A stretch of DNA of 64,000 nt from Lytechinus pictus (lineage: Eukaryota). Shown here in pieces: positions 1 through 64,000 of this stretch. The stretch spans positions 930,001-994,000 of the forward strand of contig NC_087252.1 in NCBI RefSeq assembly GCF_037042905.1. The letters run 5' to 3'. Within the stretch, counting starts at the first letter, position 1; each line of letters begins with the position of its first letter. The position numbers and the translations under genes were made by a program. The notes beneath the pieces were generated by a model. It worked only from the letters and a program-made list of their open reading frames with translations, had not been told where the DNA came from and did no database searches.

Positions 1-540
1 TTTTGCTTGTCAAATTGTTGTTGGTTACGAAAGAAACGACTTTAAATTTGTGTCGAAGACCTTTTTTTTTATTTGGTTGTCATTTCTTTCACCTTGAACC
101 CCCCCCCCCCTCAAAAGTCCTACATACGCCACTGGTTTTCAGTGTAAGTCATCTCTGTCTGAATGGGGGGCTTCTAGACTTGTAATATTGAAATGCGTTG
201 GGAACTTTAAAGCCTGGTAACAGGATAGAAGCAAACCCCTTTACACCAATAAGGATATTTGAATATTCCTGCAGGGTAGGGATGGTAAAGAAGTACAAAC
301 ATCCTCAGAGTTCAATCAACTTTTACATTTTTTATTTAAAACTGCCATGGCTTTTACACTTTACAGCCCAGCAGTGGATGGTGAACCCAGTGGATAGGCA
401 AAGCTTGGCGTTCTACTACTTGCTTCCATTTAATAAACCTCACTTTAATACATTTTGTACATTGATAGATCTAGATGAGGGGGTCAATAGTCCCATTACA
501 ACAATTAAAACAACAGCACTTCTTGTTCATAGTTTTATAA

Positions 541-1038
541 AGGGGAAGTTCAACATGGCAAAAGTTTATTGGAAATTTTTTTTTTTTTAAAGAAAATAAT
601 ATTGCAGAAGTTATGAGAAAAATCCATCAAAGAATTAAAAGTTATTAGAATTTCAATTATTCAATTTGTGACGTCCATATACAGTATGTGAGCAGCATTT
701 CTACATAGTGGATGGTAAGAAAATCAATGAAACGTCATCTAAGAAAATTGAAAATGTTGTTTACTGTACGTTTTGTATACAGTATCAATAGACAAATCAT
801 TTCACACCTGATCATACATAGAAAACAAAAATAAGTCAAAGGAACCATAAAAAATATAATTCATGCATTTTATATTACATAAGGAGCAGCTGCGCGTTTA
901 TGACATCACAAATTCAAAACTTAGAATTCTAATAACTTTCTTAATTCCTAACGGATTTTCCTCAAATCTTTACCAATATTTTTTATCATTTTTCTGCTAT
1001 TTTTATGACAAACTTCTCTTCAGGGTGAACTTCCGCTT
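541..1038. mobile_element. TTAA-target MITE, family A (diverged copies at about 11613-12006 and 58391-58560)
   Basis: AGGGGAAGTTCA ... GGGTGAACTTCCGCT|ttaa termini; similar ends in the other copies. Confidence 0.65.
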
Positions 1039-1213
1039 TAAATGTCTTGAGATGTTTTACCGGGGAAAGTTTCTATTGGTTTAAAAAAAAACCACAAGAG
1101 AATATGAAAGAGAAGCAAAACATTGATGATACATTACATCAAATTATAATATAATATAGGCATCTATCTACATGTACATGTAGAAATAATCTATTCCAAC
1201 TTTTTACAAGGCG

Positions 1214-1435
1214 TATTATTATTATGATAACCCTGGGTTTTGCTCGAGCTGCCTTTTAATAGCGTTCTTGCATTCAAGGAATTCATCCTGCCAGGTACCC
1301 ATTCACCTCACCTGGGTTGAGTGCAGCACAATGTGGGTAAATCTTTTGCTGAATTGAAACATGCCATGGTTGGGATTCGAACCCTAGTCCCTCAGATTGA
1401 AAGACGAGAATTGTAACCACTAGTCCATATGCATC
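1214..1435 (-). mobile_element. tRNA-derived SINE (same family as 31414-31692)
   Basis: ggtacccattcacctcacctgggttgagtgcagcaca..gggattcgaaccc. Confidence 0.75.
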
Positions 1436-2402
1436 ATTTAGGCCTATATAGTGCTTGTAATAAAAATGTTTCGCAAACAATGAATGATGAAAAAATAAAT
1501 TATTTCATTAAACCAGATTTAATCCTCTCTACAAGCTTTCACTCTGCAAGAAGGTCCTTACTGCCATCAGCTGCACTGTAAAACCGCCTTCTTGCACTGA
1601 CCAGATATTTTGATAAATCACATAATCAAGCCCTCGTATTAAAGCCTATATAACTTCATTTCATCCTCCATCAATGGACCAATGATGCCTTTGACTTTTT
1701 GATTTATTCCACACGGACAAGAAACCCTGCAAAGTTATGAATATTCTATTGGAATTGTATCCCATCCTGACCCGCAGTGTAATCAACCTATCACGTGAGG
1801 AGCTGTAATCTGAGCCGTTCATGTGATGCCGCTGATGCATCTGATGTGCATTTTGATAGTTTCTGTCCATAAAGTTGCATTTTGTAGGCTCATGTGATGA
1901 TGAATAATGTATTTGTATTGCCATTATGAAATACTTGTAGGAAGTCTAAGGACGTTTCATATGATTTTTTTGTTATAATAGGATTAATGCCCTTGGGGCC
2001 TCCACCATCATTTAGGATGGCCCATTTCATGATAAATGTAGCAGGCAAAATTTTTCCCTTTTTTTTATTTCCGGGGGCTACTGTTCACAACTTGCTAAAT
2101 CCCCAATATTGGATAAGCTTTAACATTGTAATGAATGGGGGCTTCCCAGGGATCCTTTTTGAATTTCTAGATCTCCTTTGAGCATTTTGGGGGTGAAATT
2201 GCCCCAAGCCCCTGTGTAATTTTTCTCTGAATGACGCCCTCTTGATGATAGGGGTGCCCCCTCCACTCCCCTCACCCTGGTCCTACAGCATAAAGGAGCA
2301 AAAAGTGAACGTAGAACAATGAACAGGGAGTTCAAACATAATAATAATAGTAATAGTAATGATAATAGTAATGATAATAATATTGATGATAGTAATATTT
2401 AA

Positions 2403-2657
2403 ATACCATAGATGTAGAAACAATCTATCCCGAGGTGCATTGTTTCTAGTATTATTACCCTGACTTTAGCTCGAGCTGCCTTTCAGCGCTCGTGCATTCA
2501 AGGAATTCAACCTGCAGGGTACCCATTCACCTCACCTGGGTCGAGTGCTGCACAATTTGGGTAAATTTCTTGCTGAAGGAAAACATGCCATGGCTACATG
2601 TAGGATTTGAAACTGTTTGAAAGGCGAAAGTCAGTTACTAGACCAAGAGGCGCCCAC
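2403..2657 (-). mobile_element. tRNA-derived SINE (same family)
   Basis: Colinear with 1214-1435 and with the reverse complement of 31414-31692. Confidence 0.75.
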
Positions 2658-3339
2658 ATAGAGGAGACCCAGAATAAGACACACAAAAAAAGAGACTTTC
2701 CATTGCATTTATACCAGTACACTTTCTAGGATTTCAAATCAAAGATGTCCGTATGCAGTCAATGATCCAATCGACCATAAAAATTGCCATTAATCACAGT
2801 ACTTAGCTTTGTCTGAATGAGGAAATGCTTTCCCTTTAAGTGTGTTTTTACAATAAAATGATAGATCAGTAAAAGCACCCTTTAGAATTATGTTTCTTAG
2901 AAAAGGAACAGTCAATTATGAAAAAAATTATGATACAGATGTTTCATTACTTTTATAGACCTTGACCCTTGAGTTGAGAGGATGGGGTAGGATGACTTCA
3001 AATAGATGATAGGCAATAAAAAAAACCACGTAAAAAACTATCACAAAAATGCAGGCAAAATGATTGAGAATTATTATTTTTTTGCCATGTGCACTATCCC
3101 CAGAACTTTTCGTTTATGTACTGTAAAAATGCTGTTTAAATGTTTTAGAATGTTTAAGCCTGTCATTCTAATTTTATAAAGTTTTAAATATTTTTTTTCT
3201 AACTTTAAAACAACTTGTTTAAAAATAAAAAGTTAACAAGGTTGTAAAAGTCTAAACACTCGTTTAGAGTAATGGGTTGAAACAACTTGCTGAAAATTTT
3301 AAATCACATGCAGGGAGCTACTGTATGTAATAATTTCCT

Positions 3340-4720
3340 AATTAATTCTATTTCAAAGATTTAAAGTTTGGGGATCTTCAATACTGTACTCTGGAATGGA
3401 TCCAGTAATCTTGATAAGAGCGTGAGAAAGCGGTTGAAACCATGTTCCATGTCACGATATACAGAGGAAACTAGAGGGATAACCTGCTCAGACCTAAATG
3501 ACCATCTACATGCAATTTCCTTTTCTGCTCTACTTACTTTCCCAAGGACTGACATGGAATCTTTTTCATAAACTTAAAATAGCTATTATTTCTGTCATTA
3601 CTGATGGCCATTGAATTGTATGTATCATTGATGAAATGATTTTGATTTTGATAAAATGATTTTGTATCAGGAGTTTTTGTCAGGCTCAGGAGAGGAGAGA
3701 TTCACGTATAAAGACCCTGTTCTTAGTCCCTTTTTGAATAGGTTCCAACCAAACTATTTTTAACTGCTTCGTTGAATACGATGTACATGTAGCATTAACT
3801 TTCAGACAATCGGCAACAAATATTCACTTGGCAGTGGGGTCAAGAATTTGTAATTTGTTCTTCTCACCTCACAACATGTGTAGTTCTCGTATATAAATAG
3901 CTTTTCCCAATCAATCTGGCAATAATAGTAAAAAGATCCCTACGTATAATTTCATGCGAATAACATTACACAGGTGACTTGCCTAGCTCTTTTCCCGTTT
4001 GACATCAAGTATGTTAGGGTCTTGCTTTGAACATGGAGTCCTCCAAGCTTTGAAATGGGAAAAATATAACTTGGCCTACAAGGGAGCTATTATAGTGCAT
4101 CGCATTTTGTACTATTTTGTCCCAAAATCTTTAGAATTCAGCCTGGGTTCACTTCAATACAAAGTGTAATTTAGAATGAAAAGTAGATGGAAGAATATCC
4201 TCTGTACAAAAACAATATTAAAGTCTGAAGCAATTTGCAGCAATCCGTGTTTAATTAATTATTTTTAATTAATTATTGTTATTATTATCATTACATTATT
4301 ATAAATCCAGTGGTACATTGATGATATCTGAACTCTATTGTGGGGCGCTCCTCACTTCAGTTATTCTGACTGATTGTTTTTCAATTAACCTGGGAAGATA
4401 TTCCGAAACCTGGCGACTAAACAGGATATTATATCACTGACCTTTTATTTTCCTTTTCCTGGTTTTAGTTGACCCAAAGTTGTTTGTTTTTATCTTTGAA
4501 TTTACTTTGTATTCCCAAGGCGCCATTTTCTATTGTAACCACGCTGTCGTGTGTCTGCAAGTGCAGGTCTTAATTTGAAAAATATTTTGCTAACCTAGAA
4601 GTTCGTAGAAAGTCATTTCCCCTTTTCCATTGATCAACGAGGACAAGGCAAACATTAATTTTCCCTTGTCTATCAAAAGGACACTTCACACCAACCCAGT
4701 CTGGAAAATTCCCCTACGTA
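3340..4720 (-). mobile_element. Highly decayed L1/Tx1-like reverse transcriptase remnant
   Basis: Frameshifted minus-strand traces of RQG..CPLS, FADDT-like, GIQVN..K and P..KLGGL motifs in the expected order. Confidence 0.35.
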
Positions 4721-5896
4721 CATGGAAATTCATTTTATTTATTCAACCTCGCCTGATCGAAATAATCGGCCTGTAATATTACTATTGCTTTCCCTGTATA
4801 GTGAAGAATGCTCACACTCCAGAAATATACCCATGAAAGCGTTGACACAAAATTTGCCCCTGTGACAAATGCTTTTGTTATTTCGTCTATAGGGTTGCAA
4901 TAGTGTTGTGTTATGTTTATATTTAGGTTTAGGGTAGGGTGTAGTGTTAAATCCATGGTCAATTTGTGTGTGGAATGCATAGGGAGCAATTGTCGCCAGA
5001 GCAAATTTCATGGAACCAACGGAAGCTCACTGAGCTTGAATAAAAGTCATGTCGGCTACAAATATACAACAGGATACCAACAAATAGTGCATCTTCACCT
5101 TAGGCCTATTCTCTCTGCGTGAAGAAGAGGGTGCTATTGAGTACCAAAAGTGCAGCATACACGCTGTAAAAACTATGGTGTTAAAACTGACACCAGCTGG
5201 TGTTAGTAGAGGACCACACCCTGAGGTTTTGAAATTACACCCTAGAGATTGATTATAACACCAAAGAGTATAAAGGTTACAACCAAAGGTGTTGTAATAA
5301 AACGTATAGGTGTTAAACTAACACTGTCAATTTAACACCGGTGTAAAATAACTGGTATGGGCCTCTATGTACACCGGTTAACACCAGAGTTTTTGCTGTG
5401 CATATAAAAAAGTAGAAGCCTGGTATATTTCATAAACTTTTCTGAAATGTAGGGCATTCCTCCCTTTTTTAAATCCTCCAATAAGTAATTAATCCTTCAA
5501 CCTTTTCCACAATCTCAATTGAACTCTGTATTATCCATCTTAAGATTCTGCTGATTTATCTTCAAGTTCAGATGTTTGATAAAAGCTTGTGTTTAGTGAA
5601 ATGCTACATATGGACATGACTATTTGTTAAAAACAAACAGCAATTGTATAAAATAAAACCTTAATTCCACCTATCATATTTTATCAGTATACATGTACAT
5701 GTCGATGTTCTTAAATTTTGACACTTTCGGCCAAGGCCACTTTCTAAAAGGGCAGTTTTATATTACAGAACAAAAAGAAAAAGACATAAAAATATACTTT
5801 TGTAGGTGAATGGGGCATCAAGGTCAATGAATATATCATCCAAGGTCATGGTATATATTACATGTACATTATGATGGATCAATTTATCAAAGCCAT

Positions 5897-6072
5897 GGTG
5901 GGTGTTTCATAAAGCTGTTCGTAAGTTAAGAGCGACTTTAAGAACGACTGGTGATCCTTTCTTGTTGTAAATGGTATATTGAATTGGCAATGGTTTAGCG
6001 CGTAAGAAGTGTTCACCAGTTGTTCTTAAAGTCGCTCTTAACTTACGAACAGCTTTATGAAATGGCTCCCTG
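5897..6072. mobile_element. Short palindromic MITE (copies at 32577-32773 and 56902-57063)
   Basis: GTTTCATAAAGCTGTTCGTAAGTTAAGAGCGACTTTAAGAACGACTGGTGA and its reverse complement. Confidence 0.8.
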
Positions 6073-9000
6073 GATGCATAAAAGAAGTCTTTTAAATATC
6101 TTGACATTCTGATGAGATGGCGAAAAATAGATGAATAAATTAATTTGCAATTATGTAATAATACTGTACAATTTATTCATTTGTATTAAAGTTTAGACAA
6201 ATAAAGAAAGAGAAAAAATTTATCCAAAAAGAATTTGTAGTATATAAACTGAACATACATTTATTGCTACATATTATAAAAGTAATTCCTTTAGTAAGAG
6301 AAATTGGTTTGAAAACTTTGAATATGAAAGTACATCATATATATACATGTACATGGAGGTTTGTTTTTATTTTTTTAATCCACCAAGTTTACCCCAAAGT
6401 CTGTTGGATTTGTAACGTCAAGTCTCACATCCTGTTCCTTTCCTTATCTAGTTCTCTCAATGCTGAAGGTGTAGAAACACTTTCACACTCTATAATAAGG
6501 TGTTAATTGATTGGTTATAAATAAAGATGAAACAAAAATACAAATGCAGAAAAAAATGTAGATAAACATAGGTATATACACCCTACGGTATGATCCCATT
6601 CAGACTTACACAAATTATATTGAAGGAGAAAAAAAAACGTTTAAGATGGGAGTCGACAGGGTAGGTATATTGAAATTCATAATTGATATTGAAAATGAAG
6701 TATTATTGATATTATAAACATTAAACAGGGGCTTGTTTCAATACTTTCATGTACTACAGTAGGCTTTACTCCTTGGGGAAAATCATGGTAACCTGCATAT
6801 TTTATCCAATTCTTCATGGAATTTCAACTTATGTTGAATGACCTACATTGTACCCTGGTGAAATATGAATAGATACGTATTCACAAATATATTCCAAAAT
6901 CTTAATATTATTTATAGTATTAATCTGGATTAAACCCCAATAACTCTCTAGTGTGAATGGGTCCCTTTTGCGGCACCCTACTTCTTATTCCCCCAAACTC
7001 CATGCAGCGGCCCATCCTAGCCGTCAACCCTGGCTACCACTCCTACCTCTGACGCAGGGGCGTTCATAACATCCTGTCATTCCTGGTGAGGTTCTGTTGT
7101 TGCGGCCTTCTCCCGAGATAATCGACCAATTCCTTTTGTTATTTTTTGAGGTCCCCACTGGATTATCAATCACCGTTTCTGTACTTCCAGCATGCTTTGA
7201 CGGTCAGGAGTATCAAAAGTGATATATTACGAAAAGGATTATATACTTTGTCATTGATTGAGCAAGAGTTCACGTCAACTTCAAGTACATTTAATAGTTC
7301 CGTGGATATGGTGAGGACACTTTGCATTATTTTAGGAACATGGTCAATAATTGTTTGAGGATTGTCAATAAAAGTGCAGGATATTCAAAAGTGAGTTATC
7401 ATTCACACTATGATTATTTTCTTCAAATTATCTGTGGATCAAAAAATATTTTGTTCTTAAAGTGGTAAGATTTTTTTTATTTCTCCTTTTTTTCTCTCAT
7501 TTCACTTTTTTCAGTGTTCCATCTTCATCTTAAAAGAGGATAAGTTTTACAGCCAACAACAATTCTTCCCAACCCAAACATGATTTCAATACTCCGACTA
7601 TGTCTTTAAAAACTGTCAGCCATGTTTTCATTCAAAACTTTGATTAAGCAAACATTTTTAACTCAATTGTTTTACACAGCTATTATAAAAAGGAATACCC
7701 ATATTGACTGAGAATTTTTTTTAATTCTATGATGTCCTCTTTTTTCTCTATGAATATGAGGCCTACCAGTCATCTCAAAATGCGTCTATTGAATGCAGTC
7801 TTTAATATACAGTAGGGTATGGTAGGAAAATACATGAATTGGGCATTAATTGCAAATTTCTGTTGGAAATTCACAACTGATAGATCAATTTTAACAGCAA
7901 ATTGATCAATTTTATAAGCAAATAGATTCAATTTTGTTGATGAAAGAAGAAGACAAGCAATCAATTGCAAATTTATGATTAAGAGATTGTTTTTATTATT
8001 TGATTTGCAATTGATTATAAGTTTCTTGCAACATCCCCTATTAAAGATGTGTTTCCATAGTTTTTTAATCAGGAAATGTGAACCGACTATCCTGAAACCA
8101 TCTTCACCCTCCCCTGGAAGTGTGGAAGTCGAGTTGATTATGTACCTGATGAAGCAAACACTGAGGTTTCTTCCCCCGTTCATTTCCACATCTTCATCTT
8201 TGTCCTGGTATCTTGATCGAACAGATTGATTGACGACATTGATTGGTGACGTTGTTTTGGTTTTATTGCGGTTGTCTTGTGTAATCTGAGCTGAATTCAT
8301 CCTCGATTCATTCCAGGATATTTGATTTGGCACTGGTTTTGTATGATGTTGTACTTTCTTCTCCAATGTTTTCTTTTTAAAGTTACTGGTATGATTTACT
8401 TGAATTACACATGGACAATGGGCCTTGTTGCATTTTTATTTACAATTTTTTCACAAAGAATTATTGTAAAAACCATGTATTTTATTTGTGTGCAAGCTTT
8501 ACCACAGTTCTACATATAATCAGGTAAAATATTTGTTTATATATTTTTGGGGGTTGCTTTTCGCAACCTACTGCTTAAATCTGCAATATTGGGTAAGCTT
8601 TAACATTGCAATGAATGAGGATTTTCCAGGGCTCTTTGGGGGTGAAATCACAGTTGCCCCAAGCCCCTGTTCAAATTTTTCCCTGTATGGTATAAACATA
8701 CATGAACACTGAGGTATCATAATGACAATTGCAAAGGGACACAGATTTGTGAGTTGATGATCATTCTGCAACTAGTGACATTTTTTCAGTTTTATGAATA
8801 ACAATCTGATTTTGGATTATGAATAGTACATGTAGTCTTTAATAAGATAAAATAACCTCATCTCCCATTATGAATAGTTGAATTATAAATCTCCAGACTC
8901 TGTTGGTGCAATATTTATTTGTATCACATCTAACTTGGTTTATCTGCTTAAGTAAGCATTTACTTTTATTGGGGTGAATATTTTAGAAGAACCCTAGTCA

Positions 9001-12000
9001 ATTTTGCTCTCACAGTCACACTGAAAGTACCAGTGCAAAAAGTATTTAGGAAAAAGTAAAAACACTTTCTCACATTCTAATCTAACTTTGCTTCACATTG
9101 AGAAGTAAAATTCCTGGTAGTCTGTGATCTGAATAGAATACTCAATCTGATGCGTTTAATGAGTATCCACAGTAGACTTTAATGTACATTTGACAAGTGC
9201 GGCAGTTCTCACTGCAGCGTCAATGAATTGCCACTCTTCAGTAATTTCTTGTATCGACATCTGTCATTGTTTGGTCATTGCAGTAAACACACACTTTCAC
9301 TGGCAATGGTGTACTTTTAGTGTTGTCTTCAAAACATGGAATCCATTTGTTATTCATGAGAGTACCACTGATGTACATGACATGTAACCTACCGAAGGGT
9401 GTGTCCGGTTCTTAATAATGAAACGAGAATGATAATATAAAAAAAACGGGAATCCAACGTAAATACAAGGTACCAGTAATTCTCTCTTACTTGTATCTCT
9501 TGGAGGCATCATGATGTACATGGAGTTCTGACTCTTGTGTGTTTGAATCCACACTGCAGCCTAGCGACCTAGCGTCCTTTAGCAAGGCATCAATCCATAC
9601 TCTGTCACTCTCCACCCAGGTGTTAAATGGCTACCCTGAAGGATGCGAAAGCATCTGTAGAATGTTTGGCAATATAGTCTTTGAAAATGTCTTGCTGGAA
9701 TGCTCCCCAGGGAGTGGAGAAAGATACATTTATAGGTGGTTTCAAACCACCTTGATCACAAGAATTCCTATCAAATTATTATAACTTTTTCAGGCTAAAG
9801 AATGATTATGACTTCATTCACACCGCTCCAAAAACATACCCTTCAGGATATATAAAGGTCCTGCAGTTACGAGCATGCACATTATGGTCTGATAAGCAAG
9901 CAAGGCGCTAGATTCAAAATCGCTAGCTCAGCAGCTATCTACGGCGCCCTTGTTCAACTAAATGCTGGGCTAAAAGTTACCATAATTTGCATTCACACTG
10001 CCAAAATACCTGCGACCTTGGAAAAATTCCTACGAAAGTTCTCATAATTTTGACAAGTACCTATATGTACTACAGTACTTAGTGGGTATTTTCTTTCGGG
10101 GAGATTACACGTAATTTGCTTTCACACTGCCAAAATTACCAGGTATTTTCTGATCGGGGTGGAAATTGAAATGAGAACGGCCTCATAGCCAAACCAGAAA
10201 GCAGACTGTTAATAGAACCATGATTGAGATACATCACTTTCAATTAAACGTCTATGGTTGTGCATAATCACCATTCAAACTGCATACATGTAATTTATCA
10301 GCGTTTCATGCTTCCATTGGAAAATGTTTATTTATACGATTGATGGAAATTGCCTGAACTCAATCATGGATTGAACTAAAGCAGCACCTTTAAAAACTAA
10401 ACTATCTTGGGCATAAAGAATGTCTCACTCTCAGTGATTGCGGTCATGGATAGCTCATAACAGCAACACTAGTATCCAATCACAACTCATTGTTCAATAA
10501 TGTTTAGTCTCACCATCTGTCTTTGTTAGACATTTCATCGCTTCATTCTTGCAATGTTTTATTGTTTTCCCTTCCAGGTCTGACAGAAAGTGACTGAAGC
10601 ATCTGCATATTGGGATCAGGTTACTGAGAAGTCACATAAAAAGAGGTATGTGGGACTACAGATTTCATTCATATTGGTCATCCTACAAGAAAATAAAATA
10701 AATAGATACAAAACATTTATAGGGCGCTTAATACGGACGTTTCTAAGCGCGCCGTGTTTTGAATTTAACTTTACATGGGAAAAATTCAATGGGAATAATA
10801 ACACAAGGTGTGACAAAAATCATTTTAAGAGAGAAAAAAAAATACTAACAGAATAAAACTGGTGTGCACCTCCAATGACCGACCCACAACTGGGATTCAT
10901 TGATTGAAATGGTATGTTTTGAGCAGGGCCTTAAACTGACTGACGGACTTGGCACTATGCATGTAAGAGGGTAACTTGTTCCAAAGAGAAGTGATATACA
11001 TGTACTTGGCTAAATTTGCCTGGAATACACTGTACCACTCTTTTAACACTGAAAATTACATAAAGATTGGATGGAAAAGAAAAAAAAGCGTTTTTCTCAA
11101 TAATTTAAGTTATGCACATCTTGGTTGGTATGCAAGTGAAGGAACTAATGACTCCACTCAATTACTGATTCTTTTTCATTTTATTTTTACTGCTTTAAAT
11201 GCTTTAATATTTCTCCATTATAATGCGAAACAAGGGTTAAATCCTCACACATGAAATACTATTAATGTTGTGATTCAATGAAGATATACACTATTAGCCA
11301 AATTTGCAAAAGTCAATTAAAACAAAATTTTAAAAAAATACATGTAGTGCATGTATGACATAATAAAATCTGAAAATACTAACCATTTGTGAAAAATAAA
11401 GAAAATTCTTAATCTTAAATATCATTCTGTCTTATAAATGTTACACCTGATTATGTTGAAATTTTCAGTGTTTAGACATGCACAGTATGTGCTTTTTCTC
11501 TTTTTACTCTTTCAGTTCTTTTCTCTTTTTAACAATCAACTTCTTTGTTGGAATGAACTTCCCCTTTGGCATTGAGTAAATTTTATAAATCATATCTGGA
11601 GCTAAAATCACAAATGGGAAGTTCACCCTGACAATGAGTTGGGTTAGCATGAAAGCATGAAAATTATAGAGAAAAATGTTGGTGAAATTCTGATGAAAAT
11701 CTATCACCGAATATTTATTAGAGACGTATGGATTTTAAAAGTTTTTGAATTGTGATGTCATATGCCAGCAGCTCCCCATACCATGTAATATAAATTCCAT
11801 TAAGTCCAATTTTTTTAACGAAGCGTGATGATTAAGATGATTTTTCCTATAGAAAGTGTTATAAAATGATATGTCTGATGACGTCACAAAATGAAAACTT
11901 TTAAAATGTATTATTCATGCTTTTAATCAAACCTTCACCAATATTTTTTCTCTACTTTTTCTGATTTTATTAAAACCAACTTTTCGTGTGGGTGAATTTC

Positions 12001-13027
12001 GCCATTAAAGGTCCCACTTTCAACAACCGACAGCTAATGATAAAAGATGCCCGTTGCCTGCTATATGCTGCAGTGAGAGAATTAAAAGAGAAATTAAAGC
12101 TAGGTAGCATAGTGTGCACTTCTTATTTCCAATCATTACTGGAGCTAAAAAATCACCTTTACAGTTCCCTCTTTGACCGACCCACCTGCATCAAAAGAGG
12201 CCCTGGTTTATTCACGTTTCACCCACGTGTGTACTCCATTCCTCGGCATGAGAATACAAAGGAAATCAACGCCTTAGTAGCTGTATTTCTTGAGAGAGTG
12301 TAAGGATAGAATTCATTTTCTCTTTTAATATATGGAGTAAAAATCAAAGAGAGTTTGCTCCTCTTTGACCCACCTGCCGGGGGGGGGGGGGGGTACAGGG
12401 TGGTGTCTCAGGAAGCTGTTTGTAAGTTTATGAATGATGTTACTTGCAACTTTGGACCAGGGAAGGGGTTCTGGGCCCCGTCTTTCAAAGAGTTACGATT
12501 GATCCAATCAATCTTAACTCTGTGGAAATTTGTCAATGTCATAATTTTTTTCTACATGAAATTTGAAAATGTCCTTTGTAAACTATTAAAGGCAAACACA
12601 CAATATTGTCAAGAAAACAATGATTTTATGCAATATACATCATATCTAGAAAATACTTTGCACAAACATGCATTTTAGATGTGAGCATTGCTGGCTTTCC
12701 ATAGTTGAGGTTGATCAGCTAAATCGCGACTCTTTTTAAGATGGGTCCCTGGGCAATTTATCATCCCCCCCCCCCCCCCCGAAATGCCCCAAAAGAGCCC
12801 TGGAAATTCTTGATTCATTGCAGTGCAGATTGAGAGCAGTATGTTGAGAAAAATAGCCCCTGAAATAAAAAATATATATTAATGCTTTGCCTGCTTGTGA
12901 CCATTTCATGAGCAGTAAAACAGATTATCAATCACTTTGTTTCCTATCAACTACTGTACAGTTGGAAAATCTGATCACTGTACATGTAGATTAAAATTCC
13001 CATTAGGAACAAGCATATCAATATTAA

Positions 13028-13589
13028 AGGACAAGTCCACCCCAGCAAAAAATTGATTTGAATAAAAAGAGAAAAATCCAACAAGGATAAACCTGAAAAT
13101 TTCATCAAAATCGGATGTAAATTAAGAAAATTATGACATTTTAAAGTTTTGCTTAATTCCCAAAACAGTTGTATGCACATCCTGGTTGGCATCATCCACT
13201 CACTATTTTTTTTGTATTTTATTATATGAAATATGAAAAATTCTAATTTTCTCCTCATTGTTGAGTGAAACAACGATTAATTCCTCCCTGAACATGTGGA
13301 ATTAGCATTGTTTAATATGTATATGGTTCAGTCAAGTTAGTCCTTATTGTAAAATATGTAAAAAATGGAATATTGTACAATTCAAACAATAAAAAAACAA
13401 AAGAAATAGTGAGTGAAGGACATCATCGACTGTCTCATTTGCATGTCACTGAGTTGTGCATACTATTGTTTTGTGTAAAATAAGCGAAACCTTATTTTAC
13501 ATCCGATTTTGATGAATTTTTCAGCGTTATGCTAGGTTGATTTTTCTCTATTTATTCAAATCAACATTTTTCTAGGGTGGACTTGACCT
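13028..13589. mobile_element. TTAA-target (Kolobok-like) MITE, family B
   Basis: ttaa|AGGACAAGTCCACCCC ... GGGTGGACTTGACCT|ttaa; second copy at 59841-60451. Confidence 0.85.
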
Positions 13590-15740
13590 TTAAAAGTATA
13601 GGAAATGTACATACACCCAAATGTTTCTGAAGGGATAACAATATTTGTTGTTCTTTTGAATTTTTATTTTATTTTGATTTCCTTGTCATATTGATAAGGA
13701 CTACAGGGAATAATTTTGCTTTACAAATTTGAATAGCATTTTTGGTCACAAGAGATAAGCTCTCAACTAATAAAGTAATGTACAGTCCTATGTAAAAATA
13801 TGCTATACAAAAGACTTTATGCATAGCAGTCTTCCAAAAATGTGAAGCAAATTGTGCTGCGATACCAGAAAAATTATTTTCTGGACTACATGTAATGGTA
13901 ATTTTGTACTGTTTTTGCTCCTTCACTTAAAAGTTGCAAGAATAGTACAGGATTATTCAAACCTTTAGAAAGTTGTTTTGTTGCATTTCTTCCTCTGCAT
14001 CATACACATACTGTAAGAACTTTCTCTCTGTTATTAAGTTGCTAATATTTATCCTTGCCTTTAAACTTTACTCAATTGGCCACTCTGTTTGAACAGGCAT
14101 CATTAATTCCACATTTCATGAATCACGCTCAACTAACCCGCCAGATTTTCTTTTGGCTTCCCGAGACTGGGTGTTTGTTTTTCATTTTTGTCGCCAGGCG
14201 CCCAATCTCGGCTTTGACAACTTCATCAAACACTATCGTCAATTTCATATTAAAAGGATATTATATTGAGATGCTGAGTGTATTAGGGGATAGGAAACTT
14301 GAATACTATATTCTGTAGTTGATCAGATTGCCAACTATATACAGTTTCGTAAGATCTAAAAAACTGAATGAATGTAGTTTCTAGTTTGGGCTAGTATAGA
14401 AAAGGGCAAAACTGAAAGTAACTCTTATCTCATTGAGGTAATAAACAAACAAAAATGGAAAAATAAACAAGAACAAAAATACAGGCTGGCTTGGAAATAC
14501 ATTAAAATGACCTACATACATGTACATGTAGTAGTGCAATTGTGTAATTCACAATAGAAAAGCAGACATCAGTTTGTACAGTTTATTTGTATTTTGGCAT
14601 CTGAATCTTTTGCTATTCTAATGGATCAATATTAATATCAATTCTCAAACATGATCTAAGCATCTTACATAAATACAAAATTGTATTTGAAATTAAATTT
14701 TTGTTTTTGTACTTTGTGTTCAGATCTCTCGCTAAAAAAGGGCCCTTTTATATGGAGAGCTCTTTAATACAAATTAATTGATTAGATATCAGAAAATATA
14801 CAAGGATCACTTCCTGAAATTTTCAGCCCATTTCGTATTTTTACCTGCATCTAATCAATAGGGGGAGGAAGACATTATTTTGATCAAGCACCTGATCCAA
14901 ATGAATATTCTTGTAAAGTCATTATACATTTCTAATATCATCAGTACCATGATAATGTCTCCATGTCGGGCATAGGCATCTACAGCTGGGACAAGTGATA
15001 GACACTTTTAGGGCATATTTAACTCAACTTTATATGTGCAGACATAGGGCCCCCTTTCTAATCCCATTTTGGATTTTTTTTAAAGAAGTGTGTTATCAAT
15101 TTACATTTTTTGACTGGTTAGAATTATACAAAGCATAATATTCAGTAATTATTCAGTATACTTGATTCTTTCTTTCCTGTGATATACTCAGTATGATTCA
15201 TATATTTTTTATGCATTCGCCCGAGGGTAAGAAGGGCAAGATGTGAGATTTATTGAAGCAAAAGCAATTCCCCCGCATGCATGTCATTTTCACAGGGGTA
15301 CAAGCAAAGGCAAGGACAACATGCTTTCATCAGACAAAAACACAAGAGGGATATAAAAGGGTAGTCTCGGAGAGGCGGGCGGGGGTTCAAGTCGAAATCC
15401 TATCTTTTCAATTACAGGTTAATTTGTCAAATTTGAACGCTGAGATGCATTGGTGCGTGTATGCGATATGTAAATGAATGGTGAAATTTCTCGGGCGGTA
15501 GATCTAGAAAGCTTGTTAGGTATCGTTGCAATTTAACAGGATTTGGGAAATTTTGTTGTGATACCTGCTTTAGGGGAGTTGGTAGATTCATAAAGTGATA
15601 CTATGCATTCATTTCATTTCCTGTGAGTATTGAAGGAATAACTGTGTACTCTGGAGCCATAGTCTTCTCCATTATCCATTTGTTTATTTTGCCCCTTTTG
15701 ACATTAATTTATTTATTAATTTGCAAAGATATTCATATCA

Positions 15741-15908
<168 letters not shown>

Positions 15909-18900
15909 CTCTCTCTCTCTTTTTTATTTTTCTTTCTTTCTTTCATTTTTTCTTTCTATCTTTGCAGGACTACTTTATATAACAATTTTCATTCAATTTT
16001 TTCATATGTCAAGTAATTAATTCTTCATTCATTAAAAATGTTCAATCATTCTGTCATTCATTCATTTGTATATTCGCCCACTCATTAATTAATTCATTCT
16101 TTGATTCATTCATCTATTCATTCTTTCATTCATTCATTTGCTCACTCACTCATTCATTAATTCATTTGATTATGTTTTTGTATCATTTCTGTATTAATTT
16201 TGTTATATTAATGGATACCCATCCCATAAGAGCAACCAGCATTTCCACTTATGAATGAGTCATTACACTTCGGTGTGTTACTGTAAATATTGTATGTTTA
16301 GGCCTAATATCCTACAAATTTCTCTTTGTGTTGAATTTTATTACCATGCATATTCTCCTTAAAAGAGGAGTGTCCTGGGCATATTGTATAATTTCCTTGA
16401 ATTTACAGATTTGCCAATAAAGTGATTAATAAAGAAAAACAAGCAGGCAGATCATTTTTGGAAAATACATGTAGGTTCCCTCATCTCATTGGATTTACCC
16501 ATGCCTAAAAAAGATGCTAAACATACAATTTTATCATGGAGATAGAAGCCAGCGTGACTTAATTTGATTTTTGTGTGAGAAACTTTTCTCTGTCATTTAC
16601 CAGAACATAGGATTATTTGCTCCCTTTTTGTCTTCAATATAGAATTCTCTTGTTAGCATTCATGTAGAACAACATATAGGCCTATGTTGGAAAACCATGC
16701 CCTTGATATGACATAAAGTTCAAATCAAGCCATTGTACAGACCCATGTACAGACATACCCAGGCTCATCATAAATCCAGCGCAAATCCTCGCTGCACTTG
16801 TTCTTATTTCCCTGGTTTCCTTTAGGGGCTCATAATGGAAGTGAAACTCTTGTTTCTGAGGCCAGCCCAGGAATACCTATCACTTCCCAATCGCTTCCGA
16901 CCCTCCCCCAGTGGACGCGATTTCTTGGCGCAATATGGCCTATCAGCTTTCACCTTTTAGGTGTGTATGTGCAGTGGCAGGCAGATTCAGGAGTTTGACA
17001 TAAAAGGGGTTCGCAGACAATGGTAGCAAATCTGAAATAGAGGGGGCACAGGTGATGATTCTTGTAGATTAAGGTTTTGGTTCAACAGGTAATTCTCAAT
17101 ATAGAGGGGGGTTTGTGGCCCACCTAGATCTGACATTAGGCAAAACTTATTATTTTCTAAATTTTGTGCGTACTTTTCACAAAATGATTTGCCACATTGG
17201 AAGCTTTTATTACTGTATGACAGTGAAGGGGCATTTTCCAGGGCTCTTCTTTTTTTTTGGGGGGGGGGGCAAAATTTCTCTGCGCCCCCATATTATTATT
17301 TCCCTTTTGATTTGGTACGTGAACACAAAAATTAGTAAAAATGTGTGAATTATTTGACTATAATTTGTTTTAATGATAATGTGAATACTGGTATGATGAG
17401 AAGTTTCACATTTTTATTACTTTCTATTACCAATCACTTCCTACTTTTTCCCTTTTCCCGATATTAGAGGTGTGTATGTGGGTGTGTGTGCATAGCGAGG
17501 GTGAGAAGAAAAAAACAGAAGCAATGATTTAAATGAGGCCTGAATATATTGTTAAATTATGGTTTTGCTGTGAGTCTTTTATTTGCTTTTATAGGACAAG
17601 GTATTTTAATGTCATACATAAACTGAAAGTGAAAAAAAGGACAAAATAAGAAATGGAACAATGATCTTTGTATTTTATTCAAATGCAAAGTCAAGTACAT
17701 CCTGTTTTCAAACCAAAGATAGATTGAAAAAAAATTCTTTGATGGTGAAAAATATAAATAGATTTGTTTGAATTGCACAATACCATCTGCCTTTCAAGAA
17801 GAGATTGATGATATGAAATCAGAGAGAAATAAAGAAAGTGAAAATAGAATTAGAATTTTGGCAGTTCGATTCAAAAGAATCCCCTTTCCTCACTAAAAAA
17901 AAGCTTCAACTTCTTGTATTGCACAATAAAAAATTATCACGAGAGATATACATGTGTAAGAAAGTGAAAATGATATTTGTTTGAAAATGGTATTTGTTTA
18001 GAAAAAAAATATTCAAGGTCTTTAAATTAAAAATCTTGTAATAAGCTTGTGATGTGTTTCAATTTCATTTTTTGTATACCTGAAATTTCCATCTGTTTTT
18101 ATGATAAAGTTGTATTGTATATAATGTTTTGCTTGTACTTTGTTTAGTTTTATGTTATACAGGGCCCCCAAGTACAACAGTATTTTACTACTGACAGGGC
18201 TACCCTGTTTAAATAATACTTAATAAATAAATAAATAAGTAAATAGATACATAAATGAATGAATAAATAAATAAATGAATAATTAAATGAATAAATAAGT
18301 AAGTTAGTAAGTAAGTTAATGAATGAATAAATAAATAAATATAAATATTTTTTTCTTAGCTTAATGTCTACAGGTCTGAAGATTTGGTAAATGGTCAGTA
18401 ATGTGAACTACATGTATATGTCTACTCACAGAACATCAAACATGTACATACCGTAATTAATGCATTTTTTACCCATTAGAATTTAAATATACTTTTCTTG
18501 CCATTATGATTTCAATTCAAATCATTAATATGAAGCAAGCAAACTTTAGAAAGAAGAAGAATGAAAAAGAAAGAAGAGGTTCGAAGAGGAGAGAAAATAT
18601 ATGACAGTATAAATGAAATTAAGAAAGGAGAGAAGGGGAAAGCAGTATTACAAATACGGAAATCAAGATAAAATGAGAACCCATCATACATGTACATGTA
18701 CATGTAAATAACAGAGTCCAATAGACAAGCATTACCTACATGTATATTTCCCATCTTTTGACTATTGCCAATGAATCATTAATAAGACATTCAATGACTC
18801 ATTAATGGTGAAATGTAGTGTGACATTACTCCTAATCTAAGGAACATCTGTTTTCCAATTAAATATTTTTTTTTCATTTTAAAGACCATGTTCATTAAAA

Positions 18901-19047
18901 GAACTCTCAACACATTCCTAATGAAAATTAATCTTGATAGCTTTGATTGGTTAAATTCAAATATGCTTATTGTATGTGTTGCACAAACTTGAAGAAAAAA
19001 GGAATCTCGATTTACAATGATTGATAGAAAAAAAATGAAATGAATAT

Positions 19048-20157
19048 CAGTGGCATAATGAGGGGGGGGGGGCTTTTTAGGACCAAGAAAAAAAAGAGAA
19101 AACAAAAAAGAGAAGGGTGAGATATTATTTTCTGAATATTATGTCGAAATCAGTTTATTTTCAATAGGTCTAATGCCAATTTGTCCAATTACCAATTTAT
19201 CCAATTACCAATTTGTCTACTATCATTTGGTCTACCATCAGTTTGTTCACTATCCACATAGTCTCATATAGTCTAATAACCATTTCATCTACTCACCATT
19301 TCGTCTAATAACCAGTTGGTCCAATAGCCATTTATTCCACACACCAATGGTCTAATTGGACCAAGTGTTAATTGAGCAAAAGAATGAAAATAAAATGGAT
19401 AAATGAGACAAAATGGTCATAGACGAACTGGTGATTAGACGAAGTGGTGATTTGACCAAATGATTCTTAAGGCCACCGCACACCTTACGACCCGACTGGT
19501 CGGCGACTGGCTTGCGACTGAGTGAGGGGAGATGAATCGCAAGGTAGTCATAAGCCTCGACACCGCACACCTTGCGATCCGATCTGCGACTCACGCATGC
19601 GCTTTTTGCTGTTTGGCATAACAACAAAGAGAATGCGTTTACATGTACTACTGCGTATGCGCGTTGTTTATCATAAACGCGTCATGCAACTCTGCTGTCT
19701 GATTGGCTGGAATTTGGATTGAGCTTGCGATCCAGTCATAAGGATTCGACATGTTAAATCCTTCCGATTTTCCTTGCGACTTGTCTCTGACCGGTCTGCG
19801 ACTCTGAAGCTGACATGCGCTGTGACGTCACATCTCCCCTCACTCAGTCGCAAGCCAGTCGGCGACTGGTCGGGTCGTAAGGTGTGCGGTGGCCTTTAGA
19901 CCAATTGGTTGTTAGACAAAATGTTGATGGATTGAATGGCATTAGAGTCAATGAAGGTACATACATACATGTAGACCATGTGATGAGTGGACGAGTTGGC
20001 AATAGACGAATTGGCAATTTACCTAAATCTATCACAAAATCTGAGGTTTGTAACAAAAATGTCGAAATGTTTGCTCGCTCGCTCACAACTTTTTAATAAA
20101 TTTTGCCTGCTACACCATATCTAGCCCCCTCAAAATTTTTGGCTCATTATGCCACCA
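19048..20157. mobile_element. hAT-like MITE hosting nested insertions
   Basis: TIR CAGTGGCATAATGAG / CTCATTATGCCACC; 8-bp TSD atgaatat/atgaatag. Confidence 0.7.
19470..19895. mobile_element. PIF/Harbinger-like MITE
   Basis: About 63-nt near-perfect TIRs AGGCCACCGCACACCTTACGACCCGAC..; TTA TSD on both sides. Confidence 0.85.
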
Positions 20158-20646
20158 ATGAATAGTCATATTGTTCTTCACAGTGATCTTAATGGGGCAT
20201 AGCATGAGTACATGTATGTTACAACAAAAAATGAAGCTTTGAGCAAGTGAAATGTTGACCTTTTTAAAATGAGAAAAATCTAATTTTGTGATAGATTTTG
20301 AAGCCTCTAGGGTGCATTAAAGTACAGTCTGTAGCTGTTATTTGGGGGAAACCCCCTTCCGGGGGGGGGGGGGGGAACATTGATTGACATCTTCCACGTC
20401 TTTAGAGAGGGAGCCATAATTAACAACAGGAACCAAATGCCAAAGCGAATGAGAGAGGTTTTGAGACTATATCGATTGACCGTTGATGGATCTGTTCATT
20501 CTCTTTCTTTTTTTCTGCGGAAAGTTTTAGAAATGCTGTATGGCTCATCTGTCAGGGTTGGATAAGGGTTGGCTTGCAAATAAGAATGATATGGTTTTGA
20601 GACTATACTCTTTACATGCAAAGGAGCTATTAAATCTGGTCCATAG

Positions 20647-20897
20647 TCACACTCCTTTCAGAGTGAGATAAGGAACCAATCCTGATGGAATGAGATTTCA
20701 ATATTTCAAGAGTAAATTTTCAGCTTTTTTTTTAGTGAAATTGAAAAAAAAAGATGCACGCTTTTACTACAAAAAGGTGAAAATTTACTTTTAAAGATTA
20801 CACACTTTCACTCCAAAAAGGTGAAAATTCACTTTTGAAAGATTGAAATCTCACTCCATCAGGACTGGTCCCTCATCTCACTCTGAAAGGAGTGTGA
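20647..20897. repeat. Inverted repeat (MITE-like) flanked by diverged ~120-bp direct repeats
   Basis: TCACACTCCTTTCAGAGTGAGAT.. / ..ATCTCACTCTGAAAGGAGTGTGA. Confidence 0.7.
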
Positions 20898-22811
20898 TAA
20901 AGAGAGTATCATTTGACTGTTGACGGATCTATTCATTCCCTTTCTTATTCTTGACATTACTGAACGTTTGAAACGCTGTTTGGTTCATCTGGGGGGGATG
21001 GATAGGGGTCGGCTTGCGAATAAGAAGAGTTTCTGTTTTTGTGAATTACACAAATCCCTGAGGAATGTTCTTTTATTGCCTCTGAAACAAGTTTTAATTT
21101 CACTTTCCTTTTAATTTTCTGTTATCAGCCACATTCTATTGGGTTGACATTACAGTCATTTTGCAAATATTGGGATTTATGTTGGTGGAAATAACTCTGA
21201 CATTCCCTGAAGTGATGGGAGAGTTCGCACTCTTATTTTAATCCTCGGTTTCAGCAAGGACCTACATGTACCTCTCTCTGACAGAGTAACTTTGGTCCTT
21301 GGTGTGATGAATTATTAAGACAAACCTACTGCAGGCTTACAATGTAGATGTCAGAGGGTCACTTTAATATAGAATGAAAAAAATGAAAATAAAGTAAGAT
21401 AAAATATTTATATTAACAAGAATCTTTTAGTTGTTAATGATAGTTTTCCTCCATTTTATACATACTATGTAGTTATTCACATTTGATTACATGAATGAAT
21501 ATTTCATGAAACAAGTAATTTTCACTGACAAATCTGCTCTTAGCCAATCAGATGCAAGGATTTCAGTAGCTTATAACAATATTCAGTGAAAATCATTATT
21601 TGATTCATGAATTGCTTTTATATAATCATGCATTTTTACAATTTCTCCTATATCATTTCTGTTAGATGTGTGTTGATTGGGCCACTAGATATGAATTTTT
21701 GGATGTAGTCAGATTGGATTTCTAGAAAATATGACAGTTAAGCCAGGAAAGTCATGATTGTCTGGAAGTTGAGCTTCCATTATGTTTGCCTAATCTTCTC
21801 TTTTTCCAAATGAACTCTGAGGTGATAGGAGAAAGTATAATTATCATGCAGGATATGGCTGTAAACTATAATGGAGAATTTGACAGGATAATTCACCTCT
21901 TTTCAATATGTGCAGCTGAATTTCCTGTCATCGATAAAAACCCCCCCAAAAAGTATCTTTTTCATTTTTTTCTTTTTTGGTGTTGATATGGAGATTCCTC
22001 GTTTCTTCATAATTCTGTATCAGAGTTTATTCCCTGTGAAGGAGTTAAGAAATTGATTGGTCTGTAATTGTCAGCACCATGAACAAACAGGAAATCTGAG
22101 AGAATTTTAGACTTTATTTTGAACACTCAATGGGTAGGCTTGTCTGAGCTGAGTTGTTTAACAAATATGGTTTGACACTTCCTTTTCAAGAAGATGAAGT
22201 GACGCCATTGGCCGCAAATTAAAATAAACCTTATTCCACATCTGTTCAGGTGAAGGCTTTCTGCCCTTTAGGTCCCTTTAGATTGACATGGCAAGTATAT
22301 ACATGTAGAAGTACATGTAGCAGTGTTCACATGACTATTTGAGCCTTATGTGAAACGTCCACCTTACAGGGCAGTACTATGGGCAATTCCATAAAATATG
22401 TTCGTCCGACCCCCTATATATTGGACCTTCATCAAGATTTCTGTCTCTGATTTCCTGTTCTTTTGACAGTCTGTAATGTTCTCAAAGGACCATGACTTGG
22501 TCAGTACATGTATATGAAGTGAAGTAAGACTCAAGAAAAATGGGGGTTGGACGTACAAAAAGGTTTATTATGTTATGGAATTGCCCACATGTAGTAGTGT
22601 TCACATGACAATGCCATAGTTTAAACTTGGTTTCCATGCATGTACATGTGCATGTAGCAGTGTTCACACGACTTTGATACAGCTCTATATAAACCTGAAG
22701 TGTGTGAGAAGTCCACCTTGATAGTGGGATGGGGCAGTCGCAGGTTTCACAAACCATTTTACATGTACATGACTAACTCCATCTTGAGACTGTCTATTGA
22801 AATACTTGGGT

Positions 22812-23765
22812 TTTTTGTCTCACCTGCATAGCAGAGTGAGACTATAGGCGCCGCTTTTCCGACTGCGGCGACGGCGGCGTCAACACCAAATCTTAACCTG
22901 AGGTTAAGTTTTTGAAATGACAGCATAACTTAGAAAGTATATGGACCTAGTTCATGAAACTTGGCCATAAGGTTAATCAAGTATTACTGAACATCCTGCC
23001 TGAGTTTCATGTCACATGACCAAGGTCAAAGGTCATTTAGGGTCAATGAACTTAGACCATGTTGGGGGAATCAACATCAAAATCTTAACCTAAGGTTAAG
23101 TTTTTGAAATGTCATCATAACTTAGAAAATATATGGACCTAGTTCATGAAACTTATACATAAGGTTAATCAAGTATCACTGAACATCCTGCATGAGTTTC
23201 ACGTCACATGACCAAGGTCAAAGGTCATTTAGGGTCAATGAACTTTGGCCGAATTGGGGGTATCTGTTGAATTACCATCATAACTTTGAAAGTTTATGGA
23301 TCTGATTCATGAAACTTGGACATAATAGTAATCAAGTATTACTGAACATCCTGTGCAAGTTTCAGGTCACATGATCAAGGTCAAAGGTCATTTAGGGTCA
23401 ATGAACTTTGGCCAAATTGGGGTATTTGTTGAATTACAGCCATAAATTTGAAAGTGTGTTGGTCTAGTTCATAAAACTTGGACATAATAGTAATCAAGTA
23501 TCACTGAACATCCTGTGCGAGTTTCAGGTCACATGATCAAGGTCAAAGGTCATGTAAGGTCAAAGAACTTTGGCCACGTTGGGGGTATTTGTTGAATTGC
23601 CATCATATCTCTATAAGTGTATTGGTCTAGTTCATAAAACGTGGAAATAAGAGTAACCAAGTATCACTGAACATCTTGTGCGAGTTATAGTAGTTTTCAA
23701 AATCAGCACTGCTGCTATATTGAATCGCGTGATGCAGGTGAGACGGCCAGAGGCATTCCACTTGT
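22812..23765. mobile_element. Non-autonomous Helentron/HINE-type element with five internal ~163-bp tandem repeats
   Basis: T-rich insertion site, subterminal inverted repeat GTCTCACCTGCA/TGCAGGTGAGAC, 5' hairpin, CGG microsatellite, repeat units starting 22941, 23133, 23296, 23459, 23622. Confidence 0.75.
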
Positions 23766-23823
23766 TTTAATCTACAAATGTATGACACATCCTCTATTGG
23801 TTGTCCATTATTTTTTGTCTAAG

Positions 23824-24233
23824 ACACCGTTCTCACTACCGTCCTAAAACTAGTTCACTGGAAACTAATTTAAGGTGTAATGAGAACGGTTGAAGCGGTC
23901 TTGGAAGCGATCTTCCAGAAAGCCACCTCACGATGTAGTTTTCAAGCTCGCTTTGCCTCGTTATACTGGTTTAAGCGTAAGTGAGAACACAACCGTTCTT
24001 CGGGAAGCGATCTTCGCACTGGGGCATGTGAAGACTGCCTACGCTGCGATTTCAAATTTCGCGCAAAACTGAGAGTGTACCCATAACAACAAGACGGCTT
24101 TCCGTGAAGCGGTTTTGAAACCACTTTCGAGTGATCAAATGGGAATGCTAGCAAAGTGATCTTCCAAACTGGTTTTCTGACTCTGTTTCCAGTATACTAG
24201 TTCTTACATGTAGGTTTGTAATGAGAATGGTGT
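23824..24233. mobile_element. MITE with TIRs
   Basis: ACACCGTTCTCACTAC..CTAAAACTAG / CTAG..GTAATGAGAATGGTGT. Confidence 0.65.
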
Positions 24234-24235
24234 GG

Positions 24236-24680
24236 AGTCAAATGTATTGCTGTACACATGCTTGACCAAATTATTTTCAAACACTCCCTTACCAAGATTT
24301 TTCTCTGTGTGCAAAATAACCCCCTAAACAAATTTTTTGTGGGCTTTATGTACACAATTTGGCCCCTATTTTTGTCGCCAAAATATGACCTCGGGGGAAA
24401 AAGCTTGGGGGAAAACATACATGTACCGTAAACACGTTTGGCTAGTCTTAAAAAAAAAGCTTTGGGATAAAAAAAAATACCCTAAATAAGTTTGACCCCG
24501 CGATTGATCAGTCTTTCAAAACCACCCTTTTTCTTGAAAATCTGTGTTTTTGATACCCTTTTAATAACGAGTTTACGCGCGGACGGCATCCAAAACTGAA
24601 AAAAACACCCCTTTAAATGCGTTTTTTTTGGTCACGCATGTGTACAGCAATAAATCTGACTACCCCCCCACCCCCGGGGG
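24236..24680. mobile_element. MITE with TIRs (related truncated copy at about 61738-62210)
   Basis: GTCAAATGTATTGCTGTACACATGCTTGACCAAA / TTTGGTCACGCATGTGTACAGCAATAAATCTGAC, ends in poly-C + CCGGGG. Confidence 0.6.
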
Positions 24681-25568
24681 TGTCTATGACAAACCATCTA
24701 CGGGTACATTTTGGGCCTTCAAGGAACTCTTAAATTACAGAGCCAAGAAGTTTTACACAATATGATACATGTACACAAAACAAGATTATAAGATATCAAT
24801 TTCAGGATGGTCTTGCATGAGATCAACATCCACTATATGAACTTGACTACTGGAACACCTCCAGGACTTCATTTATATTCATGTACATTGTTGGTTGGTT
24901 GGTGGCTTGGTCAGCTGGACAACTACTGCATGCTAGTGACCTGTTTTTATGCACTTTTTCGTACCCCTAGGCCAATGTTTATAGTACTTCGAGTCCGATG
25001 TGTTTCTCCATTGTAGCTGGTTTGCACTAATTTCGCTGTTTTCATTGCACTTTTCACTAATTTTTGTGGTCATTTGCTGTGTAATGAACTATGTGTAGAT
25101 TTCCTATCGTAATTGTGTTTTTTGTATAAAATTCTATGAGTTAAACATGGGAAATTAGCTTGAACAGCTTCCTCCAAAAGTTCAATGCACTAGAATTATA
25201 AAGGATGTCATTAGAATATACTGTAAAGAACACCTCTAGATTTGACCTCTTGTACTTTCATAATTTGCATTCATATTGTGTATGTTTGTCCATGACATTT
25301 CTAAATATCCATGAATACTGTACATACATATTCAATGCAATTCAATTGAAGACTCTATTCCAGACACCTCATAAGCAGAGGTCCATATTCATATACAAAC
25401 TTCATAGTATACATGTACATCAAGACAGACGCACAGAGATAAAACTAGATTAAACGAAGAACAGATGATTATGTATAGAGTAGAACAAGGTATAAAATAA
25501 TCACACTAGAATTATACTAGAAACAAAATGACAGCAGATCTAATTAAGGAAATATACAAATGGCAATA

Positions 25569-25748
25569 TGTGTGTGTGTGTGTGTGTATTTGAGTTTTGT
25601 CAGACGTGTATCAATCAGATATGATTATTTACGTCTGGGACCGACCTTTAATGTCACCATCCGAAAGACGTGACCAGGGCTCGAACCTCCGCATCAATTT
25701 GTAACTTCCCCACAGCTTGGATTACAGGCGCACGCCACAACGCCCAGT
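25569..25748 (-). mobile_element. SINE with 7SL-RNA-like (Alu-domain) head, B box and (CA)n tail, copy 1
   Basis: Minus strand ACTGGGCGTTGTGGCGTGCGCCTGTAATCCAAGCTGTGGGGAAGT..GGTTCGAGCCC..GTCTTTCGGATGGTGACATTAAAGGTCGGTCCC..(CA)n. Confidence 0.75.
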
Positions 25749-27672
25749 TATATGAGTAACTTGTTTCAATAAAAGACAAATATACATAACTTTTTTAGTA
25801 GATCACGACTCATGACTCTGCCATTAAATTGTTATACCAATGCTTCCACACCTCTGATGTATACCTTGTACCACTGTGCGATGGGTTAACCAATAATTCA
25901 AGGAATAATTCTAAGGCAAAACTGGATTATTTCGTATAAATTTAATCTCTGAAAAAATGAACTGTTCTTGATCAGTTTATTATTTTCTATGTGACGCCAG
26001 GTCACCCTTATAATCAGACTCAGCAATAACTTTTTATTGTTAAAATCCACTTTGAAGTTATATGTGCACGTATGCTGGCAGGTTATTGCAACAATTGATT
26101 GGCATATAATTTGCATTTATTGTGAAACATGAGGATGATTTATAGTAGTATGAATCTCATTGTTATCATGGTGTGGGTTGCTGTTAAACCACAAAACCAT
26201 TAAATACCTCCAGCATATATACAAATGGAATTGAATAATAATACACCACTGTTTCCGACAGAAAGACAGAAACCAGGGTTTGTTCATAGATGTGGTTTCA
26301 CGCTTCAGTCAAGCTCACATTATTCATACCTGCTGGGACTAGGCATTGCACCACAGCTATCATGAATGGTATCACGGCTAATAGTCCTGAAACATCTCAA
26401 ACTATCCCTGATTCCATACCCAGAATGCACCTTTCTTACCATATCGTCTTGTGGAAAATCCCCCTTTCAAATTTCAGGAGTCTGTGTCGCATTCTTTTAA
26501 CAGGAATCCCACTTTGAAGGCACTATGCATCTTTTCATAGCAGCTTTTCTGTATTCCTATTGGTTTGTCTATGATGAAGTTTACAAATTAAAAGGTCGCT
26601 TGCGAGATTCCAGCGCGGAAGATGAGCATGGTTCTGCCTTTTGATAAGGTATAGGTGTACATAAGTTTAATAATCGTCATCATATTGAAATTCAGTGAAT
26701 ATATGCACTGATACGACAAGAAACCTCAAGAAAGTTTAAAACTGTTATTGGTGATTAGTTTTGACTTCCTTATGAATCATTTTTTAGATTTTATGAGTTT
26801 ATTTTAGGTAGGACCAACTGTTTTTCTTTGTCTTATTACTTGCACAGATCCGGAAGGGATGCTATAATTAAACTGATGTCTGCTGATTGAAGGAAGGATG
26901 TAACTACAGTTATGATCATGTGAATGACTTGGTGTCAGTCTGATCAGTCCTCACTCGTACCTCCGTCGATGTAACAGGAAAAGGCCCAGTGCAAGCAGGG
27001 CATCAGGCGATTATCAGGGAAAACTTGGCAGCGTTTGACAAACAGCGGATCAATTGCCTAATGTAGCAGAAAACCTCTTTCATGGATTCAATAAAGCATC
27101 AGGACTGGTTTGTAGAGCAACGCATTTAGACAGCTGGATATCAAAAGGATACTGAGGAACAGCCTCTTTGCGGACCAGATTTGTTGGGTAAACTGGAGAG
27201 AAAGCAACATCATTAGCTGCGGAAAGTGAACTCTGTGATAAATATTTGATGAAAGTACAATGGAAAGAAGGATTTAATGAATTGTGATTGATATCATCAC
27301 AAAAGCCGCTGCCAAATTGGTCCAAATTGATGAATCTGAAGTTTTTTCGTGTAGCAAAAAGAGGATTGAACGCAGATGGCCAATTAGCTGGAAAATTAGG
27401 AGTCCCTCTGGAAATATCTCCAATTTGTACCGGATCGCGATGAGCGGTGCCAAATCCGTGCCCCAAAATAGCTGTTATGATTCCAGAGGATCTGTGGGAT
27501 TTCAGGTTGTTGACAACATTCCAGTCTGAAAAATAGATTTATTTAGAATAAAAATAAGCATTCAAGGAGAACATTAATGATTCCACAAGGGTAAATATAG
27601 AAACTCAGAAGCTGATAGTTGAAAACATTGATTAGCGTTATCTTGCAACTTGAGTTAATTACAGTGGTTACC

Positions 27673-27748
27673 ATGGCAACTACTCTTTATTACAAGTTCT
27701 TCATCGTCTCTTTCTTGTCATTACTATGGAGACCATGGTCACATTTAG
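27673..27748 (+). CDS. IgSF receptor exon 1: signal peptide MATTLYYKFFIVSFLSLLWRPWSHL
   Basis: Strong Kozak context accATGG, hydrophobic core, G|GTGAGT phase-1 donor that joins in frame to VIDAQQ of the next exon. Confidence 0.8.
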
Positions 27749-30700
27749 GTGAGTACTGACAGCTATTGTGAATTAGTGACACAAAAATATGGTAATAAAG
27801 TATATACACATGTGCTTACATTAAAAAAATAATGTTAATGACTGATAATACAGTCATGTATTTCCTTAATTTCATCAAAATTATCTTTTTGATAATTTCA
27901 CCTCCCCCCTCCCACGAAAAAGTGATATACCCTAACATTGAGGGATAAGGGTACATAAGTGCGAAGCTACATAGTCCATACTGTAGTTTTGTACAATTGG
28001 TATAATTGAAACCACCTTTGTGAATTTGGGCCAATGAGAGATGATTCTCAGAATTATTATCTCTAACATTCTTTTACAACATGATATTTAAAATTATAAG
28101 GTTGAGAGTGCAAGATTGATACTAAATTCATTTTTCTTTCTAATTTTTGTTTCTCCTCAGTGATTGATGCTCAGCAAACGGTTGTATCAACGCCTGAAAA
28201 TCTATCCGTCAAAGAAGGAGAAACAGTGACGTTAGTTTGCAGTTACGAGCCTAATACGACTGAATTATATTTTGGCTCGCTCTCGTGGCAAATGGGCTCA
28301 AGTGTGTTAGCAGCATACAGTTGCCCTAATGCTTGCAGCAGAACAAATCAAAATACAGACCATTATTCTCTGGATGTTGATTTAATATCAAGCGGTAACT
28401 TGACAATCAGAGATGTTACCTTGGAGGATGATAATGAATATCAGTGTATAGTCACCACTTTCTATGGGACAGCAGGAAGTACATCTCGCCTGATTGTAAA
28501 TGGTGAGTATTTGTATTAGAGCACCATATACTGTACATGTAGATAGAATATAAAAAAGAGCAATTTGAAGGGGAATCCAACTGAAATAGAAACTTGTTTC
28601 GAGAGGTGACAGTTTGAACTATATCGGACAAACAATAAGAAAGTTATGAATTTTTAAAAGTTGTAAATATTGGTAATCACTATACACATGGAGACTTCAA
28701 ATTGGCCACATATGGGATGTCATAGTGATGTAAGGCAAGGACTACTCATCCATGTACTCCAATACATAAAATGGCTAAAATGTAATTTTATTCAAAAGTT
28801 TTCTTCAAACTTTAGTTTTCTTTCATGAGGATATAAAACAATACTACCTGGGTTATATTTAGATTACTGCCCTAGGGGAATATGTACTGAGAGAAAAACC
28901 ACAAATCCCTGATAATTTAAAGTACATGGCCTATGGGAAAGTTGTCCTTGCCCTTGTCATAATTTACCTACCCAGTTGCCAATTTGAAATCTACATAGTC
29001 TTAGGGATCTCAATTTTAAAACAGCCATAACTTTCGTATTGCTTGTCAGATTTCTTTCAAACTTTCACCATTCTGTCACATTTATCTCCATTCCAACACA
29101 ACATTTCATTACCAAGGCTAGATTCCCCTTTAATTTGAAAATATTTATGCAGAATATTTGCCAATGTTGTCTGTTGTGTTTAGTTCTGCAATATATGTTA
29201 ACTGCTCAACATGAAATCACATGTTCACAAGGGGATGTCAGCATAAAAAAAAAACGTTACTCAAACGTGATACCAACCAAGTCTATATATATATAGCAAA
29301 GCATATTGACTTTTATAGAAAGATATACATGTAGACCTGATTTTGGTTACTGGACTTTTGAAATAAATATTTGCCAAACTCTTATGTACAAAATACAGTC
29401 ACATTATTTCATAACTTTTTGCACCGCAGCGCATACTCCATGATCGGAATAGAATTCAAGATCGCAACACTGTCAAATCCCTTTACACAAAGGTTGAAAG
29501 TGGATTTAAACCTGTGTGAGGGGTCTTTGATATACTCCATTCATCTTCAAGCAATCCGCAGTCTAGGTTTTTGCAGTCAATTATTGTTTCCCCCTCTATG
29601 GCAGTGGAATATATTCAGAAAATTCAGTCTATTATTACTTCTCACAATTCCTCACCAAAGATCTTGTCATAACATCAGTGGAATATATTTTTCAAAGATG
29701 GGCCATCTCAATACAGTGTATATCAAATGGTCATCTTCATAAAGGATAACCATTTTTTTTTGTCTCTAGTTCCCCCAGTTAGCTTGAAGCTCTCGGATAC
29801 AATGACCCCAGCTGGCCATCAGCAAGGTGACATTGTCCCCGTTCTGTCCGGTCAAACCTACACCATCACCTGCACAACAGAACCCGGTGCTAACCCACCA
29901 GCAGACCTAGAGTGGACGTCCACCACTGCTCAAATCACTGAGGAGGATCAGGTTGACCAGCCAGTGACCGCCGGTAGTAAGCTGACGGTGTCTAGTAGGG
30001 AGGTGACCTTCACAGCATCGATGGCTGACCATCTGACAGCGGTCACTTGCGAAGCGACGCATCCTGCTCTAGCGACGTCCCTGACAAAATTTATTCAGCT
30101 TGATGTGCAAGGTACGTTGAGTTTTCTTTTTAAGAGCAATACTCTGGCTATCTTGCTATTATTTTTGAAATTCAGTGCAAAATTTGCAATTAGCCAATCA
30201 GGTGACCGTATTGTAGTAGCATTTAACAGTGACTTGTGACTTTGTTTCAAAGCAACCTTTATTATAAAAAAACAATTGTATTTTATTTACCCAGTGTAGC
30301 CAATTCAAATTTTATGAAACTGCTCTACCAGATGGCTCTGAGTAATATAACATATTATTGTCATTATTAATCTATGATGATAATAACCTATTTAAGCTAG
30401 AAGGCATTAGGTCCCATTGTAAAAGTCTTCGGTATGACTTGGAACAGGTATCAATTTTTCAACCTCCCCTTCACGAGGCAAGAGCTGTCCCAGGCCCCAT
30501 AGTGGTAAATGTCATAAATTGGATTTATATTCAATTTAAACCTGCAGATGGCCAATCATTTAGTATACAAAATATGTCTACAAAGGCCACAGTTTTCCTT
30601 GAACATTTGATCATATAAAATATACAAAAGATCCTGTCTATGAAGACCACGTTTCTTGCCTCCCTTGGTTGTTTTATATGGACAGGTTTCACTCTTTTCT

Positions 30701-33700
30701 CATAGCACTTAATAACTGCAGGAGACCAGCTCAAAAAGAAATACATTGAACCCCACTTATAGTGACCACCAAAAGAAACACATAATGTGGCCTCTGTAGA
30801 CAGGTGGGTGCTATAGACAGGTTGTTATACACACAATATGCCTCAGAACTTGGGAATCGGTTTTTAGTGGTCATTACAGGCAGGTGGCTTCTATAAGACA
30901 GGTTCTTATATAAAAAATCTGCCTCCTTGAGAATTGGTTCTTGTGGTCACTATAAGCTGTTTTAGAGAGGTGGCTGCTAATGCAGGTTTGTCTATATTTT
31001 GTAATAAACTCATTATTTCTTTCCTCTAGTCCCTCCTGAGAATGTAAACATCGCTTACAACGCTGTCATCATCTCCGACGGAGGAACACTAACACTAGAT
31101 GAAGGCACCCCAAACACCATCACCTGCAAGAGCCTTGGAACAAGACCAGCCTCTGCGATCACATGGTACCTCGATGGGGTACAAGTGGCGTCCGGGATCG
31201 GTAGACCGGTGTTTACCCCGAACGACAACGACAGTCGGTTGCAGGACGCATCGAGTAGCATCATCATCCAGCCGTCAAGAGAACATCATGAGCAGGTTCT
31301 ACGTTGCCAGGCAACCACGTTTGGCATCAGCCGTGACGTCAGTATTAGGCTATCTGTTGATGGTATGTAGAATTCAGTGTTTATTAAATCTGGGGTGTAT
31401 TATGGAGCGATGTGGAGCGTTGTGGCCCAGTGGATTAGTCTTCTGACTTTGAAACAGAGGGTCGTGGTTTAGAATCCCAGCCATGGCGTAATTTCCTTCA
31501 GCAAGAAATTTATCCACATTGTGCTGCACTCAACCCAGGTGAGGTGAATGGGTACCCGGCAGGATTAATTCCGTGAATGCATGAGCGCTGAAAGGCAACT
31601 CGAGCTAAAGCCGGGGTAATAATAACAATGTGCCTCGGAATAGAATATTTCTAGATAGATGGCGCTATATAAATGCCTATTATTATCATTATTTCTTTGA
31701 AAAAGAAATAATGATTTATTATAATGTATTGGGCAATTCCGTGAAGTATTTAAATAGTAAATGGTGATTTTTTTACCTGATTGCCATCAAAGAAAGAATG
31801 AATGCTTGCAGGCAACCAGAGGACCAACGACTTGAAGGGATGGTCCGGACTGAAAGTATTTATAACTTAATAAATAGAGTAGAATTCACTGAGCAAAATG
31901 TCGAAAATTTTATCAAAATCGGATAACAAATAACAAAGTTATTGAATTTTAAAAGTTTAGCAATATTTTTTTTAAACAGTCGTCATGAATATTCATTAGG
32001 TGGGCTGATGATGTCACATCCCCACTTGTTCTTTTGTATTTTATTATATGAAATTAGGTTTATTCAATTTTTTCCCTCCAAGAACTAGAAAAATTGGTTT
32101 GACAACTGATTTAGTGCATTAGATATTTATTGCTGCAACTTATTTCATTATAAGGGAGACATATTATTCACACAAGTATGAAATAATGAAAAAAAATATG
32201 ATTTTATGTAATAACATAAGAAAACGAAAAGTGGGGATGTGACATCATCAGCTCACCTTATGAATATTCATGAAGACTGTTTTCACAAAATATTGCTAAA
32301 CTTTAAACTTCAATAACTTTATTATTTATTATCCGATTTTAATGAAATTTTCGGCATTTTGCTCAGTGAATTCTACTCTATGTAATAAGATATAAATATT
32401 TTCAGCCCGGACCATCCCTTTAAGGTCCTCTCTGAGTTACCTGATGAGGATTTAAATACTTTACCAATGGGCACTAGTGCACCAAATGGAAATCGAACCC
32501 GGGTCACTGGAATCCGAAATCCCCACTCTACCGACTGAGCTATTGCGCATCCTATTGGTACATTAAAAATGGGGGTCTGGTGACTGTTTCATGAACCTGT
32601 TCGTAAGTTAAGAGCAACTTTAAGAACGACTGGTGATCCTTTCTCGTGGTGGTACATGTATACACCAAAATATTCATTGGCAATGGTTTAGCAAGTAAGA
32701 AAGGTTCACCAATCGTTCTTTAAGTTGCTCTTAACTTTAATACGAACAGCTTTCAGTATGAAACACCCTCCAGGTGTACACATAGATTGATTAAATCGAA
32801 TTCCCCATTTACATGAATCTTGCTCTCAAATGCAATCAAGAAAATAAACCCTGAAAGAGATTGCTCAAAGCTTCACAAATTTGTCATCTCTTCCAATAAC
32901 CTTTAAGCATTTCCTTGGCAGCGAAAAGCTCAACATTTTTTTATACAAGGAATGGTTCTTGTTTGACTGGCACCAGGAAACATATAAATGAAATAATCTC
33001 TCTCTGGACCGAACAAGGAACATCTCACTAGGAAATGATATTTGACCTTCAATTGCAAAGCAAGAAAATAAATTACAAATGGGGGTTTTCTTAAGAGCCA
33101 AAAGAGAAGAGTAATAAAAACTATGAACTTGTGAAGTTGTATATCAAGTCAATACAACTAAACATTTAGGATCAAATACAATGTATGAGCTGCAAGTTTT
33201 TCTTAAAGTTGAAAAACATATTCTACTCTATATATGTATTTCTTGAAAAATGTCCTTCCTTAATTTCATAATTTATCAAGAGCTGCCGATTAGTAGGACT
33301 ATTCAGGGAAAAGTTACACTGAATAGGATTTTCCCCCTGAAATAGAAATAGGATTTTTGAAACTTAATGTTGATTTTTGGTATGTTTTTCAAAATTTTAA
33401 AGAAAACTAGGATTTTATGCTTGAAAATAGGATGAAAAGAAATGAACAATAATAAAGTTTTTTTTCACAATTATATTTGGCAGCTTTGCATTATCCATTA
33501 TTTCATATTTTTTCCCCGGCCTGTAAATCAGAGCAAGTAAAATGGTTTGAAAGCTAAGAATTTACTCTGTTCTACAAAGCCAAAGAAAATAACAAACTGT
33601 AACCTGTTGTTTTGAATTGAAGGATCTTATATGTTCCTAACTTGGTGATCTTTTGATTTTGTTGCTGTACCTGGGGCCCGTAACACAAAACTTAGCAATG

Positions 33701-35744
33701 ATCGTAGGACATTTTTCTACGATTTATTCCATTGATTACAATGTACAATCAATTGTGAAAATCAAGCGTACGATCAATTGCTAACCCTTGTGTTACAGGC
33801 CCCTGGTTGTTATCTAAATTCATAACATGGTAAAAAAGGACAGCATTGCGGCATTTCCCTTATGTTTACAAAGAGAAATTGAACAGTGGATGGGGGCGGC
33901 ACGCATGATGGTTCAAAAGAAGTAATACAGTTGTGATCAGAAGTTAGTGAACCCTGCCACAAAACACACTCCTTCATGCTGAGTGTTGAACGTAGACAAC
34001 AACAATACAATGTTTGGTGAACCCATATAAACAAACTTCATTGAATGTAATATATCATCACCTGACTTCACAATTGAATATCTAAAATATGGCAGAACTT
34101 GAACACTTTAAATATGTTCATTTTCTGATGGGGTTCACTACCTTTTGAGCAACACTGTACATGTACATGTCTTTGTATTGATCACAACTTGAAATTAGAT
34201 GTATTCAATAGGATTTATTGTTGAAACTTTGTCTAATCCCTTGTTATGATGAATCTGTTTTCATTGAATGTTGACATCCTTTTCAATTTTGTTTTGATTC
34301 TTTGTCTTCTCTTCCTTTCACACGTTTCTTTTCTTTGTTTCTTCTTCCTTTTTCCTTGTTCATTTGATTTATTGATGCATTTTTCTTACAATGGCTGTGA
34401 TTCAATAACATGATCATCTTCATCTTTGATGGAAGTAAAATTTGATAAGAGTTACATTAAATGGATAATCCTGGTCATAGCTTGTATAGGTTTCCATGAA
34501 TCAATGTACTGTACATGTACATGTATATGAATCATGAAGAGGTGTAAATATTCACATCTGAATGGTACACACTTTAAAACACAAGTAAGCACCGACAATA
34601 ACAATGGTCTGTAGACAACACACATTACTATTATCAATATGATTATTACCATCATCACCATCATCATCAACATCATCATCTTCATCATCATCATCTTCAC
34701 CACCATCATCATCATCATTGTCATCATCAATCGTCATCATCATCACTATCATCATCAACATCATCATCGTCATCATCCTTACCACCATCATCATCATTAT
34801 CATCATCGTCATCATCATCATCATCATCATTGTTATTGTTATCATTTTGTTGTTGTTGTTATTTTACTATTCCTTATATTTGACATCTCTTCTCTGGCTA
34901 GGTCCACCTGACCCACCGGTAATCAGTGGTATCCCTGACGCCATCATCATCATCGTCATCATCAATCATCATTATTATCATCATCGCATCATCATCATTA
35001 TTGTTATTATTATCATTTTGTTGTTGTTGTTATTTTACTATTCCTTATATTTGGCATCTCTTCTCTGACTAGGTCCACCCGACCCACCGGTAATCAGTGG
35101 TATCCCTGACACCATCGATGAAAACCAGCAAACCTCTATCACCTGTGAAGCCGACAATGGCCACCCATCCCCCTCCTTCCAGTGGTTCATTGGCAATAGG
35201 AACCTCAGCGCCGATGCAACGCTTCAGGTGTCTGCAGACGCCAACAACCGTATCGACGCCTTGAGCCAGCTGCGGTACCTGCCTCTGAGGGAGGATAACG
35301 GTCTGGCGCTGCAGTGTAATGTTATCCACAATCAGCTCTCACAGCCGATGAAAGTGATGAGTGATATCCTTGTTGTTAATTGTGAGTTGAATATTTTTTT
35401 TTTGGGGGGGGGTTGGGATTCGAGGGTGGTGGTGGTTGTAGGAAGGTTAGAGATGGTATCAATGAGAGTGCAAGTAGTTGTGTATTTTGTCGTAATAGTG
35501 ATGGGGATGGTAGTGGAAACTTGTTGATTTTTGAAGGTTTATGACAACATCGCCAGGTTCATTATGTCGAATTATTTTACCAGAGAGTCAAAATTATTGT
35601 TTTCTGAGAAATTAAAGTACATGTACCACGTTTAATATCAATTTGTTGTAAGAAAACTTGTTTGATAATAGTAATAGTGGTGACAGGGATGTTAGTGGAA
35701 ACTTTGGTGCGATTATTGAGACTGATGATAATGATATTGATATG

Positions 35745-35776
<32 letters not shown>

Positions 35777-38700
35777 GATGATGATAATAATAATGTGCTG
35801 ATTTTTCGGATTATTATGAAAGTGATGATGATAATTAGAAAACTTAAGATTATTATGAAAGTGAAGATGATGATGATGATTACTGATAACGATGACAAAA
35901 TATATTAATTTATGTACTTAGACGATGTTGATGATGATAATGATAACAAAATATATTACTATTATCTTCTTCGTATCCTTAGACTGTCCGACGACCGTTG
36001 AGGTCACCATCTGCCCTGAGGTTGAAGCGGGGTCATCAAAGGTCATGGTTTGTCGATCCGGGGCCAGCAATCCTGCGTCTAATCTAGTCTGGATACAAGG
36101 TATAACCCAGTTGCAACCCAGTCATTCATTTGAAGTATTAAATCAGGATGATGTTTACATGTAGTAAACTTTTTGTAAAGTATCCAAGACCTGTTCTTAG
36201 GTACCAAGTCATTTACGCAGGAATATATCATTTAGCACAAGAAAAGGTCACCAGTCGTGTTATGCATTAACTTACAAAACTGCTTCGGGAATGGTTCCCT
36301 TCTTTGACTGCGTTGAATTGGGGACACAACATTTGCTTTGGCAACAATTGCTCCAGGGTTTATTTCCTATAAGATAAAGGGTTAGGGAATAGGGTTGCAA
36401 TAGGGTTTTATGCTAGGTTTAGGATACGATATAGCATTAGATCCATGCCTCTTCCATGGCTGCCTCCCCCCCTCCATTAGCTCTGTGCGAATCAATCATT
36501 CCAGTAGCTTATCACAGAATATGTCTGTGTACAAATCTGATATTCCAAAGAGTATTTAAAGTTTGTCAGCTAAGATTGCACAACAATGACAAATATATGC
36601 CAACCAACCCCCCCCCCCCACACACACACATACATGAATACAATGACTTAAACAAAAAAACAAGACTAACAAGAGCTGAATGAAATAAAGCACTTCAAAC
36701 TTAATTTTAATGCCACTTGTAAGAAATATGAAACCATAATTAACTCAAAATAAACAGCCTCTTTTAGTACAATGCACCCTTGAATATAAGCCACTTCAAG
36801 AACACTTTATAAAATCGGAAAAAAACATTAATGAAGGTTGATATCGATAATTGGAGAAATAATCAGTGATTTTGATTTAGTTATCTTCCTACAACAATGA
36901 AGTGGAAATAAATACCAATAAAGTAAACGTAAGTATAAATGAAAACTAATTCAAGGTATACTGTACAAAAAGTTAAAACCAATACTAGAGGTCGATACTG
37001 GTAATTGGATAAAATTATTTCACAAAATGACTTTGTTGCACAGATTCAGTTATCTTTCTCCAACAATGAAGTGAAAATAAATACCAATAAAGTAAACGTA
37101 AGTATAAATAAAAACAAATTCAAGGTAAAAAAAAACCAGAACAAATTATTGAGGTCGATACTAGAAATTGGTTTATCCAACTTATAAATTGGTAATTTGG
37201 AAGAAGTTATCTTTCTGCAATGAAGTTGACAATTTTTAATAATCTCTTCAACTCAGATGCCTCTTACCATTCATACTCTACGCGTCATTCAGCAGATCTT
37301 CACCAATATCTTCCAAAAACTAAAATTACCCCAAATTCTCTACATTGTAGAGGAATCAAGCTGTGGAATGATTTAAATAATGACATTAAACAAAGTAAAA
37401 CCCTAAATAAGTTTTAAAAACTTTTGAAAGTTGAATTTTTCTCTCAGTATAAAAACTCCTGCCAATAGCACACTGTAGGTCACTATGATTTATAATTATT
37501 ACTTCTAGTTTGCTTGTTTCTTTATTTCCCCCTATATTAGCCCATTGTTTCTTTTCTATTTTTTTTAAAATTGTATTTACATGTTATTTGTTGTTTACTC
37601 TTTATGTATTTCTTACATTGTTTGTATTTAATTGTATCATGGTGGTGCCCCACCCACAAGTTTTTTTAAATGAAAACTTCCAGGGGCTCCCAATCCCATG
37701 TTTTTATCTAATTTGTATATACATTTACCTGTATTTTTATGATTGATTGATTGAAATTAATTTTGAATTGAATTGAATTGACAATATCCATTTATATCAA
37801 TGATAGCATTGCCTAAAAACCATAAGCTGATTATTGCTTATATTACACACATTAATCATCTAACAATATACATATCTTTTAATATTACTGTACTGCAGAC
37901 AGGTTTATGATGATGGGGGAGGGGGGGTTATCTAAAAATGACTTTCATTATGTCCAGTAGATGAAAGTATAGGGGTAATACACACAGTTGTATATGTAGA
38001 GGTGGTTTCACTATTACCAGCAAGTTACTTTCATTATCTCTTGAGCCGTTTTCTTCTTTTTACTATTCATTTTTTATTATTTTAGGTTTTTTTTTAATCC
38101 GTCCCCTCTTGTGCTACTTGTGGCCACATTGTGTGTCATTTATCATTTCCATGTTTTCAGAACGACTGAAAAAAGGGAAAAAATAAAAGAAAATGAAGTT
38201 ACTTCATAATTGGTGCGCTGCCAAGAGAATAATAGGAAATTGGTCATCCACATTCACAAAGCTTTTATTTCCTGTTATTATTTAATAAAAACAATAGTAC
38301 AAAAATACATTATTCACTATTGCTGATCTCAGGAATAAGAAGAGGTTATAGAGAATAATTATTGTCGCACATGAAGAAGTAATAATACCATAATAGCGCT
38401 TGAACATCATATTTATGTATAGTGTGTGGCAAAAATAGTTAATAATGACTGATCGCCAAACAAAAAGATATAAAAATGAAGAAGAGTTATTAAGATATTA
38501 CACTAATACATGTTTGTATGGTTATACTTTTTTATGTGTAGGTGTTGAATACGGGAATTAAGAATGTTTCATCATATCTTGGTGTCAGTGCAAGAACACC
38601 CTTAGCAAAGCATTTTCATGCACCACATCGGTACAGAAACACCCTTACGCAATGCACTTATGCGTGCTGCTAAAGATGTTTTTGCGCGCATGCAATGTGC

Positions 38701-41700
38701 AAAAGTGTGGTGTTAAGGATGTTCTTGCACTGACACAACAATATTTATGTATAGTATGTTGCAAAAATAGTCAATAAAAATTAATTAAGTAAAAAGTTAC
38801 AGGATATTAGACTACACTCTACATGGTTTTACTGTTATATTGTGCAGGTGTTGAAACGATTAACGAGCCAAACGCCTTGCAGACTCACTTCGAGGAAAGT
38901 TCCGAACCCCAAGGCTCCCAGACAACTCTGACCTACATGAGAAACTTCACCAAACAAGACTACAGGCAGAGCTTCAAGTGTTGTACCACCCTCAGCCCAT
39001 CATGTGATTCTACCGTCTGCTCAGAGCCTTGCGTTCCTAATGTCAAATGTGAGTACAATCAGGGTCCAAATGCACAATATCTATAACGAGTTTGCTATCA
39101 GCCAATGACTGGGTTACTAATAATGTGCACACTGTATATCTTATTATAAATGCCAGATTATTATTAATATTATTCTTATCATTTTCCCCGCTCAGATGCA
39201 CCGGAAGAACCCAATATCTCCAGGAACATGCCGGCCCGTCAAGTCAGGGAGGGCACCGCAGACCTAGAGTTCACCTGTCAGGCCGAAGGCAACCCCAGAC
39301 CGGCCCTGACCTGGGTGATGGCCAATAACGAAGGTTTGATGCTTGACCAGTTGACCAAGGAGGATGGATCACAGCTACTCAGGTTCAGAGAGGTTAGACG
39401 ACATCATGCGGGGGTTTACAAGTGCATCGCTAATAACAACATTCCACCAAGGAGTAGCAATCAGAATCAACTTATTGTGCTTTGTAAGTGGACAAACTGT
39501 GATGGGGTGACAGAATAGAAATGAAAGGGGTACTTGGGGCTGTAAGTGGACAGTGTGTATTGGTGTGTGTAATCGATTTTTTTTCAGGCATGTCTCGAGA
39601 TATTATTTACTTCTGGGATCGACATTTAATGTCATCGACCGAAGACATAATAAGTGTTCGAACTTCCATAATCTGCATCAATTTGTGAAATTCCCACCTA
39701 GCATGGGTGACAGGTGCATGCCTCAATACCCAGTGTTAAAACCTTGTATCTCAGACTTTAAAAAAAATATAAGGGCAGTCTTTTCGAAATATAGCCACGG
39801 CTGCAACCTAATATTTCCTTAAAACAAGTCTTCTTAATTCCTGGAGAGAACTCTTTCTAGGTAAAATGTCGTTGCTACTTATGTCAAAAATCTATTCAAA
39901 AGCAAGCTCTTTCTAGCCATCCTGAATTATTTGGGAAGACATCCCTGTGAATGATTTTGGTATTTGATTATCACCAGATTTATTATCTGTGTTTATATAA
40001 ATGTTTCCAATTGTTCCTGTCTGTCCATTCCACTGTGCAACATGGGGTAGACATGTGACCACACATTATTGAGATAGGGACTAGGGGGTAGGACAGATGG
40101 TTATTTCTAATAGATATTATCACACAAATATTAATGAAATTATTACCGTTACTCCACGATATCATTTGATTCTCTTTTCAGTTCCACCTACCATTCAGAA
40201 CAAGGCTAACAATCGGACAACCGCAAACGAGGGCAAGAATGCCACGTTGTCCTGTGTCGTCAAGGGCAACCCGAGCATTGAGGTGAACTGGGAGAGACTC
40301 GGCAACCACTCGGATGAGCTCTGGGACCGGACGCTGGTGGTCAATACCGTGGTGAATAGCGATTACGAGAGCGTGGTGAGGAGCACGTTGAGTATTCTGA
40401 ATGTACGGCCGGACGTTGATCACGGAAATTACAGGTGTACGGCAAATAACACGATTGGAATAGATGAAGCTGTCATCAACCTCAGCGGAACATGTAAGTC
40501 TGATCACTCTGACGAATAGGGTATTGATAGAATAGCGCCACCTACAGTATCTAGGAATGATCTATTTCGAGGTGCAATATTATTGTTATCCTGGTATTAT
40601 TTCGAGCTGCCTTTCAGCACTCAGTGCATTCAAGGAATTCATCCTGCCTGGTACCAATCTACTTTAATTTATCGAAAGTTCATATTTGAGCTCAGAAATG
40701 TACTTTTGATAAATTAAAAGCAAATTATTATTATTTCTATTGGTCTATAGGTTCTTACTCTCATTTTTCAGTCAAAGGGTTGTAGGTTTGAATACCAGCC
40801 ATGGCATGTTTTCTTTCAGCAAAAATAAAAATTACCCGTATTGTGCTGCACTCAACCCAGATTCTTTTAGGTACATATAGATGGTGCTACATGTACATAA
40901 ATGCCTTGATTATTGTTATAATATTATTATGATTATTAATGTCAATTCTTTACTTTCTATTGTTTAAACAGCAAAACCAGAGCCTCCGACATCATTGCGG
41001 GTCGATGCAAGCCGGACCACATCTCATTCATTCATGGCTTACTGGCAGCCAGGCTACGACGGAGGAGTAGAACAATCATACGTCATAATGTACTGTCTGA
41101 ATGACACCCAAATGGACTGCAAGAATATATTTGGTGAGCCATTGTCCCATTCAGACTCGAGCAACCCAAATGAAATGGGGGGGGGGGTAACACCATACAG
41201 GGTTGGACACCCTAGCAGACCTTAATGTTATAAGAGTTGATTTTGTAGGATTAATCTTCTTTTGGAGGAATAATTACATTTGAAGGGGTACTCCAGGCTG
41301 AAAATAATATGATTTGAACAGATAAAGTAAAATCAGACAAACAAATTACTAAACATCTCATCAAAATCAAACAAGGAATAACAAACAGCTTCAATTCAGG
41401 ATAGGAATTAATTCTCTTTTCAATCATGGGGCTAACATTGAACTAAAATGTTATAAATTTTAATACTGATTAAAGTATATGCCAATTTCTAGTTCATCAG
41501 TCTTGATTTGTAGGATCATATTTTGGGGGAGGACAAACAAGACTAACGTTGATACTTTATTTTTTTTATTTTTATTATTTACCTTTTATTTATCTAGGAA
41601 TCAAAGAACCAGAATATCTTTTGGAGGAACTACAAGATTTTCGCTGGTACACCATCATAGTCTATGCAGAGAATACCAATGGTAGAAGCATTGGGAGCAG

Positions 41701-44700
41701 CAAATTTGCAGTATCTACTGCACGTAAGTATCAATTTTTAAGTACCACATTTAGAGTTAGTTTTTAGGCAAAAAAAAACAGTGTTCTAATATTTACTTTA
41801 CTAAGTTCAAAATTTACTGCGTAGTGTAGAAAAAAAAGGTAATTCACATTTGGATGAAGATTTATGAACCAAGGTTCTTCTTTGTCTTCGTTATTAATTT
41901 TGTGGATATTTTTATATATGCGTAGCTTTTTCGCTAATATCATAAATATGACCTTTCAAAGCTAAAGCTTTGTTGAGAAATTCATATCATGATTTCCATA
42001 ATACCTCATTTTTCATTTATTTTTAATAAAACACAAAAAATAACTGTGCATTTCACCATTCCATTTGTAATCAGTTGTTTTTTCTTTCTTTTTCTATTTT
42101 AATGTTTAGCTCTACCTCCAAGTGGTTATGGTGAGTAAAACCAGGAATCATATTTTTCCCCAAACTTATTCTAAGATCAATTTACAGCATATTCATAAGT
42201 ACTTGTTGGAAGCCATTTATATCACTTAATCCTATCTAGACTTCAATTATTGAAATTAAATTGCCAAATAAATGTTAAAATGTTAACACAAAGAAAATAT
42301 TTCTGTATATCAATAAATTCATTTTTTAGATCAAGGATTAAATGGTAAAACAGCATGCCATGCATATGTCAGTGTACTAATGCAAAAATTCAAGGCACGA
42401 CAGCCCATTTCTATGTGATAAAATTCAATAAATGCTTTGATATGACAAGCTATTGCAATCTGGAACCAGGTATTCCCTATGTGAATCACAGAATTCAATA
42501 TTCAACAGGTTAACCCTTTGCCTACTAGAACCAGGTGATCCCTGCACAAAGCCTATTGAAATCACAAAATGAGGCATTCAACCAGTTAATTTAAACCTTT
42601 ATCCTGTGCAGGTATCCTAGTGACCAATGAGAATGGGCTAATCACCTTGACCTCTGACCCGGCCATTGAATTGCCTGATGGGATCGGATTCAAGATCGAG
42701 ACCAGTGCAGAGGGTCACTGTAATCCAAAGAGCCGTGCTTACCCTGCTGATGGCGCTCCGGTACAGAGACCTAGTGATCAAGTCATCATGGTTTCAAGCT
42801 TTGGCAGAGGATTGTGCAGTGTACAGGAAACCGTCAATGGTGAGTTTTGAGAACTTGAGTTGAATGCAAACTATGAATGCATTTTCTAATTGAGAACTTG
42901 AGGCGACTGCAAACTATGAATGCATTTTCTAATTGAGAACCTAAATTGAATGTATTGAATTCAAATTAAGAATGCATTTTTTTATTTCAGAACTTGGGTT
43001 AAATTCATACTACATGCATGAACGCATTTCACAATGAGAACTTGAATTGAATGCAAACTATAAATGCATTTTCAAATTCAAGATCTTGGGTTGACTGCAT
43101 ACTAGGAATTTATTTTCATATTGAAAACTTGAGTCGACTGCAAACTATGAATGCATTTTCTAATTGAGAACTTGAGTTGAATGTATTGACATAATACGCA
43201 GGGCAGTTAGGTTCCTGTGTTATAAGCTTGTGGGGTATTTTTTAAACAGAGGAAACAAGTAATGGTCTGCTCCTGGGTCTCCTCAAATTTGCCCAAATTT
43301 TCAACCCTCAAATTTGCACCCCTAAATGGCGTAATCTTCATAACCAAATTAGCAACCCTAAATGGCGTGAAGAGAGAAAAAAGGCAACCCTAATAGGCGA
43401 TTTACCAGCGAATGGTGCTGAAATGCATCCCTTTTTGCATAAGACGTCGACGACGCCTGATTGCCTGAAACGGGACGCTTTTTCTGGAAGCGGGCGCATA
43501 GCAGGCCATGTGGAGAAAAAATTACCTATATTATTATTTTTAATCAATGATTTGAGAATACTCTTTCTCTGTTTCTTTATTACTTTATTTGCTCCCCTCC
43601 CTTTGGCTGGTGCACCTTGAGCATCTCAAACAAGATGGATATGGCGCCTTAAAAATTGTGTTCATTATTATTACATTTGTTTCATTTTTTGATACTTGCA
43701 AGTCTAAATACAGGTAATAGAGCACAATCGTCTGTAATGTTTGCGATCATTGGGATAGTTGTATTCATGAAACAAAAAAAAATTAACTATTATTTTGTAT
43801 TAATGACTTAAGTACATGTATACTCTCTCTGCTCTTTTATTATTTTATTTGCTCTCCCTTTCACTTGTGCACCTTGAGCATTTCTAACGAGATGGGTATA
43901 AGCGCCTAATAAATTGCATTTATTATATTATTATTGTTATTATTATTGTTATTATCATTATTATTGTCATTATTATTATTATCATCATTATTACTATTAC
44001 TATTATTATTGTTTTTAGTATTATATTTGTTTAATTTTTGACAGTTGCCAGTCTAAACACGGGTAATAGAGGACAATCAACTGTAACGTTTGCGATCATT
44101 GGAATAGTTGTATTCATCGCTTTGGTTTTCCTCGTTTTATTACTTGTCAGGAGAAATCATATGAGGAAAAATGAATGTAAGTCTAATCTTTCCTATTCTT
44201 TTAATATTTGTGACCTTCCATCCCAGAACTAACAATAAGTCCCCCAAAATGAATTTTGATATCTTAATCTAGTTTGAAAAGGCACAGCCATAGCTTTATA
44301 ATGATATATAATTTGTCAAAATTGATCAACAATAACCCACTAAAATATATTAAAGTTGAATGCAATAGAAACAAAGCGAGCGCTTCAGAAAATAAGGAGA
44401 AAACAACGTTTGAAGATTGTGTTCACTCAAGTATGAAATGTGCACACTGTGCAATTTCAATTATTTCAGAAATATGTGAACATTGTTTGACATTTTTTAT
44501 ATTATTAGTGATGATTGTAAAACCAAATAAAGAAATGATTCAGACTTTGTGTTCGGTCAGTTTGGCATCTAAAGTGCTCAAATTTTTATTTGATGACATT
44601 AAGCCTATTTTATTCAATTTCTTGTTTCAAGCTAGAAGGTATCAAGACATTTGAGAATCTGAGTAAAGTATTATGTCATCAATATGAATAATGAGAAGCA

Positions 44701-47700
44701 AAAAAATATAGTGATATAACACTTCCTTGAGTTTTAAGATATTCTTTGTGATCTATACACGACTGTTTTATTGTGTAATTTAAATTATCTTTATTGTGAC
44801 TCATTATATTCAATTTTCATTTGATTTCCTTTTTATCTCCTTCACTGACCAATAACAGTAAAGCTTCCAAAATCATCTATTAGGTAAGATTATGACATTC
44901 TCTCTTATTTTCTTTAAATTCTTATGGTGACAATATAATTTATCATTAGGAGTGGGCTATAAATGGGGGTTTTTGTGTTCCTTTTACCATATCTCAACAT
45001 GAAATGACAATATTTGTTGTCCAAGAAAAAAGTGTGCCGGGCAAAAATCCAAAATGGCCCCGAGACAAAAAATATTGTCAATTCATGTTGAGATACATTA
45101 CAAGGAATAAAAAAACTGTTGCCATATTGAAATGACAAAAAAGTATTTTTGACCCATGTGTAGCCCACTCCTTTTATCATGAAGAATATGCATTTTCTAA
45201 ATTATAGTTACTTTATCGAGGTAGAACAATGTAAAAATTGACCTTTTCATACTAAAAATGAAATTTATATATATCTTAAAACTATATAGTATATAATCAA
45301 TAACTAAATATGGATTTTAAACTTCATACATTTCACTGCCCCTTTTCATAAAGATTTGATTCATGATGTACATGTATTGTTTATTTTGGTACTATTTATA
45401 CTCAATAATTGAATATCAATTTTAAATTGTATACTAATTCAAAATAAATTTGTCACAATTCCATTAGATCTGGGCCTGAGGGTCAGTCTTCTATTACAGC
45501 AAGACTGCTTCAATTCCCTTTTCATAAAAAAATGAAAAATGTTATAGTACACGTTTTGGTACATGTACTATGTATTCTTAGTAAAATAAAAATAATATAG
45601 AAATAATAATAGTATTGATCGTGATGATGATGGTGATGGTGGTGGTGATGATGATGATGGTGGTGATGATGATGGTGATGATGATGATGATGGTGGGGAT
45701 GATGATGATGGTGTCGATGATGCTGATGATGATGGTGTTGATGATGATGGTGGTGATGATGATGACGATGATGATGATGTTATTGATATATACATTTTTT
45801 TTAACCAAAGTTTTAAAGTGCTGTTTATAATATATATAAAATGAAAAAAAAGGAAATAACATGAGAACTGAATTTGTCAATCCGTTAGATCTGGACCTGA
45901 GGGTCAGCCAACGAACGGTCAGTCTAGGTCATTCCTCAGTGGTGGGTATTTTGCATGTACGTGTCAACGGCTCTCCTGCACTATTCATTAGTATCCTGTA
46001 TGGTAACACACTAATCAACTTATTAACACATTGACTCTATTAAAGGGGAATCCAACCCAAATCAAATGTTGATTTTATCGGAAGAATAAGAATCAGAAAA
46101 GGACATGGGTGAAAGTTTCGACAAAATCTGACAAACTGTGAGAAAGTTGTGGATTTTTAAAAGATGTAAAAATAGGTAATCGCTAAACCCATGCAGACTT
46201 CAAATGAGCCGCATTGGTGATGTCATAGTGATGTAAGGCAAGGACTATTCTCCCATTTACTCCATTACATAAACTTGTTAAATAGTAGGGTTTTTTTCTT
46301 GAGGATATAGCATATTCTACATTTGTTATATGTGGATTACTGCCCCAGGGGAATAGGAACTTATCCTTTATAATTAAGTATATGGCCTATGGGAAAGTTG
46401 TCCTTCCCACTTGTCATAATTTACTTACCCAGTTTCCAATTTGAAATTTACATAATTTTAGGGATCTCAAATTTTAAAAAGTCAAAACTTTCTAATTGCT
46501 TGTCTGATTTTTTTCAAACTTTCACCATTCTTATATCACTTATTTTTTCCTTTCCCACAAAACATTTCATGACCAAGGAAGGATTCCCCTTTAAGCCTTT
46601 ATGAAGTTTCGGTAATTCTGAAGATCTTTATTGTATGTGGGGTATGTGTGTGTTACTGAGATAATGAACGTTTAGGTAACTTTTCAAAAGTCTGTGCAGC
46701 GTCCTTTTGGCAGGAATCCATTATAACTATCCTGCTATAAGGGTGCTTTGTGTCTCTCTTGTACTTCTTTGGTAGTTCCAGTCTATATGAAATTCTTGAC
46801 TCTCCTCACGTTCTTTCTCTATTTCTTGATCTCCAAGATTGTCACTCTGGCCCGGATTCTCAAAAGTGGTTTCATTTTTACCGTGGTATACAACCATGGA
46901 CTATGCAGATTTTTTTTTTTATGTTTTATTGAAAGAAATCAAGGTAATTACATATTTACAAGATTGAATGATTCAAAAGTGCAAATAATAACAATTTATT
47001 AAAAGGCATTCTTGTATTATCGTGCTTCAATTTGACATCCTTTGCCAAAAGCGCGCATTTGTAATTGGACTTTGCGTAGTGTATGTGATGAAGTAAGCGT
47101 AATAATGTTTAAAAAAATCTGCATATTCCATGGTTTTGTACCATGGTACAATTGAAACCTTTTTTGAGAATACGGATATATACTAGTATATCTCAAAATG
47201 TCATTGATAAAGTGATCTTTGATGTCCAAAGAATCAAATGGTTTTTGTATAAAAAAATCTCTCGTATTTCTCTGCATTTATAGTTCACAAGAAATTCTAA
47301 AAAAGTCTTTGCTATTAGACAATGCCCTTTCGCTATTTCTAGACTTATGTCTCAATCTAGGCTGTCTAGCACAAAACTTAGCATTTATTTTAGATCAAAT
47401 TTATATGACTTACATGTATTGCATTGCCCACAATATACAATCAATCATAGAAATTAATCATAAAATCAATTGTCACATTCTGTGTTACAGGGTCTGGGTG
47501 TTTTAATATCTCCCTATCATGTAGTGTTACTTAATGTCTCTCAATACGTTAGGGGAAGCTGTGCATTACAGGGGCCCGTTTCATAAACCTTGTTACGGTA
47601 ATAAATTTGCAATAACAGTTAAAAGCTACCGAAATCTTTCAATCTGATTGGTCGACAGTAAATTTGTTATTTTAATTTTGCATTTGAAAAGTAACAAGTC

Positions 47701-50700
47701 TTAATGAAATGGGACCTAGATTAATTGGAAAAAAAAACTTTTGATTAAACACAAACTACACAATAAATGGGAAGGATTGGATGAAAGAATCATCTTTCGC
47801 CGGGTTCCCAGCCCATCAGGGAAAATTATTTGACTTTTTCCAGTCAGGGAAAAATCAGAAAATTGATAGAAAATACCTCAAATCGGGGAAAAATGCCTAT
47901 AATGAGGGAAAAATCAGGGAATTTTGATCAGCCCAAAAGTAGAAAGCATGGTAGTCAGTCCGACTCTGTTATATTTTGTTGTATATCAACCTCTTTCTGT
48001 ATAAGGTGAGGAAAGGATGACTGTATGGGGAGAAGGGAGGCCATTACATGCCTGTGTAAATAGTACCAATATAGTTTCACATTATTGTTTTTATACCAAA
48101 AATACATGTAATTCACTGCAACAACTTAGAAAACATGCAAAACTGGGAATGGGTTTTAATAATTGTCAGGGAATTTTGTTTTCTTGAAAAGCTGGGAACC
48201 CTGTTTAGTAATCAGGGACAAAATAAAATTTGAATCACATTCTGATTGTTTCTGCATTGAGAATTTAAATTGAATTGAAATAAATGCATACAAACATAAA
48301 TGTAGATATTAAAATGAACACATAATGACATCATCCTAACACAAAAGCAAAGCAAAAAAAAAACTACTATATGTACCCATCAGTGTGCTTGCACTGGAAA
48401 CCAGCAACCATGCTCTATATGCTATAAAGTTTAGCATGACTCCATCTTCTTGGTTACACACATGCATCTTGCCATGTTATAGTCTATTAATAATGCACTA
48501 TTTACCAGGTAATATTGCACCGTTAAACATGCAATAGTGCATCCTAGTGTACAATATTGCACCCTACCATTCGATAGTAGAAGTTATTTGCACACCCTCC
48601 TACTCCCATCCTCAAATCACCCATTTCCCTCACGAACACTTGTTTTTCAAGTCACTGCCCCCATCACTCCCACCCCCCACTTCCTCGGGACAAAATAATG
48701 AGTGCCTCTCATATCAGGGATGAAGTGGATGCCGGCCTCAAGGCCGTATTTTTTCTGACCTCGGCCTTAGCCTCCGACCGAATCACATTTTACAGAGTCT
48801 ATGGGACTTTCTCCAGTGCCCTCGTGACTCTGGCCTCAACTACTGCCCTGCTGTCATTGTGAATTTGTGAACAAGTTTTGCTTAAAGCTAACCGAGTTAT
48901 ATGCACTTTTATATACAAAACATTGTTATTGTCCATTAGAATAGCACTGCTTGAGCCTATCTATATTGCACTTGGAATTGTATGTTTGCGAAGTCAGTGT
49001 ACGTGTATTTGTATGCAGCATGATCAACATTTATTGAAAAAATATCCTTATGAAGCAATGACCAACAACCAATTGTATTTGTTGGTGTTATTAAAAAGTG
49101 CAATTTTTGTTGCAAGAGATGTTTATGCAAAAAAATAAAATAAATATAATGCCCTGTACAGTTTTGTGCACATGCACTTTTAGTATACTTGTATGTATGA
49201 TTTATATTCCATGTAACATACATGTGATAAATTGCCTGTTGTGAAGAGTGACAGACAGACAGACAGATATATATACAGACAGACAGACAGTCAGACAGAC
49301 AGACAGACAGACATATAGATAGATAGATAGACAGACAGACACACACACAGACACACACACAGACAGACAGACATATAGATAGATAGATAGATAGACACAC
49401 AGACAGAGAAACAGACTGACTGACAGACATGTAGATAGATAGATAGATAGATACATTGTAGATATATAGACATACAGACTGACAAACAGACAGAGAAACA
49501 TATAGATGAAAAGGTTTTCCACATTGAAGATCTGCACATCAACTGAATGGTTGGGTGTTTCACAAATTGCTTGCTTGTAGCTGATTAGTTTCATCAGAGG
49601 ATTTGAACTCCCTAATTTACAAGAATGCACTGAAATATTGCATTTGGTATTGATGACAAACTTTGTGAAATATTTACCTGGACCAACTTGTATAGGCAAG
49701 CATGATATCCTGTTTGCCTCTCTACATCCAGGGAAGTGAAAGCTTTTGAAGGATCAAGAAATTGTCTGCATGGAATCAAAATCTTCACTGTCAATATATA
49801 CCCACCCCTGCCTGTATAAATGTTTGTGTTCAAGTTTGTTAAAAAAATGAATAAAACAAAACAAGTTAGTTCGCTACATGTAGATCTGACGCAGTGAATA
49901 TAATTGCACATGAAGCTTTGCATCACGTTCAAGAAGTCATTTACATTTTGAGTTTTAATCCAACTTTAAGGAGGTTCTCTTCCATAGAAATTAGTAAACT
50001 AAAGATATTGATACATTGTAAGGGGAGGGGGATCCGTGAACTGGTTTCATATTCTAACATATCAGAATCCAACAAGACATACATTTTGTTTTACCCTTTT
50101 AGGGCATCAATCTGAAATAGATCCATAGAATTAAGTTTTTTTATGATGATAGTGATGAAAATGTGGATCTGTTTCAAGCTGATTGCACAAAAAATAATGA
50201 TTTAGTGCTTAAAATGTACTGGAAATAGCAGTCCAATTTAAATCCATACGTGTGTTTCATTAATCTCCCCAGGATATTAATTCAATGATTAATCAGTCAC
50301 AGTTGCATGTATGTACATGTATCATGCAAATGTCTGCGCGATTTTTTTTTCTGTTTTTTTTTAAATAAAAAATGAAGTTCAGGATCTTTTTTTCAAATAA
50401 GACCTTTAATGTTTGTCCACGTTTTTATTTCACAATATTTTTTTTTTGGACAGATAATCCAGTATATGATGATGTAGCCAAAGAAGACTTCAGAAAATCA
50501 CAACATGAAGGGAGAATGGTAAGTAAACCTAAATGAATTGAATTTCTATATTCTACAAAATGTAAATGAAATGCAATCATCAGCATTCAAAGTCTGTTTT
50601 TACCACTTTCTTGGGTTAGATACATTGTAGATTACTTCCTTGATGGTTCTCCATACTTTCCTGGCATTTGGGTTGATGTGAATGGTGTTTGACACCTTTC

Positions 50701-51565
50701 CGTCTTGTATGATAGTTTACCCCCCATGGTCGTTGGAGGTGTCCCATGCGTAGTCCTCCCAACAACTATGAAATTTAGTATTCTTAATATATACATGTAA
50801 ACAGGAAATGCATGATGAATATGTCACCCGTTTTTGGAGAGGAAGATCTTTTAATTTTAATAATTAACCTTTATCATTTTCCTCTTCATCCATGTGGCTC
50901 TTCTTGTCCGAATACTTGTATGTATTTATATATTTTTTGATAAGGCAAATAAATATCAGTAGTGACAGAATATGCTTCATAACAAAATGTACAAGATTTA
51001 AAGTTCAGATTCATGAAACTTTAGCATGTGCATGAGTGATACAGATATATTACACTAAATTCCAAGGGAAGGGAGGCCTTGGATGTCCTCAAGCAGCCTC
51101 TATAAACCTGTGCATTATTTGTTTTATTGTTGTTTCTGTAAAGGTAAATGAAGATGATTTAATCTATGCTTCATAACAAAATGTACAAGATTTGAAGTTC
51201 AGATTCATGCATGTGTGATACAGATATATTACACTTAATTCCAAGGGAAGGGAGGCCTTGGATGCCCTCAAGCAGCTGCTATAAACCTGTGCATTATTTG
51301 TTTTATTGTTACTTCACAGGTAAATGAAGATGGTTTAATCTATGCTGAGGTGGCTCACATCAAGAGTCATCCCAATGACCAACCGCCGATCAGAACGGAG
51401 GAAGCAACCATCTATGCATCCCTGGACTTCAACAAGATGGATGATGTGAAGAAACAGCAGAAGCAACCCGTTGTAGACTCCAACAGGAATGCCGAAGACT
51501 GCCCTGAGAAAGAAGCGCTTATCTACGAGAACGTCACGCCTCAAGGATTACCCGTCTCGCCTTGA
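27673..51565 (+). CDS. Nephrin/echinoid-like type I Ig-superfamily receptor (SP-7xIg-FN3-2Cys module-TM-tyrosine motif tail), 18 coding exons, ~1125 aa
   Basis: Hand-spliced join(27673-27748,28161-28502,29770-30111,31030-31362,35073-35381,35983-36099,38848-39048,39196-39483,40182-40493,40972-41133,41598-41723,42110-42130,42612-42839,44045-44176,44859-44883,45889-45941,50454-50518,51320-51565). All introns GT..AG, phases compatible, total 3378 nt, open to TGA. Ig motifs (C..W..D.G.Y.C; NPP/NPA C2-set), FN3 WQPGYDGG, hydrophobic TM followed by RR. Confidence 0.88.
28161..28502 (+). CDS. IgSF receptor exon 2: Ig1 (V-set-like)
   Basis: Polypyrimidine tract + cag acceptor; VKEGETVTLVC..LSW..LTIRDVTLEDDNEYQC; gtgagt donor. 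Confidence 0.93.
28569..29129. mobile_element. TTAA-target MITE, family C
   Basis: AGGGGAATCCAA ... GATTCCCCT|ttaa; colinear with 46044-46590. Confidence 0.8.
29770..30111 (+). CDS. IgSF receptor exon 3: Ig2 (C2-set)
   Basis: tctag acceptor; VPP..YTITC..ANPPADLEW..VTCEATHPAL..LDVQ; gtacgt donor; 342 nt, phase 1-1. Confidence 0.92.
31030..31362 (+). CDS. IgSF receptor exon 4: Ig3 (C2-set)
   Basis: cctctag acceptor; VPPENV..TITC..TRPASAITWY..LRCQA..LSVD; gtatgt donor; 333 nt. Confidence 0.92.
31414..31692 (+). mobile_element. tRNA-derived SINE, full length
   Basis: A box TGGCCCAGTGG, degenerate B box GGTTTAGAATCC, core CACTCAACCCAGGTG..AATGGGTACC, (ATT)n tail; homologous copies elsewhere in the window. 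Confidence 0.8.
31750..32551 (-). mobile_element. Second tRNA-derived SINE interrupted by a TTAA MITE
   Basis: Minus-strand A box TAGCTCAGTCGGTAGAG and B box GGGTTCGATTTCC at about 32485-32545; the body resumes on the other side of the MITE. Confidence 0.55.
31836..32419. mobile_element. TTAA-target (Kolobok-like) MITE, near-perfect palindrome
   Basis: ttga|AGGGATGGTCCGGACTGAAA ... TTTCAGCCCGGACCATCCCT|ttaa; inverted arms about 200 nt. Confidence 0.8.
33675..33802. mobile_element. Small Harbinger-like MITE (related ends at about 12474-12748, 46849-47177, 47572-47717)
   Basis: ctg|GGGCCCGTAACACAAAACTTAGC ... GCTAACCCTTGTGTTACAGGCCC|ctg. Confidence 0.65.
34638..35012. repeat. (ATC)n microsatellite tracts
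   Basis: Imperfect ATC/ATT runs either side of the duplicated exon-5 start. Confidence 0.9.
35073..35381 (+). CDS. IgSF receptor exon 5: Ig4 (C2-set)
   Basis: GPPDPPVISG..SITCEADNGHPSPSFQWF..DNGLALQCNV; gtgagt donor; 309 nt. Confidence 0.92.
35983..36099 (+). CDS. IgSF receptor exon 6: Ig5 N-half
   Basis: ccttag acceptor; YCPTTV..MVCRSGASNPASNLVW; G|GTATAA donor; 117 nt. Confidence 0.85.
37230..37780 (+). mobile_element. 3' end of CR1/L2-clade LINE (ORF2 C-terminus, 3' UTR, (ATTGA)n tail)
   Basis: HSYSTR..L..KT..S..RGIKLWNDL..IK..TLNKF is the typical CR1/L2-group ORF2 C-terminal motif. Confidence 0.7.
38582..38736. mobile_element. Small MITE
   Basis: GTGTCAGTGCAAGAACACCCTTAGCA / TGTTAAGGATGTTCTTGCACTGACAC. 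Confidence 0.65.
38848..39048 (+). CDS. IgSF receptor exon 7: Ig5 C-half, Cys-rich
   Basis: tgcag acceptor; TLTYMRNFTKQDYRQSFKCC..PNVK; gtgagt donor; 201 nt. Confidence 0.85.
39196..39483 (+). CDS. IgSF receptor exon 8: Ig6 (I-set)
   Basis: YAPEEP..FTCQAEGNPRPALTW..HAGVYKCIANN; gtaagt donor; 288 nt. Confidence 0.93.
39553..39734 (-). mobile_element. 7SL-like-head SINE, diverged copy 2 (intron 8)
   Basis: Minus strand ACTGGGTATTGAGGCATGCACCTGTCACCCATGCTAGGTGGGAA..CAAATTGATGC..GTTCGAAC..GACATTAAATGTCGATCCCAGAAGTAAATAAT..(CA)n, colinear with copy 1. Confidence 0.7.
40182..40493 (+). CDS. IgSF receptor exon 9: Ig7 (I-set)
   Basis: FPPTI..ATLSCVVKGNPSIEVNW..DHGNYRCTANNTIG; gtaagt donor; 312 nt. 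Confidence 0.93.
40530..40930. mobile_element. Two partial tRNA-SINE copies in opposite orientation (about 40530-40655 minus, 40745-40930 plus)
   Basis: cgagctgcctttcagc..ggtacc and ccagccatggc..tgtgctgcactcaacccag match the family. Confidence 0.6.
40972..41133 (+). CDS. IgSF receptor exon 10: FN3 N-half
   Basis: SKPEPPTSL..YWQPGYDGGVEQSYVIMY, a nephrin/sidestep-type FN3 motif; 162 nt. Confidence 0.9.
41598..41723 (+). CDS. IgSF receptor exon 11: FN3 C-half
   Basis: YLLEELQDFRWYTIIVYAENTNGRS (FN3 L.P...Y...V.A.N..G pattern); 126 nt. Confidence 0.9.
42110..42130 (+). CDS. IgSF receptor exon 12: 21-nt microexon (PLPPSGY)
   Basis: Long pyrimidine tract + tttag acceptor, G|GTGAGT donor, frame-preserving. 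Confidence 0.7.
42612..42839 (+). CDS. IgSF receptor exon 13: membrane-proximal ~76 aa module with 2 Cys
   Basis: tgcag acceptor, open frame with coding-like GC content, G|GTGAGT donor; 228 nt. Confidence 0.8.
42848..43188 (+). repeat. ~43-bp minisatellite, ~8 units
   Basis: TGAGAACTTGAGTTGAATGCAAACTATGAATGCATTTTCTAAT repeated. Confidence 0.85.
44045..44176 (+). CDS. IgSF receptor exon 14: transmembrane segment
   Basis: VTFAIIGIVVFIALVFLVLLLV followed by RRNHMRK stop-transfer; gtaagt donor. Confidence 0.92.
44859..44883 (+). CDS. IgSF receptor exon 15: 25-nt cytoplasmic microexon (LKLPKSSIR)
   Basis: acag acceptor, AG|GTAAGA donor; supplies the phase 1 to 2 change required by the next exon. 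Confidence 0.7.
45615..45785. repeat. (GAT/GGT)n microsatellite
   Basis: Direct reading. Confidence 0.92.
45889..45941 (+). CDS. IgSF receptor exon 16: cytoplasmic (SGPEGQPTNGQSRSFLS)
   Basis: gttag acceptor, G|GTGGGT donor, phase 2 to 1 fits both neighbours. Confidence 0.68.
46044..46590. mobile_element. TTAA-target MITE, family C, copy 2
   Basis: ttaa|AGGGGAATCC ... GGATTCCCCT|ttaa. Confidence 0.8.
49247..49505. repeat. (GACA/GATA)n compound microsatellite
   Basis: Direct reading. Confidence 0.92.
50454..50518 (+). CDS. IgSF receptor exon 17: cytoplasmic, NPVYDDV motif
   Basis: Poly-T + gacag acceptor; DNPVYDDVAKEDFRKSQHEGRM; gtaagt donor, phase 0. Confidence 0.82.
51320..51565 (+). CDS. 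IgSF receptor exon 18: terminal exon with ITIM-like motifs
   Basis: cacag acceptor; VNEDGLIYAEV..TIYASL..LIYENV..VSP*. Confidence 0.88.
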   Translation, partial: VNEDGLIYAEVAHIKSHPNDQPPIRTEEATIYASLDFNKMDDVKKQQKQPVVDSNRNAEDCPEKEALIYENVTPQGLPVSP

Positions 51566-51590
51566 CGTTAAGCCTCCATTAATGACATGA

Positions 51591-51596
51591 AATAAA
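51591..51596 (+). promoter_or_regulatory. Candidate proximal polyadenylation signal AATAAA (distal candidate at 58333-58338)
   Basis: AATAAA 25 nt after the stop codon; cannot tell which signal is used. Confidence 0.3.
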
Positions 51597-52110
51597 ATGC
51601 CACAGTTAGCTGATCTTTGCACAGTGGCTCTTGCCAAACAAGCGATGTTAATACCATCTAATCTATAGAATGAAACTTCTTCCTGTAGCTATCCTCCAGA
51701 GTTTTAGCATCAGGGTCGTAAATAGGACAAGCTTACATGTACCATTCATACATTGTACTGTCTAATGTTGTGACAAGATTGTTTCCTTGTGGATATGGGA
51801 TTCTTACTTTCGCAATGACTTGATCAAAAGATAGCGGTGCTGGCTGCAAATCTATAGAAACTTATATTCTTCCATGAATGATTGAAGAATGCAGCTGAAA
51901 CAATGGATGTTCTCTGTGTACATGTACCTTCTGGTTTTTGCATGGTTCCATCTTTAGATCAAAGTCAACTCGGTAAGGACTATTGGATTAAGCTATTGAC
52001 GGAAGGAGTTACAGGTTTTATATGCTACAGTAGACCCTTGCTATTGCTTTTTTTGTTTACTTGCCAACAGAAACATGTAATCTGAATAAAAAGCAAAGAG
52101 GATTCATGAA

Positions 52111-52510
52111 CCAACAGTGCAGAAAGTGAAGGAACAAGATTCGGGATCAGTCTGTTACAGTAGACCTGAGGCAGGCTCGTTGCTGGCTTCTGAGCAGCGA
52201 CTTAAGATCTTCCACATCTCAAACATAAGCGGGGCCATGCCAACCAACAGTGCACATAGTGAAGGAACAGGATAATTCTGTTACTGTAGACCTGAGACAG
52301 GCTCGTTACTAACTTCCGAAGACTTGAGACCTTACTTCCACATCTCAAACAGAAGTTGGGCCATGCCAGAACAACAGTGCAGAAAGTGAAGGAAATGGAT
52401 TTAGGAGCAGTCTGTTCAGTAGACCTGATGTGGGCTTGTTGCTGACATCCAAACAGTTACTTCTTCTACATCTCAAAAGAAGTTGGGCCATGCCTACCAA
52501 CAGTGCAGAT
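52111..52510 (+). repeat. Diverged ~130-bp tandem repeat, 3 units plus partial
   Basis: CAACAGTGCAGAAAGTGAAGGAA..AGTAGACCTGA..CACATCTCAAA..GGGCCATGCC units at 52111, 52244, 52371, 52497. Confidence 0.85.
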
Positions 52511-53538
52511 AGTACGATTGTAATGTTGTTTGTTTGTATCTGTAAATGTTTGTAACTCAGTCTGGTATTGTTGTATATTTGCCTAGTATGTGAAGAGGAG
52601 TCTTAAGATGTAGGACAGAACGCAGAAAAATTCTTGAACAAAGGTCGATTATACATGTAGATGGTCAAAATTATATGAATTTATAAATAGCTAATATATT
52701 ATGACAGCATTACGCAATTTCCATTTTTTATACCAAACAAAACGTACGTGTACAGACTGTTATTAACTGTTATGTTGAAACGTCCATGATCGTGTGTATT
52801 TTGAAATGAAAGTGTAGGATAGAGTATATTTTATGACATCGTAGTTGATTCATGCCAGAGAGTTCAAATGATAATAAATGTTTAGAAATAAAATGTAGAA
52901 TCCATCTAGTACATGTAGCTTTAGGAGAGGTGATTGTAGATTTCATGTACATTTATTCTTACATGTGCAGAAACTAGTCCATATTTCTAATAATGGAGCT
53001 AAGAACAGTACCCTGTTTGTTCAGAGTAATTAATTGTAACCATGCCTATAACTCACTGGCCCGTATTCTGAAATCGGGTTTAATTTATACTCTGGTTTAA
53101 AGTTGTGATTTAACTATGGATAGCCAATATTGGCATAACTCTGTAACTGTATAGTTTCAATGTATCAGCTCATTTTTCTCTCATAGCATTCTTAACTGTT
53201 TCGGAGGGACAAGTAAGACAGCTTTCTTCACCATTCACAAGTTAGGAAAGAGCACAGTAAACATAAGAAATATGCAATGTAAACAAAATTTTGACATTTT
53301 TGGCTTTTCATAATTTTAGCAGAGTAAGACCATGGTCTAACTTAAACCTGACTTCAGAATACGGGCCCTAATGAACAAATGTTTGCAATCAATTATGTAG
53401 TTAGTTGTATCTATTACATACTATCAACAAAAAATTATAATCCATTGTGTAATTAACTGCAATGATGAGTCTTTGACACACTATGAACAAACAGTTCCCA
53501 ATTGATTATTTTGTAATTTGTTGTAACTGGGGCTATAG

Positions 53539-53981
53539 CAGACCTGCCAAACCAGTACGTTTTAGCCGTATTTAGTACGTTTTTGCAACCAAAATACGGC
53601 AGTACGTTTTTTCTTTGAAAAATACGTTTTTTGAAGAAAAAAAATTAAAACTAAATCGTAATTTATTTTAAAAAAATAATCTCTATATGTCTCTATTTCA
53701 TAAAACGTGCACAAATATGGTTATTAGATCAATGTAATTTCAGGTAACTTGTTTTTTTTTTTTCAATCATTTTGTTCAAACCAGGTGAAGATATACACAT
53801 GTTTTAATGTTGTTTTTTTTTCATCTGCAAGAGCAGTGCGCATTTTAGTTTGCATGCAGCTTGAGCGCCGCGATGAGCGAGTGCGCCAAGCATTTTATTA
53901 TGAAATACACTTTTTTGGGGAAAAATACAGTTTTTTTTATCACAGAATACAGTTTTTCATTCCCAGAGGTTGGCAGGTCTG
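53539..53981. mobile_element. TIR element with 6-bp TSD
   Basis: ctatag|CAGACCTGCCAA ... TTGGCAGGTCTG|ctatag. Confidence 0.75.
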
Positions 53982-56091
53982 CTATAGCATGCTATGAACA
54001 AAAAAGTTGCAATCATGATTACACAATGGGTTGGAATAACAAGTTGCAATTAATTGCATGATTCATTGTAAGTGTGAGTCTATTTTACGATGTGAACACA
54101 AACTTACAATCAATAATGATTAATCGTAACTGTAAGTGTATGTTGTAATATGAACAAAAAATTATGATCAGTTGTATGTATCAATTGTACCTCTGTTTTA
54201 TTGTGCTCTGAGGATCTTCATATATTGATTATTGTGAGCAGATCGTTCTGATGATTTTGATATTTTTGCAGCTCAACGATTTGCTGCTTGCCGTACAAAT
54301 TTTGTCTTCCAGCCTTTTGATCAGATTTTCATTGCCTTGCTCAATTATCCTTATCAAATATGGCCGATACTCAGCGACAAAGCTCACCGATATCAACTAT
54401 CAATATCAAAAATTTCATTCCACGTATCCTGATGTTCTGTGAGGGGGTTCCTCCAGTGCAACCAGCTCGTCATCATGTTCCAGCATTAAATACTCTCAGT
54501 TGTCAAATTTTCTACTGCCCAAATCAATAAAGGATTGTGGACACAATTAAAGAAAATCTGTAGAGCTAGAGAGATAGTTAAATTATCATTTTCCCAATCA
54601 GCTGAGCTAACTAGCTCTAATTAGCATTGACCTGCTGCCGCCTAACTGCTACTGGAAGTGCATGTCCAAACCAGGAATGTTGATATTGATGATTGATATC
54701 GCAGAGTATAAGCTATATGCGATAAGGAAAATTTAAAAAGAAATCTTCTTTGCTGCTATCCTTGATGTATGTGATGTACATGGACGAATCTAAACACCCG
54801 TACTCAGCTTCACTTCTCTGTACAAACTCAATCAAATAGAATAAGAGGCATCAAAGAAATATTTTAGAGACAAGGGGCAGTTTTGTTGTTGGGAGGGGAA
54901 TAAATGATGATGTGTGCAGATCAAATCATTAAAAAATATTATTGCAAATAGAACTCAGAACTTCATTTTAAAAAATCGTTTTAAAAGATGACATAATTAA
55001 ATCATGCATGACGTCACAAGTTTTTCCTAGACAGTTTGGAGATGAGTTTTGTAGACTTCAGAAAAGTGATTTTTTTTCCTCCGCACCACATTGTAACCCC
55101 ATGTAGAATATCACTCTGTGCTATTGAACCATATCTAAAGGAGACTTTAGGCTCAAATCACTGAGGTGGTTCTGGAACCATGAATTTAAAAAAAATGCAG
55201 GTTTCATGATTTAGTTACACTTTGAACAGCAACAGTGTCGATGAACGTCCTAGAGTAACTGCATTTTTCTTTTTTCAGAGGGAGCTAAATTGATTCCTTT
55301 TACTTTGGTTTTGGGGGTACCAAACTTCTATATGTTCATATTTACTATTAATAATTTTGTTTAAAATGGTGCATGTATATTTATAAGGTCCTGAAGAGTT
55401 ACTACTAGCAGTGATTAGAGTCATTGCGATATCGCCTAAACTTGCCTTGTACAGAGAGGGTTCCTACATGTATGTACTTACAGGAAAAGAGATAGATTGA
55501 ATTTTTTTTAAAGGGATAATTTGCCCTGTAAAAGAAATTGAACAAAAATTCTAAAGAAATCTCTGTAAATTGCAGACAGCCTGCGATTGATTAGAATTAG
55601 ATTTAACACAAATTATTCTTTAAATGAACAGGAAAGCAGTAAAATACTCATTGTCAAGAAAATCATAATTTTTCTCTGATTGATTTATAATTAATATCAT
55701 TGTTCTTGCGATGCGTGTATTTGCACAACTCTACGCACAACTCAACATTAAAAACAAGCTGATATTTTTTGTAACATCTTAATGTAATGATATTTTTTAT
55801 TTATCAAATATGTATACCTGTTACAGCCCCAAAGGCTTCAGTAATCATAAGTGACAGTTCATCTATAATATTATACTGAGAATTAAATTGATTTTTTTTT
55901 CCTTGATCAGTGCACAAAACTAACTGTTCAGATTTAGCAAGAGGCTGGATGGTATGGAGTAATAGAATTCAACTCTGCACAATTGAAATTGCGATTGTTA
56001 AATGTACTTACTCTCAGTGGTCTCCTGTTTGTTACAAATAGCCTAAAAATTGAAATAATTTGCCATTCAATTTTCTGTACTTTCCTACTTC

Positions 56092-56520
56092 CGCTGATTT
56101 GGTTTACGGCACACCATGTGGAGTATTAGAGAACAGTGGATAGAAGAAGAAAAAGAAATAGAAATGGATAGGCGAGAAAGTGGAATTTGAGAGTAGAGTT
56201 ATCTTTCTTGGATGCAGTCCTGAAAAGGACTGTAAACCAGAAAAGATTGATGAGTTGAAAACAGCTTGAGTAGTGGTTGCTCTGCTCTACTGCTTCTACT
56301 CATCATCTCTACTCGCCGACTCAAGCCAGCATCTCATCCATCTCACTACTCAAGCTGTATTCAACTCATCAATCTCTTCTGGTTTACAGTCCTGTTCAGG
56401 ACTACATTCAAGAAAGATTACTCAACTCTCAAATTTCCACTTTCTCGCCTATCCATTTATTTTTCTTCTATCCACTGTTTCTATAATACTCCACATGGTG
56501 TACCGTAAACCACATCAGCG
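56092..56520. repeat. Long inverted repeat, ~180-nt arms, ~67-nt spacer
   Basis: CGCTGATTTGGTTTACGGCACACCATGTGGAG..CAGCTTGAGTAGTG / CACTACTCAAGCTG..CTCCACATGGTGTACCGTAAACCACATCAGCG. Confidence 0.9.
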
Positions 56521-59296
56521 ATTGTACATGCCACCATGCAAACCTTCAAACAACATCTGATTTTCTTCATTGTTGTTAAATCAACTATATTAAATTTCAC
56601 TGACAGTGCTTCATTGACCATATAATGACCTTAGAATTTTTGAACCAAAGAGTTTTAACCTGTGAAGTTAAAAATATGATTATGTATTTGTATTTTGATA
56701 TGAATATTTATGATGTGTGCAGAACTTAGTCATTGTATTGCTGATAACAATCTTGCCATTCTTTGGTGTGAGCTGAACAGTAAAGTACAAGATATATTTC
56801 ATGTGCTGATATATTTTCTTTAACCCTTTGCTTACCATGCTTACTGGAACAGGGTGATCCTGTACACAGCTAATGGGAATTACATGATTCAGAAGTTAGC
56901 ATGGCCCATTTCATACAGCTGTTTGTGATTTACGCATAACTTGTGACCATTTCTTGTGCTAAATGATCTACCTATGAAAATGATTTAGTGCCTAAGAACA
57001 GGTTTCAGTCGTGTGTAAAGTTGTGCATAACTTTACGAACAGCTTTATGAAACACCTTCCAGGTTAAGTAGAGTTTAATAGCTTTCCCACTCTTTATGAG
57101 AGCTAGGGAATCATTTTGAATAGTAATGTTTCATACTGTTAAGTTATTACAATGTTAGTCATTAAAATCAGGTTTTGAATTGGTGCACTTCACTTTTTAC
57201 TATGCATTTTCTCCGCTCGTTGAGGAGTATTTCTGTAATGCACAACTTCACAGAGGCTCAAAAATATTCCCAGTAAAAAATATATAAAGTCTCTCCCTAG
57301 GGAAATGGAGATGACACGTGTACTCATTAAACAATGCCCACATGTTGAGCAGCTTTTGAATTTGTCAGCATATCTTTCAAACATTCTCATCTGTGTCAAA
57401 TACATATTACTGCTGAACATTCTTATGTCAAAAAAAGTACATTCCAGATATTAACAGGACCATTATGCTGTTGGATACTTCGTTTAACATCCATGTTATT
57501 ATTTTTATGAGGTAAGTTTATTTAATATGAAGTTAGAAGTTGGAACATTTTGTATGTAATAGGTTCGTGGAAAAAAATCACTTTCATATTTATGAACTAG
57601 ACTGTGAGCTTTATGATGTGTCCTTTATGGAACTCCTCTGACTAAAGAAATGTACATTCTTTTCTAATTTGTGCCTAAATTAACTATTTGTACCATGTCT
57701 TAATTTGTTTCCTACTACATACTCTACCTTGAACAGTGTTCTACATACTATCATGTATCGCAATGTCATGTGAACAATTACTCATCTACCATTTAAGGGG
57801 GAGACTATAGTCTTCTTTTATAGTCTTCTTTCTTCTTTATTCCCTTTTCTTCTATTATCCACTTTTTCTTTTATTTTCAACACTTAAAAAGTCATAGGGG
57901 GAAGGTCACCCAGCCCCCCCTCCCACCCAGCCCCCGTTGTACTACTTAAATGTGACTCCCTCTTATAACAGTTAAAAAATTAGATGACTTTTTGCTTCGT
58001 CACATATTGAATCATTTTTGTTGGCATTTGTTTATGACTAATTACATGCACATTTGCGTCTGGAATCTTAATGAAGTAATATATGAAAGGGTAATCCATG
58101 TTAAACTGGAAGAGTGCATAGGTTTTTTTCCTACTCTTTGATTATATGTACATTTCACGCTTATTTGTGGTCTCAAAATATTTCATTCTTGACATTTTTT
58201 GCACTAGTATTTTGTTCCGTTATGCAAGGTATACATATTCCAATTGAGTAGCTGATATTTTCTATCCTATTCTTTGTGTAAAGAAACATTGCAATCATTC
58301 CTTTATAAATGATGTGTATTTAAATATTTGACAATAAAATATACAAAGAGAATGCTGTGTAAATGTTATAGTATTTGAGAAATGTTCCTCAAGGGTTAGT
58401 TCACTCTGACAAGTTTGTTGTAAAAATACCAGAGAAATTATAATAATATCGGTTGAAGGATTGAAGAAAATCTATCAAAAATTAGGAAAATTTTGGGTTT
58501 CTTTATTTGTTACGTCATATACCGCTGCTGCTTCAACTTTTGTCAAGGTGAATTTCCCCTTTAATTTGATAATGTTTGCGATTAGAAATATATGTCGTTA
58601 TTTAGTCTGCTGTGAAAACCCTTTAGTCGAGTTAAAGGGTCTGAATGTAAAGCATATAATGGCTTGTGTACTAAAGGCAATCGCGCTGTTTTATATGTTC
58701 TAGTCTTTGTGTGGAGACCAGGCGCGGTTCTAGACTATGATTTTTTACTTTTTTTTTTGGGGGGGGGGGTGCTTGAGAAATTTTCGACTTAGGTTTATTC
58801 TAATACATTGAAAATGGCCTATTGTGGGTAGCCTTATACTGACAAAGCAGCTCCCCCCCCCCCCCCCCGTATAAAAACATTCCTAATATCATGCGTGAGA
58901 GCATAGCGACCGAGCAAACAAAAACCACACATTTTGAAAGGCTAGAGAATTTATCATTTATATCATGATACGGGCCTGATGGGTGTGTGTAGATGAGAGT
59001 GCTGAGGGGGTAGGACTGGTATTCAGGAAATAGGTTTGTGTTGTTACTCTCTCCAGGCGTTTATTCCACAAAATTTTGAGACTTTAAACATAAAAAGGTA
59101 TAATAAAACATGGCGAGAGATGGGGTTTTATAAATGCCAATGACACCCAATAAAAATATTACGAGGGAATGTTTTGACAAGGGAGAAAATGTTTGAACCT
59201 TGCATTTGCAGCACTTAAAGAACTTTTATGTTTGAAAAAACATCTGAAAGCGCTATTAAACCATCAAACTTGACATAAAATACCATTAAAGATATG

Positions 59297-59609
59297 GGCC
59301 CGTATTCTGATAGCAGGTTTAACTTAAACTCAGGTTTAAAGTTGTGGTTTAAGTATAGATAGCCATTTGTTACATAAATCACTAACAGTAGAGATATCAT
59401 ATACTTCAGCTCATTTGGCTCTCAAATCATTCATGATTGTCTTGGAAGTATAAATACATGATTGTCTTCACCATCGATGAATCAGGAAAGAGCACAGTAA
59501 ACATAAGAAACATACAACTTAATAAAAAAATTGATACTTTTGGCTTCCCATACTCAAACTACAACTTTAAACCTGAGTTTAAGTTAAACCTGCTATCAGA
59601 ATACGGGCC
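59297..59609. mobile_element. Harbinger-like MITE (copy at 53058-53367)
   Basis: GGCCCGTATTCTGATAGCAGGTTTAACTTAAACTCAGG TIRs; 3-bp ATG TSD. Confidence 0.8.
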
Positions 59610-59840
59610 ATGAAGTTGTAATTTTTTGGAGTACTTTACAAGAAAAATTCTGCATTATAATTTTGCGCGCAAGCGCGCCTAAAATTTGGGGTATTGTCCT
59701 CTCGCCACACAAAACATGGAGAGACATTCCTGACTTTAAACTATGTGTTTTAACAGTTTAGCCTCAATCGGGGACTGGGAGTATATAGCGACAGTCATTT
59801 AAATATCCTAAAGAATGACAAAATTTCGGAGCGCTTTTAA

Positions 59841-60451
59841 AGGACAAGTCCACCCCAACAAAAAATTGATTTGATTAAAAAGAGAAAAATCCAACAAGCA
59901 TAACACTGAAAATTTCATCAAAATCGGATGTAAAATAAGAAAGTTATGACATTTTAAAGTTTCGCTTAATTTCACAAAACAGTTATATGCACATCCTGTT
60001 TGGTATGCAAATGAGGAGACTGATGACGTCATCCACTCACTAATTCTTTTGTATTTTATTATATGAAATATGAAATATTCTAATTTTCTCCTCATTGTCA
60101 AGTGAAACAGTGATCAATTACTCCCTGAACATGTGATATTAGCATTGCTTAATACTATATGATTCAGTCAACTCGGTCCCTATGGTCACATCTGTAAAAA
60201 ATGAAATATTGTATAATTCAAATAATAAAAAACAAAAGAAATAGTGAGTGATGGACATCATCGATTGACTCATTTGCATGTCACCGTGACTGAGTTGTGC
60301 ATATCACTGTTTTGTGAAAAATAAGCGAAACTTTAAAATGCCATAACTTTCTTATTTTACATCCGATTTTGATGAAATTTTCAGTGTTATGCTAGTTTGA
60401 TTTTGCTTTATATTTATTCAAATCAACATTTTGCTGGGGTGGACTTGACCT
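59841..60451. mobile_element. TTAA-target MITE, family B, copy 2
   Basis: Same TIRs and TTAA TSDs as 13028-13589. Confidence 0.85.
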
Positions 60452-62768
60452 TTAACAGACATTAGTATGTTGTATATTCGTTGTGGGTAAAGTATATAGA
60501 GTAATATATAGGTTAGTCTGAAAAAATGCAAGGCAGTCTACTATATAGCAGGAGATTATAGACTTCGTATACTCGTGCTTTTATTCTGCATTTAGATGCT
60601 ATTTTGCGAGGGGGCGTTTGGCGAGAAAATGTTCGAATTTGAGTAGTAAAAACTTTGATTTTAGAGCACTTGACAACATGAATGGAATACTACATTAATC
60701 AATACATAAATACGCATATAGGACCTACGTACAGTATACATCTATTTTTTTTCTTTGTGGTCGAAAATTTAGGGGAGGGTCTTGAGCGATTTTTTTTTTT
60801 TTTTTTTTTTTTTTTTTGGGGGGGGGGCTTCAGTCCCCAAAGCCCCCCCCCCTATAACCGCGCCTGGTGGCGACCCACTTATTGATCTTAGTTTCAATCA
60901 GGGTCTGTGCCTGCAGACTATTATATCATTGACGTGTGAGTGTGTGCGTTAGAGAGGATGTGGGTGTATTTGTGAGGGTGTGTGGATGAGATATAATGTA
61001 CCTAAACCTATACACACACACAAAACAACACATTGCGTTCCACCCACATGTGTTCCATATATACCGCCATTTTTTCTACCTGTAGCCCACTTTAAAGAGG
61101 ACGTCCATCCAAGCATAATATTGTCTGAATGAGAAGAGAGAAAAAAAATGGCGTGGAAATCGGACGTAAATTAAGAAAGTTGTGATAATGTTTCGCTAGT
61201 TGAAAACTTCATAAAACGGGATGGCGGTTACTACATACTGATTCCTTTCAGGTTGCATGGACCTATTAACGTCGAGAAAACAGAAGATATTCATTGGAGC
61301 CAATCCATGGTATTTTTTCTTCATAGCTCATTGACCAAGTGTATGAATATGAGAGTCCATCTAACACTGGAGGGTAACTACTGAATTTCCCTTTCCCAAA
61401 TTGGGAAGAAATATCAGCAACTTTTGGGCTATATTTGACTGGTGGAAGGATTGTGGCTATTTTACTGTTTCAGGTGATGAATTTGATCCCTCAGGAGGCG
61501 AATTCGATTTATTTTGAAAATGAGCCGACCGAGGTACCCTTTTCCGCATATGGATTGTGAGATAATATCCTATGCACTGGTAGAAACATTCGACCCCCGA
61601 ATTTCGTCCTTATTTTTTAATGATTTTTTGAAGTGCCACTTTAACACACGAAAATTTCCCATAGACGCCGAGTCTATGGGAAATGTTTTGGACCCGTGAG
61701 AGCATCAGTTATATATGTATTGAAATATCGTCTCGACCCCGGGGGGGGGGGGGGGCCACTTACATTGACGAGTGGATACCATGCGCGACCAAAAAAACAC
61801 GTAAAAAGGATGTCTTTTTCAAGATAGGGCACGTTACGTACGTAACGTGATAAGGGTGTCAAAAACACAAAAATAATTTTAAAAGGGTATCTATTTCGCT
61901 AGGAAAGTTACGTGTTTAGGGTCAAATTTGCGGGGATGATAAAACAAAATTAAAATATTTTATAAAGGATGTCCTTTTTGCCCCAACACTACGTGTTTAG
62001 AGTCCGATTTGCATGAGGTATGGAAGCTTGGGGTCGTACTAAACCAAAATTGATGTGTAAAGGTAAACCAACGACCGAAGGACCTGTGACAACAAAATAT
62101 TCCTGTACTTATTTAGGGGTTCGTTTCAGGGAATACTTGCCAAGACTAGAGTATCGTTTTGTTCCCAATACTTGTTAAGGGTAGGGTTTCACACGCCAAT
62201 ACTAAAAGCTAGGTTTTCATTCCACTATTCTTTAACAAAAATAACTCGACCTTGTATTCAGATGTCGAATAGAGACATGATATCACGTGACAGTATCAAT
62301 ACAAAGAAATGTAACTATCCGACTGGGGGCTTTCAGTCGTATTCGACGGTAGATATCAATAATAAGATAATGGCCACATGAAGGCCTCAGCGTCTGGCAT
62401 ATTCGTTAGCCACTTCTTCAAAATGACCAACACTAATCAAGCCGAGAATGCCGCTTGACTGCTTCATATCAATCAATGCTTAGTGTTTTGAGCGTCTCAC
62501 TTTTCAACCCAGGAATCATAACATCTCTAAAATCAATCCAGGTTGCATGGCATGGAACTGTAAAAACTAAATTATCAGCTTCAGCTGGTCCTGTCTCTTC
62601 GGTCGCCTGATGATGCTGCATTTTCTGTTATTTGACAGATGAGTGAAAGGACGAAAGAACAGACCATATTCTGTCCTGGATCGAGGGTATATAATTATGA
62701 AGCTGGAGGGACGAACTTAATGTTGACACAATTAAAATCTGTTTTGGCTTGAAAAGAAGTCTTGACAA

Positions 62769-62893
62769 GTGTGTGTGTTTAAATGTCACCATCTGACAGG
62801 ACGTGACCAGGGCTCGAATCTCCAACCTCTGCATCAATTTATAGCTTCCTCATTGTAGCTTGGATCATACAGTCGCACACCACACCGCCCAGG
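62769..62893 (-). mobile_element. 7SL-like-head SINE, 3'-shortened copy 3
   Basis: Minus strand CCTGGGCGGTGTGGTGTGCGACTGTATGATCCAAGCTAC..GGAAGCT..AAATTGATGC..GATTCGAGCCCTGGTCACGTC..GATGGTGACATTTAAA(CA)n. Confidence 0.72.
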
Positions 62894-62980
62894 AAAACAT
62901 TGACGAGCAACGTCTTGACCAAGAAAGATCTGGAATATATATCCCGACCCGGATCGAAAGACGCACATGTACAAACTAAG

Positions 62981-63176
62981 ATGGTGGAGGAGTCGCACAG
63001 ACCGTCATTGAGAAGGTGGCTCATTCTCGCAGGCGTGTCCCTGACCTTCTTCCTCGAGGTAGGGGTCCTGAAGAGCTATGGTGTCTTCCTGAACGATATC
63101 ACCAGGGACCTTGACACGACCACTGGATTAGTGGGACTAGTCTCGGGACTTGCTCAAGGAATTATGTATTTGTTAG
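62981..63176 (+). CDS. First coding exon of a monocarboxylate transporter (SLC16/MCT family, MFS); gene continues beyond the window
   Basis: aagATGG start; MVEESH..RWLILAGVSLTFFLEVGVLKSYGVFLNDITRDLDTTTGLVGLVSGLAQGIMYLL resembles MCT TM1-TM2 (W..F...G..KS.GVF); G|GTAGGT donor. Confidence 0.8.
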
Positions 63177-63191
63177 GTAGGTACATCATTG

Positions 63192-63236
63192 AGGTGATGA
63201 TGGTGATGATGATGGCAATGATGATGATGATGGCGA

Positions 63237-63267
<31 letters not shown>

Positions 63268-63478
63268 GATGATGGATTATGATGATGATAATGGATGATG
63301 ATGATGATGGATGACGATGATGATGATGATGATGATGGTGATGGTGGTGGTGGTGATGATGATGATGGTGATGATGATGATGGTGGTGGTGGTGGTGATG
63401 ATGATGATGATGGTGGTGGTGGTGATGATGATGATGATGATGATGGTGATGGTGATGGTGGTGGTGGTGGTGATGATG

Positions 63479-63510
<32 letters not shown>

Positions 63511-63645
63511 GATGTTGATGATGATTTTGACGATGGTGATGATGACGATAATGATGATAGGGGTGATTATGACGGTGACGATGATGACGACGATGATGAC
63601 GATGGTTGTGGTGGTGTGGTGGGTGATGATGATACTGATGACGTG
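63192..63645. repeat. (GAT/GGT)n microsatellite in the first intron of the SLC16-like gene
   Basis: Direct reading. Confidence 0.95.
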
Positions 63646-63699
63646 GATTTAAATCATGACTATATTCATAGAGGAAACGTCTTCAAATGGTTTATTTCC

Positions 63700-64000
63700 A
63701 ATTGCCAACTCTTCTACTACCATTTGGTCTATCATCAGTTCGTCTACTCACCACATGGTCTACTTTCATTTAGACTAATGCCATTCTGTCTAATAACCAG
63801 TTGGTCCAAAAGCCATTTAGTCCATATACCATTTGATCTAACCAAACTAAAGTGTCAATTGTGAAAAATGAATGAAAATTGGTATTAGACCAACTGGTTA
63901 TTAGACGAAATGGTAATAGACGAAAGGGTGATTAGACGAAATGGAGATTAGACGTAGTGATGATTGGACCAAATGGTTGTTAGACGAAATGTTGATGGAC
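63700..64000. repeat. Quasi-palindromic dispersed repeat (copy at about 19152-20022)
   Basis: gtctaataaccagttggtcca..attagacgaa modules shared with 19200-19460 and 19896-20020. Confidence 0.7.

Follow-up and report, generated by a model that had tools for sequence, protein, structure and literature searches.

The window, that is, the whole 64-kb stretch of sea urchin DNA analysed here, carries a full-length short interspersed element (SINE) on the minus strand at 25569-25748, which consists of about 162 nt followed by an 18-nt (CA)9 tail. It is a young copy with 2 differences from the consensus of the 30 best genomic copies, and its letters, re-read from the minus strand, are the same as those quoted in the initial annotation. 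Two older copies of the same family lie on the same strand at 39563-39734 and 62779-62892. In addition, two open frames on the plus strand, at 29673-30236 and 35069-35524, encode immunoglobulin-type domains (C2-set_2, Ig) and are probably exons of a gene that lies 4-10 kb from the SINE.

The young copy is built from clearly delimited modules. Its head (element nt 1-45; 25704-25748), as delimited by alignment to the Rfam model RF00017 and to the host 7SL paralog L037, corresponds to the 5' Alu domain of the host 7SL RNA, with helices 2, 3 and 4 and the UGUAAU turn. Within the head lies an A-box-like element (nt 12-22; 25727-25737), whose sequence is identical in the host 7SL genes and which we take, by analogy with 7SL and Alu, to be a putative Pol III A box. 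The alignment to host 7SL ceases in the linker (nt 46-61; 25688-25703), which is followed by the B box GGTTCGAGCCC (nt 62-72; 25677-25687) in a tRNA T-arm-like context that gives no match to a tRNA model. This B box, which fits the B-box consensus perfectly, starts 39 nt past the A-box-like element and is tandemly doubled in older sub-families. The body (nt 73-111; 25638-25676) forms a small GUCAC..GUGAC hairpin, with a folding energy that is not better than that of shuffled sequences (z +0.60); this is the segment that was earlier likened to the Deu/Nin domain, a resemblance that we treat as putative. A genome pattern for the body that excluded the element's own form returned 29 matches, nearly all of them point variants of the same family, and a second family with a recognisable body motif was not found by this pattern search. 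Downstream, a hairpin CAGACGU..ACGUCUG with an inner stem (nt 112-148; 25601-25637) is two-tiered and, compared with shuffled sequences, unusually stable at -13 kcal/mol (z -3.32; one of 200 shuffles was as stable). The spacer ACAAAACTCAAATA (25587-25600), conserved in all 30 young copies shown, connects it to the (CA)9 microsatellite tail (25569-25586), the length of which differs among copies. Both the B box and the (CA)n tail had thus been read correctly from the start. The longest T run in the consensus is 3, that is, the element contains no internal T4.

Three copies had been proposed for the window, and the family HMM shows that all three are real, but the ends first given for them were about 10 nt off. 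The copy at 39563-39734 is full-length (nhmmer, HMM positions 1-169, E 3e-23; blastn, 72.5% over 189 nt) and shares about 72% of its positions with the young copy; its CpG sites have decayed. The copy at 62779-62892 comprises head, linker, B box and the start of the body (nhmmer, HMM positions 2-102, E 1.9e-19; blastn, 78.9% over 114 nt), and this body start directly abuts a CA run. Running the Metazoa_SRP model on all three copies, as had been suggested, gave a match of 31.2 bits for the young one, but no match at E values up to 10 for the two old ones, whose heads are too decayed for this model; the only Rfam match in the copy at 62779-62892 was to the Alu-derived family mir-1268 (21.1 bits, E 0.14).

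The assignment of the head to 7SL RNA, as the initial annotation had it, is borne out by the covariance model and by the 7SL genes of the host itself. In a permissive Rfam scan of positions 25500-25800, positions 1-44 of the 299 positions of Metazoa_SRP (RF00017) align to 25748-25704 on the minus strand with an E value of 1.2e-6, and this alignment keeps helix 2 (ACU/AGU), helix 3, helix 4 (UCC/GGA) and the UGUAAU turn in register. This was by far the best match in the scanned region, the runner-up being again mir-1268. When the whole 64-kb window was scanned at Rfam gathering scores, no match was obtained, which is expected since the head covers 45 of 299 positions and reaches 31-35 bits against a gathering score of 70. 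The heads of older genomic copies score 34.9 and 34.3 bits with the same model, so that the SINE stays at 31.2-34.9 bits with the 5' domain alone aligned and does not come up to a gene-level match at the 70-bit gathering score.

The host genome contains at least seven full-length 7SL genes with scores of 272-283 bits (25 scored of 6077 first-look candidates). Aligned with one of these, the paralog L037, the head is identical in 42 of 46 columns (91%), including every position from nt 1 to nt 31; against the commoner type of host 7SL, 38 of 45 columns are identical, and an older SINE copy (L038) agrees with host 7SL in 41 of 46 and 42 of 46 columns. The closing helix ACT..AGT, which had been described as a compensatory change, is indeed present in the SINE, but it is not a change that was made there: six host 7SL genes start with ACC and close helix 2 with GGT, whereas L037 starts with ACT and closes with AGT. 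As the same pair is found in L037, the ACU..AGU helix of the SINE was inherited from a 7SL paralog. L037, a full-length paralog of 272 bits on contig C12, has the U3/A43 closing pair and a SINE-like variant of the helix-4 loop. We regard it, from its sequence, as a candidate relative of the source gene of the SINE.

The similarity to 7SL RNA has a sharp limit. When element nt 46-160 were compared with the rest of 7SL, the local alignment score of 15 was the same as the average for shuffled sequences, of which 107 and 110 of 200 reached it. The 3' Alu domain is absent, as the covariance alignments of older copies mostly yield non-pairs past position 47, that is, into helix 5. Judged from these alignments, the head copies the 5' Alu domain of host 7SL and nothing beyond it, with the boundary exactly at nt 45. 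Its near-identity to a 7SL gene of its own host speaks for an independent origin, and together with the unrelated body it bears out the early suggestion of an independent, chimeric SINE with a 7SL head.

Two roles of the captured domain in the life cycle of the element come into consideration. By the mechanism proposed for Alu, the head would fold as the 5' domain of the SRP Alu RNA and bind SRP9/14, which would place the SINE RNA at ribosomes that are making LINE protein. We give SRP9/14 binding and ribosome docking by this head, which are argued by analogy, roughly even odds. The minimum-energy fold of the head contains helices 3 and 4, as it does for the 5' end of host 7SL. The folding energy does not exceed that of shuffled sequences (z +0.92; 160 of 200 shuffles fold as well), so that the support for the fold comes from homology and model alignment and not from thermodynamics. 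In the young sub-family, one of the two C residues of the helix-4 loop is now U or G and one A has been inserted, and the altered loop could weaken the loop-loop contact. An SRP14 exon was found in the host genome (30.6 bits), and SRP9 did not appear in an exon-level search of the same genome, which is no evidence of absence for such a small, intron-split gene.

Alternatively, the head could be a transcription module only, providing a defined 5' end and an A box but having no role at SRP9/14 or the ribosome, with mobility conferred wholly by the LINE-type tail. For SINEs that carry the tail of a stringent LINE, the tail alone generally suffices for recognition. The SINE/LINE pairs of sea urchins, as far as the available text of PMC3747384 describes them, are in keeping with such a promoter-only head, and so are the changed helix-4 loop of the young sub-family, the thermodynamically unremarkable fold and the outcome of the search for SRP9. 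Against it stands the extent of the captured piece, which runs past the A box (ending at nt 22) and stops exactly where the 5' Alu domain does (nt 45). Also, every sub-family seen has retained helix 2, helix 4 and the UGUAAU turn, and the loop alone drifts. Finally, a minimal 5' Alu domain of 46 nt, SA46, was found to be necessary and sufficient for SRP9/14 association and efficient Alu mobilisation (PMC12199147), which makes this unit the minimal part of Alu that binds SRP9/14 and promotes retrotransposition. We consider the restriction of the head to transcription a serious possibility, at a little under an even chance. The opposite proposal, a natural "minimal Alu domain" retroposon in which a 45-nt SRP9/14-binding domain sits on a SINE with a CR1/L2-like LINE tail and no poly(A), is drawn by analogy and is likewise tentative, and we would expect it to fail somewhat more often than to hold.

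That the element is a mobile, high-copy family, as had been supposed from three copies in the window, is confirmed by its abundance in the host assembly (812 Mb in 368 contigs); a Bindin family match of 236.7 bits places this genome among the echinoids. The 34-nt junction of head, linker and B box gave 626 and 641 matches in the genome, 1267 in all, at up to 3 mismatches, compared with 0 for the reversed control. A 27-nt head core gave 750 and 700 matches (1450; control 0), and the sub-families with a doubled B box contribute 184 and 180, that is, 364 further matches (control 0). With the whole 180-nt query, at least 41 matches at 93-100% identity were found on many contigs (40 scored of 1572 first-look candidates), and every large contig carries SINE copies in both orientations. 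On average, the 30 best copies show 99.2% identity to their own consensus, a value that is biased upward because these copies were selected as the best matches. The family HMM found 112 matches in 325 kb of fetched DNA, 73 of them near full length and 23 headless, which is a biased sample since the loci had been fetched through matches to the SINE family.

Several sub-families can be distinguished. The one with the most 7SL-like helix-4 loop has a doubled B box and is the farthest from the young consensus, an intermediate one shows a C-to-T change at a CpG in the helix-4 loop, and the youngest has a loop that is 2 nt shorter and a single B box. The sub-families seen do not differ in nt 1-30 or in the stems of helices 2 and 4; in this small and biased sample, the conserved stems hint at a constraint on the fold. 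The MAFFT alignment of the heads was set aside for structure counts, as helix 3 does not vary in it and its 3' half is not in structural register. From its copy numbers and sequence identities, we conclude that the family is a genuine mobile element of the sea urchin that has recently been active.

The manner in which the copies were inserted is indicated by their ends. The 30 best copies start sharply at the same 5' end, differ in the length of their CA tails and mostly have unrelated flanks. Among the 23 headless copies, 5' truncations begin at eight points (HMM positions 49, 52, 76, 77, 86, 97, 112 and 121). Target-site duplications are short or absent, being at least 5 nt long in 6 of 30 copies compared with 1.9 expected from shuffled flank pairs, and immediately before the element, 11 of the 30 copies have CA and 10 have TA. 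Truncated 5' ends, variable tails and short or absent target-site duplications together point to LINE-driven retroposition; of the marks of target-primed reverse transcription, the 5' truncations and the variable CA tail are present, and the target-site duplications are weak.

Another explanation for the spread of the unit is that it was carried, at least in part, as cargo of a different element, for example one that is Helentron-like, with hairpin ends and internal tandem repeats, and did not depend on LINE-mediated retroposition of its own. This idea derives from a short hairpin with AGACTA at its end that lies at most 40 nt upstream of the SINE in 9 of the 30 young copies (L001-L030), compared with 40 of 2070 control windows, and from the occurrence of several copies at one site of a satellite-like unit. 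However, the motif is missing in 21 of the 30 copies, and where it is present, its sequence and its distance to the SINE vary from copy to copy. A 35-nt 5'-truncated copy at the same site of the satellite unit also argues against cargo transport, as it fits repeated insertion into a preferred target. We therefore consider the cargo explanation improbable. The site in question (L045:1500-1950) has taken up several SINE copies, the 35-nt truncated copy and the end of an (AAC)n repeat, which suggests either a preferred insertion site or a composite element.

Still less probable, and in our view very much so, is the possibility that the matches represent truncated 7SL pseudogenes or segmental duplications and that there is no mobile family. 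Individual loci could be cited in its favor, namely the common flanks or tandem arrangement in L039, L041 and L042, the 7SL cluster on contig C10 and the satellite-rich loci L006, L022, L027 and L028, but it is difficult to reconcile with 1267 copies that share one head/body junction, with flanks that are unrelated in most of the 30 loci, with differing tail lengths and 5' truncations, and with a body that is unrelated to 7SL. Duplication after insertion can nevertheless be seen locally. On contig C10, at about 7.91-7.92 Mb, there are three tandem 7SL genes (L031, L035, L036), each with an old SINE that ends about 33 bp upstream and with the same flanks, which looks like one insertion that was followed by duplication of the whole unit; L031 contains, in addition, another unit of flank and SINE that no gene follows. 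Head-to-tail SINE dimers were found in L039, L041, L042 and L022. Three of these have common flanks, and L040 has a single unit in those flanks, which suggests that the dimers arose by unequal exchange or by duplication of a larger segment and not from a dimeric master copy. On contig C1 (G000:C1:22739240-22744410), head and body motif matches recur about 2.5 kb apart, so that SINE copies are here located inside a larger tandem repeat.

The view that this is an ordinary tRNA-derived SINE, the 5' end of which resembles 7SL by chance, can appeal to the canonical B box in its T-arm-like context at nt 62-72 and to the sea urchin SINEs in the table of PMC3747384, all tRNA-derived as far as the available part of that source goes, but we dismiss it as extremely improbable, since nt 1-31 are identical to a host 7SL gene with 42 of 46 columns identical overall, the SRP model matches with an E value of 1.2e-6, ARAGORN found 0 tRNAs in the 64-kb window, and the Rfam tRNA models gave no match at E values up to 10 in 25500-25800 or at 0.01 on older copies. 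A better fit of the head to a tRNA had been named as the finding that would overturn its 7SL assignment, and the fit to host 7SL genes is far better than that to any tRNA.

Taken as a whole, we think that the element is best explained as a chimeric SINE, in which the 5' Alu domain of 7SL was fused to an unrelated module of linker, B box, body, hairpin and (CA)n and which is probably mobilised by a LINE; we assign this reading a probability of about 0.88. In the life cycle that we propose, Pol III would use the A-box-like element of the 7SL part, together with the B box that follows 39 nt later, to transcribe source copies, the 3' hairpin and the (CA)n tail would be recognised by the reverse transcriptase of a "stringent" LINE, and this enzyme would copy the SINE RNA into new sites by target-primed reverse transcription. 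The fusion itself most likely came about in one of two ways, by a template switch of reverse transcriptase from the RNA of an older SINE to 7SL RNA or by insertion of a 5'-truncated SINE at position 45 of a 7SL gene copy. In a search of sequencing runs, 14 runs of one organism contained at least half of the sampled words, with 13 studies in all; shares of 0.17 were obtained in runs whose labels name sea urchin, echinoderm, fish, marine or seawater metagenome, but no distribution can be read from shares of this kind.

The tail hairpin is likely the recognition signal for the reverse transcriptase of the partner LINE. A repeat that ends in (AAC)n has a related tail hairpin, about 75-80% like that of the SINE, in which one stem pair is changed on both sides, being A-U in the SINE and G-C in the (AAC)n repeat, and this paired change fits a common, structure-dependent recognition signal. 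The (AAC)n repeat (L045:1301-1390; also L046-L054, L078 and L083) is followed in most copies by the same satellite-like sequence. As a candidate for the partner LINE it was rejected, as it seems to belong to a composite, satellite-bearing element rather than to a LINE that has an open frame; in L049, no open frame of at least 150 aa was found in the 1.4 kb upstream of it. Genome patterns that combined the linker or the tail with the exclusion of the upstream letters of the SINE returned 9 and 43 matches, respectively, almost all of which were indel variants or truncated copies of the SINE, and no partner LINE emerged from them. The window and the fetched loci contain 29 open frames of at least 150 aa, of which 25 were searched with Pfam and the four shortest or overlapping ones were left out. 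The frames with reverse transcriptase, endonuclease or zf-RVT domains in L063, L066 and L050 were rejected as partners, as none is followed by the SINE tail. In L063, an Exo_endo_phos frame (120-821, minus strand; 25.8 bits) and an RVT_1 frame (1497-2969, plus strand; 125.8 bits) adjoin a 5'-truncated SINE copy of the opposite orientation, and that LINE shows no sign of the SINE tail.

A parent SINE that carries the same module behind another head was not found in the genome at up to 3 mismatches. The sequence at L018:385-484, tried as such a parent, turned out to be a diverged headless relative with no recognisable head upstream. According to the available text of PMC3747384, known sea urchin SINEs pair with LINEs of the CR1/L2 type. 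By analogy with these pairs, a partner LINE of the CR1/L2 type would be expected for the present family as well.

No mobile element of the human genome has been more successful than Alu, which belongs to the 7SL-derived SINEs. It is extremely rare for such SINEs to arise independently, and the sea urchin would be the first invertebrate case. In the account of Kosushkin et al. 2026, written by the SINEBase curators in February 2026, 7SL SINEs are known, as far as the available text goes, from supraprimates, from hagfish and from a new shrew mole family, with no invertebrates among them, and in all those described, a central deletion of about 183 nt came first (PMC13023118). According to Kojima 2020, no 7SL SINE outside Euarchontoglires had been evident before the hagfish family, which the same available portion describes as a chimera with a tRNA SINE (PMC7245038). 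Our search of the full-text literature, as distinct from the entries of Repbase, Dfam and SINEBase, yielded no 7SL SINE outside supraprimates, hagfish and shrew mole and none from an echinoderm or other invertebrate. The urchin SINE may have been catalogued earlier under another label, and it may be the Pol III-transcribed sea urchin repeat of a 1988 paper. Beyond these questions of precedence, the family would be a clear example of the birth of a SINE by module shuffling, and its young, high-copy insertions could serve as markers in population and phylogenetic work on sea urchins.

The element does not fall neatly into the established classes. With about 162 nt plus a tail and 1267 junction or 1450 head matches, it is a SINE in the general sense of the formal SINEBase definition (PMC3531059). 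SINEBase further asks for at least 60% identity to tRNA, 5S or 7SL RNA over an overlap of at least 60 nt, with exceptions if Pol III transcription is shown (PMC3531059), and here the head has 91% identity but an overlap of 45-46 nt. Like members of SINE1, the element has a 7SL-derived 5' part, but it lacks the 3' end of 7SL and the complete Alu domain that the described members of that class form from both ends. The tRNA-related head of SINE2 is absent too, as the only likeness to tRNA is the T-arm-like B box downstream of the head.

With Alu, B1 and Tu, the SINE1 families of Euarchontoglires, the urchin SINE has in common the 7SL head, the 5' Alu domain with its UGUAAU turn, the high copy number and a promoter whose A-box-like element lies in the 7SL part, upstream of a B box. 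However, these families keep both the 5' and the 3' end of 7SL around the deletion of about 183 nt, as stated in the available text of PMC13023118, whereas the urchin SINE has only nt 1-45. It would thereby be the first 7SL SINE that took the 5' Alu domain alone. Its B box, unlike theirs, comes from the fused non-7SL module, and instead of a poly(A) tail and dependence on L1, it has a hairpin and a (CA)n tail.

The hagfish family SINE1-1_EBu, as portrayed in the available part of PMC7245038, is similar in that an independent, young 7SL head sits on an older SINE with a microsatellite tail. It is mobilised by a non-L1 LINE, for which an RTE partner was identified (PMC7245038), and for the urchin SINE a non-L1 partner is inferred. 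The hagfish element contains 96 nt from the 5' end of 7SL and about 44 nt from its 3' end, and thus the whole Alu domain, compared with 45 nt in the urchin SINE, and the same text gives target-site duplications of about 17 bp, compared with short or absent ones here (PMC7245038). Urop of the shrew mole likewise is an independent 7SL family and was reported as very unexpected, but it is, in the available text of PMC13023118, a mammalian, dimeric and L1-dependent family with the usual central deletion, unlike the urchin SINE.

Closer in host are the sea urchin families SURF1/SINE2-4c_SP, SINE2-3_SP and SINE2-8_SP, which, compared by the description in the available part of PMC3747384 and not by sequence, have tRNA-derived heads but likely resemble the urchin SINE in the layout of body and LINE tail. 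A sea urchin SINE2-type element is a plausible donor of nt 46-162.

Closest in structure to the captured head is SA46 (Moldovan, Yin and Moran 2025, PMC12199147), which comprises the same unit, namely the initial 45-46 nt of 7SL/Alu. SA46 was made in the laboratory and tested with human L1 and a poly(A) tract, whereas the urchin SINE is a natural family with another type of tail and putative SRP9/14 binding. The boundary captured in the sea urchin thus coincides with the 46-nt unit defined in cell culture (PMC12199147), and by this match the family could show, as a natural experiment, whether SINEs that depend on non-L1 LINEs also benefit from SRP9/14 docking. If the head does dock via SRP9/14, hijacking of the SRP Alu domain would be a general and repeatedly evolved route to nascent LINE proteins that depends neither on L1 nor on poly(A) nor on the 3' Alu domain and that extends from vertebrates to invertebrate deuterostomes.

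What the first reader, a model, noticed from the sequence alone, without database searches (positions are those of the whole stretch)
34790..51346. Five of 17 splice acceptors of the receptor are tandemly duplicated with the first bases of their exon
Seen: upstream truncated copies of intron end + exon start precede exon 5 (copy 34902 vs real 35073), exon 7 (38542 vs 38848), TM exon 14 (43696 vs 44045), exon 16 (45468 vs 45889) and exon 18 (51144 vs 51320). Four keep an AG; the TM copy has AG changed to AC. Each AG-retaining copy runs into an in-frame stop. I saw no comparable exon-containing duplication across donors. Inference: either a mutational process focused on 3' splice sites, repeated unequal exchange between diverged alleles or paralogues, or a selected bank of decoy acceptors producing truncated isoforms or NMD-based dosage control.
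Basis: partly seen in the sequence, partly recalled or inferred. Interest (0 to 1): 0.72.

Follow-up and report, generated by a model that had tools for sequence, protein, structure and literature searches.

The report
Duplicated splice acceptors in urchin receptor
Five exon starts of a sea-urchin cell-surface receptor gene, each with its splice signal, are copied head to tail into the intron before them, and the RNA examined skips the three copies that could be checked, so these are likely silent leftovers of a repeat type already known from lancelets as "mirages", here unusually dense and all on the acceptor side.

Summary
Observation confirmed. In a sea-urchin Ig7-FN3-TM receptor with ITIM-like tail motifs (window = RefSeq XP_063959387/8), 5 of 18 acceptors and 0 of 17 donors carry a junction-crossing tandem copy, 77-95% identical, so of different ages. 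RNA reads join only the real acceptors of exons 14, 16 and 18 (31, 42, 32 reads; none listed to a copy). Elsewhere in the genome the same copies occur at about 1.5% of predicted splice sites with no acceptor bias: 7 of 521 acceptors, 9 of 522 donors. They match the lancelet "mirages" (PMC3087553, PMC3902484). What stays unusual is gene-level concentration: six times the background density of short duplications, 5 of 9 over acceptors (0.86 expected, P about 0.001, gene chosen after the fact); a kinase gene shows the same clustering at both exon ends. Best reading: silent, microhomology-joined duplications in a duplication-prone gene; not an assembly artefact, not a selected decoy bank. The scan noted such repeats before on other DNA of this genome.

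The parts
27673..51565 (+). Host gene, 18 coding exons: signal/leader, Ig V-set, Ig C2/I-set domains, FN3-like region, TM exon 14, tail with three ITIM-like motifs (LIYAEV, TIYASL, LIYENV)
   Evidence: Joined exons translate letter for letter to P0008 and P0009; Pfam per exon; motif pattern recalled, positions
34756..35116 (+). Exon 5 acceptor duplication: copy 34756-34945 (AG before 34902, about 40 exon nt), real acceptor 35073; junction falls in a (CAT)n tract
   Evidence: 161/169 identical; junction; X1 contig joins exon 4 to the real site
38403..38863 (+). Exon 7 acceptor duplication: copy 38403-38561 (AG before 38542), real acceptor 38848
   Evidence: 107/126 identical; copy covered by organism-B DNA contigs at about 90% identity
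38582..38736 (.). MITE-like palindromic insertion between the two exon 7 copies, 17-nt perfect terminal inverted repeat
   Evidence: the repeat finder, listed no pair; one related end in L254
43516..44117 (+). Exon 14 (TM) acceptor duplication: copy 43516-43768, AG changed to AC before 43696, about 73 exon nt; real acceptor 44045
   Evidence: 209/245 identical; 31 RNA reads to the real site, none listed to the copy
45359..45907 (+). Exon 16 acceptor duplication: copy to 45486 (AG before 45468), real acceptor 45889; (GAT)n tract between them
   Evidence: 89/115 identical; 42 RNA reads to the real site; depth 0 in 45321-45621 in 3 of 3 runs
50971..51346 (+). Exon 18 (last exon) acceptor duplication: copy 50971-51170 (AAG before 51144, 27 exon nt), real CAG before 51320; 6-nt microhomology TATGCT at the junction
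   Evidence: 172/182 identical; junction; 32 RNA reads to the real site, none listed to the copy
35884..35971 (+). Short intron-only duplication just before the exon 6 acceptor (not counted among the five)
   Evidence: 31/36 identical

Best explanation
The five upstream copies are tandem duplications of intron end plus exon start that the RNA examined splices past at exons 14, 16 and 18, and they are likely neutral leftovers ("mirages") made by microhomology-guided DNA repair or replication slippage in a duplication-prone gene. Shown: copies of different ages, short microhomology at the youngest junctions, use of the real acceptor, the same copies at both exon ends elsewhere in the genome. Inferred: a duplication that crosses one exon edge leaves the real exon intact and puts the spare signal in the intron, so it survives; the spliceosome keeps the acceptor that is followed by the full exon (exon definition, established knowledge, not tested here); the all-acceptor pattern is mostly a chance run in a gene with many events, found by scanning many genes.
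For: Ages differ (95, 95, 85, 85, 77% identity) and the exon 7 copy is in a second organism whose introns differ by about 10%, so events recurred over a long time. Junction microhomology TATGCT at exon 18, CATC in a (CAT)n tract at exon 5, CAT at exon 14. RNA: 13 joints listed, none to a copy; 31, 42, 32 reads to real acceptors. Background without polarity: 5 of 300 acceptors and 5 of 301 donors in kinase/P450 loci after removing one mis-predicted exon and one microsatellite, 0 of 187 and 2 of 187 in a related Ig cluster, 2 and 2 of 34 in neighbouring genes. Masked intron points have such a copy on a given side in 2.3-3.0% (61 and 81 of 2687). Events: 5 acceptor and 7 donor among 32 non-transposon duplications. 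The gene has 8 events in 23.9 kb against 32 in 603 kb (Poisson p 5e-5). Lancelet mirages occur at both boundaries and do not disturb splicing (PMC3087553, PMC3902484, passages).
Against: Even given nine units in this gene, five over acceptors is rare (0.86 expected; P 6e-4, 1.2e-3 for either end). A second hot gene (kinase, L083) has 5 of 5 events on exon edges (2.0 expected, p 0.004), so random placement does not describe hot genes well. The whole background shows a mild edge excess (12 of 32 against 8.0, p 0.064 strict; 10.5, p 0.33 loose). The paralogue pair has a weak, independent remnant at the same exon 5 acceptor (29/39; 0 of 642 null pairings). RNA depth is low, from one study of unknown tissue, and NMD could hide use of the exon 16 copy; exons 5 and 7 were not properly tested in RNA. 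Background splice sites are my own predictions, not annotation.
Confidence: 0.62

Rival explanations
1. A gene-specific mutational process aims duplications at exon edges. In a very polymorphic genome exons are the islands of homology between alleles; repair or exchange would start in the exon, run into diverged intron sequence, let go and re-anneal at a microhomology, leaving a tandem copy at the edge. Fork direction or strand polarity would set acceptor versus donor per gene. The products would still be silent.
For: 5 of 9 at acceptors here; 5 of 5 at edges in L083; old remnant at the same exon in the paralogues; none of 34 non-transposon duplications of 50 nt or more is above 96% identical, as expected if copies start from two alleles; two same-species records of this protein differ at 29 residues.
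Against: Without L083 the background has no edge excess (7 of 27 against 6.0, p 0.39). Exon-containing copies stay recognisable longer because one copy is conserved, which inflates edge counts. Both hot genes were chosen after the fact. 0 of 187 acceptors in a related Ig cluster.
Confidence: 0.25
2. Some copies are used but leave no trace: where the exon begins with GT, splicing to the upstream AG would rebuild a donor and the piece up to the real AG would be removed in a second step (recursive site, or a nascent intron of the Rogers type).
For: 3 of 4 GT-starting exons are duplicated against 2 of 14 others (p 0.044); the rebuilt donor at exon 18 scores 4.5 and at exon 7 3.0, against 3.3-8.0 for real donors. 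A duplication can make a working intron in one step (PMC3265369, abstract).
Against: Post hoc test; the rebuilt donor at exon 5 scores -1.0; only 1 of 6 background acceptor duplications begins with GT, against 89 of 389 predicted exons; no intermediate listed in rRNA-depleted RNA (low depth).
Confidence: 0.06
3. A selected bank of decoy acceptors makes truncated or NMD-targeted isoforms that tune this receptor.
For: Three copies score about as well as real acceptors (7.1, 6.4, 7.0 against 6.9, 7.8, 8.9); all four AG-keeping copies reach a stop.
Against: No RNA joint to the copies of exons 14, 16, 18, and the exon 18 stop is in the last exon, where junction-dependent NMD would not hide it (NMD rule from established knowledge); the exon 14 copy and the paralogue remnant lost the AG; stops are expected in AT-rich intron; no shorter isoform among the 5 members of the protein cluster.
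Confidence: 0.04
4. Assembly artefact from merged haplotypes.
For: The two youngest pairs differ by only about 5%; they were not checked against genomic reads.
Against: Three pairs differ by 15-23%; one has an inserted MITE-like element and is in organism-B DNA; copies end inside exons at microhomologies.
Confidence: 0.03

Closest known systems
Lancelet 'mirages' (Adh3, globins BflGb6 and BflGb9, troponin C, PGBD5): Ebner et al. 2010, PMC3087553, and PMC3902484 (passages read); the original Adh3 paper is known to me only through these two
   Same: Tandem copies of an intron-exon boundary, units of 100-400 nt, many keeping AG/GT, mRNA spliced at the authentic site; BflGb6 copies an acceptor and BflGb9 has a single extra copy, as here.
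   Different: Sea urchin, not lancelet; five separate two-copy events in one gene, all at acceptors, old and imperfect; length variation between haplotypes not tested.
Human F7 intron 7 37-bp VNTR with silent 5' pseudo-sites (PMC1557585, abstract read)
   Same: Repeat whose unit spans an exon-intron boundary; spare sites stay silent.
   Different: Donor side, many near-identical short units, one site only.
Intron gain by tandem genomic duplication (Rogers model; PMC3265369, abstract read)
   Same: A duplication across AG|GT could define a new removable piece; three of the five exons begin with GT.
   Different: Here the duplication crosses an existing acceptor and only lengthens an old intron; no new exon or intron is seen in RNA.

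Membership tests
Mirage (tandem duplication of an exon-intron boundary) | Head-to-tail copy that spans the boundary | tested here: met
   5 of 18 acceptors
Mirage (tandem duplication of an exon-intron boundary) | Many but not all copies keep the splice signal | tested here: met
   4 of 5 keep AG
Mirage (tandem duplication of an exon-intron boundary) | mRNA uses the authentic site | tested here: met
   Exons 14, 16, 18 in 3 RNA runs of one study; exon 5 in one contig; exon 7 only through the RefSeq models
Mirage (tandem duplication of an exon-intron boundary) | Copy number varies between haplotypes (minisatellite-like instability) | not tested
   No same-species genomic reads were laid on the copies; each event has two copies here
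Regulated alternative 3' splice site / NMD switch | Junction reads to the upstream AG | tested here: not met
   None listed for 3 of 5 sites, limit 3 reads per run; NMD-blocked RNA not available
Recursive splice site (AG|GT ratchet point) | Acceptor followed at once by a usable donor | tested here: inconclusive
   Rebuilt donor score 4.5 (exon 18), 3.0 (exon 7), -1.0 (exon 5), own matrix
Recursive splice site (AG|GT ratchet point) | Splicing intermediates or lariats at the site | not testable with these tools
   Read depth of 5-15 junction reads per run is too low

The most novel reading that the evidence does not exclude
A minority of sea-urchin genes are hot spots of an exon-edge-targeted duplication process with gene-specific polarity (acceptor-only here, both ends in a kinase gene), driven by repair between alleles whose introns have diverged; it would steadily renew intron ends, seed spare splice sites, and give a natural in-genome assay of how the spliceosome chooses between near-identical acceptors.
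Probability: 0.2. Interest if true: 0.6.

Novelty: new member of a known kind. Interest (0 to 1): 0.3.

Why it matters
As it stands it extends lancelet mirages to a sea-urchin receptor and gives a first rough rate (about 1.5% of splice sites, both ends alike). Five natural pairs of near-identical acceptors in one gene, one 95% identical with equal score, make a ready test of exon definition against first-AG scanning. If gene-level edge targeting holds, it would be an undescribed mutational bias behind intron-end turnover and intron gain; my five answered paper searches listed no genome-wide count of mirages or of their clustering by gene, but the library lacks most subscription journals.

Tried and rejected
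First read lay (likeness 85) was swamped by transposon reads, so joints at exons 5-7 could not be read; the tool also skipped the repeat at 34624-35045. No indexed holder was on record as RNA ('no RNA holder listed'); RNA came from runs added by species label. Position effect: intron duplication rate does not track distance to contig end (Spearman -0.06, p 0.70, 46 kinase regions). Family effect: rejected (0 of 187 acceptors in the Ig cluster; 1 weak shared remnant among 12 acceptors, 0 of 11 donors in each paralogue). A donor copy at exon 13 (score 95) proved to be the intronic 43-nt array plus chance matches. Rows dropped: L109 5227/5280 (a donor-duplication copy mis-predicted as exon), L062 (microsatellite), two within-exon repeats in the Ig cluster, one microsatellite exon in the neighbourhood, this gene's 10 exons among the 44 predicted neighbours; one kept neighbour acceptor (offset 993) may be a whole-exon copy. 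The probe test missed L083 donor 4257 and L061 acceptor 1253, seen, so background rates are slightly low. Transposon filter compared only with about 2 Mb of fetched DNA. The hydrophobic 54-residue read-through of the exon 5 copy is explained by the (CAT)n/(ATT)n tract. Gao and Lynch 2009 was not held. ABC and sugar-transporter loci were not used for counts, and a planned further sample of genes was not obtained. No structure, complex or paper supplement was used.

Full report
Gene. The window is G000:C8:930001-994000 of an 812-Mb genome. Eighteen coding exons at 27673-51565 translate letter for letter to P0008 and P0009, RefSeq 'nephrin-like' isoforms of Lytechinus pictus: Ig V-set, C2-set and I-set domains, an FN3-like part, one TM exon (and sequence), and three tail motifs of ITIM pattern (pattern recalled). 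Orthologues exist in L. variegatus and S. purpuratus; two close paralogues lie at C8 28.35 and 38.45 Mb.

Observation. A symmetric probe test found upstream junction-crossing copies at 5 of 18 acceptors and none at 17 donors; unrelated pairings never reached the cut-off (0 of 900, 0 of 903). Copies are 161/169, 107/126, 209/245, 89/115 and 172/182 identical for exons 5, 7, 14, 16, 18; four keep AG and run into stops at 35066, 38559, 45598, 51174; the exon 14 copy has AC. Each copy stops 16-73 nt into the exon. Junctions show microhomology at the younger events (TATGCT at exon 18, CATC at a (CAT)n tract at exon 5, CAT at exon 14). A MITE-like element with a 17-nt terminal inverted repeat sits between the exon 7 copies (one search listed no pair).

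Real DNA, different ages. DNA contigs of a second organism (run X7) cover 38293-38663 and 38400-38732 with 38 and 36 other letters, so the exon 7 copy is shared with it. With about 10% intron difference between the organisms, the 95% pairs are likely younger and the 77-85% pairs older than the split (inference). The two young pairs were not checked against genomic reads.

Use in RNA. Three rRNA-depleted runs of one study, about 6% of each read, gave 13 listed joints over 42612-51640; none ends at a copy. Real acceptors: exon 14, 8+12+11 reads; exon 16, 12+20+10; exon 18, 15+12+5. Depth is 0 in 45321-45621 in all three runs and 0.19, 0.01, 0 in 43515-43815. A joint needs 3 reads to be listed, tissue is unknown, the animals differ from the assembly, and NMD could hide the exon 16 form. 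For exon 5 only one contig joining exon 4 to the real site is on hand; exon 7 was not readable.

Baseline. I predicted exons with a model trained on HMM-supported kinase and P450 exons (these are predictions, not annotation). In those loci 6 of 300 acceptors had an upstream copy (5 after removing a mis-predicted exon) and 5 of 301 donors a downstream copy. A related Ig cluster gave 0 of 187 and 2 of 187; neighbouring genes 2 and 2 of 34. Total 7 of 521 against 9 of 522 (p 0.80); this gene against the acceptor total, p 1.2e-5. Masked intron points carry such a copy in 2.3-3.0% per side in kinase introns, 1.1% in the Ig cluster, and 2.7% in this gene outside the five units. Counting events: 32 non-transposon duplications in 603 kb of 81 regions, 5 over acceptors and 7 over donors against 4.0 and 4.0 expected (p 0.064; loose rule 10.5 expected, p 0.33). 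So there is no general 3' bias.

What is unusual. This gene has 8 events in 23.9 kb, six times background (p 5e-5), and 5 of 9 units cross acceptors (0.86 expected; P 6e-4, or 1.2e-3 for either end). One of 81 background regions is as hot: a kinase gene with 5 of 5 events on exon edges, 2 acceptors and 3 donors (p 0.004); without it the background shows no edge excess (7 of 27 against 6.0). Both paralogues share a weak older remnant at the exon 5 acceptor, with AG lost (29/39; 0 of 642 null pairings). Both hot genes were picked after the fact, and exon-containing copies stay visible longer, so these numbers hint at, but do not show, edge targeting. With thousands of multi-exon genes and a hot gene in roughly every 80 regions, a one-sided run of five is expected now and then (rough inference).

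Mechanism. Most likely (0.62): short tandem duplications arise often in this genome through microhomology-guided repair or slippage; those crossing one exon edge leave the exon whole, the spare signal lies in the intron and is ignored, and the copy decays. Rivals: gene-specific edge-targeted process, for example aborted repair between diverged alleles (0.25); hidden recursive use where exons start with GT (0.06; 3 of 4 GT-starting exons against 2 of 14, but 1 of 6 in background); selected decoys (0.04); artefact (0.03).

Known. [quoted passage not shown] Human F7 has silent repeated donors (PMC1557585, abstract); a duplication can create an intron (PMC3265369, abstract). The term came to me from earlier scan notes, which list eight similar cases elsewhere in this genome; I checked the papers, not those loci. 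Searches listed no genome-wide survey.

Verdict. Real, a new member of a known kind, probably silent. Interest 0.3; the open point is gene-level clustering and polarity (probability 0.2, interest 0.6 if true).

Noticed in passing
window:45941 and 45956: Exon 16 has two donors 15 nt apart, used about equally (25 and 27 reads); the long form adds GGYFAY before NPVY and both forms are also recorded in Strongylocentrotus (P0004, P0012), a conserved tyrosine-motif switch in the receptor tail.
   Followed up: partly
P0009 versus P0011: Two same-species records differ at 29 residues, clustered in the V domain and the last Ig domain; at 16 of them P0011 equals the congener's residue. Could be old allelic lineages, as in recognition receptors, or simple changes on this haplotype.
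   Followed up: partly
L083, L252, L253 (G000:C6 about 7.25-7.27 Mb): Kinase gene with tandem duplications over at least two acceptors and four donors, several multi-copy.
   Followed up: yes
L192-L202 (G000:C8 12.03-12.14 Mb) and L012-L023, L184-L191: Cluster of giant Ig receptors built from repeated V-C2-C2-C2-I exon cassettes; about 80 Ig exons in 100 kb ahead of one FN3/TM end.
   Followed up: no
L004-L011: The two close paralogues, 10 Mb apart, are 98% identical over the intron before exon 5 yet differ at the exon 2 acceptor; patchy conversion is likely. They have a different, tyrosine-rich tail (P0007).
   Followed up: partly
window:52109-52513: Three decayed 133-nt tandem units downstream of the stop codon, probably in the 3' UTR.
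   Followed up: no
window:36874-37171, 42847-43189, 30798-30952: Further intronic tandem duplications of this gene that cross no splice site.
   Followed up: yes
G000:C7 28.96-29.01 Mb: About 11 near-identical intronless kinase copies in tandem, 4.0-4.3 kb apart.
   Followed up: no
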